A stretch of DNA of 64,000 bases from Patescibacteria group bacterium (GCA_018971045.1 JAGWVF010000001.1:75480-139479); one strand, 5' to 3'. Positions 1-64,000 are shown, numbered from the stretch's first letter. Notes: generated by a model from the letters alone, not told the origin. Translations and numbers: made by a program.

Positions 1-588
1 TTTGTCGATCAAGCCGTATTTTTTAGCCTCGTCCGCGGTCATGAAGAAATCGCGTTCGACATCTTTCTCGATCTTCGCGAGCGGCTGGCCGGTATTCTTG
101 GAGAGAATCTTGTTGAGCGTCGCGCGCAACTTCAGGATCTGCTTCGCGGTGATCTCGATATCCGTCGCCTGGCCCTCGGCGCCGCCGTGAGGCTGATGGA
201 TCATGACCTCGGCGTTCGGAAGCGCGTGGCGCTTGCCCTGCTCTCCGGAAGAGAGCAGAATCGCCGCGCCCGAAGCCGCCATACCGACGCACACGGTCGA
301 AACCGCCGGCTTGATATGGTTCATAGTGTCGACCATCGCCAAGGTCGCGGTAACCGAGCCGCCGGGGCTGTTGATGTAAAGCGAGATATCCTTCTTCGGA
401 TCTTCGGCTTCGAGAAAGAGAAGCTGGGCAATCACGAGATTTGCGACGTCGTCGTCGATGGGGCCGCCGAGAAATACGATTCTCTCCTTGAGGAGGCGCG
501 AGTAGATATCGTAGGCGCGTTCGCCGAATTGGCTCTTTTCAACCACCATCGGGACAAGCATCGAAGCGCGCGGCTGCATATTTTTCAT
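1..588 (-). CDS. clpP: ATP-dependent Clp protease proteolytic subunit ClpP (C-terminus runs off window start)
   Basis: Reverse-strand translation from ATG ~588 reads [46 protein letters not shown]...[18 protein letters not shown]...YGLIDK, typical ClpP with catalytic Ser/His motifs; no stop before position 1. Confidence 0.9.
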
Positions 589-612
589 AGGATTAAAAAT
601 AAATGATAAATT

Positions 613-864
613 TTACTGGGTAGAAGAAGCGGCGGCGTTGGTAAGCGCGTCATTCTGAGCGATGCGCTTCCCCCACGCATAGAATGCGCCGACGATGATC
701 ATCATCACGATGACCACGATCGAGATCACCACGCCCCACGACTGCGCCTTAGCCGAAGGAACGCCCGCGGCAAGCAAGGCGGCGTCGGGCGTCGGATCCG
801 CTTTCGCCGCAAAGAGCTCGCTCGGCGAGAGCGGGGCGCGTTCGAAACGCGGTTCGGGCTCCAT
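613..864 (-). CDS. small single-TM membrane protein (hypothetical)
   Basis: ORF with one strongly hydrophobic helix (VVISIVVIVMMIIVGAFYAW); start moved to an internal Met so it does not overlap ppa. Confidence 0.3.
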   Translation of the reverse strand: MEPEPRFERAPLSPSELFAAKADPTPDAALLAAGVPSAKAQSWGVVISIVVIVMMIIVGAFYAWGKRIAQNDALTNAAASSTQ

Positions 865-865
865 A

Positions 866-1384
866 CTACTTCGCATTCTGATATTTCGCGCGGCCATCCT
901 CGAATGCGGCTTCGGCTTCGGCGCGGCCCTTAAAGCCGGTTACCGAAACTTCTTTGTTTTGGAGTTTCTTATAGGTTGCGTAGAAGTGTTCGATCTCCTT
1001 GAGCGTATGTTTGTTGATGTCGGAAAGATCCTTTACCTCCTTCCATCGCGGATCGTCAATGGGTACCGCGATGATCTTGTCGTCAACGTCGCCGCTGTCG
1101 ATCATGTTCATAAGCGCAACGGGGCGCGCCCGCACCAAGATTCCCGGAAGGAGCGGGTAGGTCGTGAGGAGAACGACATCGAGCGCGTCTCCGTCGTCCC
1201 AGAGCGTCTGGGGAACGAATCCGTAGTCGAACGGGAAATCCTGCCCCGTGTACGCGACGCGGTCGAGCGCGATAAGACCGTTCTTCTTGTCGATTTCGTA
1301 CTTATTGTGAGACCCTTTGTTGATCTCGACGATCACATTCATCTCTTCTTTCGATCCCGGATCAATATCGTGAAGTAAGTTCAT
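866..1384 (-). CDS. ppa: inorganic pyrophosphatase
   Basis: 172 aa with family I PPase signature (DGDALDVVLL, YGFVPQTLWDDGD). Confidence 0.9.
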   Translation of the reverse strand: MNLLHDIDPGSKEEMNVIVEINKGSHNKYEIDKKNGLIALDRVAYTGQDFPFDYGFVPQTLWDDGDALDVVLLTTYPLLPGILVRARPVALMNMIDSGDVDDKIIAVPIDDPRWKEVKDLSDINKHTLKEIEHFYATYKKLQNKEVSVTGFKGRAEAEAAFEDGRAKYQNAK

Positions 1385-1411
1385 ACGGGTAAGTATACAC
1401 GAACGATTCGA

Positions 1412-2785
1412 TTACTCATCTTTCGCGCTGTCGCGATCCTCTTCGGCATCGGCGGCAGTTTCATCGCTTGCCGGAAGCTCGACTAGCTCTTCTTCAGCCG
1501 GAAGCTCGGTTACCTGCGGAACTTCGTCAGTTACCACCTCGACGCTCTCAGTCGGCATGACGCCCGCGACGTCAGCGGGATCTTCTTCAACGGAGCCGCC
1601 CGCGGCCGCGATGTCGACATAGCCGGCGTCGCTCGCCTCCGCGACCGGCTCGCCGCCGGCCGAGACGATATCGATATTCCACCCCGTGAGCTTGGCGGCG
1701 AGCCGCACATTCTGGCCGCCGCGGCCGATCGCGAGCGACTGCTCGTCTTCGGCGACGGTAACCGTCGCGCGATGATTGGCTTCGTCGAGCGCCACCTCGA
1801 GCGGAGCGGCGGGGGAGAGCGCCTCTTTCACGAAGACCTGCGCATCATCACTCCACTCGATGATATCAATGCGCTCCCCTCCGAGCTCGCTCATCACGGT
1901 CGAGACGCGTACGCCGCGCTGGCCGACGAGAGATCCCACCGGATCCACGTGCGGGTCGAGCGAAGAAAGCGCGATCTTGGTGCGGCTGCCCGGTTCTCGC
2001 GCGAGCGCCTTTACCTCGATGGAACCGGCCGCGAGCTCCGGCGCCTCGAGCTCGAAGAGTTTCACGACAAACTTGGGATGCGCGCGCGAGAGACGCAGGT
2101 ACACGCCGCGGAATCCTTCATCAACGGCATAGAGATAGGCGCGAATGCGCTCGCCCATGCGGTACCGCTCGCCGGGAATCTGCTCCTCGTAGGGAATGAT
2201 GCCGGTCGTACGCCCGAGATCGACGAAGATAGCGCCGCGCTCCATGCGCTGCACGACGCCGCTTACGATCTCGCCCTTCTTTTCGCCGAACTCCTCCATC
2301 ATCGAGAGTTTTTCCGCTTCGCGCACCTTCTGTATCACGACTTGCTTGGCCGTCTGGGCGGCGATTCGGCCGAAATCGTCCTGCGGCTCGAGCGGAAACA
2401 CGATCTCCTCGCCCACTGCCACGCCGCGTTTAATCAGCTTGGCATTCTCGAGAAGAATGTGCTTTTCAGAGTCGAAGCGGGGAAGTTCGCCTTCTGCCAG
2501 ATGTTCTTCCTCGGCGTGGGAGCCGTGCATATGCTCCTCATTCACCACTTCATCGGGTTCAGGGAAGCGCACGGTCGTCTCGTCAACAACCGTCTTCACC
2601 TGTTCGAAGGCGATGGTGCCGGTATTGAGATCGAGCTTCGCGCGAACGACTTGGCCGCGCTTGCCGTATTCACGCTTGTAGGCGGTCGCCATCGCGCTCT
2701 CGATCGCCTCGATCATCGTCGAGCGGGAAATGCCCCGGTCTTCAAATTCGCCGAGGATGGTATTGATGGTTTTCAGATCAATCAT
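1412..2785 (-). CDS. nusA: transcription termination/antitermination factor NusA
   Basis: MIDLKTINTILGEFEDRGISRSTMIEAIESAMATAYKREYGK... N-terminal domain, S1 and KH regions, acidic C-terminal tail; start moved to MIDLK, the upstream 61 codons of the ORF are unlike NusA. Confidence 0.85.
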   Translation of the reverse strand: MIDLKTINTILGEFEDRGISRSTMIEAIESAMATAYKREYGKRGQVVRAKLDLNTGTIAFEQVKTVVDETTVRFPEPDEVVNEEHMHGSHAEEEHLAEGELPRFDSEKHILLENAKLIKRGVAVGEEIVFPLEPQDDFGRIAAQTAKQVVIQKVREAEKLSMMEEFGEKKGEIVSGVVQRMERGAIFVDLGRTTGIIPYEEQIPGERYRMGERIRAYLYAVDEGFRGVYLRLSRAHPKFVVKLFELEAPELAAGSIEVKALAREPGSRTKIALSSLDPHVDPVGSLVGQRGVRVSTVMSELGGERIDIIEWSDDAQVFVKEALSPAAPLEVALDEANHRATVTVAEDEQSLAIGRGGQNVRLAAKLTGWNIDIVSAGGEPVAEASDAGYVDIAAAGGSVEEDPADVAGVMPTESVEVVTDEVPQVTELPAEEELVELPASDETAADAEEDRDSAKDE

Positions 2786-2960
2786 ATGGAATGTGTATGT
2801 AGCGCACGTTTTTGATAAAGAAAGCCCCATTGGGGCGTTTCTGATAATCAGAATATACCTCACGCCGTCAAATTTGCAACTCGTTGTGTAAAACGCAACA
2901 TCGCCTCCAACGGCCTTGCGATTTGTTACACTAACCGTATATTCGTAATTCATTTCACTT

Positions 2961-3200
2961 ATGTCCATGGAAGGCTCTTGGGCGAGCGAAAACGCAAACA
3001 GGCCGGAATTTCACCTAGCCGAAGAAAAGGATCCCGTTCTGGATCTACTCGAGCAAAAGGGTCCGGAGGGCGCAGTTAATCATCTCACCGAACTACTCGA
3101 CAAGGACCCCGATAATGAAGAGATCCGTAGGGAGTTAAAGCTTCTTGAAAACCGCCTCGAAGATCTGCTCGGGATGATAAGAAAAAGAACAGGGAATTAA
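2961..3200 (+). CDS. small acidic hypothetical protein
   Basis: 79-aa ORF divergent from nusA; charged, predicted coiled-coil; no recognisable family. Confidence 0.3.
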   Translation: MSMEGSWASENANRPEFHLAEEKDPVLDLLEQKGPEGAVNHLTELLDKDPDNEEIRRELKLLENRLEDLLGMIRKRTGN

Positions 3201-3256
3201 CGATTCCACAATCAATACGTTTCTTAAACATGTGAAGTCTGTGTGTTGCAACGGCA

Positions 3257-3744
3257 ATGGATAGACTTGAGATTGGCCAAGCATACCTTATCGAATACGA
3301 AGACGCGTCGTACTCCTACGCTAATGAGCTCCCACATGATGCTCGACCAAAAACAGTACTCGTTGTCGGCCGTCTTCGCAGACACACCGATTCTTTTCTC
3401 GATGTCGCGATGACCTGGCTAGACGGAACGGATATCTATCAGGATGGGTGTATCATCCCAAAAAGGGCTGTGTTGCACGTCAATACGCTTACGTACCTAT
3501 GAAGAAAGGTATCGTTGGGGTCTCCTGGAATGATGTTCGCGTGTATCACGATGGCGGACTATACGGACCAACACCTGCTTATACTGAAGGCAGTCTCATT
3601 GTTCAACATGACGAATACGTGATTATACAGAACCCTGAAACCTTGCTCATGAGTCATGAGGGCACTAAGAATCATCCGGTCGAGGCGCCAAGATTTTATT
3701 ACATTCCCCGTTCTCTCATTCAGAAAATCGAGAAGTATGGCTAA
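3257..3744 (+). pseudogene. hypothetical gene in a low-GC islet, apparently split by a frameshift at an A5 run (two ORFs 3257..3502 and 3448..3744)
   Basis: Two overlapping ORFs in different frames meet at ccc-aaaaa-ggg (~3455-3465); composition clearly lower in GC than flanks. Confidence 0.25.
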
Positions 3745-3961
3745 CAAACAGCTTCCTAAAATTGAGCAGATTTGTTGGATAACGAAATTGGGTCTCGAAC
3801 CTCACGTCACTTGTGCCATTGGATTTATACGATCCGAAACGCTTGATGAAATACTATTGGTTTCAACTCTGGGAGTACACGGCGATCTTGATGTTCATAC
3901 AATACCTGTTCCACAAATAGTTAAGCGCCATCAACTTGCTCCTCAAGAGAGGAGGGTGTGA
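3737..3961 (+). CDS. small hypothetical protein (low-GC islet)
   Basis: ATG directly after preceding stop; 74 aa; no recognisable motifs. Confidence 0.25.
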   Translation: MANKQLPKIEQICWITKLGLEPHVTCAIGFIRSETLDEILLVSTLGVHGDLDVHTIPVPQIVKRHQLAPQERRV

Positions 3962-4004
3962 AGTTCCTCCGTTGTCGAGGCGATAGCACGCTATACTTAT
4001 AGTC

Positions 4005-5756
4005 ATGCACGTTTCGGAAGGAGAGCTGAAAGAGTTCATTATCGATTCCGGTCTCGTCGCCAAAAAAGACATTGATGCGGCTGACGAAGAAGCGAAGAGT
4101 CGCGGACAGTCGCTCGGCGACATTCTCGTCGCGCGCGGCGCGCTGACCTCCGACACGCTCCGCCGCATCCAAGCCTACGTTCTCGGCATCCCTTTCATCG
4201 GCTTGAAGGAGACCCATATTCCGGCTGACGTTCTCGCGCTTATTCCCGAGCCGATCGCCCGCACCCACAATATCATCGCCTTCCGCAAAGACGGGGATTC
4301 GCTCGAGGTCGCCATGCTCGACGTCATTGATCTCGTCGCGATTGATTCCGTGCGTAAAAAGACGGGATTGAAGATATTGCCGCGCCTCACCGACACCGAG
4401 AGCATCAAATCATCGCTCCTTCAGTATCAGAAGTCGCTCAAAGACGAATTCGGCGACATCATCTCGGCCGAAGCAGGGAAGATCAAAGTGATTTCCGAGA
4501 ATAATAAAGATCTTTCTGACGTCGATCTTAAAAAAATGGCCGAGGACCTGCCGATCGTGCGCATCGTCGACACGCTTCTGCGCCACGCGATCGTTCAAGA
4601 TGCTTCTGACATTCATATCGAGCCGATGGAGACCGAGGTGCTCGTTCGCTACCGCATCGACGGCATTCTGCATGACGCGATGACCCTGCCGTCATCGGCG
4701 GCGGCCGGTATCGTCGCGCGCATCAAGGTGCTCTCGAATCTCAAGCTTGACGAGAAGCGTCTTCCCCAAGACGGGCGCTTCAAGATGGAAACCGAGGCTG
4801 AAAAAGTCTCCTTCCGCGTATCGATTATGCCGACGTTCTTCGGAGAAAAGACCGTGATGCGCCTCCTGCGCGAGACCGGGGGAGAGGGATTCACACTCGA
4901 AGCGCTCGGCTTCCACGGCGAAAATATGGAGCGTGTCCACCACGCGCTGAAGCAGACGACCGGCATCATCCTTATTTCCGGACCGACCGGCAGCGGCAAG
5001 ACCACCACGCTCTATACCATGCTCGATATCTTGAACCAGCCGGACGTGAATATTTCTACCATCGAAGACCCGATCGAATACCAAATGAAGCGCGTGAACC
5101 AGACCCAGGTCAACCCGCAGATCGGATTCACGTTCGCGAACGGGCTCCGCTCGTTGGTGCGCCAGGATCCGGACATCATCATGGTCGGCGAGATCCGCGA
5201 CGGCGAAACCGCTTCTCTCGCGATCAATGCGGCGCTCACCGGCCACCTCGTGCTCTCCACGATCCATACCAACAGCGCCTCGGGCGCGATTCCGCGGCTT
5301 ATCGATATGGGCGTTGAGCCGTTCCTCCTCGTGTCGACCGTCCGCATCATCGTTGGCCAGCGCCTCGTCCGCAAGCTCTGCGATCCGAAAGAGGAGTATG
5401 CACTTACCAAGGCGGCGCGGGATAAAATCGGCACCGACGAACAGTTCGGAATCGCCTTCAAAGCGTTGGAAGAAGAAAAGCTCGTCAAATCCGGATCAAA
5501 TCTCGACGATCTGGTATTTTACCGCCCCACTCCGTCAACCGAATGCGAGGACGGCTACAAAAGCCGAATCGGAATCCATGAGGTGCTCGCGATCTCTCCA
5601 GCCATCCGCGACGTTATTCTCACCTCAAGCACGAGCGACGCTCTTGAGACTCAAGCGAAGAAAGAAGGCATGCTCACCATGTTTGAAGACGGTATCTACA
5701 AAGCGGCTCGAGGTATCACGAGCATCGAGGAAGTCCTGCGCGCCGTGAGCGAATAA
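4005..5756 (+). CDS. pilB: type IV pilus assembly ATPase PilB / GspE family
   Basis: N-terminal GspII_E domain, Walker A GPTGSGKTTTLYTML, Asp box, Walker B DPDIIMVGEIRD, His box LVLSTIHTN. Confidence 0.9.
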   Translation: MHVSEGELKEFIIDSGLVAKKDIDAADEEAKSRGQSLGDILVARGALTSDTLRRIQAYVLGIPFIGLKETHIPADVLALIPEPIARTHNIIAFRKDGDSLEVAMLDVIDLVAIDSVRKKTGLKILPRLTDTESIKSSLLQYQKSLKDEFGDIISAEAGKIKVISENNKDLSDVDLKKMAEDLPIVRIVDTLLRHAIVQDASDIHIEPMETEVLVRYRIDGILHDAMTLPSSAAAGIVARIKVLSNLKLDEKRLPQDGRFKMETEAEKVSFRVSIMPTFFGEKTVMRLLRETGGEGFTLEALGFHGENMERVHHALKQTTGIILISGPTGSGKTTTLYTMLDILNQPDVNISTIEDPIEYQMKRVNQTQVNPQIGFTFANGLRSLVRQDPDIIMVGEIRDGETASLAINAALTGHLVLSTIHTNSASGAIPRLIDMGVEPFLLVSTVRIIVGQRLVRKLCDPKEEYALTKAARDKIGTDEQFGIAFKALEEEKLVKSGSNLDDLVFYRPTPSTECEDGYKSRIGIHEVLAISPAIRDVILTSSTSDALETQAKKEGMLTMFEDGIYKAARGITSIEEVLRAVSE

Positions 5757-5758
5757 CC

Positions 5759-6976
5759 ATGCTTTTCCGCGTCATCATCCGCAAAGAAGGCCTTCCCGAC
5801 GAAACGCGCACGGTCGAGGCGCCGACCCGTTTCGCCGTATACGATCAGGTGCGCGGCGAAGGCGGCGTTGTCCTCTCGATCAAGGAGCGCACAGGCTTCG
5901 GCCGAATGGTGCTTTCCCGCCTCAATATAACGTTCGGCAGCGGCATCAAGCGGCAGGAAATCATCCGCTTCGCGCGCAATCTCTCCGCAATGATCGTCGC
6001 CGGCCTCTCGATCTCCCGCGCGCTCAGCGTCATCGAGCGGCAATCGAGCAATCCCCGAATGAAGGCCGTGGCTACCGGCCTCTCCGAATCGATTAAAAAA
6101 GGTTCTTCATTTAATGAAGCCTTGGCGCTCTATCCGCGCGTCTTTCCCGAGATCTTCGTGGCGATGGCGCGCGCCGGCGAGGAATCGGGATCGCTCTCGG
6201 AATCTCTGAACGTCGTCGCCCTTCAGATGGGGCGATCCGAAGAGCTGTCGCGGAAGATCCGCGGCGCGATGATCTATCCCTCGATCGTCATTATCGGCGT
6301 TCTCATTGTCGCGATTCTGATGCTCATCTTCGTCGTACCGACGCTCACGAATACCTTTACCTCGCTCGGCGTGCAGGTTCCGCTCGCGACGCGCATTATC
6401 GTGGCGATGTCCGATTTCTTGGTGAATAACGCCGTGCTTATCGCGCCTGTTCTCATTCTTCTCGCCGGCGTCGGCGTATCGTTCGCGCGTTCGCGCATCG
6501 GCGGGAAGCTCTTGCTTCTCGGCTCGCTTCACCTGCCCGTTATCGGCGAACTTATCCGGGAGACCTACACCGCGCGCGCCGCCCGTACGCTCTCCTCGCT
6601 CCTCGTCGCCGGCGTGCCCGTCTTGAACGCGCTCGCGATTACGAAGAGCGTCGTACACGCCGAAGTATTCGCAAATGTCGTTAGCGAAGCCGAAGAGCAT
6701 GTGCGCAAAGGCGACTTGCTCTCGAAGGCGTTCTCCGAACATACCGGACTCTATCCGATACTGATGAGCGATATGCTCGCGGTAGGGGAGGAGACCGGTA
6801 AAGTCGCCGAGATGTTGAAGCAGATCGCCGAATTCTACGAAGATACCGTATCGGAGAAAACCAAAGATCTCTCGACCATCATCGAACCGGTATTGATGCT
6901 CATCATCGGCGCCTTCGTCGGCGTTTTCGCGGTCGCGATGATCGCGCCGATTTATCAGCTCTCCTCGGCTATATGA
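5759..6976 (+). CDS. pilC: type IV pilus inner-membrane platform protein PilC / GspF family
   Basis: 405 aa, two T2SSF repeats, polytopic; directly downstream of pilB. Confidence 0.9.
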   Translation: MLFRVIIRKEGLPDETRTVEAPTRFAVYDQVRGEGGVVLSIKERTGFGRMVLSRLNITFGSGIKRQEIIRFARNLSAMIVAGLSISRALSVIERQSSNPRMKAVATGLSESIKKGSSFNEALALYPRVFPEIFVAMARAGEESGSLSESLNVVALQMGRSEELSRKIRGAMIYPSIVIIGVLIVAILMLIFVVPTLTNTFTSLGVQVPLATRIIVAMSDFLVNNAVLIAPVLILLAGVGVSFARSRIGGKLLLLGSLHLPVIGELIRETYTARAARTLSSLLVAGVPVLNALAITKSVVHAEVFANVVSEAEEHVRKGDLLSKAFSEHTGLYPILMSDMLAVGEETGKVAEMLKQIAEFYEDTVSEKTKDLSTIIEPVLMLIIGAFVGVFAVAMIAPIYQLSSAI

Positions 6977-8676
6977 CGCTCCGATTCCGCGGAATGAGTC
7001 TGATTGATATTATTATCGGAAGCGCTCTTCTCCTTACTGTTTTCCTCTCCATCTTCGCTTCGCTTCGCGGTTCACTCAGCCTTTCGAATCTTGCTCGAGC
7101 GAATGTTATCGCCACAGAACTCGCAAATTCCCAGATCGAATTTATGCGCGGTTTTTCTTACGATGCTCTCGGAACCGTGGGCGGTATCCCGGCTGGATCT
7201 ATTGCTCAAAGTACGACAACAACCATTAGCGGGATCCCTTTCACAACCCGAACTCTGATTGAATATAAAGACGACCCTGCCGATGGTCTCGGTGCCTTGG
7301 ATTCAAACCATGTAACCACTGACTATAAAGTCGTCAAAGTGACGGTTTCTTACCAATTGTATGGGACAACTCATGCGGTCACCTACCTCTCAACGTATAC
7401 TTCTCCTGTTATCGAATCGTCAACCGGGGGCGGTACGCTCTCGATCCATGTTGTAAATGCGACCGGTGCAGATCTTGCAAACGCGGCCGTGCAAATCGTG
7501 AACGCGTCAACCTCTCCAACGGTTAATTTGACTACAAACACCGACAACTCAGGGATGACGATCATTGGAGGAGCGGCGACGTCGACGCAGTACCAAATCT
7601 TGGTCTCTCGGCCAGGCTACTCGAGTGCCCAAACCTATGCCCGCACCGCACTGAACGTAAATCCCACGCCGGGGTATCTGACGGTTGTGAAGGATATGAC
7701 GACAAGTGTGACTTTCGCTATTGACCTCCTCGCGAACCTCACTCTGTCGAGCTTGGCCGTCCCGGCGGTAAACGTTTTTTCAGACACGTTTTTGAACAAC
7801 AATAATCTTGGATCGCAAATTAATACAGTCGTGACCAACAACTCGATTGTGTTGGCCGCCGATCAATTCTCTGGATCCGCGCTATCGATCCCTATTTCTC
7901 CGACCGGACTCCTGGGGTGGGGGGTTCTTTCGGCCGCTATAGCGGCGCCGGCACAAACAAGCGTGATAGTACATGTCGCTGACAGATCGGGAAATCTTCT
8001 ACCCGATACGGTCCTTGCGGGTAATGCCGCCGGATTTTCAGCGTTTCCCGTGTCACTCACTGGAGTCGCAGCCTCAAGTTATCCCAGTCTCACTCTGCGC
8101 ACCGACCTTTCCCGCGTAGCCACCTCATCGAACCCTCAGTTGAATAGTTGGTCGCTCTCCCACACAGACGGACTCACGCCTGTTCCGGCAATCTCCTTTA
8201 CTCTCACCGGCGCGAAGACAATCGGCACGAATGGTAGCGGGCAGTCAATTTATAAAACGAATGTAACCGGTTCGACGGATGCAGGTGGATCCGTTAAAGA
8301 GATGCTCGAGTGGGATGCATATTCGCTCACCCTCTCGAGCTCGACTAGCCTTGAAAGCTGTCCTATCCCGCCGTATGCGCTTTCGCCGGGAACGAATGTT
8401 TCAGCGCAGTGGCAGATTGGTTCTCTCTCGGCGAACACGCTCCCTATTCTGGTACAAGACTCGCTCGGCTCGCCAATCATGAACGCACTCGTTGTACTCT
8501 CGAACGCTTCATTTGCAGAAACAATTCCAACCGACGCGTGTGGAGTCGCTTTCTTCAACGGTCTTTCAAACGCAACCTATTCGGCAACCGCAAGCGCTCC
8601 AGGCCATGCAACGACAACGATCAACTCGCTGTCAGTGTCGGGACATGCCGCGACAACAGCAATTACACTTCCATGA
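6973..8676 (+). CDS. large minor pilin / PilV-like pseudopilin with prepilin-type N-terminus
   Basis: N-terminus RGMSLIDIIIGSALLLTVFLSIFASL (class III signal-like), rest Thr/Ser-rich beta-type; start overlaps pilC stop. Confidence 0.55.
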   Translation: MTLRFRGMSLIDIIIGSALLLTVFLSIFASLRGSLSLSNLARANVIATELANSQIEFMRGFSYDALGTVGGIPAGSIAQSTTTTISGIPFTTRTLIEYKDDPADGLGALDSNHVTTDYKVVKVTVSYQLYGTTHAVTYLSTYTSPVIESSTGGGTLSIHVVNATGADLANAAVQIVNASTSPTVNLTTNTDNSGMTIIGGAATSTQYQILVSRPGYSSAQTYARTALNVNPTPGYLTVVKDMTTSVTFAIDLLANLTLSSLAVPAVNVFSDTFLNNNNLGSQINTVVTNNSIVLAADQFSGSALSIPISPTGLLGWGVLSAAIAAPAQTSVIVHVADRSGNLLPDTVLAGNAAGFSAFPVSLTGVAASSYPSLTLRTDLSRVATSSNPQLNSWSLSHTDGLTPVPAISFTLTGAKTIGTNGSGQSIYKTNVTGSTDAGGSVKEMLEWDAYSLTLSSSTSLESCPIPPYALSPGTNVSAQWQIGSLSANTLPILVQDSLGSPIMNALVVLSNASFAETIPTDACGVAFFNGLSNATYSATASAPGHATTTINSLSVSGHAATTAITLP

Positions 8677-9263
8677 ACACTTCTCGACCCAACGGATTTA
8701 CTCTCGTCGAAGCCCTTGTGGTCGTCTCTCTCACGGCCATTATGTCAATGGCGATTGCGTCGCTTATAGTAATGTTTTATAGAACATCGGGATTCACTCT
8801 TGAGAACACGAAAGCGATTAATATCGCTCGCCAAGGCGTCGAACAAGCTGTGCGCGACATCCGCGAAGCCACGTATGGGAACGATGGCTCGTATTTAATA
8901 ACCTCGGCGGGAACGTCGACTATCGTTATGTATTCTCAAGCTGACGCCGATGCTCAAGTGGAGCGCGTAACGTACACGCTCTCAAACGGGACGCTGTATC
9001 GCTCCACTGCTGAGCCAAGCGGAAACCCTCTCTCGTACACAAATCCAACGTACTCTACAACAACAGTATCCCAATCAGTTACGAACGGAACATCGACTCC
9101 CTTATTTCAATACTATGACACGACAAGTACTGAAATATTTCCCCCCCTTAATGTTACTTCCATTTCGAGTGTTAAAATAACGCTTATTATCGACATCAAC
9201 ACAAATGCGACCCCGCTCCCATTCACCCTCACGGGCTGGGCACACCTGCGTAATCTTCCATGA
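8673..9263 (+). CDS. prepilin-type N-terminal cleavage/methylation domain protein (pilin/pseudopilin)
   Basis: Internal start MNTSRPNGFTLVEALVVVSLTAIMSMAIASL: canonical G|FTLVE prepilin motif; ATGA overlap with upstream gene. Confidence 0.7.
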   Translation: MNTSRPNGFTLVEALVVVSLTAIMSMAIASLIVMFYRTSGFTLENTKAINIARQGVEQAVRDIREATYGNDGSYLITSAGTSTIVMYSQADADAQVERVTYTLSNGTLYRSTAEPSGNPLSYTNPTYSTTTVSQSVTNGTSTPLFQYYDTTSTEIFPPLNVTSISSVKITLIIDINTNATPLPFTLTGWAHLRNLP

Positions 9264-10669
9264 AGAACTTTTTCTCTCGCGGATCAATTACGCTTCTCGT
9301 GCTTGTTTTCGCGGGAATATTTGTAACTGTAATTCTGAGCCTCACGACATTTGTTCTCACGGTGAATCGCGCTCAGAGCGTGACCCAAGAGCGGGGAGAG
9401 GCCTTCGACCTTGCTGAGGCCGGCATTCAATACTACCGCTGGCTTCTCCAACATTACCCGGGTGATATTACGAATCATACTGGACACGGAGGTCCTTACG
9501 TCACAACGTATGCCGACCCGGAGGGCGGTTCTACCGGAACCTATACGCTCTCTGTCACAGGAAATTCCTCATGCGGGATAGTCCAGTCCATCGATGTCAC
9601 GAGTATCGGCTCCCCCTCAGATGCGCCCGGCGTTATTGCCACGATCTCTGCTCGATATGCAGAGCCTTCCGTCGCGGCCTATTCGTACATTATCGGAAGT
9701 AGCGTATGGGCGGGTGCCGATCGTGTTATTAACGGCCCCTACCACAGCAACGGCGGTATTCGTATGGATGGCGTATCAAATGCTCCCGTTACCAGCTCAT
9801 TGTCGACCTGGGATTGTGATGCGAACTTCGGGTGTACACCTGAACAAAAATTAGCACCAGGCGTAGTCGGGAGTGGAGCCAAGCCCCAGTTCTGGTCGTA
9901 TCCAACGCCACAGGTCGATTTCGCAGCCATTTCCTCAAACTTTGGCACATTAAAAACCGCCGCTCAGACAAACGGTCTATATCTCCCGCGCTACAGCACA
10001 TCGAAAAATCCTCATAACGGCTATCACCTCATTTTTAATGCAAACGGGACTGTGACGGTAAGGCGCGTCTCCAAAATCACCACGCTTGCAGTTATACCAG
10101 TTAATAGTACTAATTCCTCCTCTGATTACACGCTTATTAATACTGAGACGGCGTATCAGACTCTCTCTCTCCCTGCTCAATGCGGTCTCATTTTCGTCGA
10201 AGACAATGCGTGGATTGAGGGAACCATTCCCCAGAAGGTTACACTTGTGGTGGCAAATGCGACGACCCCGGGCGTACTGCCGGATGTCGTTCTCCATAAC
10301 AACATTACATATGCAGCGACTGATGGATCCGACGGACTCACGGTTATCGGTGCTCACGATATATTGATCGCTCCTGATTCTCCTCAGGTAATGACCTTGA
10401 ATGGGGTCTTCGTCGCTCAGTCAGGCGCCTTTGGGCGAAATTATTACGGATGCCCGAGCGCCTATGAGCCGCGGACTTCCCTTACCATCCTCGGAACAAC
10501 AGTATCGAACCTGCGTACTGGTACCGCGTGGGAATGGGGGTGTGGTGCGACAAACGCAGGATATCTCTCGCGTATTGATTCTTACGATCGGCAAAATATG
10601 AAGAATCCGCCACCCTTCACTCCCAATACCTCAACGCAATGGCAAATTGTCGACTGGGAACAAAAATAG
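9260..10669 (+). CDS. PilX-like pilus minor pilin / pilus-tip associated protein
   Basis: N-terminal TM followed by ...AFDLAEAGIQYYRWLL typical of PilX-type N-terminal domain; 469 aa. Confidence 0.5.
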   Translation: MKNFFSRGSITLLVLVFAGIFVTVILSLTTFVLTVNRAQSVTQERGEAFDLAEAGIQYYRWLLQHYPGDITNHTGHGGPYVTTYADPEGGSTGTYTLSVTGNSSCGIVQSIDVTSIGSPSDAPGVIATISARYAEPSVAAYSYIIGSSVWAGADRVINGPYHSNGGIRMDGVSNAPVTSSLSTWDCDANFGCTPEQKLAPGVVGSGAKPQFWSYPTPQVDFAAISSNFGTLKTAAQTNGLYLPRYSTSKNPHNGYHLIFNANGTVTVRRVSKITTLAVIPVNSTNSSSDYTLINTETAYQTLSLPAQCGLIFVEDNAWIEGTIPQKVTLVVANATTPGVLPDVVLHNNITYAATDGSDGLTVIGAHDILIAPDSPQVMTLNGVFVAQSGAFGRNYYGCPSAYEPRTSLTILGTTVSNLRTGTAWEWGCGATNAGYLSRIDSYDRQNMKNPPPFTPNTSTQWQIVDWEQK

Positions 10670-10689
10670 AATGATATAGTGAGAATACT

Positions 10690-11433
10690 ATGCTTATTGT
10701 AGCGAATTGGAAAGCGTATATCGAGGATCTCGCGAAAGCGAAAAAAATCTTTCTCGTGAGCCGCAAGCTCGCGAGAGAAACAGAGCATACGATCGTGCTC
10801 GCGCCGCCCGGTCCGTTTCTCGGCGTTTTCACCGAGAAGAAGCAGTCTGAGGTGATGTTCGCCGCGCAGGACGTATCGGCGACTGTCGGCGGAGCCGAAA
10901 CCGGCGAAGCGACGGCCGCGGCCTACGCCGCCGTCGGAACTGCCTATGCGATTATCGGCCATTCGGAGCGCCGCGCGCGCGGCGATACCGACGCAATCGT
11001 GGCCGAGAAACTCGTGCGGGCGCTCGCACAGGGACTCATCCCGATCCTCTGCGTCGGCGAGCGCGAGCGCGACGGAGAAGGGCGTTACCTCGGATCAATA
11101 CGCGAGGAGCTTACGGTCGCGCTCTCGGCACTGCTTCCGAATGAGCGCGCCGCAGTCATCGTCGCGTATGAACCGCTGTGGGCGATCGGCAAGACCGCCG
11201 CTGAATCCATCTCCGTAAATGATCTCGCGGAAATGATCCTCTATATCCACAAAGTGCTCACCGAGCTGTTGCCGGGGAAGAGCTCGGCCAAGTCTCGAGT
11301 ACTCTACGGCGGATCAGTTGAGCCGGGGAATGTTCGTATGCTCGCGGATAATTCCGGCGTTGATGGATTTCTTATCGGCCACGCCTCAGCCGACGCGCCT
11401 ACATTCGCTGCCCTCGTCCGAGAGCTGTCTTAA
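10690..11433 (+). CDS. tpiA: triosephosphate isomerase
   Basis: ANWKAY..., AYEPLWAIGKTA, YGGSV motifs. Confidence 0.9.
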   Translation: MLIVANWKAYIEDLAKAKKIFLVSRKLARETEHTIVLAPPGPFLGVFTEKKQSEVMFAAQDVSATVGGAETGEATAAAYAAVGTAYAIIGHSERRARGDTDAIVAEKLVRALAQGLIPILCVGERERDGEGRYLGSIREELTVALSALLPNERAAVIVAYEPLWAIGKTAAESISVNDLAEMILYIHKVLTELLPGKSSAKSRVLYGGSVEPGNVRMLADNSGVDGFLIGHASADAPTFAALVRELS

Positions 11434-11436
11434 AGC

Positions 11437-12588
11437 ATGCGTACGGTTCGCGATATTCCCGTTTATGAAAACATACCCGTTTTGGTGCGCGCCGCGCTGA
11501 ATGTGCCGGTCGCCTCTCATACCGTCGTTAATGATTACCGTCTGCGCCGCGCGCTTCCGACGATTCAATACCTCACTCAGCGCGGTGCGCGCGTCATTCT
11601 TATTAGCCATATCGGAGAACAAGGAACCGAGACTCTGGAGCCGGTAGCGCGGGCGCTCGGCCGCCTCATCCCGTACGTCTCTTTTTGTCCGGATACGCTC
11701 GGCCCGAATGCGCGGGCGGCTATCCGCGGTCTCACGCCCGGGAAGATCCTGGTACTCGAAAACCTCCGCCGCAATCGCGGAGAACGGGACAATACCGCAT
11801 CGTTTGCGCGCGACGTCGCCGCGCTTGGCGACGTATTCGTCCAGGACTCTTTCGACACGTGCCACCGCCCGCACGCCTCTATCATCGGCATTCCGGCGTT
11901 CCTCCCCTCATACGCCGGCCTTCTGCTTGAAGAAGAGGTGCAGGAGCTCTCCCGCGCGCTCTCGCCCGCGCATCCGGCGCTCGCCGTCATCGCGGGCGCA
12001 AAATTTAATACGAAAGAGCCGGTGCTGCTGCGCCTCCTCGGCGACTACGACCGCGTATTCGTGGGCGGCGCGCTCGCCAATGACTTCCTGAAGGCCGACG
12101 GGCAGGAAGTGGGGAAGTCGCTCGTCTCGATTGCCGACCAAGAAAAGGTGAAGAATGTCCTGCGCAATCCGAAACTCCTGATTCCCGTTGATTCCCGCGT
12201 TGTCGATGCTCGCGCCCTTAAAGAGGCGAATATGCGCGAGACGGCGCGAATTGCCGCGGCTGGACAAATTGAACCTACCGATGTCATCCTCGATCACGGT
12301 CCCGGTACGAGCGCGCTCCTTGCCGATCATGCGGCAAGAGCCAAGACCATCCTCTGGAACGGCCCTCTCGGCATGTATGAAAAAGGATTTGTGGATGCGA
12401 CCGATGCTCTCGCGCGGGCGATTGCCTCGTCAAAAGCGTTCTCGATCGTCGGAGGCGGCGACACCATCGCCGCCATAGAGAAACTCGGCCTTCTGCCGCG
12501 CTTCTCCTTCGTCTCTACGGGCGGCGGCGCGATGCTCGACTTCCTCGCCAAAGGATCGCTCCCCGGCATCGACGCGCTTAATCGCTAG
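11437..12588 (+). CDS. pgk: phosphoglycerate kinase
   Basis: ILISHIGEQG, VGGGDTIAAIEKLGL, STGGGAMLDFLAKG motifs. Confidence 0.9.
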   Translation: MRTVRDIPVYENIPVLVRAALNVPVASHTVVNDYRLRRALPTIQYLTQRGARVILISHIGEQGTETLEPVARALGRLIPYVSFCPDTLGPNARAAIRGLTPGKILVLENLRRNRGERDNTASFARDVAALGDVFVQDSFDTCHRPHASIIGIPAFLPSYAGLLLEEEVQELSRALSPAHPALAVIAGAKFNTKEPVLLRLLGDYDRVFVGGALANDFLKADGQEVGKSLVSIADQEKVKNVLRNPKLLIPVDSRVVDARALKEANMRETARIAAAGQIEPTDVILDHGPGTSALLADHAARAKTILWNGPLGMYEKGFVDATDALARAIASSKAFSIVGGGDTIAAIEKLGLLPRFSFVSTGGGAMLDFLAKGSLPGIDALNR

Positions 12589-12947
12589 CGCAGAGCCGCG
12601 CGAAGCTTCTCGGCATTCTCCTCAAGCGCGTGAACGTCTCCGTGCGCCTCATTGCTCGGGAAGACCCAGATGTGCGCATGCGGGACTTCATCGCCAACGA
12701 TTTTCGACAAGATCCAATCGGTCCCGAACACGCTGCGCTGTGCGACCGCGATCTTCCGCACCACCTCGAAATAGTCGCCGGCATTCGGCACGTCCCAGAC
12801 CCAGCGATAGTGCCGCTTCGGGATTACCTGCGCGTGCCCCGGAGTCTGCGGATGGATATCGAGAAAAGCCATGAAATGTTCGTCTTCATAGATCTTGTGC
12901 GCCGAAATATCGCCCGACACGATGGTGCAAAATATGCAGTCGTCCAT
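12585..12947 (-). CDS. HIT-family (histidine triad) nucleotide hydrolase
   Basis: MDDCIFCTIV...HAHIWVFP histidine triad; start moved to MDDC (upstream part of the ORF is antisense to recJ). Confidence 0.75.
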   Translation of the reverse strand: MDDCIFCTIVSGDISAHKIYEDEHFMAFLDIHPQTPGHAQVIPKRHYRWVWDVPNAGDYFEVVRKIAVAQRSVFGTDWILSKIVGDEVPHAHIWVFPSNEAHGDVHALEENAEKLRAALR

Positions 12948-12990
12948 AAACACAGCATACCTTATTCGATTCCTGCTACAATCCTCACAC

Positions 12991-14715
12991 ATGTTCCCGC
13001 TCCATGACCCGCCCTCCGAGACGATTCGCGCTGAACTCGCGGCGTATGACGATCTCACCGCCGCGCTCCTTGCGCGGCGCGGCATCGAGACGAAAGATGC
13101 CGCCGAGAGATTTCTCTCGCCTTCGTATGACCTCCATCTGCATGATCCGCTTCTCATGACCGATATGCCGAAGGCGGCGGAGCGGCTCGCGCGCGCGATT
13201 TCCGCAGGAGAAAAGATTGCGGTGTGGAGCGACTATGACTGCGACGGCATTCCAGGCGGCGTTCTTCTCCATGACTTTCTGAAGAAATGCGGCGCGGATT
13301 TCGAAAACTACATTCCGCATCGCCACGACGAAGGGTACGGGATGAACGTACCGGGCGTAGAAAAGCTTGCGAAAAACGGCGTGTCTCTCATCGTTACGGT
13401 GGATTCTGGCATTACGGATGTCGAACCAATCGCGCGCGCGAACGCGCTTGGCATGCAGGTAATTGTCACCGATCATCATCTGCCCGGCGCGGCGCTGCCG
13501 GATGCGTTCGCGATAGTGAATCCGAACGCCCGTGATGACGAGCGGTATCCGTTCCGCTCGCTCTGCGGATCGGGCGTCGCGTGGAAGCTCGTCTGCGCGA
13601 CGCTCGCGACCGCCCCCGCTCTCCGCGAGAGCATACCGCTCGGTTGGGAGAAGTGGCTTCTCGACATGGTCGGACTCGCGACCATCGCAGACATGGTTCC
13701 GCTTCTTGACGAGAATCGCGTGCTCGCGGCGTACGGACTTCTCGTGATGCGCAAGTCGCCGCGAGTAGGTCTGCAAAAACTGTGCCGCGGGATGCGCGTC
13801 GAACAGAGAACCATTACCGAAGATGATGTCGGCTTTATGATCGCGCCGCGGATTAACGCGGCGAGCCGGATCGGATCGGCTCGGGACGCCTTTGATCTTT
13901 TCACGACTTCTGACGAGGGCACTGCCGATCTTCTCGCGAAGAAACTCGAGAAGGCGAACCGCGCGCGCAAGGCTGAAGCAGGCGCCATCACGCGTGCGGT
14001 GCACGCGCGTCTCACAGAGCGCGGCGAGATGCGAAGCGTGATCGCGATTGGCGATCCGGAGTGGCGGCCTGCGCTTCTCGGACTCGTCGCGAACACGATC
14101 GCCGACGAATACGAGCGGCCTGTTTTCCTTTGGGGGAGAGAGGGGAACAATCGTCTGAAGGGATCGGTGCGCAGCGGCGGCTCGGTACACGCGCTTGAAC
14201 TCATGCGCGGCGCCGAAAAGGTATTTGAGGACTTCGGCGGGCACGCGGCGGCCGGCGGTTTCACCGTTCTTGATACCGAAATATTTTATTTGGAAGACCA
14301 TTTGGTTGCGGCATACGATCGTCTGGCGACCGAAGGAACTCTCGCCGACGATCTCTCGACGCGCGCCGATATGCTCGTAACGCCGGAAGACATTACCGAT
14401 TCATTTTTACGGCGTATCGAAAAGCTCGCTCCGTTCGGCCAAATGAATCCGAAGCCGGTGTTCTTGCTCCGTGAGGTGATAGCGAGAGAGATTACACGTT
14501 TCGGAAAATCCGAAGAACATTTAAAGATGAGAATCGCATCGGCGGACGGACGCGCGCTTGATGCGGTCGCCTTCTTCGTCAAAGGCGCGATCGCGCGCGC
14601 CGCCGGCGCACTCACCCGGGGCAATCGTGTTCACGTTCTCGCGCATCTCGAGCGCGACGCCTTTTCTCGCGGCAACCCGGTACGATTACGGTTGCTCAAT
14701 CTGAAAGGTGTATAG
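12991..14715 (+). CDS. recJ: single-stranded-DNA-specific exonuclease RecJ
   Basis: DHH motifs (DYDCDGI, VIVTDHHLPG), DHHA1 region; start moved to MFPLHDPP. Confidence 0.85.
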   Translation: MFPLHDPPSETIRAELAAYDDLTAALLARRGIETKDAAERFLSPSYDLHLHDPLLMTDMPKAAERLARAISAGEKIAVWSDYDCDGIPGGVLLHDFLKKCGADFENYIPHRHDEGYGMNVPGVEKLAKNGVSLIVTVDSGITDVEPIARANALGMQVIVTDHHLPGAALPDAFAIVNPNARDDERYPFRSLCGSGVAWKLVCATLATAPALRESIPLGWEKWLLDMVGLATIADMVPLLDENRVLAAYGLLVMRKSPRVGLQKLCRGMRVEQRTITEDDVGFMIAPRINAASRIGSARDAFDLFTTSDEGTADLLAKKLEKANRARKAEAGAITRAVHARLTERGEMRSVIAIGDPEWRPALLGLVANTIADEYERPVFLWGREGNNRLKGSVRSGGSVHALELMRGAEKVFEDFGGHAAAGGFTVLDTEIFYLEDHLVAAYDRLATEGTLADDLSTRADMLVTPEDITDSFLRRIEKLAPFGQMNPKPVFLLREVIAREITRFGKSEEHLKMRIASADGRALDAVAFFVKGAIARAAGALTRGNRVHVLAHLERDAFSRGNPVRLRLLNLKGV

Positions 14716-15142
14716 TACCGCTATGCATTTCACGATTCACGCCGATGGCGGTTCCCGGGGGAACCCCGGACCGAGCGGCGCGGGCGCGATGATCCGCAAC
14801 GGCCTCGGCAATTCGATCGGATCCGTCTCACAGTACCTGGGCATCCGCACCAATAACTTCGCCGAATATGAAGCGGTCATTCTCGCATTTCACGCGCTCG
14901 CTCGTCTCGTGCCGGAAGACCGGCGCGGCAAGGCGAGCGTTGAAGTCAAAATGGACAGCGAACTCGTCGTAAAACAAATGAACGGCCTTTATAAAGTGAA
15001 GCATCCCGTGCTGAAAGATCAGCGAGCGCGTCTCGTGCGTGCCGCCGCCGGCTTCAAATCGGTTATCTTCACTCATGTTCCGCGTGCGCAAAACTCCGAC
15101 GCCGACGCTCTCGCAAATGAAGCGATGGATCGGGGCGCATGA
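14708..15142 (+). CDS. rnhA: ribonuclease HI
   Basis: IHADGGSRGNPGPSG, AEYEAVILAF, HVPRAQNSDADALAN. Confidence 0.8.
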   Translation: MYSTAMHFTIHADGGSRGNPGPSGAGAMIRNGLGNSIGSVSQYLGIRTNNFAEYEAVILAFHALARLVPEDRRGKASVEVKMDSELVVKQMNGLYKVKHPVLKDQRARLVRAAAGFKSVIFTHVPRAQNSDADALANEAMDRGA

Positions 15143-16629
15143 ACGCGCTCATTTCTCTTGTCGCCGGATTCGCGTTTGGCATTTTCACGCGATCATTGCT
15201 TTTTGCGAGCGGGTGGCCGATACTTTTCGTCCTCCTCCTCGCGGCGCTCATTGGCGCCGCGAATGTTCTACGGCCGCGGCGCGCGTATGCGCTCGGCGTT
15301 TTATTTTTTATATTCTGCGCGCTCGGGATGCTGCGCGCGATGACGGCCGACACACCGCCGTCGAAAACCTTCATGGGCGACCTGCGCCACCGCGTCGCCT
15401 ACGACGGCATCGTCGCGGGCGATCCTGACGTGCGCGAGAAGAATCAGCGCATCCCGCTCGTGATCGAAAAGGAGGGAGAGCGGGTCGGCGCGCTCGCGGT
15501 GATGCCGCTTGCTACGCGCGTCGCGGTCGGCGATCGCGTGCGCGTGTATGGGTCGCTCTTTGTTCCCATGGCATTTGAAACTGACAACGGCCGCACGTTT
15601 CGCTATGACAAATATCTGCAAGCGAAGGGGGAACGATTCTTAATCGAGTTCGGATCAATCACCGCGATCGCGCCGGCGCCATGGTACTCGGCGAGCGCCG
15701 CGCTCGCGCGCATTAAGCACGCCCTCCTCGACGGACTCGGTGCGGCGCTCCCTCAGCCCGATGCGGCGCTTGCGGGCGGTATCGTCATCGGCGGAAAGGT
15801 TGGGTTGAGCGCCGAATTACAGGACGCCTTCACTCGATCCGGATTGGTGCAAATCATCGTACTCTCGGGCTACAACGTCATGATCGTCGCTGAGTGGGTG
15901 ATGGCCTTCCTCGCCGCTCTGCGGTTGCCGCGCCGACTGCAGTACGTTGCCGGCGGGGCGGCGCTTCTTCTCTTCGTCGGCATCGCGGGTATCACGTCTA
16001 CGGCGGTGCGCGCGGCGATTATGGCGATCATCGCGCTCTACGCGCGCGCGAGTGGCAAGACGTATGCCGCGAGCCGCGCGCTTCTGGTCGCCGTATTTCT
16101 CATGCTTGCGTGGAATCCGCTTACGCTTTGTTTCGACCCCGGCTTCGATCTTTCGGTCGCGGCGACCGCGGGCGTTATCTGGCTCTCGCCGATAATTGAA
16201 AAGGCTCTGCGCGTCAAGTACGCGTCCTTGAAAAACGCGATCGCCACCACGCTCGCGGCGCAGACGAGCGTTCTGCCGCTTCTTCTCTATATGAGCGGAC
16301 TATTATCGTTTGTCGCGCTCCCCGCGAACCTGCTCGTAAATGCCGTCGTGCCGCTCGCGATGGCGGGAGCGGCCGTCGCGGGAGTGATCGGAATGCTTTT
16401 CGGCGCCGTTGCGCCGCTTCCGGTGCAAATCATCGGTCTGCCGACGCTCGCGCTCACGCGCTACATCATCTTCATCGCAACGAAAAGCGCGGCGCTCCCG
16501 TACGCCGCGCTCACGCTTGAACGGTTTCCTTTCGTGTTCGTCGTGATTGCTTATGCCGCGCTGATCGCATTCGCGAAACGTTTCTCGACAACCGACCAGT
16601 TCACGTTTTCGAAAAACGCATCGACATAA
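15139..16629 (+). CDS. comEC: DNA internalization competence protein ComEC/Rec2 (membrane channel domain only)
   Basis: Polytopic membrane protein with competence-domain signature GLVQIIVLSGYNVMIV; ATGA overlap with rnhA. Confidence 0.75.
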   Translation: MNALISLVAGFAFGIFTRSLLFASGWPILFVLLLAALIGAANVLRPRRAYALGVLFFIFCALGMLRAMTADTPPSKTFMGDLRHRVAYDGIVAGDPDVREKNQRIPLVIEKEGERVGALAVMPLATRVAVGDRVRVYGSLFVPMAFETDNGRTFRYDKYLQAKGERFLIEFGSITAIAPAPWYSASAALARIKHALLDGLGAALPQPDAALAGGIVIGGKVGLSAELQDAFTRSGLVQIIVLSGYNVMIVAEWVMAFLAALRLPRRLQYVAGGAALLLFVGIAGITSTAVRAAIMAIIALYARASGKTYAASRALLVAVFLMLAWNPLTLCFDPGFDLSVAATAGVIWLSPIIEKALRVKYASLKNAIATTLAAQTSVLPLLLYMSGLLSFVALPANLLVNAVVPLAMAGAAVAGVIGMLFGAVAPLPVQIIGLPTLALTRYIIFIATKSAALPYAALTLERFPFVFVVIAYAALIAFAKRFSTTDQFTFSKNAST

Positions 16630-17147
16630 CTCTTTTTATCGGACGATCCGTAGTCAACCATATACGCGTGCTCCCAGAGATCGAGCGCGAGAATGACGGG
16701 AAGCCCCGCGAGCTGTCCGACTTCGTGATCGGCAACGAAAACGACGTGAATCATTTTATTGGCCGGATCGGCGTACGCGACGACCCAGCCGATACCGCGC
16801 GCTCCGGCGACCTCTTTAAGGTGCGATATGAATGTCTCGCCGCCGTACTTCTCTCTAACCGCTTTCGCGAGCGCGGACTCCGGGTCATCGCTCTTGTCTC
16901 CTTCAAACTGTTCGAAGTAATATTCGTGCATCCGCATTCCGTTAAATTCAAACGCGAAGCGGCGGCGAAGCTCGGCGGTTGTATACGGATCGAGCTCGAG
17001 TTTCCCTTCGCGTGCCGCCTGCAGTTTTTCAAGAATAAGGTTCACGTGCTTCACGTAGCCCTCATAGAGGGCAAGGTGCGCCTGTATTTGCTTCTCTGAT
17101 AATCCCTCGAGGGAGGGGAGGGTAAACGTTTTGGGTGTATAGGTCAT
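16551..17147 (-). CDS. sodA: Fe/Mn superoxide dismutase
   Basis: DLWEHAYMVDY metal-binding signature, N-terminal HH region; start moved to MTYTPK. Confidence 0.85.
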   Translation of the reverse strand: MTYTPKTFTLPSLEGLSEKQIQAHLALYEGYVKHVNLILEKLQAAREGKLELDPYTTAELRRRFAFEFNGMRMHEYYFEQFEGDKSDDPESALAKAVREKYGGETFISHLKEVAGARGIGWVVAYADPANKMIHVVFVADHEVGQLAGLPVILALDLWEHAYMVDYGSSDKKSYVDAFFENVNWSVVEKRFANAISAA

Positions 17148-17169
17148 AGATATAAACTGTAGCACAAAA

Positions 17170-17205
17170 AGAAAATCCCCTTGCGGGGAATCGGCGCGGG
17201 AAGCG
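17170..17205 (-). terminator. rho-independent terminator downstream of rpmB
   Basis: Minus-strand hairpin tccccgcaaggggattttctttttg (stem tcccc/gggga plus T-run) just 3' of rpmB. Confidence 0.5.
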
Positions 17206-17209
17206 TACC

Positions 17210-17452
17210 CTAGATCACTCCGGCTTTCTTAAGAGCGGCATAGGCGCCGTTCTTTTTGATGGTCTTGAGGCCTTTCATCGAGACATCCACGATGACGGTT
17301 TTATTCAGTTCGGGAACGTAGATGCGGCGCTTCTGGAGATTGGCCTTGCGGCGAACCTTGCCGGTGGGGTTAAATTGCGTCGCACGGACGCGATTGCTGT
17401 ACCGCCCGCCGATTTGCGTGCTTTTGCCGGTAATGTCGCAGGCGCGTGCCAT
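17210..17452 (-). CDS. rpmB: 50S ribosomal protein L28
   Basis: MARACDITGKSTQIGGRYSNRV...NLQKRRIYVPELNKTVIVDVSMKGLKTI matches L28; start moved to MARACD (upstream ORF portion is spurious). Confidence 0.85.
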   Translation of the reverse strand: MARACDITGKSTQIGGRYSNRVRATQFNPTGKVRRKANLQKRRIYVPELNKTVIVDVSMKGLKTIKKNGAYAALKKAGVI

Positions 17453-17491
17453 AGTCGTCTCATGGTAACATACCGAAGTAATTCGGCAACC

Positions 17492-18127
17492 ATGATCACC
17501 CTTCTCTCGTTCGTCATTCTTATCGTCTCGATCATCGCCCACGAAGTAGCTCACGGCTATGCGGCCGACTCTTTGGGCGACCCGACTCCGAGGATCGCCG
17601 GCCGCCTGACCCTCAACCCGCTTCCGCATATCGATCCTGCGGGGTCGATCCTCATTCCGGCGCTTCTTCTGTTTACTGGCTCGCCCATCTTCTTCGGTTG
17701 GGCCAAGCCGGTGCCGTACAATCCGTACAATTTGAGCAATAAACGCTGGGGCGAAGCCTTGGTCGCGATCGCCGGGAGCGCGACCAACCTCCTTATTGCG
17801 ATTATCTTCGGATTTCTCGCGCACTATGGCGCCGCGATCGGATTCGACGCGACCGCGCTTTCTTTCGCGGCGACGATTTCTTTCGTCAACTTATTCCTCG
17901 GCCTTTTTAACATGATTCCGTTCCCTCCGCTCGACGGCTTCACCGCGCTGCGCGCCGCGCTCCCGTGGAATCTCTCGGCGGGAATGGGCCGTTTCGAGCA
18001 TCGTGTCCGCGGCGCGGGCATCCTTTCTCTGTTGCTGTTTCTCTTTCTCTTTTCCGCTTTTCTTTCGGGACCGTTCTTTCATTTCGTTGCGTGGATCTAC
18101 GGACTGCTCGTTCCTGGCGGGGGATAA
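17492..18127 (+). CDS. site-2 protease family zinc metalloprotease (peptidase M50)
   Basis: HEVAHG (HExxH) in first TM, several further TMs, LDG motif; start moved to MITLLSF. Confidence 0.7.
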   Translation: MITLLSFVILIVSIIAHEVAHGYAADSLGDPTPRIAGRLTLNPLPHIDPAGSILIPALLLFTGSPIFFGWAKPVPYNPYNLSNKRWGEALVAIAGSATNLLIAIIFGFLAHYGAAIGFDATALSFAATISFVNLFLGLFNMIPFPPLDGFTALRAALPWNLSAGMGRFEHRVRGAGILSLLLFLFLFSAFLSGPFFHFVAWIYGLLVPGGG

Positions 18128-18129
18128 CC

Positions 18130-18603
18130 ATGCCGCGAAGTGTTACACTGGAGAAAATGGAGTACCAGGTACCGCAATTTATTGAGGCTGAAGATAAAAT
18201 CGTCGGACCGCTGACGTTTAAACAATTCTTGTATCTCGGCGGCGCGGCCGGAATCTGCGTTATTTCTTTCTTGTACCTGAATATTCTTCTTGCCGTCCTT
18301 ATTGCATTGCCCGTGATTGGACTCGCCGCGGCTCTTGCGTTCTACAAAGTGAACGGAAAGCCCTTTATCGAAGTTCTTGAGGCAGGTTTTAATTATTTCA
18401 TCGGCGCAAAGCTTTTCCTCTGGCGGCGCAATGAGGAAGCCCAGAAGCGGAAGCAGGCCGCCGCGGCAACCGCGGCGGCCGAGGCGGCAACCGCGGCGGC
18501 AGCTCTGCCGCGGAATACCCCGCGGCTTACGAGAGGCAGACTCTCCGAGCTCGCTTGGTCTCTCGACGTGCGAGACTCGGCGAGCAATGAGAATCGATCA
18601 TAA
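18130..18603 (+). CDS. VirB3/PrgI-like small membrane protein of T4SS-like locus
   Basis: 158 aa, long hydrophobic hairpin (FLYLGGAAGICVISFLYLNILLAVLIALPVIGLAAALAFY), directly upstream of VirB4 pieces; low-complexity Ala-rich tail. Confidence 0.45.
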   Translation: MPRSVTLEKMEYQVPQFIEAEDKIVGPLTFKQFLYLGGAAGICVISFLYLNILLAVLIALPVIGLAAALAFYKVNGKPFIEVLEAGFNYFIGAKLFLWRRNEEAQKRKQAAAATAAAEAATAAAALPRNTPRLTRGRLSELAWSLDVRDSASNENRS

Positions 18604-18604
18604 T

Positions 18605-19243
18605 ATGGCAACCGCTCCGCAAGCCAATCCCACACAGCAGTTCGTTCCGGTCAAAGAAATTCGGAACGGCGTCGTAATTCTCAAAGACGGCAGTTACCGG
18701 GGCATTTTGATCTGTTCATCGATAAACTTCGGTCTGAAATCGGAAGAAGAGCAACATGCGATCACGATTGGGTTTCAGAATTTCCTCAATACGCTCGATT
18801 TCTCGATTCAGATCGTGGTGAACTCGCGCCGCATGGATCTGCGGCCGTATCTCGCGCTTCTCGAAGAAAAAGCTTCGGAACAGAAAACCGAGCTTATGCG
18901 TATCCAGCTCCGCGAATACATCGAGTTCGTGCGATCCTTCGCCGATCAAGCGAACATCATGACGAAGTCGTTTTATGTCGTGGTACCGTACGCTCCCCAT
19001 CTCTCGGCCCGCGCCGCGACGGCCGGACTTCTCCATCGCGACACGGCATCGGAAAAGAAGACGGCGGATATGTCATTTGAGACTGATCGCGTACAACTTG
19101 AACAGCGTCTCACGCTCGTCGCCGGCGGACTCGCCGGCACCGGCGTGCGCGCCGTCCCTTTGGGAACCGAGGAGGTGATCGAGCTTTTGTACCGCTCGTT
19201 TAATCCCGGAGAGCTTGAAAACCCTATCCGTCTCGAAGCTTGA
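18605..19243 (+). CDS. VirB4-family N-terminal domain protein (upstream piece of a split VirB4)
   Basis: 212 aa; together with the next ORF reconstitutes VirB4 length and puts the Walker A at a canonical position; separated from the next ORF by 1 nt. Confidence 0.45.
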   Translation: MATAPQANPTQQFVPVKEIRNGVVILKDGSYRGILICSSINFGLKSEEEQHAITIGFQNFLNTLDFSIQIVVNSRRMDLRPYLALLEEKASEQKTELMRIQLREYIEFVRSFADQANIMTKSFYVVVPYAPHLSARAATAGLLHRDTASEKKTADMSFETDRVQLEQRLTLVAGGLAGTGVRAVPLGTEEVIELLYRSFNPGELENPIRLEA

Positions 19244-19244
19244 T

Positions 19245-21068
19245 ATGTCTCTCCTCGACTTTCTCAACAAGAAGAAGGAAATGGAATTGCCGGAAATCGT
19301 ACCGGTGCTCCCGCACGATATCTACAAGCAAGGCGCGCTTGACCTCGTCGACACGATCGCTCCTACGGCGCTCAAGATCGGCTCGCGCGAACTCGAGCTC
19401 GGAGAGAAGTTTGTCCGCGCATTCTATACCATTTCGTATCCGCGATTTCTCGCCGACAGCTGGTTCGCGCCCGTGATCAACCTCGACAAAGTGCTCGATG
19501 TATCGATCTTTATCCACCCTATTGAAACCGAACAGGCGCTCCGCGCCTTTCAGAAGAAGGTCGCTGAATACCAGAGCCAGATCAGCGAACGGGAAACGAA
19601 AGGGCTCGTGCGTGATCCGCTACTCGATACGGGCTATCAGGATCTGGAGCGGCTCCGCGACAGCCTTCAACAAGCGCAGGAAAAGCTTTTCGACGTCGGC
19701 CTCTATCTTGCGCTCTATGGCGATACCAAAGAGGAGATTGATAAAACAGAAGGGGATATCCGCGGCATCCTCGACGCGAAGCTCGTTTATACCAAGCCGG
19801 CGCTCTTCCAGCAGGAGCAGGGATTCAAATCGTGCCTGCCGCTCGGTACCGATGAGTTGCTCGTCAATTCAAAACTCAATTCCTCGCCGCTTTCTTCCAT
19901 TTTCCCGTTCGTCTCCTTCGATCTCACGAGCGATCGCGGCATTCTCTACGGCATCAACCGCCATAACTCCTCGCTGATCCTCTTTGATCGCTTCTCGCTT
20001 GAGAACTATAACTCCGTCATCTTCGCGAAGTCCGGCTCGGGCAAGAGCTACTCAACGAAGCTCGAGATCTTGCGTTCCCTGATGTTCGGCACGGACGTGA
20101 TCGTGATCGACCCGGAACGCGAATATGAACAGCTTGCCGAAGCGACCGGCGGCCGCTCTTTCCATATTTCACTCTCATCAGAAAACCACATCAATCCGTT
20201 CGATCTCCCGCCCGTCAAAGAAGACGAGGATCCCCGGGATATCTTGCGCTCCAATATCATCGCGCTTGTCGGCCTCTTCCGCATCATGCTTTCCGGCCTC
20301 TCGCCCGAGGAAGACGCGATTATTGACCGCGCGATCAGCGAGACCTACGCGCTCAAGGATATCACCGGCGATGCCGACTTCACCGGCGCTGAACCGCCTC
20401 TTCTTTCCGACTTCGAACAGGTGCTCTCTGGCATGGAGGGAAGCGAGTCGCTTATCGAGCGATTGTCGAAGTATACTCGCGGAACCTGGGCCGGCTTTCT
20501 CAACCAGCCGACCAATATCGATCTTAAACAGCAGTTTGCCGTTTTCTCGGTGCGTGATATGGAGGACGAGCTCAAGCCGGTGGCGATGTACATCATCACG
20601 CACTATATTTGGAACGCAATTCGCCACGATCTCAAGAAGCGCCTGCTTATTATTGACGAGGCGTGGTGGATGATGCGCAGCGAGGACACGGCCTCATTCC
20701 TCTACTCTTTGGCGAAGCGCGGCCGCAAATACTATCTCGGCGTATGCACGATCACCCAGGACGTCGAGGACTTCCTCAAGAGCCCGTATGGCCGCCCCAT
20801 TCTGACGAACTCCTCGCTCCAGTTGTTGTTGAAACAATCGCCGACAACGATCGACGTGCTCCAGCAAACCTTCAATCTCACCGACGAGGAGAAATACCTT
20901 CTGCTTGAGGCCGGGGTAGGGGAGGGGCTCTTCTTCGCGGGACTGAAGCATGTCGCGATCAAGATCGTCGCGAGCTACACCGAGGATCAGATCATCACCT
21001 CGGACCCGTCACAGCTCTTGGCGATCAAACAGGAAAAAGAGCGTTATAATGCCGCTGATCGGAAATAA
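19245..21068 (+). CDS. VirB4/TrbE/CagE-family type IV secretion ATPase (C-terminal ATPase portion)
   Basis: Walker A FAKSGSGKSYST, Walker B LLIIDEAWWMM, CagE_TrbE_VirB-like core; start set to the ATG at 19245 (the ORF finder used TTG at 19215). Confidence 0.8.
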   Translation: MSLLDFLNKKKEMELPEIVPVLPHDIYKQGALDLVDTIAPTALKIGSRELELGEKFVRAFYTISYPRFLADSWFAPVINLDKVLDVSIFIHPIETEQALRAFQKKVAEYQSQISERETKGLVRDPLLDTGYQDLERLRDSLQQAQEKLFDVGLYLALYGDTKEEIDKTEGDIRGILDAKLVYTKPALFQQEQGFKSCLPLGTDELLVNSKLNSSPLSSIFPFVSFDLTSDRGILYGINRHNSSLILFDRFSLENYNSVIFAKSGSGKSYSTKLEILRSLMFGTDVIVIDPEREYEQLAEATGGRSFHISLSSENHINPFDLPPVKEDEDPRDILRSNIIALVGLFRIMLSGLSPEEDAIIDRAISETYALKDITGDADFTGAEPPLLSDFEQVLSGMEGSESLIERLSKYTRGTWAGFLNQPTNIDLKQQFAVFSVRDMEDELKPVAMYIITHYIWNAIRHDLKKRLLIIDEAWWMMRSEDTASFLYSLAKRGRKYYLGVCTITQDVEDFLKSPYGRPILTNSSLQLLLKQSPTTIDVLQQTFNLTDEEKYLLLEAGVGEGLFFAGLKHVAIKIVASYTEDQIITSDPSQLLAIKQEKERYNAADRK

Positions 21069-22080
21069 TCCCGCGCCGCCGAAAGTAATGACCTGGACGA
21101 AAGCGTTGCCGGCTCTTTTGGTGGCCGGTATCTTTGACGCGCTTCGCCTCTTCTTTGAGATGTTCTGGTTCTTCGGGCCGGCGCTCGGCGCGGCGCTTTG
21201 CACCGCCGCGGTAAATGACTATGCGGGCACCACGATCGCCGCAACCGGAGGACAAGTCGTAGCCGGACTGTGCACCGCGGCCGCCGCGGCGGCCGGCGTC
21301 GCCTTCGTCGGCCCCTTCGAGATGTTCGGATACCTTATGTCGGATGCGTTCGCTCTTGCCGGATTCTTGATGCTTATTATTCTTCTGTTCGTCACCAATG
21401 CGCGCCTCTTCAAGGCGAATAAAGCCGGCTTGCTCTGGCTTGCGGGGGGGTTGGGAATCGGATCGATTCCGTTTATCGGAGCCATTCCTTCATATAGCAT
21501 CATTCTTTTCAGACTATACGCCCATCAGATCAGGACTGAGAAAGCAGAACTTAAAAAATATATCGAGGAGCGCGCGGCGGCTCAGCTAAAGGAACGCCGC
21601 GAGCAAGAGGCCGTGCTTATTGAACAACGCGCCGCGCAGCAAGAATATGAGGAGGAACAGTATCGACAGGAAGAGGAGGATCGGTATCAACAAGAAGAGG
21701 ATCAGCGGGCCGCGCGCGAGCGCGAGGCACCCGAGGGAAACATCGGCGCAGGGGAGTCTGGAGAGCCGTCAATCGATACTGAGGCGTCGGCGATTCAATT
21801 TGAAACACTTAAAGACGCGCTCTCCGAGCTTAATGCGAAGATGAATCGCACGCCGGAAGAAAACGGACGGCTTAACCGGGCGAGAGAAATCATGAAGAGC
21901 GTGTCGATTAATCCGTATGAGGTCCGCGATCCGGTCTTTCTCGCCGCCTTCGAGCGGGCGCACGCCGGACAGAAAGTGTATGACGGGAGTTATGAAAATC
22001 GTAATGGATTCAAGTTCCTCAATCTGCGGCCGGAACGGCAAGGCTCTCCGAACAATGCCCCGTACAACCCACAAGGGTAG
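21049..22080 (+). CDS. membrane protein with Gln/Glu-rich coiled-coil tail (T4SS-like locus component)
   Basis: Four Gly/Ala-rich TM helices then EQRAAQQEYEEEQYRQEEEDRYQQEE coiled coil; overlaps VirB4 stop. Confidence 0.45.
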   Translation: MPLIGNNPAPPKVMTWTKALPALLVAGIFDALRLFFEMFWFFGPALGAALCTAAVNDYAGTTIAATGGQVVAGLCTAAAAAAGVAFVGPFEMFGYLMSDAFALAGFLMLIILLFVTNARLFKANKAGLLWLAGGLGIGSIPFIGAIPSYSIILFRLYAHQIRTEKAELKKYIEERAAAQLKERREQEAVLIEQRAAQQEYEEEQYRQEEEDRYQQEEDQRAAREREAPEGNIGAGESGEPSIDTEASAIQFETLKDALSELNAKMNRTPEENGRLNRAREIMKSVSINPYEVRDPVFLAAFERAHAGQKVYDGSYENRNGFKFLNLRPERQGSPNNAPYNPQG

Positions 22081-22126
22081 CAAAAAACTGCATAGCCACC
22101 CGCCCGATACGCGATATACTAAGACC

Positions 22127-23122
22127 ATGCGCCTTTGTCTTCTCGCCCTTGGTGCCGTCGCTCTCCTCCCGCTCACGGCGTCTGCGCAGCTTATGGGAAC
22201 CGCGAATTCGGTCGGGCAGACGCCCTTCACGATTACCGTCAACCCTCAGTCTCCGGTACCCTTCGGCTCCGCTTCGCTCTCTTTTCTCTCCGACACGATG
22301 CTCCTCGCAAACGCGACGATGACCGTCTCGGTAAACGGTAAAAAGACTTATGCCGGGAGCGTCCAGACTACCGCCGTCCCGCTCGGAAAGGCGGGGGTGC
22401 CCGTAGTTGTCGCTGTAACCATCACATCAAACGGCGCCGGATATTCCCAGTCAGTAACGATTCAGCCGCAGGATGTTTCGCTTATCGCCGAACCCGTCTC
22501 CTCGGCGCCGCCTCTCTACCCCGGCAAGCCGCAGGTGCCGCTTGATGGGAGCGTGCGCGTTGTCGCGATCGCGAATCTGAAAAACGCCGCGGGCAAGACC
22601 ATTGACCCCGCGAACCTCTCATATACTTGGACTGTCGACGGTACCATGATCGCGAACTCCTCCGGCATCGGAAAACAGGTCCTTCTTGTCGCCTCTCCGC
22701 TCCAATACCGCAACCGCGATGTCTCGGTAGCGGTTATGAGTCAGGACGGAACGCTCAGCGGCGGGGCCGCCATCACCCTTATCGCTGAAAAGCCCACTAT
22801 ACAGATCTATGAAAACGACCCCCTCCTCGGTATTCGCTTCGACCATGCCCTTGGAACGTCCTACACGATAGCCGGCGCGGAATCCACGCTCTATGCCGCT
22901 CCCTTCTCGTTCTCGATATCGAGCAGTCCGCCGTCGCTCCAGTGGTTCTTGAATGATGCGGCAGCGCAGACCGGCAATTCAATCACTCTGCGCCCGGCAG
23001 GATCGGGGTCGGGAAACGCATCTCTCTCCTTAACCGCTTCGGCAGGAGATTATAATACGGCGAGTGCGAGCATCTCGCTCCTGTTCGGCTCTTCCGGCAG
23101 AACTAATCTCTTTGGCTTATGA
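22127..23122 (+). CDS. secreted protein (signal peptide) of T4SS-like locus
   Basis: MRLCLLALGAVALLPLTASAQ signal peptide; Ser/Thr-rich beta-type protein. Confidence 0.45.
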   Translation: MRLCLLALGAVALLPLTASAQLMGTANSVGQTPFTITVNPQSPVPFGSASLSFLSDTMLLANATMTVSVNGKKTYAGSVQTTAVPLGKAGVPVVVAVTITSNGAGYSQSVTIQPQDVSLIAEPVSSAPPLYPGKPQVPLDGSVRVVAIANLKNAAGKTIDPANLSYTWTVDGTMIANSSGIGKQVLLVASPLQYRNRDVSVAVMSQDGTLSGGAAITLIAEKPTIQIYENDPLLGIRFDHALGTSYTIAGAESTLYAAPFSFSISSSPPSLQWFLNDAAAQTGNSITLRPAGSGSGNASLSLTASAGDYNTASASISLLFGSSGRTNLFGL

Positions 23123-24096
23123 AAAAACTGACTCTTGGTGTCGCGTTTCTCATATTCGCAATGCTCTGCGCGGCTCCCGTCGTCTTTGCCGAAAGTTCTC
23201 CCTCTCCAGCCGCGCCCGGCGCTCCGAGCGGCTTCGTCGCGCTCGCGCCGATACTCGGGTTGACCGACGCCAATTCGACCAGCGTCATCAACTCGGGATC
23301 GTTCGCAAATTTTTTCAATAATCTCTATAAATATCTCATCGGCCTCGCGGCGATACTCGCCATCATCGAGATCATCTGGGGCGGACTCGAGATCTCGACC
23401 CAGGATTCGGTAAGCAAGCAGAGCAATGGTAAAGAACGCATCACGCAGGCGATTATCGGTCTTATCCTCGTCCTCTCCCCCGTCCTCGTCTTCTCTATCA
23501 TCAACCCCAGTATTTTGAATCTATCGCTTGGCATTGATAAGCTCGATACAGTCACTCCCGCGAGTAATAATAGCGACGGGTCAACTGGAAATCAGCCATC
23601 AGTCATTGATCCTGCCAGTGGGTGCAACGTTGTTGGCTCGAATGGGCTCTTTAAAACAGCGTCCTGCCCAAACCAGGCTGCGGCGAATAGCTTTAATTGT
23701 AATGATCCAGCTCTGTCTCAAGTCGTTCCTGCCTGTAAATCAATTGATCCAATCACACACGCGTGCCTTGATCAAACAATTACTATTTATTGTGCCGGGG
23801 GGAAGAGTCCAACACTAACTTATTATATCTACCTTGGTAAACTCTCATTATCGACTCCATCGGTGGCAAAGCAAACGATTATTTCTAGCCAGAAGGCGAC
23901 ATTTGATTCGTTTATAGCCAGTTGCAAAGCTGCTGGTGGGGTTCCGAGTGATCCTCCTTCGACAGTATTTACTGGCATGTCCACAATCCCATGTACAGCC
24001 GATATGAATATTCCTCCCATCAATGTGTCCATATATGGAACGAATGGTGAGGCGCGGTGTCTCACAAGTAAGTTGACTTGTAACGCGCCTTCATAA
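23119..24096 (+). CDS. VirB2/TrbC-like pilin domain fused to a Cys-rich C-terminal domain
   Basis: Signal peptide; two hydrophobic helices (LIGLAAILAIIEIIWGGLEI, AIIGLILVLSPVLVFSII) resembling T4SS pilins; ~10 Cys in the C-terminal 170 aa. Confidence 0.4.
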   Translation: MKKLTLGVAFLIFAMLCAAPVVFAESSPSPAAPGAPSGFVALAPILGLTDANSTSVINSGSFANFFNNLYKYLIGLAAILAIIEIIWGGLEISTQDSVSKQSNGKERITQAIIGLILVLSPVLVFSIINPSILNLSLGIDKLDTVTPASNNSDGSTGNQPSVIDPASGCNVVGSNGLFKTASCPNQAAANSFNCNDPALSQVVPACKSIDPITHACLDQTITIYCAGGKSPTLTYYIYLGKLSLSTPSVAKQTIISSQKATFDSFIASCKAAGGVPSDPPSTVFTGMSTIPCTADMNIPPINVSIYGTNGEARCLTSKLTCNAPS

Positions 24097-24097
24097 T

Positions 24098-25282
24098 ATG
24101 CGGCGCACCCTTACCATCCTTGCAGTACTGATAGTGATCCTCGGGATTGTTCTTGCCGTGTACTTCTTCTACTTCCGCACCACCGCCACGGTTACCGTCT
24201 CGCCGACCGGCGGCACGCTCCCTTCTGCCGGCCAGACGACTTCCTCCAGCACCGCTGTCATACCTGCTGTTACAAATAGCCCGGTCGCGGTCTCGCCGCG
24301 ACTCGTGAAGATCGCGTCCGGTCCGATCGTACCCGGCATGGTCATTGTCGACACTCCGGCGGCTTCGGCGAGTTCCTCTCCCGAGACGATAGTGAGCTAT
24401 ATCGAGCGCCAAAGCGGCAATATCTACACCTACAGCGTCCAGAGCCAGACGACGACCCGAACGAGTAATAAGACGGTGCCGGGCATCCAATCCGCTTCGT
24501 GGCTCCCCGACGGCTCGCTCGCCTTTGTCCGCTATCTCACCGGTACCGATTTCAGTACGGTCAACACCTACGGACTTCCTTCAAACGGATCAAACGGATT
24601 CTTCTTAAACCAGGATCTCGCCGGCCTCGCCGTCTCTTCAAGCTCGGTATTGATGCTCGCGTCGGGCGTGAATGGTTCGGTCGGCCTGCTCGCCCATACG
24701 GACGGCACGAGCTCAAAGTCAGTTTTTACGTCTCCGCTCTCTTCGCTCCGAGTCTCCTTCGCGGGGAGGGGGTATCTCGCTTTCACCAAGCCCTCGGCGC
24801 TTCTTGACGGGGACGCCTTCCTTGTCGACAGCTCCGGGCGCTTCTCCCGCATCGCCGGCCCCGCAAGCGGATTGGTCGCGCTCGCCAGTCCTTCAGGAAA
24901 ATGGGTGCTCGTGAGTTCATCCCATGACGGAACGATGCAAATGCAGCTTATTAACACTGCAACCGGTGAAGCGCTCCCGCTCCCGGTCGCGACGATTGCC
25001 GATAAATGCGTCTGGACGGCTAATGAGTCAGCAATCTATTGCGGCATACCGATGAATCCTCCGAGCGCCTCCTATCCCGATGACTGGTATCAAGGAGTCG
25101 TGTCGTTCTCTGATCGCCTATGGAAGATTGACGTGGCCGGCCGCTATGCCGCGCTCGTTCTCGACTTTTCGAAAGAAACCAAAACATCGCTTGACGCTAC
25201 CGCACTCACCCTCGATAGCGGGAATACGACGATCGCCTTTATTAATAAAAATGACGGTTCGCTCTGGAGTTTCTCTCTATAA
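24098..25282 (+). CDS. N-terminally anchored extracytoplasmic protein (beta-rich) of T4SS-like locus
   Basis: N-terminal TM (ILAVLIVILGIVLAVYFFYF), Ser/Thr-rich; function unknown. Confidence 0.4.
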   Translation: MRRTLTILAVLIVILGIVLAVYFFYFRTTATVTVSPTGGTLPSAGQTTSSSTAVIPAVTNSPVAVSPRLVKIASGPIVPGMVIVDTPAASASSSPETIVSYIERQSGNIYTYSVQSQTTTRTSNKTVPGIQSASWLPDGSLAFVRYLTGTDFSTVNTYGLPSNGSNGFFLNQDLAGLAVSSSSVLMLASGVNGSVGLLAHTDGTSSKSVFTSPLSSLRVSFAGRGYLAFTKPSALLDGDAFLVDSSGRFSRIAGPASGLVALASPSGKWVLVSSSHDGTMQMQLINTATGEALPLPVATIADKCVWTANESAIYCGIPMNPPSASYPDDWYQGVVSFSDRLWKIDVAGRYAALVLDFSKETKTSLDATALTLDSGNTTIAFINKNDGSLWSFSL

Positions 25283-26008
25283 GGCTTCGTCTGCTTTAAG
25301 AGTCCGGCGCACATGCCATTCCTGAAATGAACCGGCGATATTGGTCGTGACGAAATACAGCGCGACGGCTCCGGAAGTGGTGTAGGAAATGGTTCCGATA
25401 AGAAAGGGAAATATGTATTTTAATTGCATCCCCATCACGCGCTGAAAATCGTTCTGCATTCCTTTTCCTTCCGCAGGCTTCATCGTTCCGGAGAGGGCGA
25501 GATGCGCCTGAAAATACTGAGTAATGCCGGCGAGCACCGCAAGCACCGTGCTTTTCCCCGTCACTGAAATGAGGCCGATGAACTGGAGCGACACTGCGTG
25601 CGGCAGAGGGGTAAAGGAGTAGAGCCGCGCCGAATCAAGGGTGGAGAACGGCTCATATCGAAAGACCCAGTAAAGCGCGAGGAGGACGGGGATCTGGATA
25701 AAAACAGTGGCGATGCTCGCGAAGGGGTTTACCTTCGCCTCCCGGTAGAGCGCGAGCGTTTCGAGCGCTTCCTTCTCTTTGTCGCCTTTATGCCTCTCTT
25801 TCAATTCTTTTATTCTCGGCTCGAGTTCTTTCATCGCCCGCTGGGTGCGTGCCGCCGAAAGGGAGAACGGGAGGAGTACGAGCCGGATAATGATCGTAAC
25901 GAGGATGACCGCGATCCCGACATCCCCGCCGGGAACGATCGCGATAAGCGCCACGAGCGCGTTGTAGATCGGATTATAAAAAGCGGCGTGGAAGAAAGCT
26001 GAAATCAT
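25277..26008 (-). CDS. yidC: membrane protein insertase YidC (short form)
   Basis: 243 aa, conserved YidC/Oxa1 core TMs; classic rpmH-rnpA-yidC arrangement. Confidence 0.85.
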   Translation of the reverse strand: MISAFFHAAFYNPIYNALVALIAIVPGGDVGIAVILVTIIIRLVLLPFSLSAARTQRAMKELEPRIKELKERHKGDKEKEALETLALYREAKVNPFASIATVFIQIPVLLALYWVFRYEPFSTLDSARLYSFTPLPHAVSLQFIGLISVTGKSTVLAVLAGITQYFQAHLALSGTMKPAEGKGMQNDFQRVMGMQLKYIFPFLIGTISYTTSGAVALYFVTTNIAGSFQEWHVRRTLKADEAL

Positions 26009-26041
26009 AGGGGTATTGTACGCTAAAACGCCTCGAATTAT

Positions 26042-26358
26042 CTACTTACTCATCGCCCGTCCGAGAAGCGCGGCGAGATCGGAACGTAAATGCAGTGAAT
26101 CAAGCCTAAACGCCGACGGTTTCGGAAAAATGATGAGAGATTTCGGAAGAAGAGGAAAGGATTGGAGCGCTCCGATGACTTGGCGCTTCATTCGGTGGCG
26201 CGCTACCGAGAGGCGGGCGATTTTCTTTGGAACAACAACGGCGTATCCGCTCGTTTTTTCCGGAATGACGGCCGTAAAATACTCAGAAGAGATCCTCCGT
26301 CCGTTCCTTAAGGCGGAAGGGAAAAGGGTCCGGCTAATTCGTTTTCGGCGCGGGAACA
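26042..26358 (-). CDS. rnpA: ribonuclease P protein component
   Basis: LRNGRRISSEYFTAV...KKIARLSVARHRMKRQ RnpA signature; start trimmed to a GTG overlapping the rpmH stop, because the annotated ORF N-terminus overlaps rpmH in another frame. Confidence 0.75.
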
Positions 26359-26359
26359 C

Positions 26360-26498
26360 GCTAGGGAGTAAGGCGTTTACGCCCGACGCGCCGACGCGCC
26401 TGGACGATTTTACGGCCTGAAGGCGTGGCACTGCGTGAGAGGAACCCGTGCGTTTTAGCGCGTTTCCGCTTCTTTGGTTGATAGGTTCGTTTGGCCAT
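26360..26498 (-). CDS. rpmH: 50S ribosomal protein L34
   Basis: Minus-strand translation [45 protein letters not shown]: canonical L34 (absent from the ORF track because it is <60 aa). Confidence 0.85.
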
Positions 26499-26590
26499 GA
26501 AGCTCTGAAAATTTAGATTATACACAGGATAGTACCAGTTTTTCCGCGAAATGCCACTCGTGCCTTGTTTCTCATATCGGCGTATACTCC
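26499..26590. promoter_or_regulatory. dnaA upstream region with DnaA box
   Basis: TTATACACA (fits TTATNCACA) at ~26517-26525 between rpmH and dnaA. Confidence 0.45.
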
Positions 26591-27955
26591 ATGGTACTTA
26601 TGGATAAGAGAAATCCGAAAGAACTGTGGGAGTACGTTTTGACGCAAGTGGAGCTCTCTATTTCATCAGCTAATTTCAATACATGGTTCCGCAATAGTTT
26701 CATCGTGAGGATCGGGGACGACGGTGTCTTGTACGTCGGCGTTCCCAGCCAATTCTTCAAAGATTGGTATTTAAAAAAATTTCACACCCTTCTCTTGAAG
26801 ATCGTCCGCGATATATCGTATGAGTTTCGCAATATTGACTACCTTATTGTGAAAGACGAACGCCGAAAGGCGCAATCGAGAGAAATAAAAAATCCCCGCG
26901 GAGCGATTGAATTGCCGCTTGATGAATTCTATATCAACAAAAGCGATAATTTGAATCCACGATATACCTTCGATACGTTCGTTATCGGCGCCTTTAATAA
27001 TCTTGCCTATGCGGCGTCGCAAGCGGTGCTCGCTCGCCCCGGTATCACCTATAACCCGCTTTTCATTTACGGCGATACCGGGCGGGGGAAGACCCATTTG
27101 ATACAGGCGATTGGGAATCAATTTAAGAAACAGTATCCCGGACGGAAGGTCTTTTATCTCACTTCGGAGAAATTCACGATTGATTATACGGATTCCGTGC
27201 AGGCGGGAACCGCAAACCGCTTCAAAGATAAATACCGCCAATTCGATCTTCTCATTATGGATGACGTTCAATTCCTCTCAAAAAAACAGAAGACGGAGGA
27301 GGAGCTCTTTCATCTCTTCAATACGCTTCACGACACGAATAAACAAATTATTTTTTCATCGGATCGCGCGCCAGCCGCTATTCCCGACATCGCGGAACGG
27401 TTGAAGGGCCGTTTGGCGAGCGGTATGACGATTGATATCGGAGAACCCGATCCTGAATCGCGTATGGCGATCGTGCGGAAGAAAGCCGCCCTGCACGGCA
27501 TAATTCTCTCCGACGAAGTCATTGAATACGTTTCAACGACGATAAGCGGCTCAATCCGCGAGCTGGAAGGAATGGTGAATAACATTATCTGTCACGCCCA
27601 AGTAAAAGGGGCGGCTCCTGATATCGCCGAAGTTCGCCAATCACTGCGCTCTTTCACCCGCCCACAGAAAAGTATTTCAGTGAAGAACGTCGTTGATAAA
27701 GTCGCGTCGTTTTACGGGATTGATGAAGAGAGTATTTACGAGAAAACACGAAGAAGGGAAGTGGTGCGGCCGCGCCAGGTGATCATGTATATTCTGCGCG
27801 AAGATTTTAACATTTCCTATCCGACTATCGGAACAAAGCTCGGGGGCCGCGATCACACGACAGTTATCCACTCTTGTGAGAAGATAAAGCGTGAAGTAGT
27901 TGTGGATACCGAGCTCGCAAAGGAGATTCAGAATATTCGCACCCTTCTCGTATGA
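26591..27955 (+). CDS. dnaA: chromosomal replication initiator DnaA
   Basis: AAA+ Walker [11 protein letters not shown], Walker [12 protein letters not shown]-terminal DNA-binding domain. Confidence 0.95.
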
Positions 27956-28067
27956 AGTTATTCGCCGCGTTATACCCACATTACCGGAGATTACAATATG
28001 AAAATAGCTTCATTCTTCCGCTCTTTTCCGGCTTATCCCCATTATTCACACCCCTAATAAATCCCGT
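27956..28067. promoter_or_regulatory. putative oriC (dnaA-dnaN intergenic) with DnaA-box cluster
   Basis: TTATACCCA, TTATCCCCA, TTATTCACA boxes and an AT-rich stretch between dnaA and dnaN. Confidence 0.5.
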
Positions 28068-29168
28068 ATGAATATTTCCATAGAAAAAAGAAAATTTTCT
28101 GAAGCAGTGTATATCGTCGCGCGATTTGCCGAGCGGAAAAGCGCAACACTTCCCGTGCTCGGCTCAATCCTTATCCTGGTTGGCGATGAAGGAATTAAGA
28201 TGCGCGCGACGAACCTTGAAACAGGCATCGATCTCAAGATCGAAGGCGCGTGTACCGCGAAAGGAGCCGTTGCGATTCCGGCGGCGATTTTACAACAGAT
28301 CGCTTCTTCTCTCGCGGGCGAAGGAAAGATTACTCTCGATCATACCGGAGATATCGTTACGCTTACAAGCGGCACAGGAAAGAGCAGTGTCAGGACAGTT
28401 CCGTATGATGATTTTCCTTCCATTCCCTTTCCGGAAAACCCGAAGAATCGAATCATTCTCCCCGGGGCGCTATTGAAAAATCTATTCCAAACGATCGCTT
28501 CATGCGCATCAACTTCGACTATCCGGCCGGAACTCGCGAGTATCTATCTCTCAATCGAGGGAGGCGTACTTACGGCGGTCGCTACCGACTCATTCCGCCT
28601 CGCCGAAAAGAAAGTGCCGCTCTCCAATAAAGGCACTCAAGGCAAGTTTCTTATTCCCGCAAAAAATGCTCTAGATATCGCCCAGGCGCTTCCCGATGAT
28701 GAAATTATCCTGTCATTTGACGAGCACCAATGCGCCTTCGTCAGTACTATCGGCATGATAGTGTCGCGGCTCACGAATGCCGTGTATCCCGATTATCGCC
28801 AGATAATCCCGAAAGAATCCGTCGTCGAGGCGGTGGTGTTGCGTAAGGATTTTGAAATGGCGCTCAAGCGAACAACCATCTTCGCGGATTCGTTCCAAAA
28901 AGTACGTCTCAGTTTTGATCCGAAGAAAAACACTTTTTCGTTCTTCGCGCGCAATTCGGATATTGGAGAATCTTCAGAAACGCTTGCCGCCCGCATAACG
29001 GGGAGTCCGCTCGAATTATCTTTTAATCATCGGTATCTCTCTGCCGCGCTCTCGCTCACAGCCGCGGAGAGCCTCTCTCTCACAGCCGCGGGGATCGGCC
29101 GCCCGCTTCTTATGAAAGGGGTTGGCGATACGTCGCTTCTGTACCTCATCTCGCCGATGAATCAATAA
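28068..29168 (+). CDS. dnaN: DNA polymerase III beta sliding clamp
   Basis: 366 aa, three-domain clamp architecture, N-terminus MNISIEKRKFSEAV..., follows dnaA. Confidence 0.9.
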   Translation: MNISIEKRKFSEAVYIVARFAERKSATLPVLGSILILVGDEGIKMRATNLETGIDLKIEGACTAKGAVAIPAAILQQIASSLAGEGKITLDHTGDIVTLTSGTGKSSVRTVPYDDFPSIPFPENPKNRIILPGALLKNLFQTIASCASTSTIRPELASIYLSIEGGVLTAVATDSFRLAEKKVPLSNKGTQGKFLIPAKNALDIAQALPDDEIILSFDEHQCAFVSTIGMIVSRLTNAVYPDYRQIIPKESVVEAVVLRKDFEMALKRTTIFADSFQKVRLSFDPKKNTFSFFARNSDIGESSETLAARITGSPLELSFNHRYLSAALSLTAAESLSLTAAGIGRPLLMKGVGDTSLLYLISPMNQ

Positions 29169-31349
29169 TTATATACCGGTGCTTGTCGCGGTACTCGCCG
29201 CTTGAGGAGTGTCGGGAGTGAGAGGAACCGGAAGCATTACGCCGCCGAAGAGTTCAGGATGAGAAGCGTACCACGCCGCAATACCGTATTCCCAATAGGC
29301 AAATTGAGGATCAGAAGCGGGATTGCTCGGCGGCGGACCTGTGGGATTATTTTTATCAGTCCAATAAAGGAGATCGTGGGGAGCGATCGATCCGGCCGCG
29401 TCTTTTATGCGCCAATTGCCCTGGAGCATCGGAGGAACCGAGGAGAAAATAGGATCGGCTTCGCCGAAGTAAGTTTTTGGGTACTTTGAGAGCGCATAAG
29501 ACATCGCTTCATGCCACATCGGTACGGCGATAAAACCGGCGATCGTCTTCACCATCGGCGTATTGTCGTTGTTACCCACCCAGACGCCTATAGTGATTGA
29601 CGGAGTATAGCCGACGGTCCATGCGTCGCGCGTGTCATTCGTGGTTCCTGTTTTCACCGCGACTTCATACCCGGGAAATGAAAGAGGAGAATTGAGAGCG
29701 TATTCAGGAACGCGCGCCGGCGCGTCAGAGAGCATTGCCGACATATCGCGCGCGATATTCACAGGAATCACTTGCATCGGCGCCTGATTGTATTTTTCAA
29801 GGACGTTTCCTTGGGCGTCGTCGACCTCGAGTATGCCGGCCGGATGGTTTTGAACCCCGTCATTCGCGAAAACGGAATAGGCGCTCGTGAGGTCAAGAAG
29901 GCGCACTTCGCCGCCGCCAAGAACGAGAGTAAGTCCGTATTGGTTCGGATCGCCGAGCGAGGTAAGGCCGAATGATTTTGCGAGATTGATAGCGTTTTGG
30001 ATGCCTACGAGATACAGCACTTTGACGGCCGGAACGTTAATTGACTGTGCGAGAGCCGTTTCAAAGGTCATGGGACCGCGGAAAGTGTTATCGAAGTTGC
30101 CCGGAGAATAGCAGGGAGGGGTGCCGTTATATATGTCGGAGGGCAAACATTTCGTTGAAAATTGAGTCGGCGTATCGAAGACGACAGTATCCCGCGTATA
30201 TCCGTGCATAAGCGCAAGGGCATAGATAAAAGGCTTCATTGTGGAACCTGGCTGCCGAAGTGCGAGCGTAGCGTTGTACTGCCCGTCGATTTTCGTGTCA
30301 AAGAAATCGCGCGACCCTACCATAGCGAGAATTTGACCCGTCGAGGGTTCGATAGCGATCAGTGACGCATTGGTTGCCTTGAATTTTTCCACGTTATCAA
30401 GCGCATACCGGTTTACAATCGACTCCGCTTTCGTTTCCAAATCGGCATCAAGCGTGGTTGTTACCTTTAATCCAGACATCAATGCCTGCGTTCCATACGT
30501 TTGTTCCAATTGGTTCAGGATATAAAAGACGAAGTGAGGAGCAATAATCGCGTTGGTGCTTGCCGGAGCGAAGGACACCTTCTCTGTCTTCGCCGCCGCA
30601 TATTCCGCGTCATCAATAAAACCAAGGGTATGCATACGCTCGAGAACAAGATCTTTTCGAGCGGCGAGTTCGGTTCGGTGCGTGCCATTCGGCGAGTAAT
30701 AGGAGGGCGCTTGAATCATTGCGGCCAGATACGAGGCTTCAGCGAGCGTGATATCCTTAGCCGGTACTCCGAAATAAGCTTCTGATGCCGCTTCGACGCC
30801 GTAGAGCGTCCCCCCGTACGGAATGTTATTGAGATACGTTTCCAGAATCTGATCCTTGGTGTAGATTTGTTCGAGCTTAATGGCGAGGATCCACTCATTG
30901 ATTTTGCGTACGACGCTCTTCTTATTGGTCAGAAGTTCATTTTTTACCACTTGTTGGGTGATTGTTGACCCTCCTTGCGCGAGCGATCCTCCGAGCGCAT
31001 CGACAACTATGGCGCGAAGAATCGAGGTAAAACGAATGCCGCCGTGCTGATAGAAACTCGAATCCTCAATCGCGACGGTTGCTTTAATGATATTCGGAGA
31101 GATCTCGTCAATAGGGATGATGCTGCGTTTTGCATCACGATTGTAATCAAAGAGGAGAACTTGCCCGGTTCGATCGTAAATCTTCGTCGATTGGTTGATC
31201 TGCCGCGCCGAGAAGGAGTTGATATCAGGAACAGGAGTGAGCGCGACCATAATCGCGATACCGCCGACCGCGACAAGCAAAAGGCCGAAAAGAACCAGAG
31301 CGCCCGCAAGAAGCGCGTGCCGCCACGAGAAGTGTCGACGGGAAGTCAT
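29169..31349 (-). CDS. class A penicillin-binding protein (transglycosylase/transpeptidase) PBP1A
   Basis: GT51 motifs (EDSSFYQHGGIRF, GGSTITQQVVKN), transpeptidase motifs, N-terminal TM. Confidence 0.9.
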   Translation of the reverse strand: MTSRRHFSWRHALLAGALVLFGLLLVAVGGIAIMVALTPVPDINSFSARQINQSTKIYDRTGQVLLFDYNRDAKRSIIPIDEISPNIIKATVAIEDSSFYQHGGIRFTSILRAIVVDALGGSLAQGGSTITQQVVKNELLTNKKSVVRKINEWILAIKLEQIYTKDQILETYLNNIPYGGTLYGVEAASEAYFGVPAKDITLAEASYLAAMIQAPSYYSPNGTHRTELAARKDLVLERMHTLGFIDDAEYAAAKTEKVSFAPASTNAIIAPHFVFYILNQLEQTYGTQALMSGLKVTTTLDADLETKAESIVNRYALDNVEKFKATNASLIAIEPSTGQILAMVGSRDFFDTKIDGQYNATLALRQPGSTMKPFIYALALMHGYTRDTVVFDTPTQFSTKCLPSDIYNGTPPCYSPGNFDNTFRGPMTFETALAQSINVPAVKVLYLVGIQNAINLAKSFGLTSLGDPNQYGLTLVLGGGEVRLLDLTSAYSVFANDGVQNHPAGILEVDDAQGNVLEKYNQAPMQVIPVNIARDMSAMLSDAPARVPEYALNSPLSFPGYEVAVKTGTTNDTRDAWTVGYTPSITIGVWVGNNDNTPMVKTIAGFIAVPMWHEAMSYALSKYPKTYFGEADPIFSSVPPMLQGNWRIKDAAGSIAPHDLLYWTDKNNPTGPPPSNPASDPQFAYWEYGIAAWYASHPELFGGVMLPVPLTPDTPQAASTATSTGI

Positions 31350-31574
31350 GTCCCGTATGGTACCACTCTCCGCATTTCAAATATATTCTTCCTCGCTTTC
31401 ATCATCGGGAATCTCGAGATCTTCTTCGGAAAAATCTTCCTCGAAGTCGCTATCCTCCTCGTTGTCCGGTAAGGCGAAGGCCAGCGGCTCGTCTACGTGC
31501 TGATTATCATCCATATAGGAATATATGTAGCAAAAAATATTCAGCGCGCAAGTGGGGGCAATCCGGTATGTGGA

Positions 31575-32051
31575 CTACTTTTTACGGAGTCCGAAAGCGA
31601 GCGCGGTGATGCCGATGGCGATAGCATCAGCCTCATCGTCAAGGCGATTCTTTTTTGGCAGCGAGAGAAGGTGGGGAAGTATCAGAGCCACGGCCGCTTT
31701 TGACGATCCGCCGTGACCGGTAACCGCGAGTTTCACTTGCTGAGGCGAGCACTCGATAACAGGAAGTCCGGCGATTCCGGCAACCGCGAGAATGGCCCCG
31801 CGCGCTTCGGCGACGCCAATCGCGGTCTTTACATTAGCGCTGAAAAATAAAGTTTCGAGCGAGAGCGCCGCCGGCGCGTATTCGTTGATCGCGTCGCTTA
31901 TGGCGCGCGAAACATGCGCGAGACGCGCCTCGCGCGAGCCTTTCTCCGGCTGTACGCACGCGCTCATACATAAGACGGGGCGCGAGGGATCTCCCTCCAC
32001 CACGGCGATGCCGAGCCGGTCGTAACCGGGATCAATCGCCAGTACTCTCAT
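31575..32051 (-). CDS. ruvC: Holliday junction resolvase RuvC
   Basis: MRVLAIDPGYDRLGIAVV...DEADAIAIGI catalytic residues; start moved to the MRVLAIDPG-type N-terminus. Confidence 0.85.
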   Translation of the reverse strand: MRVLAIDPGYDRLGIAVVEGDPSRPVLCMSACVQPEKGSREARLAHVSRAISDAINEYAPAALSLETLFFSANVKTAIGVAEARGAILAVAGIAGLPVIECSPQQVKLAVTGHGGSSKAAVALILPHLLSLPKKNRLDDEADAIAIGITALAFGLRKK

Positions 32052-32586
32052 AATCGCGCGCATTCGTGAAGACTTGCTGTACGTCGTCGTGTTCGTCAAG
32101 CGCCTCGAGAATGGCGCCGAGCCGGGTCCCGTCTTCTTCGTTCAGATCGATGCGAGGTTCGTTCGGGATATAGGTCGCGCCGGTTTTAGTAAAAGCCCAG
32201 CTCGCCGCTCCCGGATTCGAAAGTTCGACTTCCTGGAGCGCCAAAAGGTGCTTTATTTCCTGCGTTGTACGATTTTTATTATCAGTTAGTGCGTCGACGA
32301 TCACCGCGACGCCGCCGGGTCCGTAACACTCGTACACGACCTGTTCGAGACTGCCGGAATCCTTCGACAATCCCTTCGCGATCGCGCGCTCGATATTGTC
32401 CTTCGGCATATTAACCGCCTTGGCGCGGGCAATGGCGACCGCGAGGCCGGGGGCCGAGAGCACCCCATTCGCCTTTTTCGACTCAAGCGTGATCAGTCGC
32501 GCGAAGCGCGAGAAGACACGACTCTTCGCCGAGTCGGTAACCGCCTTTTGGCGCTTGATCTGCGACCATTTACTGTGTCCGGACAT
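32032..32586 (-). CDS. yebC: YebC/PmpR-family DNA-binding regulator
   Basis: MSGHSKWSQIKRQKAVTDSAKSRVFSRFARLI N-terminal signature. Confidence 0.85.
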   Translation of the reverse strand: MSGHSKWSQIKRQKAVTDSAKSRVFSRFARLITLESKKANGVLSAPGLAVAIARAKAVNMPKDNIERAIAKGLSKDSGSLEQVVYECYGPGGVAVIVDALTDNKNRTTQEIKHLLALQEVELSNPGAASWAFTKTGATYIPNEPRIDLNEEDGTRLGAILEALDEHDDVQQVFTNARDYESTGD

Positions 32587-32591
32587 GATAA

Positions 32592-33593
32592 TTAGAACAT
32601 ACCACCGGATTTTTCTTCATTCAAATACTCACGGCCCTTTTGGGTAAGGATGCGGCCGCGCGGGGAGCGCTCGATGAAGCCGAGCCGCAGGAGATACGGC
32701 TCATAGACGTGCTCCATCGTGTCCACGTCCTCGTGAAGCGCGGCCGCCAAGGCGGCGACGCCCGCCGGCCCGCCACGAAATCCGGTGAGGAGGGTCTCGA
32801 GATAACGGCGATCGTCCTTGGTAAGGCCGAAATCATCAATACCAAAGAGCGCGAACGCCTCGTCACAGAGCTCGCCCGAGAGCGGGCGTTCATGCACCTC
32901 GGCGTAGTCGCGAACGCGCTTCAGAAGCGCGTTCGCGACGCGCGGGGTCGCTCGACTGCGCGCGGCAATGTGCTCAATTACCGTTTCAGGCGCATGAAGC
33001 CCGAGTAGATGCGCCGATCGGCGGATGATGTCTTTCAAGTCCTCATTATTATAAAAATCAAGCTGATAGACGCCTCCGCCGAAGCGCGAGCGCAGGGGGC
33101 CGGAGAGCTCGGCGACGCGCGTGGTTGCCCCCACGAGGGTGAAGGGCGGCAGAGCGAGCTCGACGGTGCGCGCCGACGGCCCCTTCCCAAGCACGATATC
33201 GAGATGTCCCGACTCGAGAGCGGGATAAAGAAGTTCCTCGATTTTGCGCGAGAGGCGGTGGATCTCGTCGATGAAGAGAACCGTATGGGGATCGAGATTG
33301 GTGAGGATCGCGGCGAGGTCTCCGGCGCGCTCAATAGCAACGCCCGAGGTGCTCTTCAGAGGCGATTTAAGCGTCGCCGCGACCAAATGCGCGAGGGTGG
33401 TTTTACCGACGCCCGGCGGTCCGTAGAAGAGGATATGCTCGGGCATGCTCCCGCGCTTCTTGGCGGCGTCGATGGCGATACGAACGTTCGCTTTGACTTG
33501 TTTTTGGCCGACATACTCTTCCCAATCGGCAGGGCGGAGCGCCGCATCGAGCGATTGGGAGAGAGGAAGAGTAGTTTCCGAGAGGGTTGACAT
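32592..33593 (-). CDS. ruvB: Holliday junction branch-migration helicase RuvB
   Basis: AAA+ Walker A GPPGVGKTTLA, Walker B LFIDEIHRL, sensor motifs. Confidence 0.9.
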   Translation of the reverse strand: MSTLSETTLPLSQSLDAALRPADWEEYVGQKQVKANVRIAIDAAKKRGSMPEHILFYGPPGVGKTTLAHLVAATLKSPLKSTSGVAIERAGDLAAILTNLDPHTVLFIDEIHRLSRKIEELLYPALESGHLDIVLGKGPSARTVELALPPFTLVGATTRVAELSGPLRSRFGGGVYQLDFYNNEDLKDIIRRSAHLLGLHAPETVIEHIAARSRATPRVANALLKRVRDYAEVHERPLSGELCDEAFALFGIDDFGLTKDDRRYLETLLTGFRGGPAGVAALAAALHEDVDTMEHVYEPYLLRLGFIERSPRGRILTQKGREYLNEEKSGGMF

Positions 33594-34163
33594 AGAAATA
33601 CTATAATGCTAACATTCTATCACAGTTTGTTGATCCTATTCATACTCCTCTAGGCAAGGCTTGACGGCTTCGGGCGTTTCCCCAAGGACTCTCTGGTCTG
33701 CGATTTCGGTCGTGGCGCTGGGGACATCCTCAGGTGTCTCGTTCACCCCGCGATTTGTTGCGGGATTTGCCTTGAGGACTATGGACGGGATCAGTTTTCA
33801 GGAAGCCGCCCGCGGGCGGCTTCTGTTTTATCAGAATGGCGGTAAGATACGTTCACGACTCGCGGGGAGTCGGCGAAAGGAGATCCAGGTGAGTAAAAAG
33901 GAAGTTCTCTTTTGGGAAGGATGGTTCAAGTCTGTTCCTCCAACGTCTGAAGAATCCGCACACGGCGTCATTCAGGTCATCGTGGCCGGTCCGGGCATGA
34001 TTCGACGCCATCCAGGATCGGTCGAGGAACTCTGCTTATTTCTCGAGATGCTCGATCTTGATTTAAGTCAGGCGCGAATTCCGGAAGGAATAAAAATCGC
34101 CGTATACAGAAAAAGAGACAAGAAATAAGCCGTTCGGGCGGAGCCGCCCGGACGGCTTCGATC

Positions 34164-35846
34164 TTAACGCGGGAGATTGACCGTCGCGATGACCTCCGAG
34201 AGGGAAGTGGCGCCCGCGAGCGCTTTCAGCACCCCGTCTTGGGCCATCGTGAGATATCCTTGTTTTTCGGCGAGTTTCGCAATTTCATTCTCGGGAGGAT
34301 TATCGCGGAGGAAAGAGGCGAGCTCGTCGTCCATAAAGACGGCTTCATAGAGTCCGACGCGGCCGTGATAACCGGTTTCATCCTCGCTTGCGGGCGCGGG
34401 CTCCCACGTGGTCTCGATTTTCTCTGGGAGAAGCGAGACATCGGTAATAGTAGAAAGGATTTTATGGATCAGTTCTTTTTCGTCAGCGGTCAGCGGACGT
34501 TGTTTCTTCTTTTTCGGATCGAGTTTGCGCACCAGCCGCTGTGCCATCGAGACGGTGACTGCCGAACCGAATGATTTAGGGTCGGCGCCGAGATCAACGA
34601 GGCGGGGGAAGGTTCCTGCGGCATTGTTCGTGTGGAGCGTCGAGAAAACGAAGTGGCCGGTAAGCGCCGCCTGAATCGCAATATTCGCGGTCTCGCCGTC
34701 GCGGATCTCGCCGACCATGATGATGTCCGGGTCCTGGCGCACGATCGATCTCAATCCCTCGGCAAACGTGTATTTTTCACCCGCCACCTGCGTCTGCACG
34801 ATCCCGTCAAGGTGGTATTCGACGGGATCTTCAATCGTAATAATTTTTATCTCCGGCGTATGGATCTCGCGGAGGAAGGAGTAGAGAGTCGTCGTTTTGC
34901 CGCTTCCCGTTGGTCCGGTGGTGAGAAGCATTCCATTTGGCCGCCGGATCTCAGACTCGAGGCGCGCGAGAAGCTTCGGATGAATGCCGAGATCCCGATA
35001 CGAGACCATCGTCGCCTCCGGGTCGAGAATACGCATCACGATCGACTCCCCGAAGTTTCCGGGAATGAACGATACGCGGATCTCAACCTGGTTCGATCCT
35101 TTCATCACGGAGAAGCGGCCATCCTGCGCCTGATGAGTGATATTAATCTTCACGCCCGAGAGGAGCTTGATGCGCGAATTAAATTGGCGGAAGATTTCGT
35201 GTTCAAAAAGATAGGTATCCGAGAGAATGCCGTCGATGCGGAGCCGCAATAACACCTTCTTTTCCCCCGATTCAAAATGAATGTCAGAAGCACGGAGCGC
35301 AAATGCTCCGGCCATCACGATTTCAAAGAGGCGGGAGATGCGATCAAGCGGCTTGAGTTCGAGCGCCGCGTCGAGTTCTTCCTTAACGGCGGTCTTGGTG
35401 CCGCCGCGCTTCGCGATAGCCGCGAGCGCTTCTTCAGAAACCGAGAGAACTCCTGCTTTTTTTGCCACTGCGAACGAGAGATCATGATAGCGGTCAAAAG
35501 CTTTTTCGAGGCTCTTCTTCGACGCGAGAAAAAATGAAGAGGAATAGCCGCGCTCGCGAAGTTCATTCACGAGCTTCGCGAGCGCGGGCGTGTCGGGATT
35601 GCGGACGGCGAGCGAGAGCGCCTTGGCCGTCTTCGCGAAGGCGGCCGCATCGGCCTCGCGCGCTTGCGCTTCGGGAATGACGCGCAGTGCGTCGCTGTCG
35701 ATTTCCCTAAGCGAGAGATCGACGTACGGAAGGCCGTACTTCTCAGAGATGATGCGCGCCACGTCCTCCTCCTCGCGCTCGCGGATCTCTGTAATCTTGG
35801 AGTTCTCCTCTTCGGTATTAAACGGTAAATCCATAGCGAGCATCAT
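34164..35846 (-). CDS. second GspE/PilB-family secretion ATPase
   Basis: Walker A GPTGSGKTTTLYSFL, DPDIIMVGEIRD, FVFSTLHTN; 560 aa paralog of pilB. Confidence 0.85.
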   Translation of the reverse strand: MMLAMDLPFNTEEENSKITEIREREEEDVARIISEKYGLPYVDLSLREIDSDALRVIPEAQAREADAAAFAKTAKALSLAVRNPDTPALAKLVNELRERGYSSSFFLASKKSLEKAFDRYHDLSFAVAKKAGVLSVSEEALAAIAKRGGTKTAVKEELDAALELKPLDRISRLFEIVMAGAFALRASDIHFESGEKKVLLRLRIDGILSDTYLFEHEIFRQFNSRIKLLSGVKINITHQAQDGRFSVMKGSNQVEIRVSFIPGNFGESIVMRILDPEATMVSYRDLGIHPKLLARLESEIRRPNGMLLTTGPTGSGKTTTLYSFLREIHTPEIKIITIEDPVEYHLDGIVQTQVAGEKYTFAEGLRSIVRQDPDIIMVGEIRDGETANIAIQAALTGHFVFSTLHTNNAAGTFPRLVDLGADPKSFGSAVTVSMAQRLVRKLDPKKKKQRPLTADEKELIHKILSTITDVSLLPEKIETTWEPAPASEDETGYHGRVGLYEAVFMDDELASFLRDNPPENEIAKLAEKQGYLTMAQDGVLKALAGATSLSEVIATVNLPR

Positions 35847-35987
35847 ACCACTTCACTGAGGCGGTTTGGACGGGGGCTGATATGATATTGACCAGAAGTA
35901 GAAATAGTGTATAGTATCATTGAGGATGGCTTTCCGTTTAGGATTTCCCGAAAACGCAGCTATTTCCTCGTGAAGGAGATGGATGGT

Positions 35988-36143
35988 ATGAATGCAAACA
36001 AGTCCGCTGCTTCGGTAGCACCAGCAACAGGCACAGTTCCACTCGCTTTCGATCTGGCTGTCGTCGCTGAGCCGCAGGAAGGGGATCACGAGTTGATTTC
36101 TACTCCGACTGGTAGCGGATATCCGCCGGAGGACGATGCCTGA
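35988..36143 (+). CDS. putative graspetide (omega-ester/amide RiPP) precursor peptide
   Basis: 51-aa ORF MNANKSAASVAPATGTVPLAFDLAVVAEPQEGDHELISTPTGSGYPPEDDA; AAGGAG RBS 9 nt upstream; stop 14 nt before the ATP-grasp ligase; C-terminal T/S...YPPEDD resembles microviridin-type core logic. Confidence 0.4.
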   Translation: MNANKSAASVAPATGTVPLAFDLAVVAEPQEGDHELISTPTGSGYPPEDDA

Positions 36144-36157
36144 CGGGGCCGCATGCC

Positions 36158-36856
36158 TTGAATGAAGAGGACGGTTGTCGCATGCGACCGTCCTCTCTAC
36201 GTACCCTCATGCGTTTAAGGAGAAAGAATGATTCTCATATGGACATGCCGGGGGATAAGACGGTCGATTGGTTCATCGATCGATATCTGGTCCGAAGTGG
36301 ATTGTCATGGGTCCGGTTTGATTCCGACGCTTTCCCTGAAAACTACAAGATCGATGGAGGATTAGACCGCGTGCTCATACATGATCAGTACGGAGAGATG
36401 GTTCTTAACTCAACAGAAATATCTTCGGTGTGGTATCGAAGGAATCTGCCAAGCGTATTCCAAGCGACAGTGCTCGCGGCTGATGTCTTGGGGTACGCAC
36501 GCTCCGAAGCTCAAGCAGCATTGCGCGCACTCAACACGGCCTTATCTGGCGCGTACTTTGTGAATAAACCAGATGCCAATCACACTGCCTCAGACAAGCT
36601 CGGCCAATTGTTGGATGCGAGTGCGAGGGGGCTGCGAGTACCAAAAACGCTCATCACCAACGATAAGTCACTCGCATTGGAGTTCGTGGATACTTGCGGT
36701 GGCGAGGTGATTGTCAAACCGCTGCGTAAAGGAACAATCGCTCCGGGCAAGGTCTTCTACTCAACTCTTATAAGAGCTGTCGACCTGGAAACACGCGGGA
36801 ACGCGATTGCCATCGCACCCGTAATTTTCCAGGAGCCGATTAAGAAAGCCTATGAA
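36158..36856 (+). pseudogene. MdnC/MdnB-type graspetide ATP-grasp ligase, N-terminal 2/3 (disrupted by IS30 insertion)
   Basis: RFDSDAFPENYKIDG, EISSVWYRR, VIFQEPIKKAYE follow microviridin ligase MdnC almost position by position; the reading frame runs into the IS after ...KKAYE. Confidence 0.7.
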
Positions 36857-37972
36857 TGTAGTTTCAAGAATATAATGCAACACCCGTTGCCTTGAAGAAT
36901 ACCTCCTCAGGAGTGAGTCCGCCATGTCGTCTGCGTGGCCGGGTGTTGATCAGATACTCAGCACGCGCAATCTCCTCGCCAGTGAGCAGTGCGAGATCAG
37001 TTTTCTTCGGGAAGAACCTTCTGATGAGTCCATTGGTATTCTCGTTGGTACCACGCTCATGTGAACAGTATGGGTGAGCGAAGAACACATCGAGTCCGAG
37101 CGATTGCTCAACCTCTTGCCAGCGCAGATTCTCTTTTCCTCGATCACGAGTGAGTGTCTTGCGAACTGATGAAGGGAGTGCTCCCAGCCGATGGATGAGC
37201 ACGGCATCACAGTTCTCGGCGGTACCATCATCCGTCTTGCCAAAGAGGGTGACGCCGCTCCTGCGTTCCGTGACATTCTTGATTCTCGCTAGAGAAGCTC
37301 GCGACACGAGCGTATCATCCTCCCAGTCGCCAATGCGAGAACGTTTCTCGACGACGAGCGGGCGTCTCTCTATGGACGGCAGTGAAGCATCGCGTTCGGC
37401 TTTCTGTACTTTCCTGAAGCCCTTTTTCGCTCTTTGCTTGTGTCGCCTTGCAAGGTACGGCCGCAGATCAAGCGTGCCTTTCTTCACCGCGCCATTGCCG
37501 CCCCGATACACTCTTCGGTATACCTCCTGATATATGGTCTCGGGAGCCACGCGCATGCGTGAGTCATTGGGGAATTCGATCGGCAGTCGCAAGCTCACCT
37601 GCTCGGGTGACCATCGCTCATCGCGCATCTTCGTCTCAATATATGACCGCAATAGTTCGTGCTTCACCGTTTTCGGCACATTGCCACGACTACCGATACG
37701 ATCCAACGCCTTCGCATGGGCACGATCGGCATCATATTTCCCGCTGCCGATCCGGGGCTTTCCATCGAGCTCACGAGAGATTGAGCTCTTATTCCTTCCC
37801 AGTTCGTCTGCGATCTCGGTGACCGTCCTGCCATCTCGACACCACCGAAGCTCGATGATGCTTCGTTCTCTGAGTGAAAGGGGTTTGCCACCTCGTCTTT
37901 TCCTCTGTTTCTTCTGCATACCCAATCAGCTTACCTGCTAATGGGGTGTTGCAATTAATTCTGGAACTCATG
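36857..37972. mobile_element. IS30-family insertion sequence (~1.1 kb) inserted in the ATP-grasp ligase gene
   Basis: Imperfect terminal inverted repeats (left tgtagtttcaaGAATATAATGCAACACCC, right rc catgagttccaGAATTAATTGCAACACCCC), 3-bp direct repeat GAA at 36854-36856 and 37973-37975; contains an IS30 transposase. Confidence 0.7.
36864..37925 (-). CDS. IS30-family DDE transposase
   Basis: N-terminal HTH (RERSIIELRWCRDGRTVTEIADELGRNKSSISREL), DDE region (IGDWEDDT...HPYCSHERGTNENTNGLIRRFFPKKTDL). Confidence 0.85.
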   Translation of the reverse strand: MGMQKKQRKRRGGKPLSLRERSIIELRWCRDGRTVTEIADELGRNKSSISRELDGKPRIGSGKYDADRAHAKALDRIGSRGNVPKTVKHELLRSYIETKMRDERWSPEQVSLRLPIEFPNDSRMRVAPETIYQEVYRRVYRGGNGAVKKGTLDLRPYLARRHKQRAKKGFRKVQKAERDASLPSIERRPLVVEKRSRIGDWEDDTLVSRASLARIKNVTERRSGVTLFGKTDDGTAENCDAVLIHRLGALPSSVRKTLTRDRGKENLRWQEVEQSLGLDVFFAHPYCSHERGTNENTNGLIRRFFPKKTDLALLTGEEIARAEYLINTRPRRRHGGLTPEEVFFKATGVALYS

Positions 37973-37975
37973 GAA

Positions 37976-38296
37976 CTGAGGATTGCAGTGGTGGACGAAG
38001 AGTGCTTCGGGGTAAAGATCTTTTCCCAGGAGCACGGAATTACTTCTATCGACTGGCGCAGATCCCCGTTGCTCATCAGGCATGAGATTGCAGAACTACC
38101 TCAACATATTGCTTCGGCATGTGTCGAGATGGTGAAGGCAAGCGGTCTGGTCTATAGCGCTTTTGACTTCATTGTCTCTCCCGAGGGAGAGCACGTCTTT
38201 CTTGAGCACAATCCAGGAGGTCAATTCGCATGGTTAGAGGAATTGACGGGTATTCCGATTGGTCGCGGACTCCTCGGTGCTCTGAGCAAGTCGTGA
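37976..38296 (+). pseudogene. MdnC/MdnB-type ATP-grasp ligase, C-terminal third (resumes in frame right after the IS)
   Basis: LRIAVVDEECFGVKI...IDWRR...AFDFIVSPEGEHVFLEHNPGGQFAWLEELTG matches the MdnC C-terminus; removing IS plus one GAA copy restores ...KKAYELRIAVV... (340 codons). Confidence 0.7.
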
Positions 38297-38315
38297 TAAA
38301 TAGCAGTATAATTGA

Positions 38316-38996
38316 GTGGCGAGCATGCTCGCCACTCCTCATTTCATACTCTCCATGAATTTTAAAAGAAACGCTCAAGAAAAGTTTAATACTCTCTTTG
38401 AGAGGGAACTTACAAATTATAAATACGCAGAAGGAGTCAAGAAACTGCAAACTTTCCTGGACACCCATAGCTTTCTTAAAGAGAATCCAGAAAATCTGAC
38501 CAAATTGGGCCTCCTGTACGACCACGCAGCGATGGTCGACAAGAAAGATCAGAAATCACTTGAAGGTAAAGCGAGAGGGAATTACAAAAAAGCACTGAGT
38601 CTCAACAGCATTTTTCCACCTGCGTGGTGGGGTCTCGCCAGAATTTATTGGCACAATGGCGATAAGCGCGCGGTACCCCTCGCACTAAAAGCGTATCGAT
38701 ATGCGAAGGCGGCTGCACGTAAAGATGATGGCCAGTATGCTCAAAATATAGGACTTGTATACCATAAGTTGGGCAATAACCGACGTGCTAAATATTGGCT
38801 TGAGCGAGGAGTCGCCAAGTCTCCACGTGAGTGGGGCGTCCATTATAATTTGATGCGATTTTATTTGGATACGCAAAACCACAATGCTGCAAGGAAATCA
38901 GCAAGAAAAGTGCTTTCGCTACTCACAAACGAGAAAAATAGTCAGTGGACCAAAGATGTGCGTAGGCTGGCAGAGGCGACACTTGCCGGCCTTTGA
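38316..38996 (+). CDS. tetratricopeptide-repeat (TPR) protein
   Basis: 226 aa with repeated W/Y-LG-Y-A-P TPR-like helices; low-GC composition. Confidence 0.55.
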   Translation: MASMLATPHFILSMNFKRNAQEKFNTLFERELTNYKYAEGVKKLQTFLDTHSFLKENPENLTKLGLLYDHAAMVDKKDQKSLEGKARGNYKKALSLNSIFPPAWWGLARIYWHNGDKRAVPLALKAYRYAKAAARKDDGQYAQNIGLVYHKLGNNRRAKYWLERGVAKSPREWGVHYNLMRFYLDTQNHNAARKSARKVLSLLTNEKNSQWTKDVRRLAEATLAGL

Positions 38997-39076
38997 CGCT
39001 CTCGCTCTCCGCAAAAGTGGAGGTCAAATAGGAGAGTTTGACTTCCCCAATACCACATTCCGAGCGGATGGTAAGC

Positions 39077-39106
39077 TTGACAAAGTTGTCATATTAGCGG
39101 TATAAT
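39077..39106 (+). promoter_or_regulatory. near-consensus sigma70-type promoter
   Basis: TTGACA (39077-39082), 18-nt spacer, TATAAT (39101-39106), ~25 nt upstream of the small lipopeptide ORF. Confidence 0.4.
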
Positions 39107-39131
39107 AAAAAAAGATAAAAGGAGATCCTGA

Positions 39132-39308
39132 ATGAAGGTATTTTTTGTTTTCTCCGCCCTCCTGACGCTCCTGGTGATTTCCGGGTGCATGATTGTTCCA
39201 CCGGCGCCAAATACGTGTTCGGTGATGATAGTACAGCGTGGCAACAATGTTGTTGCCACGCGGAATGGCCCCTGCGGCCATTCCTACTATATGCAGTGGG
39301 GCCGGTAA
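39132..39308 (+). CDS. small secreted Cys-containing lipoprotein/peptide (58 aa)
   Basis: MKVFFVFSALLTLLVISGC lipobox signal then MIVPPAPNTCSVMIVQRGNNVVATRNGPCGHSYYMQWGR; AAAGGAG RBS 8 nt upstream; below the ORF-track length cutoff. Confidence 0.4.
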   Translation: MKVFFVFSALLTLLVISGCMIVPPAPNTCSVMIVQRGNNVVATRNGPCGHSYYMQWGR

Positions 39309-39311
39309 ATC

Positions 39312-39355
39312 GCGCCCGTTTCCGCAAGGAAACGGGCGCGCACTCATTTTTGACG
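39312..39355 (+). terminator. rho-independent terminator
   Basis: gcgcccgtttcc-gcaa-ggaaacgggcgc perfect hairpin followed by a T run (ctcattttt). Confidence 0.55.
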
Positions 39356-39370
39356 GTACAATAAGCCGGT

Positions 39371-39805
39371 ATGGGAAAAGAAATCCAGACTCCTGCGGAT
39401 CTCGAGCTTGAAGCCAGACGTTTCGTGGAGTCGCTTGAACCCGGGGAGGCGGCGACCCTCATTACGCTCTCGGGAGAGCTTGGAGCAGGGAAAACCGCAT
39501 TTGTGAAGGCGGTCGCCCGCGCGCTTCAGATCGAGAGCGTAGTGACGAGCCCGACATTTGTTTTGGAAAAAATTTACAATCTTCCCGAAGACAAGCCTTT
39601 TAAACGCCTGATTCACATTGACGCCTACCGTCTTGAAAGCGGATCCGAACTCGCGCCGCTCGGTTTTGACGAGCTTCTTCGCGACCCGGGGAATTTAATA
39701 CTGCTTGAGTGGCCCGAGAAGGTGGCGGAGACGCTTCCCGCTCCTGCGGCGCGTATCTCTTTCCAACTGCTTCCAAATGGTTTCCGCGACGTTTCGTATG
39801 ATTAA
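39371..39805 (+). CDS. tsaE: tRNA t6A37 biosynthesis ATPase TsaE (YjeE)
   Basis: P-loop LSGELGAGKTAFVKAV, SPTFVL motif. Confidence 0.8.
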   Translation: MGKEIQTPADLELEARRFVESLEPGEAATLITLSGELGAGKTAFVKAVARALQIESVVTSPTFVLEKIYNLPEDKPFKRLIHIDAYRLESGSELAPLGFDELLRDPGNLILLEWPEKVAETLPAPAARISFQLLPNGFRDVSYD

Positions 39806-42188
39806 AAAATCTCTTACTAAAAAACGCATCGTCCTGCTCGATACGCACGCGATCATTCACCGCGCGTATCACGCCCTGCCTGAATTCACGGGTCCCGACG
39901 GCGCGCCCACCGGCGCGCTCTACGGCCTCGTGACGATGCTTCTCAAGATCATCGCCGATCTCAAACCAGACTATATCGCCGCGTGCTATGACCTGCCGAA
40001 GCCGACGATTCGCCACGAGGCGTACGACGGGTATAAAGCGACGCGCGTGAAGACGGAGGACGCGCTCGCGCTCCAGATCAACCAGTCGCGCAAGGTCTTT
40101 GAGGCGTTTTCAATACCCGTCTACGAGCGGGAAGGGTTTGAGGCGGATGATCTTCTCGGCACCATCGCGGGCAAGCTGCGCGCCGAAGGGGTCGACGTGA
40201 TCATCGCTTCCGGCGATATGGATACGCTTCAGCTCGTCGATGATGATCGAGTACGCGTGTACACTCTCAAAAAGGGAATGAACGACGCGATCCTCTATGA
40301 CGAGAAGGCGGTGATCGAACGATTCGGCTTCGGCCCCGCGCTCATTCCCGACTGGAAAGGATTGCGCGGCGACCCCTCGGACAACATCAAGGGAATTCCC
40401 GGTATCGGCGAGAAGACAGCGACCGAACTCATTACGGCTTTCGGTTCGATTGAAAAAATATACGCCGCGCTTCGGAAGAAAAACGGTGAAGCGATCTTTT
40501 TGAAAAAAGGAATAAAGGCGCGGATGATTGCGCTCCTTCAAGAGCATGAAGAGGACGCGCGTTTCTCGAAGTCGCTTGCGACCATACGCCTCGACGCGCC
40601 TATCGCCTTTGCACTCCCTCAGCGCCCCTGGCAGGAAACAGTGATGACGTCGAAGGTGCTCTCGATGTGCGGTGAATTCGGCTTCCGATCGCTGCGCGAT
40701 CGGGTGCAGCGGATTCTCGCGAATAATCGCGGCGGCGAGATTGACGAGGAAGAAGCGCCGATACCCGACGCGGAGACCGTTGATCCGGCGGCGCTTGCCG
40801 AGGCGCAGGTGATGCTCTGGCTGATCTCGTCAGAATTTACCAATCCCTCGCTTGACGATATTCTCGCTTTTTCTAAAGAACGTACGTTTGAGGCGGCGCG
40901 GGCTGAACTGGAGAAGCAGTTGTCTGCTATGGGGCGGGTGCAGGACGTGTATCGCGATATCGAGAGGCCGCTCATACCGGTGGTGCGCCGTATGGAGGAA
41001 CGCGGAGTGCTGATTGATCCCGCGGCGCTCGACGATCTTGCCGTCACCTATCGTGCCGAGCTCGAGGCTATCGAGAAGCGCATCTACGCGGCCGCCGGAC
41101 ACGAGTTTAACGTGAGCTCGCCCAAACAGCTCGGCGACGTGCTTTTTGACGAGTTGCAGATTATTCCCGAGAAGCAGAAGAAGACGGCAGGCGGCCAGCG
41201 TTCGACCCGCGAGAGCGAACTGGAGAAGATCCGCGATAAGCATCCGATCGTCGCAGATATTCTGGAATACCGCGAGCTCAAGAAGCTCCTTTCAACCTAT
41301 ATCGAGAATCTGCCGCCGCTTCTCGACGCCCGCCATCGGCTCCATGCGGAGTTTCTTCAGACCGGCACCACGACCGGGCGCATGGCGAGCCAGAATCCCA
41401 ATCTCCAAAATATCCCGCTTCACTCTGAGCGCGGACGCGCGATCCGCCACGCGTTCATCGCTTCACCGGACTTCTCGCTTGTCGGACTCGATTATTCGCA
41501 GATCGAACTGCGGCTCGCGGCGATTCTCTCGGGCGACGAGAAGCTCTGCGCGATTTTCAAAAGCGGACGCGACGTGCACGCCGAGGTCGCGTCGTTTGTC
41601 TTTCATGTGCCGCCTGAACAGATCGATCTCGAGATGCGCCGCCGCGCGAAGGTGATTAACTTCGGCATTCTCTACGGAATGGGAGTGAATGCGCTTCGAG
41701 CGGAGCTCGGTTCGACGACGGCCGAGGCGCATCGGTATCTCGAGGAGTATTTCACGACCTTTAAGACATTGTCCGAATATTTGGAGAGCACGCGCGGCTT
41801 CGCGCGGAAGCACGGCTACACCGAGACGCTCTTCGGCCGCCGCCGGCAATTTCCGGAGATGAAGTCGTCGCTCCCGTACGTCAGGGCGCAGGCCGAGCGG
41901 ATGGCGATCAATGCGCCTCTGCAGGGCACTCAAGCGGATATCATCAAGCTGGCGATGGTGCGCGTGGACGACATGCTTAAAAAAGAACAGGCCGATAACG
42001 ACGCCTATCTGCTTCTGCAGGTGCACGACGAGCTCGTCTATGAGATTCGCCGTTCGCGCGCGAGCGATTTGGGCTCGAAGATACGGCGAATTATGGAGAC
42101 GATCCTCTCGAGAGAGGAGACGCGCGCGGTTCCGATTATTGCGAAGATAAAGATCGGTCCCGACTGGGGTTCGATGCACGAGGCATGA
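39798..42188 (+). CDS. polA: DNA polymerase I (5'-3' exonuclease + polymerase domains)
   Basis: 5'-nuclease N-terminus (VLLDTHAIIHRAYHAL), polymerase motifs A/B/C (DYSQIELR, RRAKVINFGILYGMG, LLQVHDELVYE); ATGA-type overlap with tsaE. Confidence 0.9.
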   Translation: MIKKSLTKKRIVLLDTHAIIHRAYHALPEFTGPDGAPTGALYGLVTMLLKIIADLKPDYIAACYDLPKPTIRHEAYDGYKATRVKTEDALALQINQSRKVFEAFSIPVYEREGFEADDLLGTIAGKLRAEGVDVIIASGDMDTLQLVDDDRVRVYTLKKGMNDAILYDEKAVIERFGFGPALIPDWKGLRGDPSDNIKGIPGIGEKTATELITAFGSIEKIYAALRKKNGEAIFLKKGIKARMIALLQEHEEDARFSKSLATIRLDAPIAFALPQRPWQETVMTSKVLSMCGEFGFRSLRDRVQRILANNRGGEIDEEEAPIPDAETVDPAALAEAQVMLWLISSEFTNPSLDDILAFSKERTFEAARAELEKQLSAMGRVQDVYRDIERPLIPVVRRMEERGVLIDPAALDDLAVTYRAELEAIEKRIYAAAGHEFNVSSPKQLGDVLFDELQIIPEKQKKTAGGQRSTRESELEKIRDKHPIVADILEYRELKKLLSTYIENLPPLLDARHRLHAEFLQTGTTTGRMASQNPNLQNIPLHSERGRAIRHAFIASPDFSLVGLDYSQIELRLAAILSGDEKLCAIFKSGRDVHAEVASFVFHVPPEQIDLEMRRRAKVINFGILYGMGVNALRAELGSTTAEAHRYLEEYFTTFKTLSEYLESTRGFARKHGYTETLFGRRRQFPEMKSSLPYVRAQAERMAINAPLQGTQADIIKLAMVRVDDMLKKEQADNDAYLLLQVHDELVYEIRRSRASDLGSKIRRIMETILSREETRAVPIIAKIKIGPDWGSMHEA

Positions 42189-42874
42189 TCTATTTCTTTC
42201 ACGGATCGGATAGTGAAAAAGTGCGAACTAAGGCGTTTGCATGGGTCGCGGTAGCGCGCGCGAAAGAGCCGAATCTGGTGTATTCGCGCTTGGCGCGCGA
42301 GGATCTCTCGCCGGCGGTACTTCAGGAAACGGCGGCGTCAGGCGGACTTTTTGTGAATCGGCTCCTCATTCTGCTTGATGAGCCGTTTCCCCAAAATGTG
42401 GATTTCGTACACCCACAATATGATGAAGGGAGTGCGAAGTCCGGAAGCGTTGTTGAAGAGTACCTTGACCTGCTCGCCGAATCAGACAACGTATTCATTA
42501 TCCTCGCTCCCCGGCTCGCGGCGGCAAAGGCTAAGAGCGTGAGCGCGAAAGCAAAGAAGGTTTACGAATACGCGAAGACCGAGCGCGATGAATCGCGAGG
42601 ATTTAACAGCGCGCTCGTAAACGCGCTTGCGGCGCGAGAGAGGGAAAGGTTCTGGCTCGAGCTCATGCGCGCGCTTCGGGCGGGGGACGCGCCCGAGATG
42701 CTTCACGGCCTTCTTCATTGGAAAGCGCGCGATTTGATGGAGAAAGGCTCTCGCGCATATTCGAGAGCCGAGGCGCGCGCTCTCTCGCTCCGGCTTATCG
42801 ACCTCCTCCAATCCTCGCGCCGCGGCGGTCTCTCGCTCCCGCTCCTCCTCGAGCGCTTCGCTCTCTCGATCTGA
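42185..42874 (+). CDS. holA: DNA polymerase III delta subunit (HolA)-like
   Basis: N-terminus MIYFFHGSD... and overall helical pattern typical of HolA; weak similarity judged by eye. Confidence 0.45.
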   Translation: MIYFFHGSDSEKVRTKAFAWVAVARAKEPNLVYSRLAREDLSPAVLQETAASGGLFVNRLLILLDEPFPQNVDFVHPQYDEGSAKSGSVVEEYLDLLAESDNVFIILAPRLAAAKAKSVSAKAKKVYEYAKTERDESRGFNSALVNALAARERERFWLELMRALRAGDAPEMLHGLLHWKARDLMEKGSRAYSRAEARALSLRLIDLLQSSRRGGLSLPLLLERFALSI

Positions 42875-42877
42875 CTC

Positions 42878-42952
42878 GGTGCGCCCAGCAGGTTACGATC
42901 CTGCGACCTTCTCCTTAAAAGGGAGCTGCTCTACCAGCTGAGCTATGGGCGC
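42878..42952 (-). tRNA. tRNA-Lys (anticodon UUU)
   Basis: Minus-strand GCGCCCATAGCTCAGCTGGTAGAGCAGCTCCCTTTTAAGGAGAAGGTCGCAGGATCGTAACCTGCTGGGCGCACC: perfect 7-bp acceptor stem, 4-bp D stem, 5-bp T stem, anticodon loop CTTTTAA. Confidence 0.8.
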
Positions 42953-42986
42953 GTTCCTATACCGTACCCTTTCCAGAGGGTTTTTT

Positions 42987-43943
42987 CTAGTAGGTGAACG
43001 CGTCAACGGTATTCCCCTTGCTGTCGAGAAGCTTAACGACTTCGTTCTTTGTGCGCCACATCGAATTGTTGCGGCCGAGATAGACGCGCCAGACGGTTCC
43101 TTCAAAATCGGCGTCAGACTGGTGAGCATCGACGCAGCCATTGTAGTTGAGATACTTTACGATGAAGCTCTGGCACGCGCCCGACACGTTGACCGGCGGC
43201 GAGAGAGCTACCTGACACCGCGAGAGAGTATTCACGTAGTTGATGCACGCGGCATCGCGGATATAGCCGTTGCCGTAAAATGCGGATAACTCATCCGAAG
43301 GCGAGGGGCAGTTTTGCGGCAGGGAGGGGGAGAAATTTTGGAACGTGCTGAAATAGCCGATACATTTATTCTCTCGGAATGAGGCGCCGATGGGCGATTG
43401 GCCGGAGATAATGATCACGCGCTCGCCCGGGGAGAGCACGATATCCTGGACAGGATTCACGATGCCGGAGGTCGGTACCTCGGTCCCTTTCGGGATGACG
43501 ACCGCATTTCCGGTCGCTTCGCTCATAAGCGTCCATCCGGAGATGTCGACCGGTACGCCCGCGTCCTGGGCGACTGAAATAGTCAGATATTCATTTCGAG
43601 GATCCAGCGAGCCGGCGCCCGAGACGTAATGGCTCATCGAAACGCCGCTGCTATAGATGGAAGAGTTGCCGAAAGAGACGCCCTTAAGCATGGGTATGGA
43701 TCCCTTTGAACCTGCCGTGCCGATAGCCCCGCCGCCGTTTGAGGATCCGGGGAGTGAAATATTCGTGCCGCCGACCACAAAGGCTGAACGGGGAAGTTGA
43801 AGATAAGAACCGCCGCCAAGCTCCTGCGGTTGGGCAAGCGTCGGGCCGGTGAACGAGATCGGGCGCGTGGGGCCGCCGATCGCGATCCAAATGAGAAATA
43901 TGAACACGAATATTCCTAAGAAGAACCAGGCGTCGTGTTCCAT
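42987..43943 (-). CDS. membrane-anchored lamin-tail-domain (LTD)-containing protein
   Basis: N-terminal TM; ...DISGWTLMSEATGNAVVIPKGTEV...VLSPGERVIIISG resembles LTD motif; Cys-rich C-terminus. Confidence 0.45.
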   Translation of the reverse strand: MEHDAWFFLGIFVFIFLIWIAIGGPTRPISFTGPTLAQPQELGGGSYLQLPRSAFVVGGTNISLPGSSNGGGAIGTAGSKGSIPMLKGVSFGNSSIYSSGVSMSHYVSGAGSLDPRNEYLTISVAQDAGVPVDISGWTLMSEATGNAVVIPKGTEVPTSGIVNPVQDIVLSPGERVIIISGQSPIGASFRENKCIGYFSTFQNFSPSLPQNCPSPSDELSAFYGNGYIRDAACINYVNTLSRCQVALSPPVNVSGACQSFIVKYLNYNGCVDAHQSDADFEGTVWRVYLGRNNSMWRTKNEVVKLLDSKGNTVDAFTY

Positions 43944-43961
43944 ACGGGAATAGTAGCAAAT

Positions 43962-44504
43962 TTATTTGGAAGAGAGTGCCGCTTTCAGACGATTATCCTT
44001 GCCCGCGACCGTGTCGGGGACGGATTGAAGAGCTTTGCGCGCCTCCCGCTCGGTATAGCCGAGCGCGACGAGAGTGTCGAAGACCTCTCCGTCGGCGTTG
44101 TCGTGCGTGCGCGGCCCCACCTTGTCGGCGAGCTCGACCAGCATCTTTTCCGCGCTCTTTTTCCCGAGCCCGACCACTTTGGTGAGATAATCGAGATCGC
44201 GCTTTCCGATCGCGCCCTCGAGCGCCTCGCGCGGAGCGCGCCGGAGCGCGCCAAGAGCCGTTTTTGGCCCGACGCCGGCTACCGTCAAGAGGAGCTCGAA
44301 GAAATCGCGATCGCCGTCAGCGGGGAAGCCGTAGAGTTCGAGCCCGTCCTGTTTAAGCGCGAGGTGCGTCGCAAGGGTCGCTTCACTCCCGATCGAGAGC
44401 GCCTCGGGAGCGCTCATCCGCACCTCAATGCCGAAGCCGGCCGCCTCGATAGTGGCACTCGCTGGCCCCACCGAGAGCACCTTCCCGCGAATCTGGCGAA
44501 TCAT
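43962..44504 (-). CDS. ruvA: Holliday junction DNA helicase subunit RuvA
   Basis: MIRQIRGKVL... OB-fold, HhH motifs (VAGVGPKTALGAL), C-terminal domain III. Confidence 0.85.
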   Translation of the reverse strand: MIRQIRGKVLSVGPASATIEAAGFGIEVRMSAPEALSIGSEATLATHLALKQDGLELYGFPADGDRDFFELLLTVAGVGPKTALGALRRAPREALEGAIGKRDLDYLTKVVGLGKKSAEKMLVELADKVGPRTHDNADGEVFDTLVALGYTEREARKALQSVPDTVAGKDNRLKAALSSK

Positions 44505-44558
44505 GAGATTATCGTACCATCCTTGCGCGGATCGGCTGAGTACAGTAGATTGAGCGCT

Positions 44559-44828
44559 ATGGCTATCACCCGTTCAGCGAAGAAGGCGGCGCGCTCCTCG
44601 GCGCGCAAGCGCGTCTTTAACCTGCGCCGGAAAGACGCTCTGCGCGACACGACGAAGCTCCTCACCAAGGCGCTCGCGAAGAAGGATGTCGCCGGAGCGG
44701 AAAAACTCCTCCCGGCCGCCTATCAGGCGATCGACAAAGCGAAGAAGCGCGGGGTCATCAAGGCGAATACCGCCGATCGTAAAAAGTCTCGGCTTACCGC
44801 CGCGATCACTCGCGCCAAGGCGCTCTAG
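44559..44828 (+). CDS. rpsT: 30S ribosomal protein S20
   Basis: MAITRSAKKAARSSARKRVFNLRRKDALRDTTKLL...AITRAKAL; start moved to MAITRS (the rest of the 297-aa ORF is antisense to ruvA). Confidence 0.85.
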   Translation: MAITRSAKKAARSSARKRVFNLRRKDALRDTTKLLTKALAKKDVAGAEKLLPAAYQAIDKAKKRGVIKANTADRKKSRLTAAITRAKAL

Positions 44829-45416
44829 AAAGAGGTGCCCCCGCTCGGTCTCGACCCTAGCACAGTGAGACCCTGCAAGGGTTCTTTGGCGACTTTCAGA
44901 ATAGCACAGCGAAGCCTCTCGGTCAGGGGTCTGCGCCCCGGATTATGACAAACCGAACACAAAAGCGAACTTTCGCAGTGTTCGCTTCCTGTTCGCCTTT
45001 CTTCAAAACAGCAAGAGGATAAAAGGCAATCTACGCAAACACGCCCATTGTTGCAGCCGCGGCTTATCCACACCACCAGCTTGCTCGCATACGCTGCGCC
45101 AATAGTCACAGACCGGTACAATGTAAGTACGCGAGTCCGGAAGGCAAACCCTGAAAGACATCGGCGACCGATTGCAAAGGCAAATGCAGTCGTTGAACGG
45201 AACAGAAGACTCGACGGACAGCCTCTTAGAGAATTCCCGTTCAAGCGAATCTAAGAAACAGAGTACGGCAACCCCGGAATCTAGAACTTCTTACCTTCGA
45301 GCCGGATCTCCCACGCCACAAGGCTAAGGATCCAAGCAAAAGCATTAGCGTCTGCGAGTATAGCGAGATCGCTCTGCACTCCTGCTTGGTTTTTCTTATG
45401 TACCTAACAACTGAAT

Positions 45417-46742
45417 ATGACAAAGCACGATCTAAAGATAGAGTACGTGGCGCTCTCCTCCCTCCGCCACCCTGAACGAAATCCTCGCATATGGTCGAAG
45501 GAGGCGACCGCACAACTCAAAGAAAGTATCGAACAAAACGGAATCGTTGACCCGCTCATCGTGAACAATGCGCCAGAGAGAAAAGGAATCATCGTCGGTG
45601 GAAATTTTCGCGCAGAGGTCTTGAAAGAAATGGGGTATGACACGGTGCCGGTCGTATACGTGAATATCCCTGATCCCGCGAAAGAAGCTGCTCTCATAAT
45701 CCGCCTCAATAAGAACACTGGGGACTGGGATCTCAACTTGCTTGCTGAATTCGATTCCTTTCTACTCTCTGGCATTGGATTCACCTCCGAAGAACTGGAT
45801 GGGATATTTCCAGCTGAGGAGAATCCTGAGGTGTTCGACCTCCAGCGCGAACTCGCCAAACTCGAAATTACGAATGTCGATATCAAGCCCGGCGACAAGT
45901 TCGCATTCGGCGATTCATTCGTACGGTGCGGCGACAGCATGAGTGAAGCAGACATGCTCGCGCTCATGGGTGGCGAGCAGGCGGATATGGTGTGCACAGA
46001 TCCTCCGTACATACTTGATTATCTCAAAGGGAAAAAGAAGCAGGATGGCAAGGTGACTGAAGGATTCGGTCTGAAACGTGATCGCATCTATCTCGGCACA
46101 ACATCGCTCCCAGACAATTTCAGCGACCTATGGATGGCAGCCGTGGCGAAAGTGCAGAAGCCAGACTTCTCGATTCTCATCTTCGAGCACCCCAAGAACC
46201 TGAAGACCATCTGGACCGCGCTTGAGAAGCATTGGAAGTACCGCAACACCATCACCTGGCACGTCCCGAATCGCGTCCAAGGATTCGCAGCTAAGCACAA
46301 GTTCTTTAACAAACAGGATATTGCTCTTGTGGGCACGGGCGGCGAAGTATCGCTCAATCTCGAAGCCGAGGACGAGTTGTTCCAGAACGAGTACGAGAAT
46401 GCGATTTATGCCACTTCGGGCAAACCGCACTTCGAGTCGTACGAGAAGGGCAAGAAAATCTGCCCCACAGACTTCATTGAACATATCGCTGCCGATGCAA
46501 AATCCTCGGGCCAAAGCATTATCTTCGGCACGAAACCAATCGAGCTACTCATCCCGTACATCAAGGTGCTCACAAAGCGTGGCGACATCGTACTTGAGCC
46601 ATTTGGGGGTAGTGGTTCAAGTGCCGTGGCCGCATGGAAGCTCGGCCGACGATTTTTCCTGATGGAAAAATCGCCCGTGTACACGGCTGTCATCTTGAAA
46701 AGGCTCGAGAAGGTTACCGGCATCAAGCACAAGAAGGTATGA
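45417..46742 (+). CDS. ParB-like nuclease domain fused to N6-adenine/N4-cytosine DNA methyltransferase (phage-type)
   Basis: N-terminal ParB motif (GIVDPLIVNN, GGNFRAEV); MTase motif IV TDPPY and motif I EPFGGSGSS. Confidence 0.8.
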   Translation: MTKHDLKIEYVALSSLRHPERNPRIWSKEATAQLKESIEQNGIVDPLIVNNAPERKGIIVGGNFRAEVLKEMGYDTVPVVYVNIPDPAKEAALIIRLNKNTGDWDLNLLAEFDSFLLSGIGFTSEELDGIFPAEENPEVFDLQRELAKLEITNVDIKPGDKFAFGDSFVRCGDSMSEADMLALMGGEQADMVCTDPPYILDYLKGKKKQDGKVTEGFGLKRDRIYLGTTSLPDNFSDLWMAAVAKVQKPDFSILIFEHPKNLKTIWTALEKHWKYRNTITWHVPNRVQGFAAKHKFFNKQDIALVGTGGEVSLNLEAEDELFQNEYENAIYATSGKPHFESYEKGKKICPTDFIEHIAADAKSSGQSIIFGTKPIELLIPYIKVLTKRGDIVLEPFGGSGSSAVAAWKLGRRFFLMEKSPVYTAVILKRLEKVTGIKHKKV

Positions 46743-47128
46743 GAGGTGCGCACTGCAAGAAGATCCTCATCGAGGAGCTTAAGAAGAAGCCCGTTGTTGA
46801 GGCGGCGTGCCTGAAAGCAGGTGTCGGCAGAACCGCCTTCTACGATTGGAAAAAGAAGGACCCGAAATTTGCAAAAGCCGTTGAGCTGGCACTTCAATTC
46901 GGCAAGGACTTTGTCTCGGACATCGCCGAAATGCAACTCCTGAATGCCATAAAGTCGGGAGACTTTCGAGCTCTCGCTCTGTGGCTTAAGACGCATAAAA
47001 AGGAATACGGAAACCGGATGGAAATCGAAGGCGCACTCACCCTCATCGAGGAACTATCACCTGAAAAGAAAGAGGTCGTAAAAAGATCGCTCGCTCTAGC
47101 AAACCTAACTCTCAACAACCATGAATAA
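46739..47128 (+). CDS. phage terminase small subunit (HTH type)
   Basis: CLKAGVGRTAFYDWKKKDPKFAKAVELA HTH signature common in TerS proteins; ATGA overlap upstream and 8-nt overlap with TerL. Confidence 0.5.
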   Translation: MRGAHCKKILIEELKKKPVVEAACLKAGVGRTAFYDWKKKDPKFAKAVELALQFGKDFVSDIAEMQLLNAIKSGDFRALALWLKTHKKEYGNRMEIEGALTLIEELSPEKKEVVKRSLALANLTLNNHE

Positions 47129-48668
47129 CGACACTGCAAAGAAACCGTTAGACGATGACTCTTTGGACGCCGTATTGAACGACCGCGCCGTACGGCAAGC
47201 CGTCACGCGAGAGAGCCATCTGATGTTCTTTCATCTGTACTTCCCGCACTACGTGAAGTATGCGATTGCGGAATTTCAGAAAGATATCTTCCGCATCACA
47301 GAGGATTTGTCGAACCGTCTCGCCTGTATCGTTGCATTCAGAGGATCCGGCAAGTCGACTCTTGTGACCTTCTCGTATTCACTCTGGGCGATTCTCGGCA
47401 TCCAGCAGAAACGTTTCGTGCTCATCATCTGCCAGACCCAAGCACAGGCACGACAGCATATGAGCAACCTGAAATATGAGCTTGAACATAACGCACTGCT
47501 CAAGAGCGACCTCGGACCCTTCCGCGAGGATCAGACAAGCGGCGACTGGGCGATGTCATCGCTCGTCTTCCAGAACACGGGTGCTCGCATCATGATCGCA
47601 TCGGTGGATCAGAGTATTCGCGGTATCCGTCATCGAGAGTACCGACCTGACCTCATGATTCTCGACGATATCGAGGACATGCAGTCGGCAAAGACCATGG
47701 ACAGTCGTGCGAAGCTCTTCGATTGGTTCACCCGCGAGGTCGTGCCGCTTGGCGATGTTGGAACGCGCATCATCATTGTCGGGAACTTGCTCCATGAGGA
47801 CGCGCTCGTGATGAAGCTGCGGCGGTTGATAGACAAGAAAGAACTCAAAGGCGTGTACCGCTGGTTTCCATTCCTCGATGAATTTGGCGGCTCGATGTGG
47901 CCGGGCAAGTTCGATACCAAGGAGAAGATAGAGGAACTGCAGCAGAGCGTCGCAAATGAACTTGCATGGCGGCAGGAGTACCTCCTTGAGATTGTCTCTG
48001 ACGCAACGCGCGTCATTCATCCCGAGTGGATCCATCACTACAAGAAAATGCCCGCGACCACTGCTGCCAATGTCTACCGCGAGGCATACATCGGCATGGA
48101 CTTGGCGATCTCAGAACGGGAGAAGGCGGACAAGACCGCCATGGTCGTCGGACGGGTATTCGGCTGGGGTACCGATATGCGCATATACATTCAACCGAAT
48201 CCTGTGAACGAGAGGATGGACTTCCCGACGTCGCTTGAGAAAGCAAAGGTTCTGTCATCGACGCTTGATAACGGCAGGAAGGCGAAGATGTATATCGAGG
48301 ACAATATGTATCAGCGCGCTCTACCGCAGATGCTACAACTCGCCGGATATCCTGCCTTCGGTGTTGTGTCGCTCGGAGACAAGCGGTCGCGTATCGCGCT
48401 CATCAGCCACCTCATCAAGCAAGGCGTCGTCCTATTCCCCGAGACTGGGTGCGAGGAGATGATCTCTCAACTCACTGACCTCGGCAGAGAGCCGCATGAT
48501 GACTTGGCGGATGCCCTCGCGCTTCTCGTGTCAGAAGTGTCGAAATTGAATCAGGTGTATCAGCCATTTCCTGACCCGAGCAGATACTGGTCGAAAGAGC
48601 CCGGTGAGGAAGACGGTCTTGATAACAGCTACCCGATTACGAGAGGTATGAGAGACATGATTTTTTAG
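47121..48668 (+). CDS. phage terminase large subunit
   Basis: Walker A AFRGSGKST, Walker B MILDDIED, C-terminal RNaseH-like nuclease region (IGMDLA, ...DD); 515 aa. Confidence 0.8.
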   Translation: MNNDTAKKPLDDDSLDAVLNDRAVRQAVTRESHLMFFHLYFPHYVKYAIAEFQKDIFRITEDLSNRLACIVAFRGSGKSTLVTFSYSLWAILGIQQKRFVLIICQTQAQARQHMSNLKYELEHNALLKSDLGPFREDQTSGDWAMSSLVFQNTGARIMIASVDQSIRGIRHREYRPDLMILDDIEDMQSAKTMDSRAKLFDWFTREVVPLGDVGTRIIIVGNLLHEDALVMKLRRLIDKKELKGVYRWFPFLDEFGGSMWPGKFDTKEKIEELQQSVANELAWRQEYLLEIVSDATRVIHPEWIHHYKKMPATTAANVYREAYIGMDLAISEREKADKTAMVVGRVFGWGTDMRIYIQPNPVNERMDFPTSLEKAKVLSSTLDNGRKAKMYIEDNMYQRALPQMLQLAGYPAFGVVSLGDKRSRIALISHLIKQGVVLFPETGCEEMISQLTDLGREPHDDLADALALLVSEVSKLNQVYQPFPDPSRYWSKEPGEEDGLDNSYPITRGMRDMIF

Positions 48669-48695
48669 AAAAAATCATGTTTCTATCCAACGCAA

Positions 48696-48727
48696 AAAGC
48701 TCGTAGATACCTGCGAGCTTTTTCGTC
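48696..48727. terminator. bidirectional rho-independent terminator between convergent genes
   Basis: aaaaagctcg-tagatacctg-cgagcttttt hairpin flanked by A/T runs on both sides. Confidence 0.5.
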
Positions 48728-48729
48728 CA

Positions 48730-49449
48730 CTATTTGAGTAGACCAAAATCTTTTTGCACCAGAGCGAAATCCGCATCTACGCTCGTCTCGTCTTTCATCA
48801 GTTGCGCGGTCGTCTTGCCGCTAACCTGCCAGTCGATCGCGTCCGATCCCCAAGTATTGAGGTCGCTATCAAGCTGCGCCATGTCATCACGCCAGGTACC
48901 GAGCGCGTCGGGTTCCGTCTGATTGCTGCCTGAGTAGCAATCGGAGGCTGTGGTGTATGCCTTGACGATTGAGTCGTAGAAGGAGGGTTCGTATGTAGAC
49001 CATGTCTTGCGCCACGCTGAGAAGTTGCTGGCCGCAGAACCCGGCACGGTGAGCGCCTGAAGGCCCGTAGAGCTGTTTGGGTACTGAGACGTACCAAGAG
49101 CGTCTTTCCCGTCCTTGTATGCCTTTGCATAGGCAGCAGTGACCTTCGGGAAAGAAGCGAGTATCGCTTGGGTACAAGAACTCGGCGTAGGTGCCGCTTT
49201 ATCGGTTGCTGGAGCTGGCGCTGTCGTTATAGGCGTCTCCGTTACAGCTTGCGCCACTGGCTGCGACAATGATTCTGCCGTTGGAGAAATAAGCGGTCTG
49301 GTAAATGCGTATCCGAGAAACGCGACGATCATTGTGGCGATAAGAAGATCGCGAGATCGAGGAATCGATTTAAGCAGTTCAGGTTTGGTAAAGGAGAGGA
49401 TAAAGCCGATAACGGACGCTACAAGAAGTAGCGCAAAGAAAGTGCTCAT
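48730..49449 (-). CDS. membrane-anchored hypothetical protein
   Basis: Start moved to MSTFFALLLVASVIGFILSF (single N-terminal TM); Thr/Pro/Ala-rich linker then soluble domain. Confidence 0.45.
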   Translation of the reverse strand: MSTFFALLLVASVIGFILSFTKPELLKSIPRSRDLLIATMIVAFLGYAFTRPLISPTAESLSQPVAQAVTETPITTAPAPATDKAAPTPSSCTQAILASFPKVTAAYAKAYKDGKDALGTSQYPNSSTGLQALTVPGSAASNFSAWRKTWSTYEPSFYDSIVKAYTTASDCYSGSNQTEPDALGTWRDDMAQLDSDLNTWGSDAIDWQVSGKTTAQLMKDETSVDADFALVQKDFGLLK

Positions 49450-49610
49450 GGTTTGCTGGTCGCGATTTGTAATGCCCGGAGGAGAGACGCACTGAACCCG
49501 CCACCGGGTGGGTCTTGCGACCCGACAAGGATTTCTCCCTGCCACGCGACCAGCGTTCCCCGATGACGGGTTCAGTACGCTGGTCGCGATTTTCGGCCAT
49601 GCCGGGAGAA
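49450..49610 (-). promoter_or_regulatory. structured 5' leader with alternative helices (putative attenuator/riboregulator)
   Basis: Minus-strand leader carries AATCGCGACCAGCG ... CGCTGGTCGCG ... AATCGCGACCAGC (segment 2 can pair with 1 or 3; segment 3 ends ~6 nt before the ATG), plus CTGAACCCG/CGGGTTCAG and a duplicated ATCCTTGT. Confidence 0.3.
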
Positions 49611-49902
49611 TCACAAGGATCCTCAAGCCGGTTTAGGCCTCTTTATTCGGTTTACAAGAACATGATAGCTCATTCGGGACTATCGTTGTAGACCCTAGCT
49701 TAGTATTGGAGGCTTGCGAAGGTGGTAGCTTTGCGTCCTTATGTAGGGCTCGGAATTCTGGTTCCGCACCCCTTCTGTTCCTGGTGGATTTGTGTGTGGT
49801 GAATGTTGAAAGTGGCAAGGTCATGGAATTGCCTGTGCGGGGTACCTAATCAGCTACTCATTTCGATATAAATCTGGTAAACTACAGGTAAGTTGGATTT
49901 AC

Positions 49903-50103
49903 ATGTCAAATCGCAAACAAATACCCAAAGACGAGATTATTACCCTGCAAGAGGCGTGCGAGATTTTCAATAGTCATTTGAATACGCTTCATAACGGGGA
50001 CAACAAAAAGGATACTTTAAGCGGTTTGTTTTGGTATGAGACGTGTCCAGAAATATCGAAAAGTTCAGGTGCTAAATCTTTTACGCAAAAGAAAATGATA
50101 TGA
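49903..50103 (+). CDS. small hypothetical protein at 5' edge of the AT-rich gene cluster
   Basis: 66 aa; first ORF after the GC drop; no family recognised. Confidence 0.3.
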   Translation: MSNRKQIPKDEIITLQEACEIFNSHLNTLHNGDNKKDTLSGLFWYETCPEISKSSGAKSFTQKKMI

Positions 50104-51614
50104 ACTTCTTTACTTCAGCTCGTCGAAATAGGGAACCTGCGGCATCATTTGTTGTTGAATCAACTGGATCAGTATTTACCTACTCCCATTTAGATGCGTT
50201 ATCAGCTCAATTCGTCAACACTCTTGTCAAGCTTGGAGTAAGAAAAGGAGATAGGGTAATGGTATGTGCAGAAAAAAGCCTAGAAGCATTAGTAGTGTAT
50301 ATTGCTTGTTTGCGCGCAGGGTTTATTTTTGTACCAATTAATCCAGCATACACCAAAGCCGAATTAGAGTATTTTATTACAGATGCGCGCCCTGCGATAA
50401 TTATTGTTGATCCAGATAAGAAGAAAGACATCCATTCAATTCCACGAGCACTAAATATGCTTATTGAAACTCTTGGGGTGGATGGGAGAACAGGATCCTT
50501 CTTAGAGAAGGTAAGAGAAATGCCTGCCAAGTTCAACGATGTTGAATGTGATGATGATGATTTGGCAGCAATAGTCTATACGTCTGGAACAACCGGGAGG
50601 TCTAAGGGTGCAATGATTAGCCATAATAACCTGCGATCAAATGCGGAGGCACTTTGTCAAAGTTGGCGATTCTCAAATTCGGATGTGTTACTTCACGCAC
50701 TACCGATTTTCCATGTCCACGGACTTTTTGTTGCAACTAATGTAACACTTACAGCGGGCTCATCAATGATCTTTCTTCCCAGTTTTGAGGTTAATGAAGT
50801 CATCAGTCATTTGCCGCGTGCCACAGTTATGATGGGCGTGCCAACCTTCTACACTCTACTTCTGCAGGATGGACGGCTTACGCGGGATTTGGTCGAGCAT
50901 ACTAGATTATTTATTTCCGGTTCGGCCCCGTTATTGGTGGAAACACATAGAGAGTGGTTGGAGAGAACGGGGCATGAAATATTGGAGCGCTATGGCATGA
51001 CAGAGGCCGGCATGATAACTTCCAATCCTTATAATGGAGAACGTGTTCCTGGTGCAGTTGGATTTCCTCTGCCAGGCATAATTCTGCGCATAGTCGATCA
51101 GAACACCAAGGAACTTCTAGCTAATGGTCAAGTTGGCTCAATTGAAATCAAAGGGCCTAACGTTTTTAAGGGATATTGGCAAATGCCGGAAAAGACCAAG
51201 GATGAATTTCGAGAAGATGGTTTCTTTGTGACTGGTGATTTGGGGTTTATAGACGACAAAGAGTATGTTCATGTCATAGGTAGGCAGAAAGATTTAATCA
51301 TTACATGCGGACTTAATGTATATCCTAAAGAAATAGAGGAAAATCTTAACAAGATTCTCGGAATAACTGAAAGTGCTGTCATAGGCGTGCCGCATCATGA
51401 ATTTGGGGAAGGTGTTGTTGGGGTGGTAGTCAGTAAAAAGCACAACTTGTCAGAAGAGCAAATATTAGTTGAATTAAAGAAGAATCTGGCACCTTATAAA
51501 ATCCCACTAAAGATATTTCTGGTTGACGTACTCCCAAGAAATATTATGGGAAAGGTCCAGAAAAGCGCCTTGCGGGCATCGTACAGTAATTTATTTACGC
51601 GAAAATATGAATAG
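50100..51614 (+). CDS. matB: malonyl-CoA synthetase (MatB-type acyl-CoA synthetase)
   Basis: AMP-binding motifs YTSGTTGRSKGAM, ...ALPIFHVHGLFVATNVTL..., GPNVFKGYW, GKVQK; long stretches near-identical in pattern to rhizobial MatB as recalled. Confidence 0.8.
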   Translation: MNFFTSARRNREPAASFVVESTGSVFTYSHLDALSAQFVNTLVKLGVRKGDRVMVCAEKSLEALVVYIACLRAGFIFVPINPAYTKAELEYFITDARPAIIIVDPDKKKDIHSIPRALNMLIETLGVDGRTGSFLEKVREMPAKFNDVECDDDDLAAIVYTSGTTGRSKGAMISHNNLRSNAEALCQSWRFSNSDVLLHALPIFHVHGLFVATNVTLTAGSSMIFLPSFEVNEVISHLPRATVMMGVPTFYTLLLQDGRLTRDLVEHTRLFISGSAPLLVETHREWLERTGHEILERYGMTEAGMITSNPYNGERVPGAVGFPLPGIILRIVDQNTKELLANGQVGSIEIKGPNVFKGYWQMPEKTKDEFREDGFFVTGDLGFIDDKEYVHVIGRQKDLIITCGLNVYPKEIEENLNKILGITESAVIGVPHHEFGEGVVGVVVSKKHNLSEEQILVELKKNLAPYKIPLKIFLVDVLPRNIMGKVQKSALRASYSNLFTRKYE

Positions 51615-53055
51615 CAACAACGATAGAAACGAACGGAAGGAAATAACAAAACGTAGCGAAGATTATTCGCAATGGTATCTGGACGTCATCGCCGCGGCAG
51701 ATCTTGCAGAAAATGGTCCGGTACGCGGCACCATGATAATAAAGCCGTATGGCTATGCGATTTGGGAGCGCATACAGCGTATTCTTGATGAACATTTCAA
51801 GGAGCTAAACATAAAAAATGCCTATTTCCCTTTATTTATTCCAGAAAGGTTGCTCAAGCGTGAGACAGAGCATGTAGAAGGTTTTGCACCGGAGGTTGCT
51901 GTTGTGACTCATGCTGGTGGCAAGAAGCTTGAGGAACCACTGGTGGTGCGTCCAACGTCCGAGACAATCATGTACGAGACGTTTTCAAACTGGGTACAAT
52001 CATATCGCGATCTGCCACTTCTTATAAACCAGTGGGCAAATGTGGTGAGGTGGGAAATGCGTCCACGTCTCTTTTTGCGCACAACCGAATTTCTATGGCA
52101 AGAGGGGCATACGGTACACGAATCAATGAAGGAAGCAGATGCGTGGGCTCGACAAATGCTTAGTGTCTATCAGTATCTAGCAGAACAGGTGATGGCCATT
52201 CCGGTTATCCCAGGAATAAAATCGGAGTCCGAGAAATTTGCCGGAGCGTTCTGCACCTACACGATTGAGGCAATGATGCAGGACGGCAAAGCACTTCAAT
52301 TCGCAACGTCCCACAACTTAGGTACAAACTTCGCGAAAGTATTCAACGTGTCTTTTTTGGACCGAGATGGAAATCGTCAATACGGTTCGCAGACAAGCTG
52401 GGGATTATCTACGCGTACGATTGGTGGTCTCATTATGGCCCACAGCGACGACAAAGGGCTTGTCTTGCCCCCCTGGCTCGCCCCTATTCAGGTAGTTATT
52501 ATAACCATCGGACATGCCGACAGTACTGGTGTGGTCGAACAAAAAGCTAGAGAAATTGCTGAAGAGCTTAAAAAGGCGGGTATTCGAGTTGAAATTGATG
52601 CGCGGCAACTGCGTCCTGGAGAGAAGTTTTATGAATGGGAGAAGAAAGGGGTTCCAGTACGGATTGAGCTCGGCCCTAAGGATCTCGCAAACAATGAGGC
52701 GATTCTTGCTCGGCGAGATGGTGGTGAAAAAGTTAGCATCCCAGTTAACTTTCTAGCTAGAAAAATAAATTCCCTTCTGGCAGACATTCAAACGAATTTA
52801 TACAAAAAGGCTTCGCAAAACATGGTATCCAAAATCAAGAAAGTCGATACTTGGGACGAATTCTCTCGAGCCGTTGAGGCAGGCAACTTCGTTCTTGCTC
52901 ATTGGTGTGGTGACGCAGAGGTCGAGAAGCAAATTAAAGAGGAGACGGGTGCAACTATACGATGCATTCCGTTTGAACAAAAGGCTGAGGATGGTGAATG
53001 TGTGAAGAGTGGGAAACCATCCGTTACGCGTGTAATATTTGCCAAGGCGTATTAA
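51607..53055 (+). CDS. proS: prolyl-tRNA synthetase (archaeal/eukaryote-like class II type)
   Basis: Class II motifs and ProRS-specific region RPTSETIMYETFSNWVQSYRDLPLLINQWANVVRWEMRPRLFLRTTEFLWQEGHT; start at MNSNNDR overlapping the matB stop. Confidence 0.85.
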   Translation: MNSNNDRNERKEITKRSEDYSQWYLDVIAAADLAENGPVRGTMIIKPYGYAIWERIQRILDEHFKELNIKNAYFPLFIPERLLKRETEHVEGFAPEVAVVTHAGGKKLEEPLVVRPTSETIMYETFSNWVQSYRDLPLLINQWANVVRWEMRPRLFLRTTEFLWQEGHTVHESMKEADAWARQMLSVYQYLAEQVMAIPVIPGIKSESEKFAGAFCTYTIEAMMQDGKALQFATSHNLGTNFAKVFNVSFLDRDGNRQYGSQTSWGLSTRTIGGLIMAHSDDKGLVLPPWLAPIQVVIITIGHADSTGVVEQKAREIAEELKKAGIRVEIDARQLRPGEKFYEWEKKGVPVRIELGPKDLANNEAILARRDGGEKVSIPVNFLARKINSLLADIQTNLYKKASQNMVSKIKKVDTWDEFSRAVEAGNFVLAHWCGDAEVEKQIKEETGATIRCIPFEQKAEDGECVKSGKPSVTRVIFAKAY

Positions 53056-53069
53056 GTGTAGTAATTAAT

Positions 53070-53864
53070 ATGCTTGAAAATGTTTTGGAGCTAAAGAATT
53101 TGCCAATTCCGCAACCAGGTTTTGATGTTGAATTGGTCAGAAATTATCAAGGTGTGAAGATCAATAAGGAAGGTTCGTTCTTCCGAGAAGAATTAGTTGA
53201 TATTCGAACCCTTGGTGTGAAGGGGTTGAACTACTATAATTCCACCTTCAATCCACCTTACTATCAATCCATTCCTGGATCTATTTCTTCATTGAAAGTG
53301 CGTAAGACAGTAGCTGAGAAGCTAGCGGCAGTAAATGAGAAGTTAAAAACAATCGGCCTCGAAATTTTTGTTTTTGATGCTTTCCGGCCGCTTGCTGTTC
53401 AGAACTATTTTTATTATGAGTGGGTCCCACGATATTTGCGCTCGATATATCCAGATAAAGATGAATTGTGGATTCTCCAGGAGTCCAATGCCTATTGGGC
53501 TAAGGGGGCCAGAAACAAAGATGAGCTATTGGCGTCTGCTCCGCCACATTCGACTGGTGGAGCGGTGGATATGACGTTTTGTTTTAAGGAGACGGGACAT
53601 TTGCTTGAAATGGGATCCATTTTTGATGATATAACAGAAAAATCCCACACTATTTTCTTCGAAAAAGATTTGGATCTCAAGAGCTTTACGGCCACAGAAG
53701 CGATGAAGAATCGTCGATTACTTTATCACCTGATGACGACGGAAGGGTTCGCTTCTCACCCGAAAGAATGGTGGCACTTCAGTTATGGGGATCAAATGTG
53801 GGCATTAATTACTAACCAGGCTGAAGCATTATATGGTTATGCAGGCAATGACTTCCAAACATAA
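53070..53864 (+). CDS. VanX-family D-Ala-D-Ala dipeptidase (peptidase M15D)
   Basis: Zn-ligand motifs SAPPHSTGGAVDMTF (SxHxxGxAxD) and KEWWHFSYG (EWWH); start moved to MLENVLELK. Confidence 0.75.
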   Translation: MLENVLELKNLPIPQPGFDVELVRNYQGVKINKEGSFFREELVDIRTLGVKGLNYYNSTFNPPYYQSIPGSISSLKVRKTVAEKLAAVNEKLKTIGLEIFVFDAFRPLAVQNYFYYEWVPRYLRSIYPDKDELWILQESNAYWAKGARNKDELLASAPPHSTGGAVDMTFCFKETGHLLEMGSIFDDITEKSHTIFFEKDLDLKSFTATEAMKNRRLLYHLMTTEGFASHPKEWWHFSYGDQMWALITNQAEALYGYAGNDFQT

Positions 53865-54636
53865 ATTCTGGCAGATTACGCCCCGTTTCTCGCCAGACAC
53901 AAAAAGTCTGATGGATGTTTGCGTTCATATCGCTCGGGTTCCCACAGACGGCTTGCTGTTGGAGGATTGTCTTAAAGTTTTGGACAGAACAGAACGTGAG
54001 AGAGCGCAGTCTTTTCGATTTGTCGAGGACAGAAATGCCTATATTACCGCACACGCATTACTGCGTTTTGCAATGAGCCATCGTTCCCGAGTTCTTCCAG
54101 AAGATTGGATTTTCAGAACATCACCTTCAGGGAAGCCGGAGCAAATTAATCTGCCAGGGCAGATGTATTTCAATATATCCCATACGCGAGGAATGGTCTG
54201 TTGCGCGTTATCCTCCACTAGTGTAGGAGTCGACATAGAAAATATTGATGCGCTGAGTAATTTTGGAAACCTGGATCCCCTCTTCAACAAGGAGGAAATC
54301 AATGAGGTCAGTTGTTTACCGGAACGGGACAGGAATTTCCGGTTTATAATTTACTGGACTCTACGAGAATCTTTGCTCAAGGGCACGGGAGAGGGAATTG
54401 GCGGTATTTCAAGGGACTTCTCCTTTTTTGTTAGTGACAATAAGGAAATCTTCCTCAAGGAGGCACGGCACCCTTCTTTACTGAACGGGTGGAAATTTGC
54501 CACTTTTCTGGTTGATAACCATTACATTGTTTCGGTTTCTACGTGTAATCTTACTAATAAGACTCAGAATATTTATCCGAATTTTAGAGGTGAGGTCGAG
54601 CTGATTGGTGCGTCGCAATATATCAAATCTTTTTGA
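53848..54636 (+). CDS. Sfp-type 4'-phosphopantetheinyl transferase
   Basis: PPTase motifs FNISHTRG, GVDIENI, WTLRESLLKGTGEG. Confidence 0.8.
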   Translation: MTSKHKFWQITPRFSPDTKSLMDVCVHIARVPTDGLLLEDCLKVLDRTERERAQSFRFVEDRNAYITAHALLRFAMSHRSRVLPEDWIFRTSPSGKPEQINLPGQMYFNISHTRGMVCCALSSTSVGVDIENIDALSNFGNLDPLFNKEEINEVSCLPERDRNFRFIIYWTLRESLLKGTGEGIGGISRDFSFFVSDNKEIFLKEARHPSLLNGWKFATFLVDNHYIVSVSTCNLTNKTQNIYPNFRGEVELIGASQYIKSF

Positions 54637-54648
54637 ATTCATAGTCAT

Positions 54649-55491
54649 ATGAACTATTTATCTTCAGAAACATTCGGGGCGGGCGACCTAAACTCAATTG
54701 GATATTTATATCGCCTTGTAGACTTTAAGAACAGGATTGAACTCATTCCCGCCTGTACAGAAAACAATGAAAAATTTATTGCGACAATGACAGAATTGTG
54801 GGCCTTTCTAACGTCCATAGAGGATGATGATGTCATCATTGAATTGCAGGGCGATAAACGATTTCCGTTAGTTCAGCAATATCTGGCTAAAAAATGGCAC
54901 GAGTATATAAGTATCATTGAAACCGATGAGGCCGAGAGATTTCTCTCGAAGACAGATTCCAAAGAGGCTAATTCAATGCTAGCTGAGGAAGACTATATGG
55001 GCGTGAATTATGAATTATCGCTACTCAGCGAAAAATTAACAGGCCTTAGCGTAATCATGGTTGGCTGCGGCCCGTTTCCAGAGACACTAATGGAAGTTTA
55101 TAAAGACAATAAGGATATAAAGTATGCAATCGGAATTGAGGGGAGAAATGACGTATCGCAGCTTGCAAATAGGATTGTCACGAAGGTATTCCCAGGTGTC
55201 GAGAATGTCAAAGCAGTAGCATCGGATGCGGAATCATTTGATTATAGAGATGCTGATGTTATTTTTCTTGCTAATGGACTAATAAAGAAGGACTTAATTC
55301 TCCAAAGAATCTACGATACCGCAAAGGATGGCGTAAAAATTTTAGCCAGAAACCCAATCTTGATGGGCAGGTTGTTTTACGAGGATCTATACTCTTTGCC
55401 TTCCATCCAGTACTTTGTTATTTGCGGTTCGGTAAGGGCAAGTAAATTGAGTGAAACTATTTTGTTCAGGAAGCGTGATAAAATTATATGA
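54649..55491 (+). CDS. nicotianamine-synthase-like (CntL/NAS family) SAM-dependent 3-amino-3-carboxypropyl transferase
   Basis: VIMVGCGPFPETL (cf. NAS VAFVGSGPLPLTS), DADVIFLANGL, VKILARNPILMGRLFY align with conserved NAS blocks by eye. Confidence 0.5.
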   Translation: MNYLSSETFGAGDLNSIGYLYRLVDFKNRIELIPACTENNEKFIATMTELWAFLTSIEDDDVIIELQGDKRFPLVQQYLAKKWHEYISIIETDEAERFLSKTDSKEANSMLAEEDYMGVNYELSLLSEKLTGLSVIMVGCGPFPETLMEVYKDNKDIKYAIGIEGRNDVSQLANRIVTKVFPGVENVKAVASDAESFDYRDADVIFLANGLIKKDLILQRIYDTAKDGVKILARNPILMGRLFYEDLYSLPSIQYFVICGSVRASKLSETILFRKRDKII

Positions 55492-57362
55492 CTAACGCAT
55501 GCTCGCATTTCTTTAAATGTGCCTCAAAATGGCCTAACAAAACGGCACTGGTTTTTGATTGTCAAGAAATAAGCTATAAGGACTTAGCAGATCGTGCGAA
55601 TGTTCTCGCTCACAGGCTAAACATTCTTGGGGTTAAGAGCGGGACTCTTGTTGGGGTGTATCTTCCCAGATCAGTTGATCTAATAGCATCAATACTCGCC
55701 GTATTGAAGATTGGCGCTGGATACGTTCCTCTCGACGTTTCTCTTCCAGAGGGACGTATCAAATACATCCTATCTAATTCTGGAGTGAAAGTTGTTGTCA
55801 CAAGCAGGGAACCTGGTTCAAAAAATACAGCCCCCATTATTGAGGGGGTAGGGTTACTGTATGTAGATGATCTAATGGCCTCTCATTTCAATGAGACGGA
55901 GATAGCAGAGGGGAAGACTGCTTACGTGATGTATACCTCAGGGTCTACTGGTTTGCCAAAGGGGGTTCAAATGGGACATAGTGTGCTTATTAATTTAGTT
56001 GAGTGGCAAAGTAAGGTCACCAATATTTCCGATGGCATTACATTACAGTATGCGCCAGCAAGCTTCGATGTCTCTTTCCAAGAAATATTTTCCACCCTCT
56101 CATTTGGTGGGACTTTGATCTTGTGCAATGAAGACACTCATCGTGATCCAGAGAGGTTGTTGTACCTAATTGCATCTGAAAAGATTGAAAGGATTTTCCT
56201 GCCTTTCATTGCGCTTCAGCAGTTGGCAGAAATTGCGCAAATAGGACAGGTCCCCAGCAACTTGCGTGAGGTGATTACTGCAGGTGAGCAGCTACGAATC
56301 ACCCCAGCGATAAGGGCCTTCTTCAAAGCATCGCAGGATTGTAGGTTAATCAATCAGTACGGCCCAACAGAAACTCATGTAGTCACAGCCTACGAGCTTT
56401 TGGGAGACCCGGTGCGGTGGCCGCCCTTGCCTCCGATTGGGAAACCAATACAGAATGTTCAGGGATTTATATTCGACGAATTCAAACAGGAGGTACTAGC
56501 TGGTGAGATTGGTGAGTTGTATATTGGCGGAACCTGTTTGTCGGAGGGGTACATTAATAATCCATCTCTTACTGATGCCAGTTTTGTCCAACACCCTCTC
56601 TCGGGAGAGAGATTATATAAGACCGGGGATCTCGCACGACTTCTTGAAGACGGGAATCTTGAATTTGTGGGAAGAAAGGATAACCAGGTTAAGATACGGG
56701 GATATAGAATTGAACTGGGAGAAGTTGAGATAGTACTGGCCGAGCATCCAGCTATACGAGAGTGTGTTGTTGACGCAAGAAAAGATGTTTTTGACCGGAC
56801 TAAGCTAGTGGCGTATCTTGTAATTCGAGAAGAATATAAGATGCGTTTAACATCCACCCTATATGACGGTGCCGAATGGACTTCTTTTTTAAGAGAAAGA
56901 GTGCCTGATTATATGATTCCCTCAACGTTTATAGTGTTATCGTCCTTACCACTCACTACAACAGGGAAGGTCGACCGAAAATCTCTTCCAACCCCATCAA
57001 AACAAAGGCCGGAACTCGTGTCTACTTGGGTGGCGCCTGGAAATGAAATGGAAATGAAAATAGCCAAGACCTGGAGAAATGCACTTGAATTGAATGACGT
57101 CGGTGTAAATGACAATTTCTTCGAAATTGGCGGCAATTCTTTACTTGTCGCGTTTGTGCAGCAAGAACTCATGCAGGTGCTGTCAACAAAAATTTCGGTC
57201 GCTGATCTATTTCAATACCCGACTATCCGATCCCTTGCAGAAGAGATAGAAAACCGGCGGAATACCCCTTATACGCACAAACCGCTCTATGGTCACCCGA
57301 AAACAGGCAATCTTTCGCCCGCATCGAAGAGAATAAACGCAAGAAAACGTTATGAGAAGTGA
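55488..57362 (+). CDS. stand-alone NRPS loading didomain (adenylation + peptidyl carrier protein)
   Basis: A-domain cores (YTSGSTGLPKGV, FDVS, GELYIGG, YKTGDLAR, GRKDNQVKIRGYRIELGEVE, TGKVDRKSL) and PCP motif FFEIGGNSLL; no C or TE domain. Confidence 0.85.
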   Translation: MTNACSHFFKCASKWPNKTALVFDCQEISYKDLADRANVLAHRLNILGVKSGTLVGVYLPRSVDLIASILAVLKIGAGYVPLDVSLPEGRIKYILSNSGVKVVVTSREPGSKNTAPIIEGVGLLYVDDLMASHFNETEIAEGKTAYVMYTSGSTGLPKGVQMGHSVLINLVEWQSKVTNISDGITLQYAPASFDVSFQEIFSTLSFGGTLILCNEDTHRDPERLLYLIASEKIERIFLPFIALQQLAEIAQIGQVPSNLREVITAGEQLRITPAIRAFFKASQDCRLINQYGPTETHVVTAYELLGDPVRWPPLPPIGKPIQNVQGFIFDEFKQEVLAGEIGELYIGGTCLSEGYINNPSLTDASFVQHPLSGERLYKTGDLARLLEDGNLEFVGRKDNQVKIRGYRIELGEVEIVLAEHPAIRECVVDARKDVFDRTKLVAYLVIREEYKMRLTSTLYDGAEWTSFLRERVPDYMIPSTFIVLSSLPLTTTGKVDRKSLPTPSKQRPELVSTWVAPGNEMEMKIAKTWRNALELNDVGVNDNFFEIGGNSLLVAFVQQELMQVLSTKISVADLFQYPTIRSLAEEIENRRNTPYTHKPLYGHPKTGNLSPASKRINARKRYEK

Positions 57363-60300
57363 TACAAACAATCGAATAAAGGAAACTGACATTGCAATAA
57401 TAGGCATGTCTTGTCGTTTTCCGGGTGCTCAAAATGTAGAAGTATTTTGGGAAAATTTAAAAAATAGCAAGGAGTCCATTTCATTTTTCACTAATGACGA
57501 ATTGGAAAATGGGGACAAGGAGATAGTAAAAGATCCACACTTTGTTAAAGCTGGCTCCGTATTGGATGAAGTGAAATCTTTCGACGCTGGTTTCTTTGGT
57601 TTTTCTGAACAAGACGCAAAGATTTTAGATCCTCAGCACCGGAAGTTCCTTGAGTGTTCATGGGAAGCGTTGGAGGATGGGGGATACAACCCCGACGTCT
57701 TTAAAGGAAGCATCGGTGTTTTTGGCGGTTCAGGTATGAGTACGTATTTTTTGAATAACGTCCATCCGAACATCGGATACCATCCAAATCGGACGTTCCT
57801 TGAATCAATGGGGGATTTGCAGCTATTAACAGCAAACGACAGGGATTATCTTACTACACGTGCTGCATACAAACTTAATTTGCGCGGTCCGAGTATTAAC
57901 GTACAAACAGCCTGTTCCACTTCATTAGTCGCAGTTCATCTTGCATGCCAAAGTATTCTGAACGGAGAGTGTGATATGGCTCTTGCAGGGGCGGTAACAA
58001 TCTTGTGTCCGCAAAAAACCGGCTATTTATATCAGCAGGACATGATTCTTTCCCCTGATGGCCATTGTCGCCCATTTGATGCGAAGGCAAAAGGAACAGT
58101 TTTCGGTAGCGGTGTAGGGGTCATACTGCTCAAAAGATTTTCCGATGCAATCCATGATGGGGACGCTATTCATGCAGTCATTAAGGGAACGGCAGTAAAT
58201 AATGATGGGGCAGTTAAAGTGGGGTATTCTGCGCCAAGCGTAAATGGACAATCGGCAGTAATTGAAGAGGCTATGGCGGTTGCCGATGTTGAACCGACGA
58301 ATGTTACTTACATTGAGGCACACGGGACGGCAACACAGATTGGTGATCTTGTGGAAGTCACAGCGCTTAAACAGGCGTTTCAAACTGAAAAAAGAAATTT
58401 TTGTGCACTCGGTAGCGTAAAATCGAATGTTGGGCACCTTGCTTGGGCTTCAGGGATGGCGGGGCTTATAAAAGTTATTCTCGCGCTTAAACATAAAAAG
58501 ATTCCAGCTACTCTCAATTTCGAGAAGGCGAATTCTCAGATAGATCTTGAGAACTCCCCTTTCTATGTCAATGCCGACCTTGTTGACTGGGAGACAGACA
58601 GCACAAGAACCGCAGGAGTCAGCGCTTTTGGTCTTGGTGGCACAAACGCACACATAGTTTTAAGCGAGGTTTCGGGAGCAAAAACCTCTGATCTCAAAAA
58701 AGACGACAGTCATATTTTCACATTGAGTGCCAGAAACGAAGGGGATCTCAGAACGCTTGCTGAGCGATATGTACAATTCTTAAACAAAACAACAGAAGTG
58801 TCCTTAGTCGATATTTGCTATACGTCGAATATAGGTAGAAGGCACCTCGATAAGAGGTTGGGATTCGTAGTCTCATCGGTGTCTGAACTTCAAGAGAAGT
58901 TGCGGTGTTTCATTGATTGCGTTTCTATACAAAAATACGTTCAGTCACGACTACAAAGTAGTGCAGCAATACATATGAGCGAGAGGGCACAAGTATTGGT
59001 TCGTCTGGCACAACAGTATGAATCTGGTGTGAATGTTGATTGGGGGACTGTATATACCGGATGGGCGGGACAGAGAGTTCACATGCCAACCTACCCATTT
59101 CAACGAAATGAATACTGGATAGAATCTATTGCAAAACTCAGACCAGCACAGAGGAATGAACAGATGGACTTGGCGGGTAACCTGTATGATATGCAGTATG
59201 AAAAACTGCCGCTATACGGAAGCGCCTCACGATATCTACCAAGTGTTCAACAGCTAAGCAGGGAATTGAATAAGAGATTTAAGGAGATAGCCGTGTCGTC
59301 TGGAATGAAGGGCTACACTAAAGAGTTGAATTTGCTGGAGAAAATCAGTTACCAAATGATTATTAACGCTTTTGTTCAACTCGGCTGTAAGTTTGATGTA
59401 AAGAACATCACAACAGAAGAGTTCGTGCGGCGATTTAATGTAGTTCCTCAATACAAGAAACTCATAGATAGATTTTTTGAGATTCTTGAGGAAGAGGGGG
59501 TTGCGAGCCGGGATGATTTTCACTGGAAGTTGCTCAAAAAGCCAAAAATTGCGGACGTTTTATTAACAGGGCAGAAGCATAGTTTATGTGAATTTGATTT
59601 TCTAAATCGTTGTGGTTCTAATCTCGCAGATGTTCTGCGTGGAGTAAAAAGTCCATTGGATTTGCTGTTTCCAAATGGAGACACTTCTCTTCTAAAAAAG
59701 CTGTATAGTGAATCACCCACCCTGAAAGCAATGAATATGCTTGTCGCCGAAGCAGTTTCATTGCTGGAACAGAGTACTCCGAAAAAAATGGGTTTAAGGA
59801 TCTTAGAGATAGGCTCTGGGACTGGTAGTGCCACCGCATCTGTTTTGTCGAAACTCTCATCCAGTAAGACCGACTACACATTCACCGACTTATCAAACAG
59901 CTTCATATCGGAAGCGAAAAATAATTTTGTAGATTATTCTTGCATATCATATGCGCAGCTTGATATAGAAAAAACCCCAAGTACCCAAGGTTTTTCTGAG
60001 GAGAAGTATGATGTAATTATTGCTGCAAATGTTTTACACGCGACTCAAGATTTGAGGGGGGCCATTTCTAATGTCAATAAATTATTGGCTCCTGGCGGAA
60101 TATTGATCCTTCTTGAAGGAACGGCACCTGTACGTTGGGTCGATCTCACCTTTGGTTTAACAGATGGGTGGTGGCATTTTACTGATTATGACCTAAGATC
60201 TCGCTATCCACTTTTACCGCCCAAAGAATGGGAAAGGGAATTGCTAAATCATGGCTTTGCTGAGGTAGAAACTCTGACGTCAGAGGAAATTGGTTCCTCA

Positions 60301-63300
60301 ATTAAAATTGATGGAGGCTTGCCGCAAGCAGTCATTCTTGCCAAGAAAAATTCTACAGTCTATCAGTCCACCCATCAAACCTGGGTTATTTTTGCGGACA
60401 GAAGCGGCACGAGCGACATTTTGATTAAACGGCTTACAGAGCGCGGCGATAACTGCATTGTAGTTCAAAGGGGAGATTTCTTCAGAGAAGAAGTTGCTAA
60501 TCAGAAATACACAATCAATCTTTTTAGACCGGAAGATTTTGAGGATTTGTTTGAGCATATACAGCAGCCTATTCATAATGTTCTTTATTTGTGGTCTTTG
60601 GATGAAATATCTGACCTGATTTCTAATCTTGAGCTTCTAAAGCGTCAATATCTGCAGGATTGTGGAGGGTTACTTAATACAGTGAAATCGATACTAAATA
60701 AGTTACCGACACCGCCAGCTCTCTTCGTGATAACGCAGGGAGCCCAGTGCCTGGATGCCAGTTCCGGCCTAGGCGGACTACTACAATCATCTGTCTGGGG
60801 CATGCATAGAGTTATTACAGTCGAACACCCTGAACTTTGTTGCAAAATTATTGATATTGAATCAACCAAACAAGTCACTGATCTCGTAGACGAGTTGTTT
60901 GCTAGAGACAAAGAACATCAGGTGATATTAAAGTCTGACTCTCGATATGTATCGCGAATAACCCGCGCGAGTGTTAATTTAACATCCTCAGGTACCCAAC
61001 CTCTCTTCAAAGAGGATGCGGTCTATATAATTACAGGTGGTTTAGGGGGCCTTGGTATAAAAGTTGCCGAGTGGATGGCGGGTATCGGCGCTAGACATAT
61101 CGCGCTTGTCGGACGACATGAGCCGACAGACGATGTTAAAGAAAAAATAAATCTTTTGATTAAAAAAGGTATAGATATACACGTTGCAAAATGTGATGTA
61201 TCCAATTACGAGTCCCTAAAAAGCTTATTTTTCAACCTGAAGCAGATAGGGCCTGTAAAAGGTATTATTCATGCGGCGGGTGTTATCGACGACGGAATTT
61301 TGCTACAGCAAGATTTTGAACGTTTGCTCAAGCCTGCTTATGCTAAAGTATTTGGTTCTTGGAATTTGCATATTCTTTCTCAGGATGAATCAATAAATCT
61401 TGATTTTTTCATCCTGTTCTCTTCAGTTGTTAGTACGATTGGCAATGTCGGGCAATCAAATCATGCGTCAGCAAACAGTTTCATGAACAACTTGGCGCTA
61501 TATCGTAAATATCAAGGGCTACCGGCAACCGTTATTCAATGGGGTGCGTGGGCCGACATCGGTACATTGGCAAAATATCCCGATGTTGTAGAGAAACTCA
61601 ACACTATTGGCTTTGGGCTAATACAGCCAGCCGAAGGTGTCAAAGTACTTGAGTTCATTTTACGTAAAGGTATTACAGCAGCAATCTTTGCTCCTATAAA
61701 TTGGGAGCGATTCCTCAAATTCAATAAATCAGAAGAAACCCATCTTTTTGCATCACTAGTGTCATCGTCCCAACGGAAGCCAGAGGAATTGTTTGTGGAA
61801 AATTTTGTATCAAGGCTTGCGTTGCTAACGGGGGCAGAGCAGCTTGCACTCATTGAAAGAAAGGTCGCGGAGAATGTTAGTCGAATTCTCGGCCTCCAGC
61901 AGGAGAGTGGCTTTGAGGATAAAGATTTCTTTGATTATGGGATGGATTCCCTGACTTCAATTCAGTTGAGAAATAATTTGCAATCAGATTTTAAATGTTC
62001 TTTGCATCCGACGCTTGCATACAAGTACCCGACAGTACGAAAGTTGTCGGAATATATAGTCAGTGTTGTTAGGCTAGATAGTCGCAGCGGTATTATTTCA
62101 ACAAATCAAAAAGAATTCACGTCTGTTTCTGGTACGAGAGAAATTTCAATGCAACAGAGAAGATGGATACGACTTGCTGCAAAAGATTATGGGCGCCTCC
62201 TTGTCCCCATCTTGTTCCATGCAGAATTGAACAAGAAAGCCTTCCTTTCGGCGCTTGAGCAGGTGGTAAATAGACACGAGGTGCTTAAGTACAGGTTCTT
62301 AAATGATCAGGCTTTTGTTGTCGATGCCGGAACCTTTCTGCTAAATGACCCCGAGTTGTTTGTCGACGCAAGTAACGAGACTGATCAAGCCCTAGTGATT
62401 AAGCAACAGGCCGATAATCTACGATTCTCTCCCCCAGATCCGCGGGACAGACCCACGTGGATGATTCGGTGCATAAGACTCAATAAAGATAAGTTCCTTG
62501 TGCTCCTACATATCCAACACCTCGAATTCGATGGGGCTTCAATATCAATCTTTGTGGACGATTTAAGAATGTTTTATTCGGATTTTGTAAATGGTATTGA
62601 CGCAACATACTTACCCGCTGTTCAATACGCAGACTATGTCGAATGGCAGAAACACTATCTAAATTCAGATATTTCTGAGGATCGAGAATTCTTCAAAAAG
62701 TTATTTTCTGATACCCTCTCCTCTACGATTTTGCCAAACCATTCTGGTCGTAGTTCAACTGAAAGTTACCCATCAGCTTGTTATACGCCATCGCAAATCA
62801 AGGGTCTTTGGAGAAAGCTTCAGGCGGTCGGGAAGAAAATGAAAACATCACCTTTCGCAATTCTTTGTTCAACGTACGCTCAACTGGTTGGAGAAATTGT
62901 AAATAATGACCATGTCGTCATTGGAACGATTGTAAGTAGTAGGCCATCTTGTGAATTCGAAAGGACCATAGGTCCTTTCGTTCAGCCTTTCCCAATGAAA
63001 ATATCCCTCAATGATCCTTTGCGGGATATGATTTCTACGGTACATACCTTAGTCACGGAGATTAATGAAAGAAGTGGGTATCCAGTTGCGGATATGATCA
63101 ACCATATTCCGGCTTTTAAAGAAATGGAAATCGACACTTATTTCACAGATTCGTTTATTATGCTTAATAATTATTCTCGTGAAGCAGATACTCAACCAAG
63201 AGTGGAGGTGTTTGAGTCACTCGGACCAATTTTGGAAGATGGACTGTCAGGCATAAGTCCTAAAAAGATCAACGAAATTGCCGGACTATTCCTAATAGTT

Positions 63301-63432
63301 GATTATTATGAAGGAGAAATGAGGTTCAATTTTTGGTACCATTCACATCGCTTCTTTAAGAAGCAGGTTCAAGAGTGGGCTGATAGATATTCAGATCTTC
63401 TCAAACAAAATATACAGTCACTAGAAGGCTAA
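57352..63432 (+). CDS. hybrid PKS-NRPS megasynthase, AT-less: KS - flanking subdomain - C-methyltransferase - KR (Tyr->His) - ACP - condensation domain
   Basis: KS triad (TACSTSLVAVH, EAHGTATQIGD, KSNVGHL); no GHSxG acyltransferase motif anywhere; cMT LEIGSGTGSAT; KR Rossmann TGGLGGLG but GQSNHASAN instead of NYAAAN; ACP DYGMDSLTS; C-domain His motif HIQHLEFDG; 2026 aa. Confidence 0.9.
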   Translation: MRSDTNNRIKETDIAIIGMSCRFPGAQNVEVFWENLKNSKESISFFTNDELENGDKEIVKDPHFVKAGSVLDEVKSFDAGFFGFSEQDAKILDPQHRKFLECSWEALEDGGYNPDVFKGSIGVFGGSGMSTYFLNNVHPNIGYHPNRTFLESMGDLQLLTANDRDYLTTRAAYKLNLRGPSINVQTACSTSLVAVHLACQSILNGECDMALAGAVTILCPQKTGYLYQQDMILSPDGHCRPFDAKAKGTVFGSGVGVILLKRFSDAIHDGDAIHAVIKGTAVNNDGAVKVGYSAPSVNGQSAVIEEAMAVADVEPTNVTYIEAHGTATQIGDLVEVTALKQAFQTEKRNFCALGSVKSNVGHLAWASGMAGLIKVILALKHKKIPATLNFEKANSQIDLENSPFYVNADLVDWETDSTRTAGVSAFGLGGTNAHIVLSEVSGAKTSDLKKDDSHIFTLSARNEGDLRTLAERYVQFLNKTTEVSLVDICYTSNIGRRHLDKRLGFVVSSVSELQEKLRCFIDCVSIQKYVQSRLQSSAAIHMSERAQVLVRLAQQYESGVNVDWGTVYTGWAGQRVHMPTYPFQRNEYWIESIAKLRPAQRNEQMDLAGNLYDMQYEKLPLYGSASRYLPSVQQLSRELNKRFKEIAVSSGMKGYTKELNLLEKISYQMIINAFVQLGCKFDVKNITTEEFVRRFNVVPQYKKLIDRFFEILEEEGVASRDDFHWKLLKKPKIADVLLTGQKHSLCEFDFLNRCGSNLADVLRGVKSPLDLLFPNGDTSLLKKLYSESPTLKAMNMLVAEAVSLLEQSTPKKMGLRILEIGSGTGSATASVLSKLSSSKTDYTFTDLSNSFISEAKNNFVDYSCISYAQLDIEKTPSTQGFSEEKYDVIIAANVLHATQDLRGAISNVNKLLAPGGILILLEGTAPVRWVDLTFGLTDGWWHFTDYDLRSRYPLLPPKEWERELLNHGFAEVETLTSEEIGSSIKIDGGLPQAVILAKKNSTVYQSTHQTWVIFADRSGTSDILIKRLTERGDNCIVVQRGDFFREEVANQKYTINLFRPEDFEDLFEHIQQPIHNVLYLWSLDEISDLISNLELLKRQYLQDCGGLLNTVKSILNKLPTPPALFVITQGAQCLDASSGLGGLLQSSVWGMHRVITVEHPELCCKIIDIESTKQVTDLVDELFARDKEHQVILKSDSRYVSRITRASVNLTSSGTQPLFKEDAVYIITGGLGGLGIKVAEWMAGIGARHIALVGRHEPTDDVKEKINLLIKKGIDIHVAKCDVSNYESLKSLFFNLKQIGPVKGIIHAAGVIDDGILLQQDFERLLKPAYAKVFGSWNLHILSQDESINLDFFILFSSVVSTIGNVGQSNHASANSFMNNLALYRKYQGLPATVIQWGAWADIGTLAKYPDVVEKLNTIGFGLIQPAEGVKVLEFILRKGITAAIFAPINWERFLKFNKSEETHLFASLVSSSQRKPEELFVENFVSRLALLTGAEQLALIERKVAENVSRILGLQQESGFEDKDFFDYGMDSLTSIQLRNNLQSDFKCSLHPTLAYKYPTVRKLSEYIVSVVRLDSRSGIISTNQKEFTSVSGTREISMQQRRWIRLAAKDYGRLLVPILFHAELNKKAFLSALEQVVNRHEVLKYRFLNDQAFVVDAGTFLLNDPELFVDASNETDQALVIKQQADNLRFSPPDPRDRPTWMIRCIRLNKDKFLVLLHIQHLEFDGASISIFVDDLRMFYSDFVNGIDATYLPAVQYADYVEWQKHYLNSDISEDREFFKKLFSDTLSSTILPNHSGRSSTESYPSACYTPSQIKGLWRKLQAVGKKMKTSPFAILCSTYAQLVGEIVNNDHVVIGTIVSSRPSCEFERTIGPFVQPFPMKISLNDPLRDMISTVHTLVTEINERSGYPVADMINHIPAFKEMEIDTYFTDSFIMLNNYSREADTQPRVEVFESLGPILEDGLSGISPKKINEIAGLFLIVDYYEGEMRFNFWYHSHRFFKKQVQEWADRYSDLLKQNIQSLEG

Positions 63433-63557
63433 CTTCGTTCGTGATATGAAGAACTAAATAAATCACCGAATTTAATAGCAAAGGTTTATCTGCTCCAAAT
63501 GGAACTGAAGCAAAGCAGCATAGACCTCCAAGAAGGAGGTGCCAAATGGTACATATG

Positions 63558-64000
63558 TCAGCGAATAGGTGTTTTACGAGCAGTTTGTAAATTTTCCTTT
63601 AAAGTATTTGCCAACTCGTCGCTTTGGATAATCAGAGCAAATTTTTCTGCGGGCGCGATAAGAGCAATCTTGTTTTTAAGAATCCTCACCTCAGCGGATT
63701 GATTATTTGCTGCCACATTTTTGGCTCCAAGTATTTCCTGGCGCGCCGCTTCTATACCCTCGTCACCATCAAAAAACTGCACCCGTGGCTTTTGCTTCGC
63801 CCCGCTCTGCATCGCTCTCAGTTTAGGCAGCAGGGACTTAGTTGTGGCAGTCAACTCTTTATATTTATCAGCAGACTCCTGCGCAATCTTCACCAGTCTC
63901 TCTGGAGATGCAGCAGTGTACAGCCTGACATTCTGCACATCTGAAGTGCTCACAAATCCGCGCTTCGCTAGAAAACTGAGCACGACATACACGGTACTCC
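63558..64000 (-). CDS. hypothetical protein, N-terminus beyond window end (possible regulator)
   Basis: Open frame continues past position 64000 (the M in the ORF track is a GTG); no transposase or enzyme motifs. Confidence 0.35.
   Translation of the reverse strand, partial: STVYVVLSFLAKRGFVSTSDVQNVRLYTAASPERLVKIAQESADKYKELTATTKSLLPKLRAMQSGAKQKPRVQFFDGDEGIEAARQEILGAKNVAANNQSAEVRILKNKIALIAPAEKFALIIQSDELANTLKENLQTARKTPIR

Follow-up and report, generated by a model that had tools for sequence, protein, structure and literature searches.

A polyketide synthase module with a His-type ketoreductase and a terminal condensation domain, and its apparent loss of an acyltransferase, in a patescibacterial gene cluster

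The PKS module of HMWP1 (Irp1), a yersiniabactin synthetase, follows the order KS-AT-cMT-KR-ACP and continues into a condensation-family Cy domain. The alcohol of yersiniabactin is attributed to the KR of this protein. Modular PKSs without an integrated acyltransferase (AT) are represented by the classical trans-AT, or AT-less, systems of the leinamycin and bacillaene type. Release of a polyketide by a condensation (C) domain instead of a thioesterase is represented by Bamb_5915 of the enacyloxin pathway and by the terminal C domains of FkbP and RapP, the nucleophile being either intramolecular or not bound to a carrier protein.

We compared these systems with a PKS/NRPS hybrid gene in a 64,000-nucleotide stretch of patescibacterial DNA, hereafter the window, from a contig that continues beyond it (Table 1). 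The 2026-residue product is identical to NCBI protein P0001, filed under 'Patescibacteria group bacterium' and encoded on a contig of 150,636 bp. Its domain order is that of HMWP1 except for the AT. In both proteins the cMT lies upstream of the psi-KR and KR, the KR carries His in place of the catalytic Tyr (GQSAHALAC in HMWP1, GQSNHASAN here), a condensation-family domain directly follows the PKS module, and the module is, or would be, fed by an NRPS carrier protein. They differ in that HMWP1 keeps its AT, continues with Cy-MT-PCP-TE, takes a thiazoline peptide as starter, and has Cys in place of the Asn of the YxxxN motif, which is kept here; outside the KS, the two proteins are only 22-27% identical. 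The HMWP1/BlmVIII order is preserved but for the excised AT, and an A-T gene lies directly upstream; Irp1 was the sole member of this type used for the His-for-Tyr comparison. We favour, with a probability of roughly 0.6 for the pathway model as a whole, the reading that the protein descends from an HMWP1/BlmVIII-style cis-AT hybrid module (KS-AT-cMT-KR-ACP, then a condensation-family domain), has become AT-less, and is the product of the final gene in a cluster of seven obtained by horizontal transfer.

Table 1. Features of the hybrid synthase gene and its cluster; positions are nucleotides of the window.
Feature	Position	Strand	Residues and content	Basis
MatB-type malonyl-CoA synthase, gene 1 of the block	50100..51614	+		NCBIfam NF005702
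Prolyl-tRNA synthetase (ProRS) copy	51523..53055	+	aligned from residue 42	NCBIfam TIGR00408, 588 bits vs cut-off 437
Peptidase M15 (VanX-like D-Ala-D-Ala dipeptidase family)	52998..53864	+		Pfam PF01427, E 8.5e-25
Sfp/HetI-type phosphopantetheinyl transferase (PPTase)	53833..54636	+		Pfam PF01648, PF22624
Nicotianamine-synthase (NAS)/CntL-family SAM-dependent aminobutyryl-transferase homologue	54649..55491	+		Profile of nine orthologues
Adenylation and thiolation didomain (A-T)	55488..57362	+		Pfam AMP-binding, PP-binding; NCBIfam TIGR01733
PKS/NRPS hybrid ORF	57352..63432	+	2026 aa: KS, (AT excised), cMT, psi-KR, KR(His), ACP, C	ORF list, translation, Pfam
Ketosynthase (KS)	57385..58524	+	aa 12-391	Pfam PF00109, PF02801
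KS-to-AT linker subdomain, retained	58525..58917	+	aa 392-522; Pfam families at 394-522	Pfam KAsynt_C_assoc, CurL-like_PKS_C, RhiE-like linker
Short connector at place of AT core	58903..59016	+	aa ~518-555	BLASTP, MAFFT
Post-AT linker, retained	59017..59127	+	aa 556-592, including HMPTYPFQRNEYWIE	Alignment with LPTYPFQRxRYW of cis-AT cousins
C-methyltransferase (cMT) with N-terminal HTH_51 lid	59263..60306	+	aa 638-985; HTH_51 and cMT matches at 638-972	Pfam PF18558, PF08242, PF13489
Structural (psi) KR subdomain	60364..60921	+	aa ~1005-1190	Pfam PF21394, residues 1013-1183
Catalytic ketoreductase (KR) subdomain	61018..61557	+	aa 1223-1402	Pfam PF08659, E 4e-57
CAT codon at catalytic Tyr position	61462..61464	+	His1371	DNA read, gapless PDB alignments
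Acyl carrier protein (ACP)	61861..62058	+	aa 1504-1569	Pfam PF00550
Terminal condensation (C) domain	62149..63420	+	aa 1600-2023	Pfam PF00668, E 1.5e-44

The Cys-His-His triad of the KS is intact (TACST, residues 186-190; EAHGT, 322-326; KSNVGH, 357-362). The mean identity of this domain to its orthologues is 77%, compared with 47% to the KS of HMWP1 and 54-61% to those of cis-AT cousins. The cMT, 62% identical to its orthologues, contains the SAM motif LEIGSGTG (818-825) and NVLHAT (893-898), and the phosphopantetheine Ser of the ACP lies within GMDSL (1530-1534). The missing AT, the His-type KR, and the C domain recur together in at least eight independently assembled orthologues of 55-61% identity, and thus reflect neither chance nor sequencing error.

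The absence of an AT was evaluated using three approaches. Within the protein, a Pfam search revealed no Acyl_transf_1 domain (PF00698), a regular-expression scan found no G[HN]SxG motif, and an AT profile gave no match in cis, cryptic or otherwise. The same profile detected the ATs of the cis-AT relatives and HMWP1 with E values of 1e-122 to 1e-85, the last being that of HMWP1. Applied unfiltered to the six frames of the window, it returned nothing better than E = 8.6, corresponding to no AT, integrated or discrete. The sequence-only reading, which had reported neither a GHSxG acyltransferase in the protein nor a trans-AT gene in the window, was thus correct on both counts.

The segments that flank an integrated AT are nevertheless retained. 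The KS-to-AT linker aligns, column by column, to the pre-AT linker present in the cis-AT cousins, and the motif of the post-AT linker is found at nucleotides 59092-59118. The connector between the two is poorly conserved, at 23% identity among orthologues. In BLASTP alignments with the cousin P0010, query residues 9-517 matched 10-509 and residues 547-2018 matched 822-2283. Thus, a stretch of approximately 29 residues stands where P0010 has approximately 312, GHSLG among them, and MAFFT agrees. These alignments indicate that some 310 residues containing the AT were cleanly excised from a module of cis-AT lineage, which would place the module outside the classical trans-AT clade. Membership in that clade was rejected based on best hits and synteny: the best KS matches are AT-containing proteins (49-61% identity), and an AT-bearing sister group occurs in the same type of cluster (ProRS, M15 peptidase, NAS-like protein, A-T, and PKS). 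With cis-AT proteins as the nearest KS relatives and an AT-bearing sister lineage, the loss appears to be recent and independent. The region after the KS had been likened to the flanking subdomain of trans-AT systems; a KS-flanking linker is indeed retained, but its lineage is cis-AT and a classical trans-AT origin is not supported.

The cis-AT cousins (P0010, P0080, P0084, P0086, and P0102) have the order KS-AT-cMT-KR(His)-ACP-C and share with the AT-less proteins a common cluster core, the QHLEFDG C domain, the His KR, and an A-domain code of the family DVQF[VN]AQVVK, at 32-39% identity over cMT to C and 49-59% in the KS. They differ in keeping a GHSLG AT and in their gene complement, as described below. 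With classical trans-AT PKSs, the module shares the lack of an integrated AT, the KS-flanking linker subdomain and, in three relatives, a separately encoded malonyl-type AT adjacent to the PKS gene. In contrast to those systems, it is a single module, its KS relatives are cis-AT, and the window contains a malonyl-CoA synthase instead of a discrete AT.

In the KR, nucleotides 61441-61476 (ggc aat gtc ggg caa tca aat CAT gcg tca gca aac) translate to GNVGQSNHASAN. A phmmer search of the PDB aligned the domain gap-free with EryKR1 (GAPGLGGYAPGN) and the Lsd14 KR (GLPGLGNYAPGN), which places His1371 on the catalytic Tyr, as had been claimed from the sequence. The canonical general-acid Tyr is thus replaced. 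The remaining elements are intact: the catalytic Lys (AYAKVFG), Ser (LFSS), and Asn (HASAN), the NADPH motif TGGLGGLG (1228-1235), and an IDD version of the B-type LDD motif (HAAGVIDD, 1307-1314). His1371 is invariant in the orthologues P0002-P0009.

The C domain carries IQHLEFDG at residues 1721-1728 (nucleotides 62512-62535), a variant of HHxxxDG that had been correctly read. The first His is replaced by Gln, and the second, catalytic His, the Asp, and the Gly are kept; all orthologues and the cis-AT cousins share the pattern QH[LI][ED]FDG. Relatives in the PDB are 8z0q, Txo1/2, BacC, and TycC, the best being 8z0q, an unnamed 'special condensation domain' (E 1.8e-20). No carrier domain follows: C is the last domain of the protein, and the conserved gene block ends with the PKS gene in all loci. 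With the second His, Asp, and Gly retained, the non-hydrolytic release suggested earlier is a reasonable inference. The assembly lines of Bamb_5915 and FkbP/RapP likewise end in or use a C domain. In the present protein, that domain is fused immediately behind the ACP of a PKS with a single module, and its motif begins with QH in place of HH.

The PKS gene is part of a conserved island of seven genes in the order MatB, ProRS, M15 peptidase, PPTase, NAS/CntL-like protein, A-T, and PKS. The GC content of the island is lower than that of the surrounding Kaiserbacteria-like Patescibacteria chromosome. We propose that the cluster was acquired horizontally, a reading of the host that assumes the contig is not chimeric at ~49.8 kb. 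The first gene product scored 742.8 bits over its full length against NF005702 (cut-off, 558), from which family its substrate is predicted; its assignment as an amino-acid adenylation domain was rejected on this basis. The ProRS, whose true start is probably at ~51.6 kb, is 66-75% identical in all related loci, cis-AT cousins included, and the M15 peptidase is likewise conserved in all of them. The PPTase gave NCBIfam HetI and AusB matches below the cut-offs. A Pfam search with the single 280-residue NAS/CntL-like sequence gave no match; a profile of nine orthologues matched CntL (7c9m, E 6e-13) and thermoNAS (3fpe, 2.5e-5) in the PDB, bearing out the earlier description of a NAS-like neighbour. 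The order of the NAS-like, A-T, and PKS genes does not vary among the loci; in L012, the NAS-like protein and A-T form a single polypeptide, the former at the N-terminus. The stop codon of the A-T gene overlaps the PKS start. Extraction against GrsA yielded the A-domain code DVQFIAQVVK, invariant in all six AT-less loci, which is probably proline-like.

Two of these genes follow the distribution of the AT-less module. Orthologues of MatB (64-70% identity) were found in all five AT-less loci covering that position, and MatB was absent from both assessable cis-AT cousin loci, L008 and L009. Orthologues of the PPTase (41-44% identity) were likewise found in 5/5 AT-less loci covering the region. 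Among the cis-AT loci, three have no clear orthologue of it: there was no match in L008 or L012, and L009 gave only a 24% match to a 178-residue product. The AT-less lineage thus appears to have gained a malonyl-CoA synthase and an Sfp-type PPTase, based for MatB on five AT-less and two cis-AT loci. In three relatives (L003, L004, and L006), a divergent FabD-like AT is encoded convergently after the PKS gene; it has the motifs GNSLG and GAFHS as well as the Arg of ERGRCM.

Based on the motifs, homology, and gene order described above, we suggest the following pathway. The A-T protein, judging from its specificity code, would load proline or a close analogue. The KS would accept this starter, a choice suggested by the way the genes are ordered and by the overlap of stop and start codons, and condense it with malonyl-ACP. 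Malonyl-CoA would be provided by the cluster's own malonyl-CoA synthase, according to its family assignment, and the malonyl group would be placed on the ACP in trans; the FabD-like AT adjoining the PKS could serve this purpose in the three relatives, and none was seen in the window. The cMT, with its intact motifs, is predicted to methylate C-alpha, and the His-type KR to reduce the beta-keto group with NADPH as in HMWP1, the IDD motif predicting a B-type (D) alcohol. Finally, the C domain would release the 3-hydroxy-2-methyl-3-(pyrrolidin-2-yl)propanoyl chain either by lactamisation or by transfer to a nucleophile, which could be an amine or a hydroxyl; the product of the NAS/CntL-like enzyme is a candidate acceptor.

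The sequence-only reading had suggested an inactive or mechanistically unusual KR: the Tyr-to-His replacement would leave the domain structural, or an epimerase only, and an alpha-methyl-beta-keto chain would pass to the C domain. Indeed, Tyr is the canonical general acid of SDRs and was kept in 608 of the 675 KR domains of our census, and none of the papers found in the literature search assayed a His-type KR directly. Nevertheless, KRs unable to reduce usually lose the NADPH motif, Lys, Ser, and Asn, all of which are retained here, in contrast to a C-type KR. The domain is also as conserved among orthologues (65% identity, 37% invariant columns) as the cMT, ACP, and C domains. In the census, His occurred in 51 of 675 domains and was the majority state in cMT-containing modules, which held 37 of the 51. 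For 22 of the 51, the module also contains a DH, which requires a beta-hydroxyl and so counts against inactivity. The version GQANHAAAN occurs in fully reducing proteins for which Pfam reports DH and ER families, and the same His is present in HMWP1, whose KR is credited with the yersiniabactin alcohol. This KR has been described as performing NAD(P)H-dependent keto reduction (PMC9547227), and a PKS review lists His as an accepted alternative that at times replaces the catalytic Tyr (PMC7327777). Taken together, the review, the invariance of His1371, the association with cMT and DH, and HMWP1 make a beta-hydroxy product the better prediction and a His-type KR a known natural variant rather than a mark of inactivity; we consider an inactive domain unlikely and the beta-keto intermediate unsupported.

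Two further alternatives concern the loading of the ACP and the direction of synthesis. MatB might itself replace the AT, either by using malonyl-AMP to acylate the ACP directly at its phosphopantetheine thiol or by supplying enough malonyl-CoA for self-malonylation of the ACP; in a stoichiometric variant of the same idea, the co-acquired Sfp-type PPTase would transfer malonyl-phosphopantetheine. The co-occurrence of MatB and PPTase with AT-less modules, and their absence from assessable cis-AT loci, would fit this, as would the 64 kb without an AT and the failure to detect an orthologue of the FabD-like AT from the PKS contig in a set of 5.8 billion proteins. The host lineage points the same way: Patescibacteria usually lack fatty-acid synthesis, so a host FabD is not to be assumed. 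However, L003, L004, and L006 possess both MatB and the FabD-like AT, which suggests that MatB supplies the precursor and that an AT is still needed. Moreover, MatB scores as an ordinary malonyl-CoA synthase, the literature search revealed no precedent, and the sample is small, at five AT-less and two cis-AT loci, with this genome seen only as the window. We regard AT-independent loading as rather improbable, and the specific proposal that an adenylating, MatB-type ligase has replaced the integrated AT, whether the phosphopantetheine arm is acylated directly or the ACP self-malonylates, as slightly more doubtful still. If true, MatB, PPTase, and PKS would constitute a self-sufficient PKS kit for a host without a fatty-acid synthase. 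Equally doubtful is the reverse order of events, in which the C domain and the separate A-T form a split NRPS module and a short PKS-made, methyl-branched hydroxyacyl chain N-acylates Pro-S-T. The only other carrier domain of the cluster is indeed that of the A-T protein, and the C domain has none after it. On the other hand, the A-T gene lies directly upstream with its stop overlapping the PKS start, the order of the NAS-like, A-T, and PKS genes is fixed, and the NAS-like protein is fused to A-T in L012. Also lacking from the cluster are an enzyme to release a T-bound product and anything that could prime the KS, be it a loading module, an AT, or an acyl-starter enzyme.

For annotation, His in place of the catalytic Tyr is no ground for labelling a KR 'inactive', and structure predictions that assign a beta-keto group to His-KR modules are probably wrong. 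In this family, an AT-less module can be seen to have arisen from a cis-AT one, with exact breakpoints, AT-bearing sister clusters still extant, and a malonyl-CoA synthase and a PPTase apparently gained at the time of AT loss. The family is thus a useful natural template for AT-deletion engineering, and it raises the question of how such a module is loaded with its extender unit. Finally, the cluster lies in a chromosome of the candidate phyla radiation, where PKS clusters are rare. It brings together a predicted proline-type starter, a ProRS copy within the cluster, and an enzyme resembling nicotianamine synthase, which is compatible with a putative product that is a ProRS-directed antibiotic or an opine-like metallophore.

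The 2026-residue PKS had no Pfam match to an acyltransferase (AT) family, and a motif scan of the protein found no G[HN]SxG sequence. An unfiltered six-frame search of the 64-kb window, using a profile built from 60 AT domains, returned a best E-value of 8.6; the same profile recovered the ATs of the relatives and of HMWP1, the yersiniabactin synthetase PKS protein, with E-values of 1e-85 to 1e-122. The sequence-only reading had noted the missing AT in the protein and the window, and these searches bear it out; the profiling that it proposed for a cryptic AT detected none in either.

The closest non-orthologous relative of the PKS, P0010 (2289 residues), shares its architecture and has an AT besides. 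In BLASTP, residues 9-517 and 547-2018 of the PKS matched residues 10-509 and 822-2283 of P0010, respectively. Alignment with P0010 and five further cis-AT proteins using MAFFT revealed that the PKS retains the pre-AT linker and the post-AT linker (…VDW…HMPTYPFQRNEYWIE). Where the cis-AT proteins have the AT core, which spans AFLFSGQG, GHSLG and the xAFHS motif, the PKS has a connector of approximately 30 residues, which is the least conserved segment among the orthologues (23% identity). The KS is closest to those of AT-containing enzymes (49-61% identity). With the linkers kept, the AT core exchanged for a connector and a KS like those of AT-bearing enzymes, the PKS is, by sequence, an independent and clean AT excision within a cis-AT lineage, outside the classical trans-AT clade. 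Of the earlier suggestion of a trans-AT-like flanking subdomain, the retained linker therefore stands, but the KS matches and the P0010 alignment place the protein in the cis-AT lineage. Sequencing or assembly error was ruled out as the source of the AT loss, which recurs in at least eight independent assemblies. The AT-less PKS is a genuine variant, and one that is informative in evolutionary terms.

Features of the cluster, the PKS and the related loci. Positions are nucleotides of the window or of the named locus, or residues (aa) of the PKS.
Feature	Sequence	Positions	Strand	Remarks
Malonyl-CoA synthase (MatB type)	window	50100-51614	+	NF005702, 742.8 bits (cut-off 558)
ProRS	window	51523-53055	+	TIGR00408, 588 bits (cut-off 437)
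M15 (VanX-like) peptidase	window	52998-53864	+	Pfam PF01427
Sfp/HetI-type PPTase	window	53833-54636	+	Pfam PF01648, PF22624
NAS-like protein, 280 aa	window	54649-55491	+	single sequence without Pfam match
A-T didomain	window	55488-57362	+	Pfam; NCBIfam TIGR01733
PKS ORF	window	57352-63432	+	2026 aa; last of seven cluster genes
KS	PKS	aa 12-391		Pfam; Cys-His-His intact (TACST, EAHGT, KSNVGH)
Three KS-AT linker families	PKS	aa 394-522		Pfam
HTH_51 lid and C-methyltransferase (cMT)	PKS	aa 638-972		Pfam; LEIGSGTG, NVLHAT intact
Structural KR subdomain	PKS	aa 1013-1183		Pfam
Catalytic KR	PKS	aa 1223-1402		Pfam; TGGLGGLG, IDD (LDD-type), Lys, Ser, Asn present
ACP	PKS	aa 1504-1569		Pfam; GMDSL intact
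Condensation (C) domain	PKS	aa 1600-2023		Pfam
C-domain motif IQHLEFDG	window	62512-62535	+	motif scan
FabD-like AT	L003	13981-15204	-	405-407 aa (three loci); convergent, directly after PKS
FabD-like AT	L004	8665-9888	-	as for L003
FabD-like AT	L006	16402-17619	-	as for L003

In the catalytic KR, window positions 61441-61476 have the sequence GNVGQSNHASAN, in which the codon at 61462-61464 is CAT. A phmmer search of PDB chains gave gapless alignments onto EryKR1 (GAPGLGGYAPGN) and the Lsd14 KR, in which His1371 occupies the position of the catalytic Tyr, as had been read from the sequence. The His codon was also seen in at least eight independent assemblies, ruling out a sequencing or assembly error. 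Only the Tyr is altered: the NADPH site, Lys, Ser and Asn are kept. All eight orthologues, with an overall identity of 55-61%, have His at this position. The catalytic subdomain has a mean identity of 65% with 37% invariant columns among the orthologues, a conservation equal to that of the cMT, ACP and C domains and far above that of the linkers (23-49%).

To place this residue among other KRs, 675 domains from 268 proteins were aligned and the Tyr column was read. In this sample, which is skewed towards relatives of the PKS, the residue was Tyr in 608 domains, His in 51 and another in 16. Modules with a cMT held 37 of the 51 His KRs, and within such modules His outnumbered Tyr 37 to 15. A DH domain was present in the same module for 22 of the 51; because a DH needs a β-hydroxyl group, these argue against inactivity. 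The sequence GQANHAAAN occurred in proteins with DH and enoylreductase families in their Pfam lists, from which alone enoylreductase presence was read, the enoylreductase seed used in the census having matched the psi-KR subdomain and its column having been dropped. An all-against-all KR search, ranked by summed score and thus headed by giant multi-KR synthases, served as a census only. Yersiniabactin has a secondary alcohol matching reduction by the HMWP1 KR. At the position of His1371, HMWP1 (irp1, from a Salmonella plasmid) has GQSAHALAC, and its KR has been described as performing NAD(P)H-dependent keto reduction (PMC9547227). The residue is also His in a Ralstonia cMT-KR and Tyr in a Nostoc cMT-KR. 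The Ralstonia locus L013 (R. pseudosolanacearum pUW386, 1815714-1823672) encodes an unannotated cMT-KR PKS reading AQGSHTAAS, in which Ser replaces the conserved Asn in addition to the His, a further active-site variation. The cluster members of ten His-type proteins included no characterised names.

The substituted Tyr had led the sequence-only reading to suggest an inactive or unusual reductase. Retention of the NADPH site, Lys, Ser and Asn, the invariant His, the overall conservation, the DH-paired His KRs and the likeness to HMWP1 all count against this, and an inactive KR is unlikely. On sequence grounds, the KR of the PKS is probably active, and the proposed α-methyl-β-keto intermediate is, on the evidence for a competent His-type KR, the less likely outcome. 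The Tyr-to-His change is real but already known, and the KR is ordinary in this respect. Overall, the earlier observations were confirmed, and their interpretation was supported in part.

GC content falls from 0.55 to approximately 0.43 exactly at 49.7-49.9 kb and remains low through the end of the PKS. This low-GC block comprises seven co-directional, mostly overlapping genes. Their order is identical in four loci of AT-less relatives (L001, L003, L005 and L006) and conserved in L002, whose contig starts within the MatB gene; L004 and L007 are partial, starting at the NAS-like and A-T genes, respectively. Since the flanking genes vary between loci, the seven-gene block is the unit. The step in GC suggests that the block was acquired horizontally from a donor of lower GC, or possibly that the contig contains a chimeric join; the GC content of the related loci, 34-37%, is consistent with import from such a donor. 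A megablast search with the 50000-64000 segment found no match in E. coli genomes or plasmids. Exact-match look-ups of the PKS, MatB and the 298-residue product of a flanking gene, aimed at sequence past the window or at the 49.8-kb junction, returned no record. A scan of metagenome contigs yielded a single 3.3-kb fragment with no AT downstream; a scan of genome contigs yielded three loci whose MAG labels were discordant (Lithacetigena, Moraniibacteriota and Gammaproteobacteria) and were kept out of the taxonomy. The sole view of sequence beyond the cluster is a partial ORF (63558-64000, - strand), convergent to the PKS and running off the window end, which has no Pfam match and is not AT-like. 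Literature searches found nothing specific on ProRS, NAS and PKS clusters, PKS in Patescibacteria, HAAAN/YAAAN strings, 8Z0Q, or MatB with AT-less systems.

The backbone encodes DnaA (26591-27955) close to where the cumulative GC skew is lowest (approximately 24-26 kb), and the window therefore probably contains the origin of replication of a Kaiserbacteria/Paceibacterota-like chromosome. It also encodes two PilB ATPases, ComEC, PBP1, PolA, a TraG-like ATPase and a ParB-methylase. This DnaA shares 88-94% identity with proteins labelled Candidatus Kaiserbacteria, Paceibacterota, Minisyncoccota and Parcubacteria. The backbone is accordingly that of a Patescibacteria chromosome, with the cluster approximately 22 kb from dnaA, provided that the contig is not a chimera joined at 49.8 kb. 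A TraG-like P-loop ATPase (19215-21068), a ParB-N6/N4 DNA methylase fusion (45417-46742) and a tRNA-Lys (42878-42952) were noted in the stretch from dnaA to the island and may be what is left of a mobile element by which the cluster arrived.

A profile built from nine orthologues of the 280-residue protein matched staphylopine CntL (E = 6e-13) and thermoNicotianamine synthase (2.5e-5), upholding its earlier label as NAS-like. An AzeJ/VioH-type azetidine-2-carboxylate synthase was rejected for this protein, given the CntL/NAS matches and no AzeJ/VioH among the PDB matches. In the cis-AT cousin locus L012 (2992-5505), the NAS-like protein is joined N-terminally to the A-T protein in a single fusion, implying that it modifies or supplies the substrate of A-T. 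The A-domain code, DVQFIAQVVK, was extracted using what we take to be the GrsA sequence and differs at one position from what is presumably the proline code, DVQFIAHVVK. All six AT-less loci have this code without change, and the cousins have DVQF[VN]AQVVK. The ProRS is full-length and the most conserved gene of the cluster (66-75% identity even in cis-AT cousins). The embedded ProRS and the proline-like code suggest that this gene is a copy for self-resistance and that the product is directed at ProRS. All clusters, whether of the AT-less or the cis-AT lineage, have a conserved VanX-like M15 dipeptidase, and its role could be prodrug activation, immunity or processing of D-amino-acid dipeptides.

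The QHLEFDG variant reported for the C domain is indeed present. The corresponding "PKS-C" family, in which no characterised member was found, includes a Streptomyces KS-AT-KR(His)-ACP-C protein. Its locus, L010 (S. tibetensis JBEXWI010000042.1), encodes this C domain, with the same QHLEFDG motif, alongside four ATP-grasp ligases, glutamate mutase subunits, TauD, an AsnRS-like gene and a thioesterase. This quite different gene setting indicates that the cassette of His-type KR and terminal C domain is reused across clusters.

The cis-AT cousin loci L008, L009 and L012 share the ProRS, M15, NAS-like, A-T and PKS genes. The gene at 50100-51614, which looks like a stand-alone adenylation enzyme, encodes a malonyl-CoA synthase of the MatB type. 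Using tblastn, MatB orthologues (64-70% identity) were found in every AT-less locus covering the position (L001, L002, L003, L005 and L006) and not in L008 or L009; L012 starts too late to tell. Similarly, a clear Sfp-type PPTase orthologue (41-44% identity) occurred only in AT-less loci, with no match in L008 or L012 and a 24% match to a 178-residue product in L009. Three AT-less loci additionally encode a rare, highly divergent FabD-like protein with GNSLG instead of GHSLG, the Arg of ERGRCM, GAFHS and an N-terminal extension of approximately 50 residues. It matched TIGR00128 below the cut-off (E = 1.4e-32) and the Pfam AT family at E = 1e-5. Counterparts are absent from the window, L001, L002, L005 and L007, and in a set of 5.8 billion proteins its close relatives numbered just two, both from contigs other than that of the window.

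As the most likely mechanism, we propose that the T domain would be loaded with Pro or a proline analogue, the predicted substrate of the A domain, and that the KS would condense this starter with malonyl-ACP. The cluster's MatB would supply malonyl-CoA, from which the malonyl group would be moved onto the ACP in trans by a putative loading agent. Following Cα methylation by the cMT, the His-type KR, if active as predicted, would reduce the β-keto group, the IDD motif predicting a B-type alcohol. The terminal C domain, whose catalytic His is intact, would then release the chain by forming an amide, ester or lactam. Loading of the ACP could instead be driven by MatB itself, independently of any AT. 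The missing AT and the joint gain of MatB and PPTase fit such a route, but L003, L004 and L006 carry the FabD-like AT alongside MatB, and we consider it improbable. It is slightly more doubtful still that the C domain and the A-T protein form a split NRPS module with Pro as the acceptor: the gene order and the overlapping stop and start speak against it, and it would leave the KS with no starter route and the chain with no release enzyme.

In function, the PKS resembles the HMWP1/BlmVIII-type hybrid module but lacks its AT; HMWP1 is a KS-AT-cMT-KR-ACP-Cy protein, and the KR His is common to both. It is like trans-AT PKSs in the missing AT and retained linker, but differs from them in KS lineage and, within the window, in lacking a cluster-encoded AT. 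The AT-less variant sits in an uncharacterised cluster of a candidate-phyla genome.
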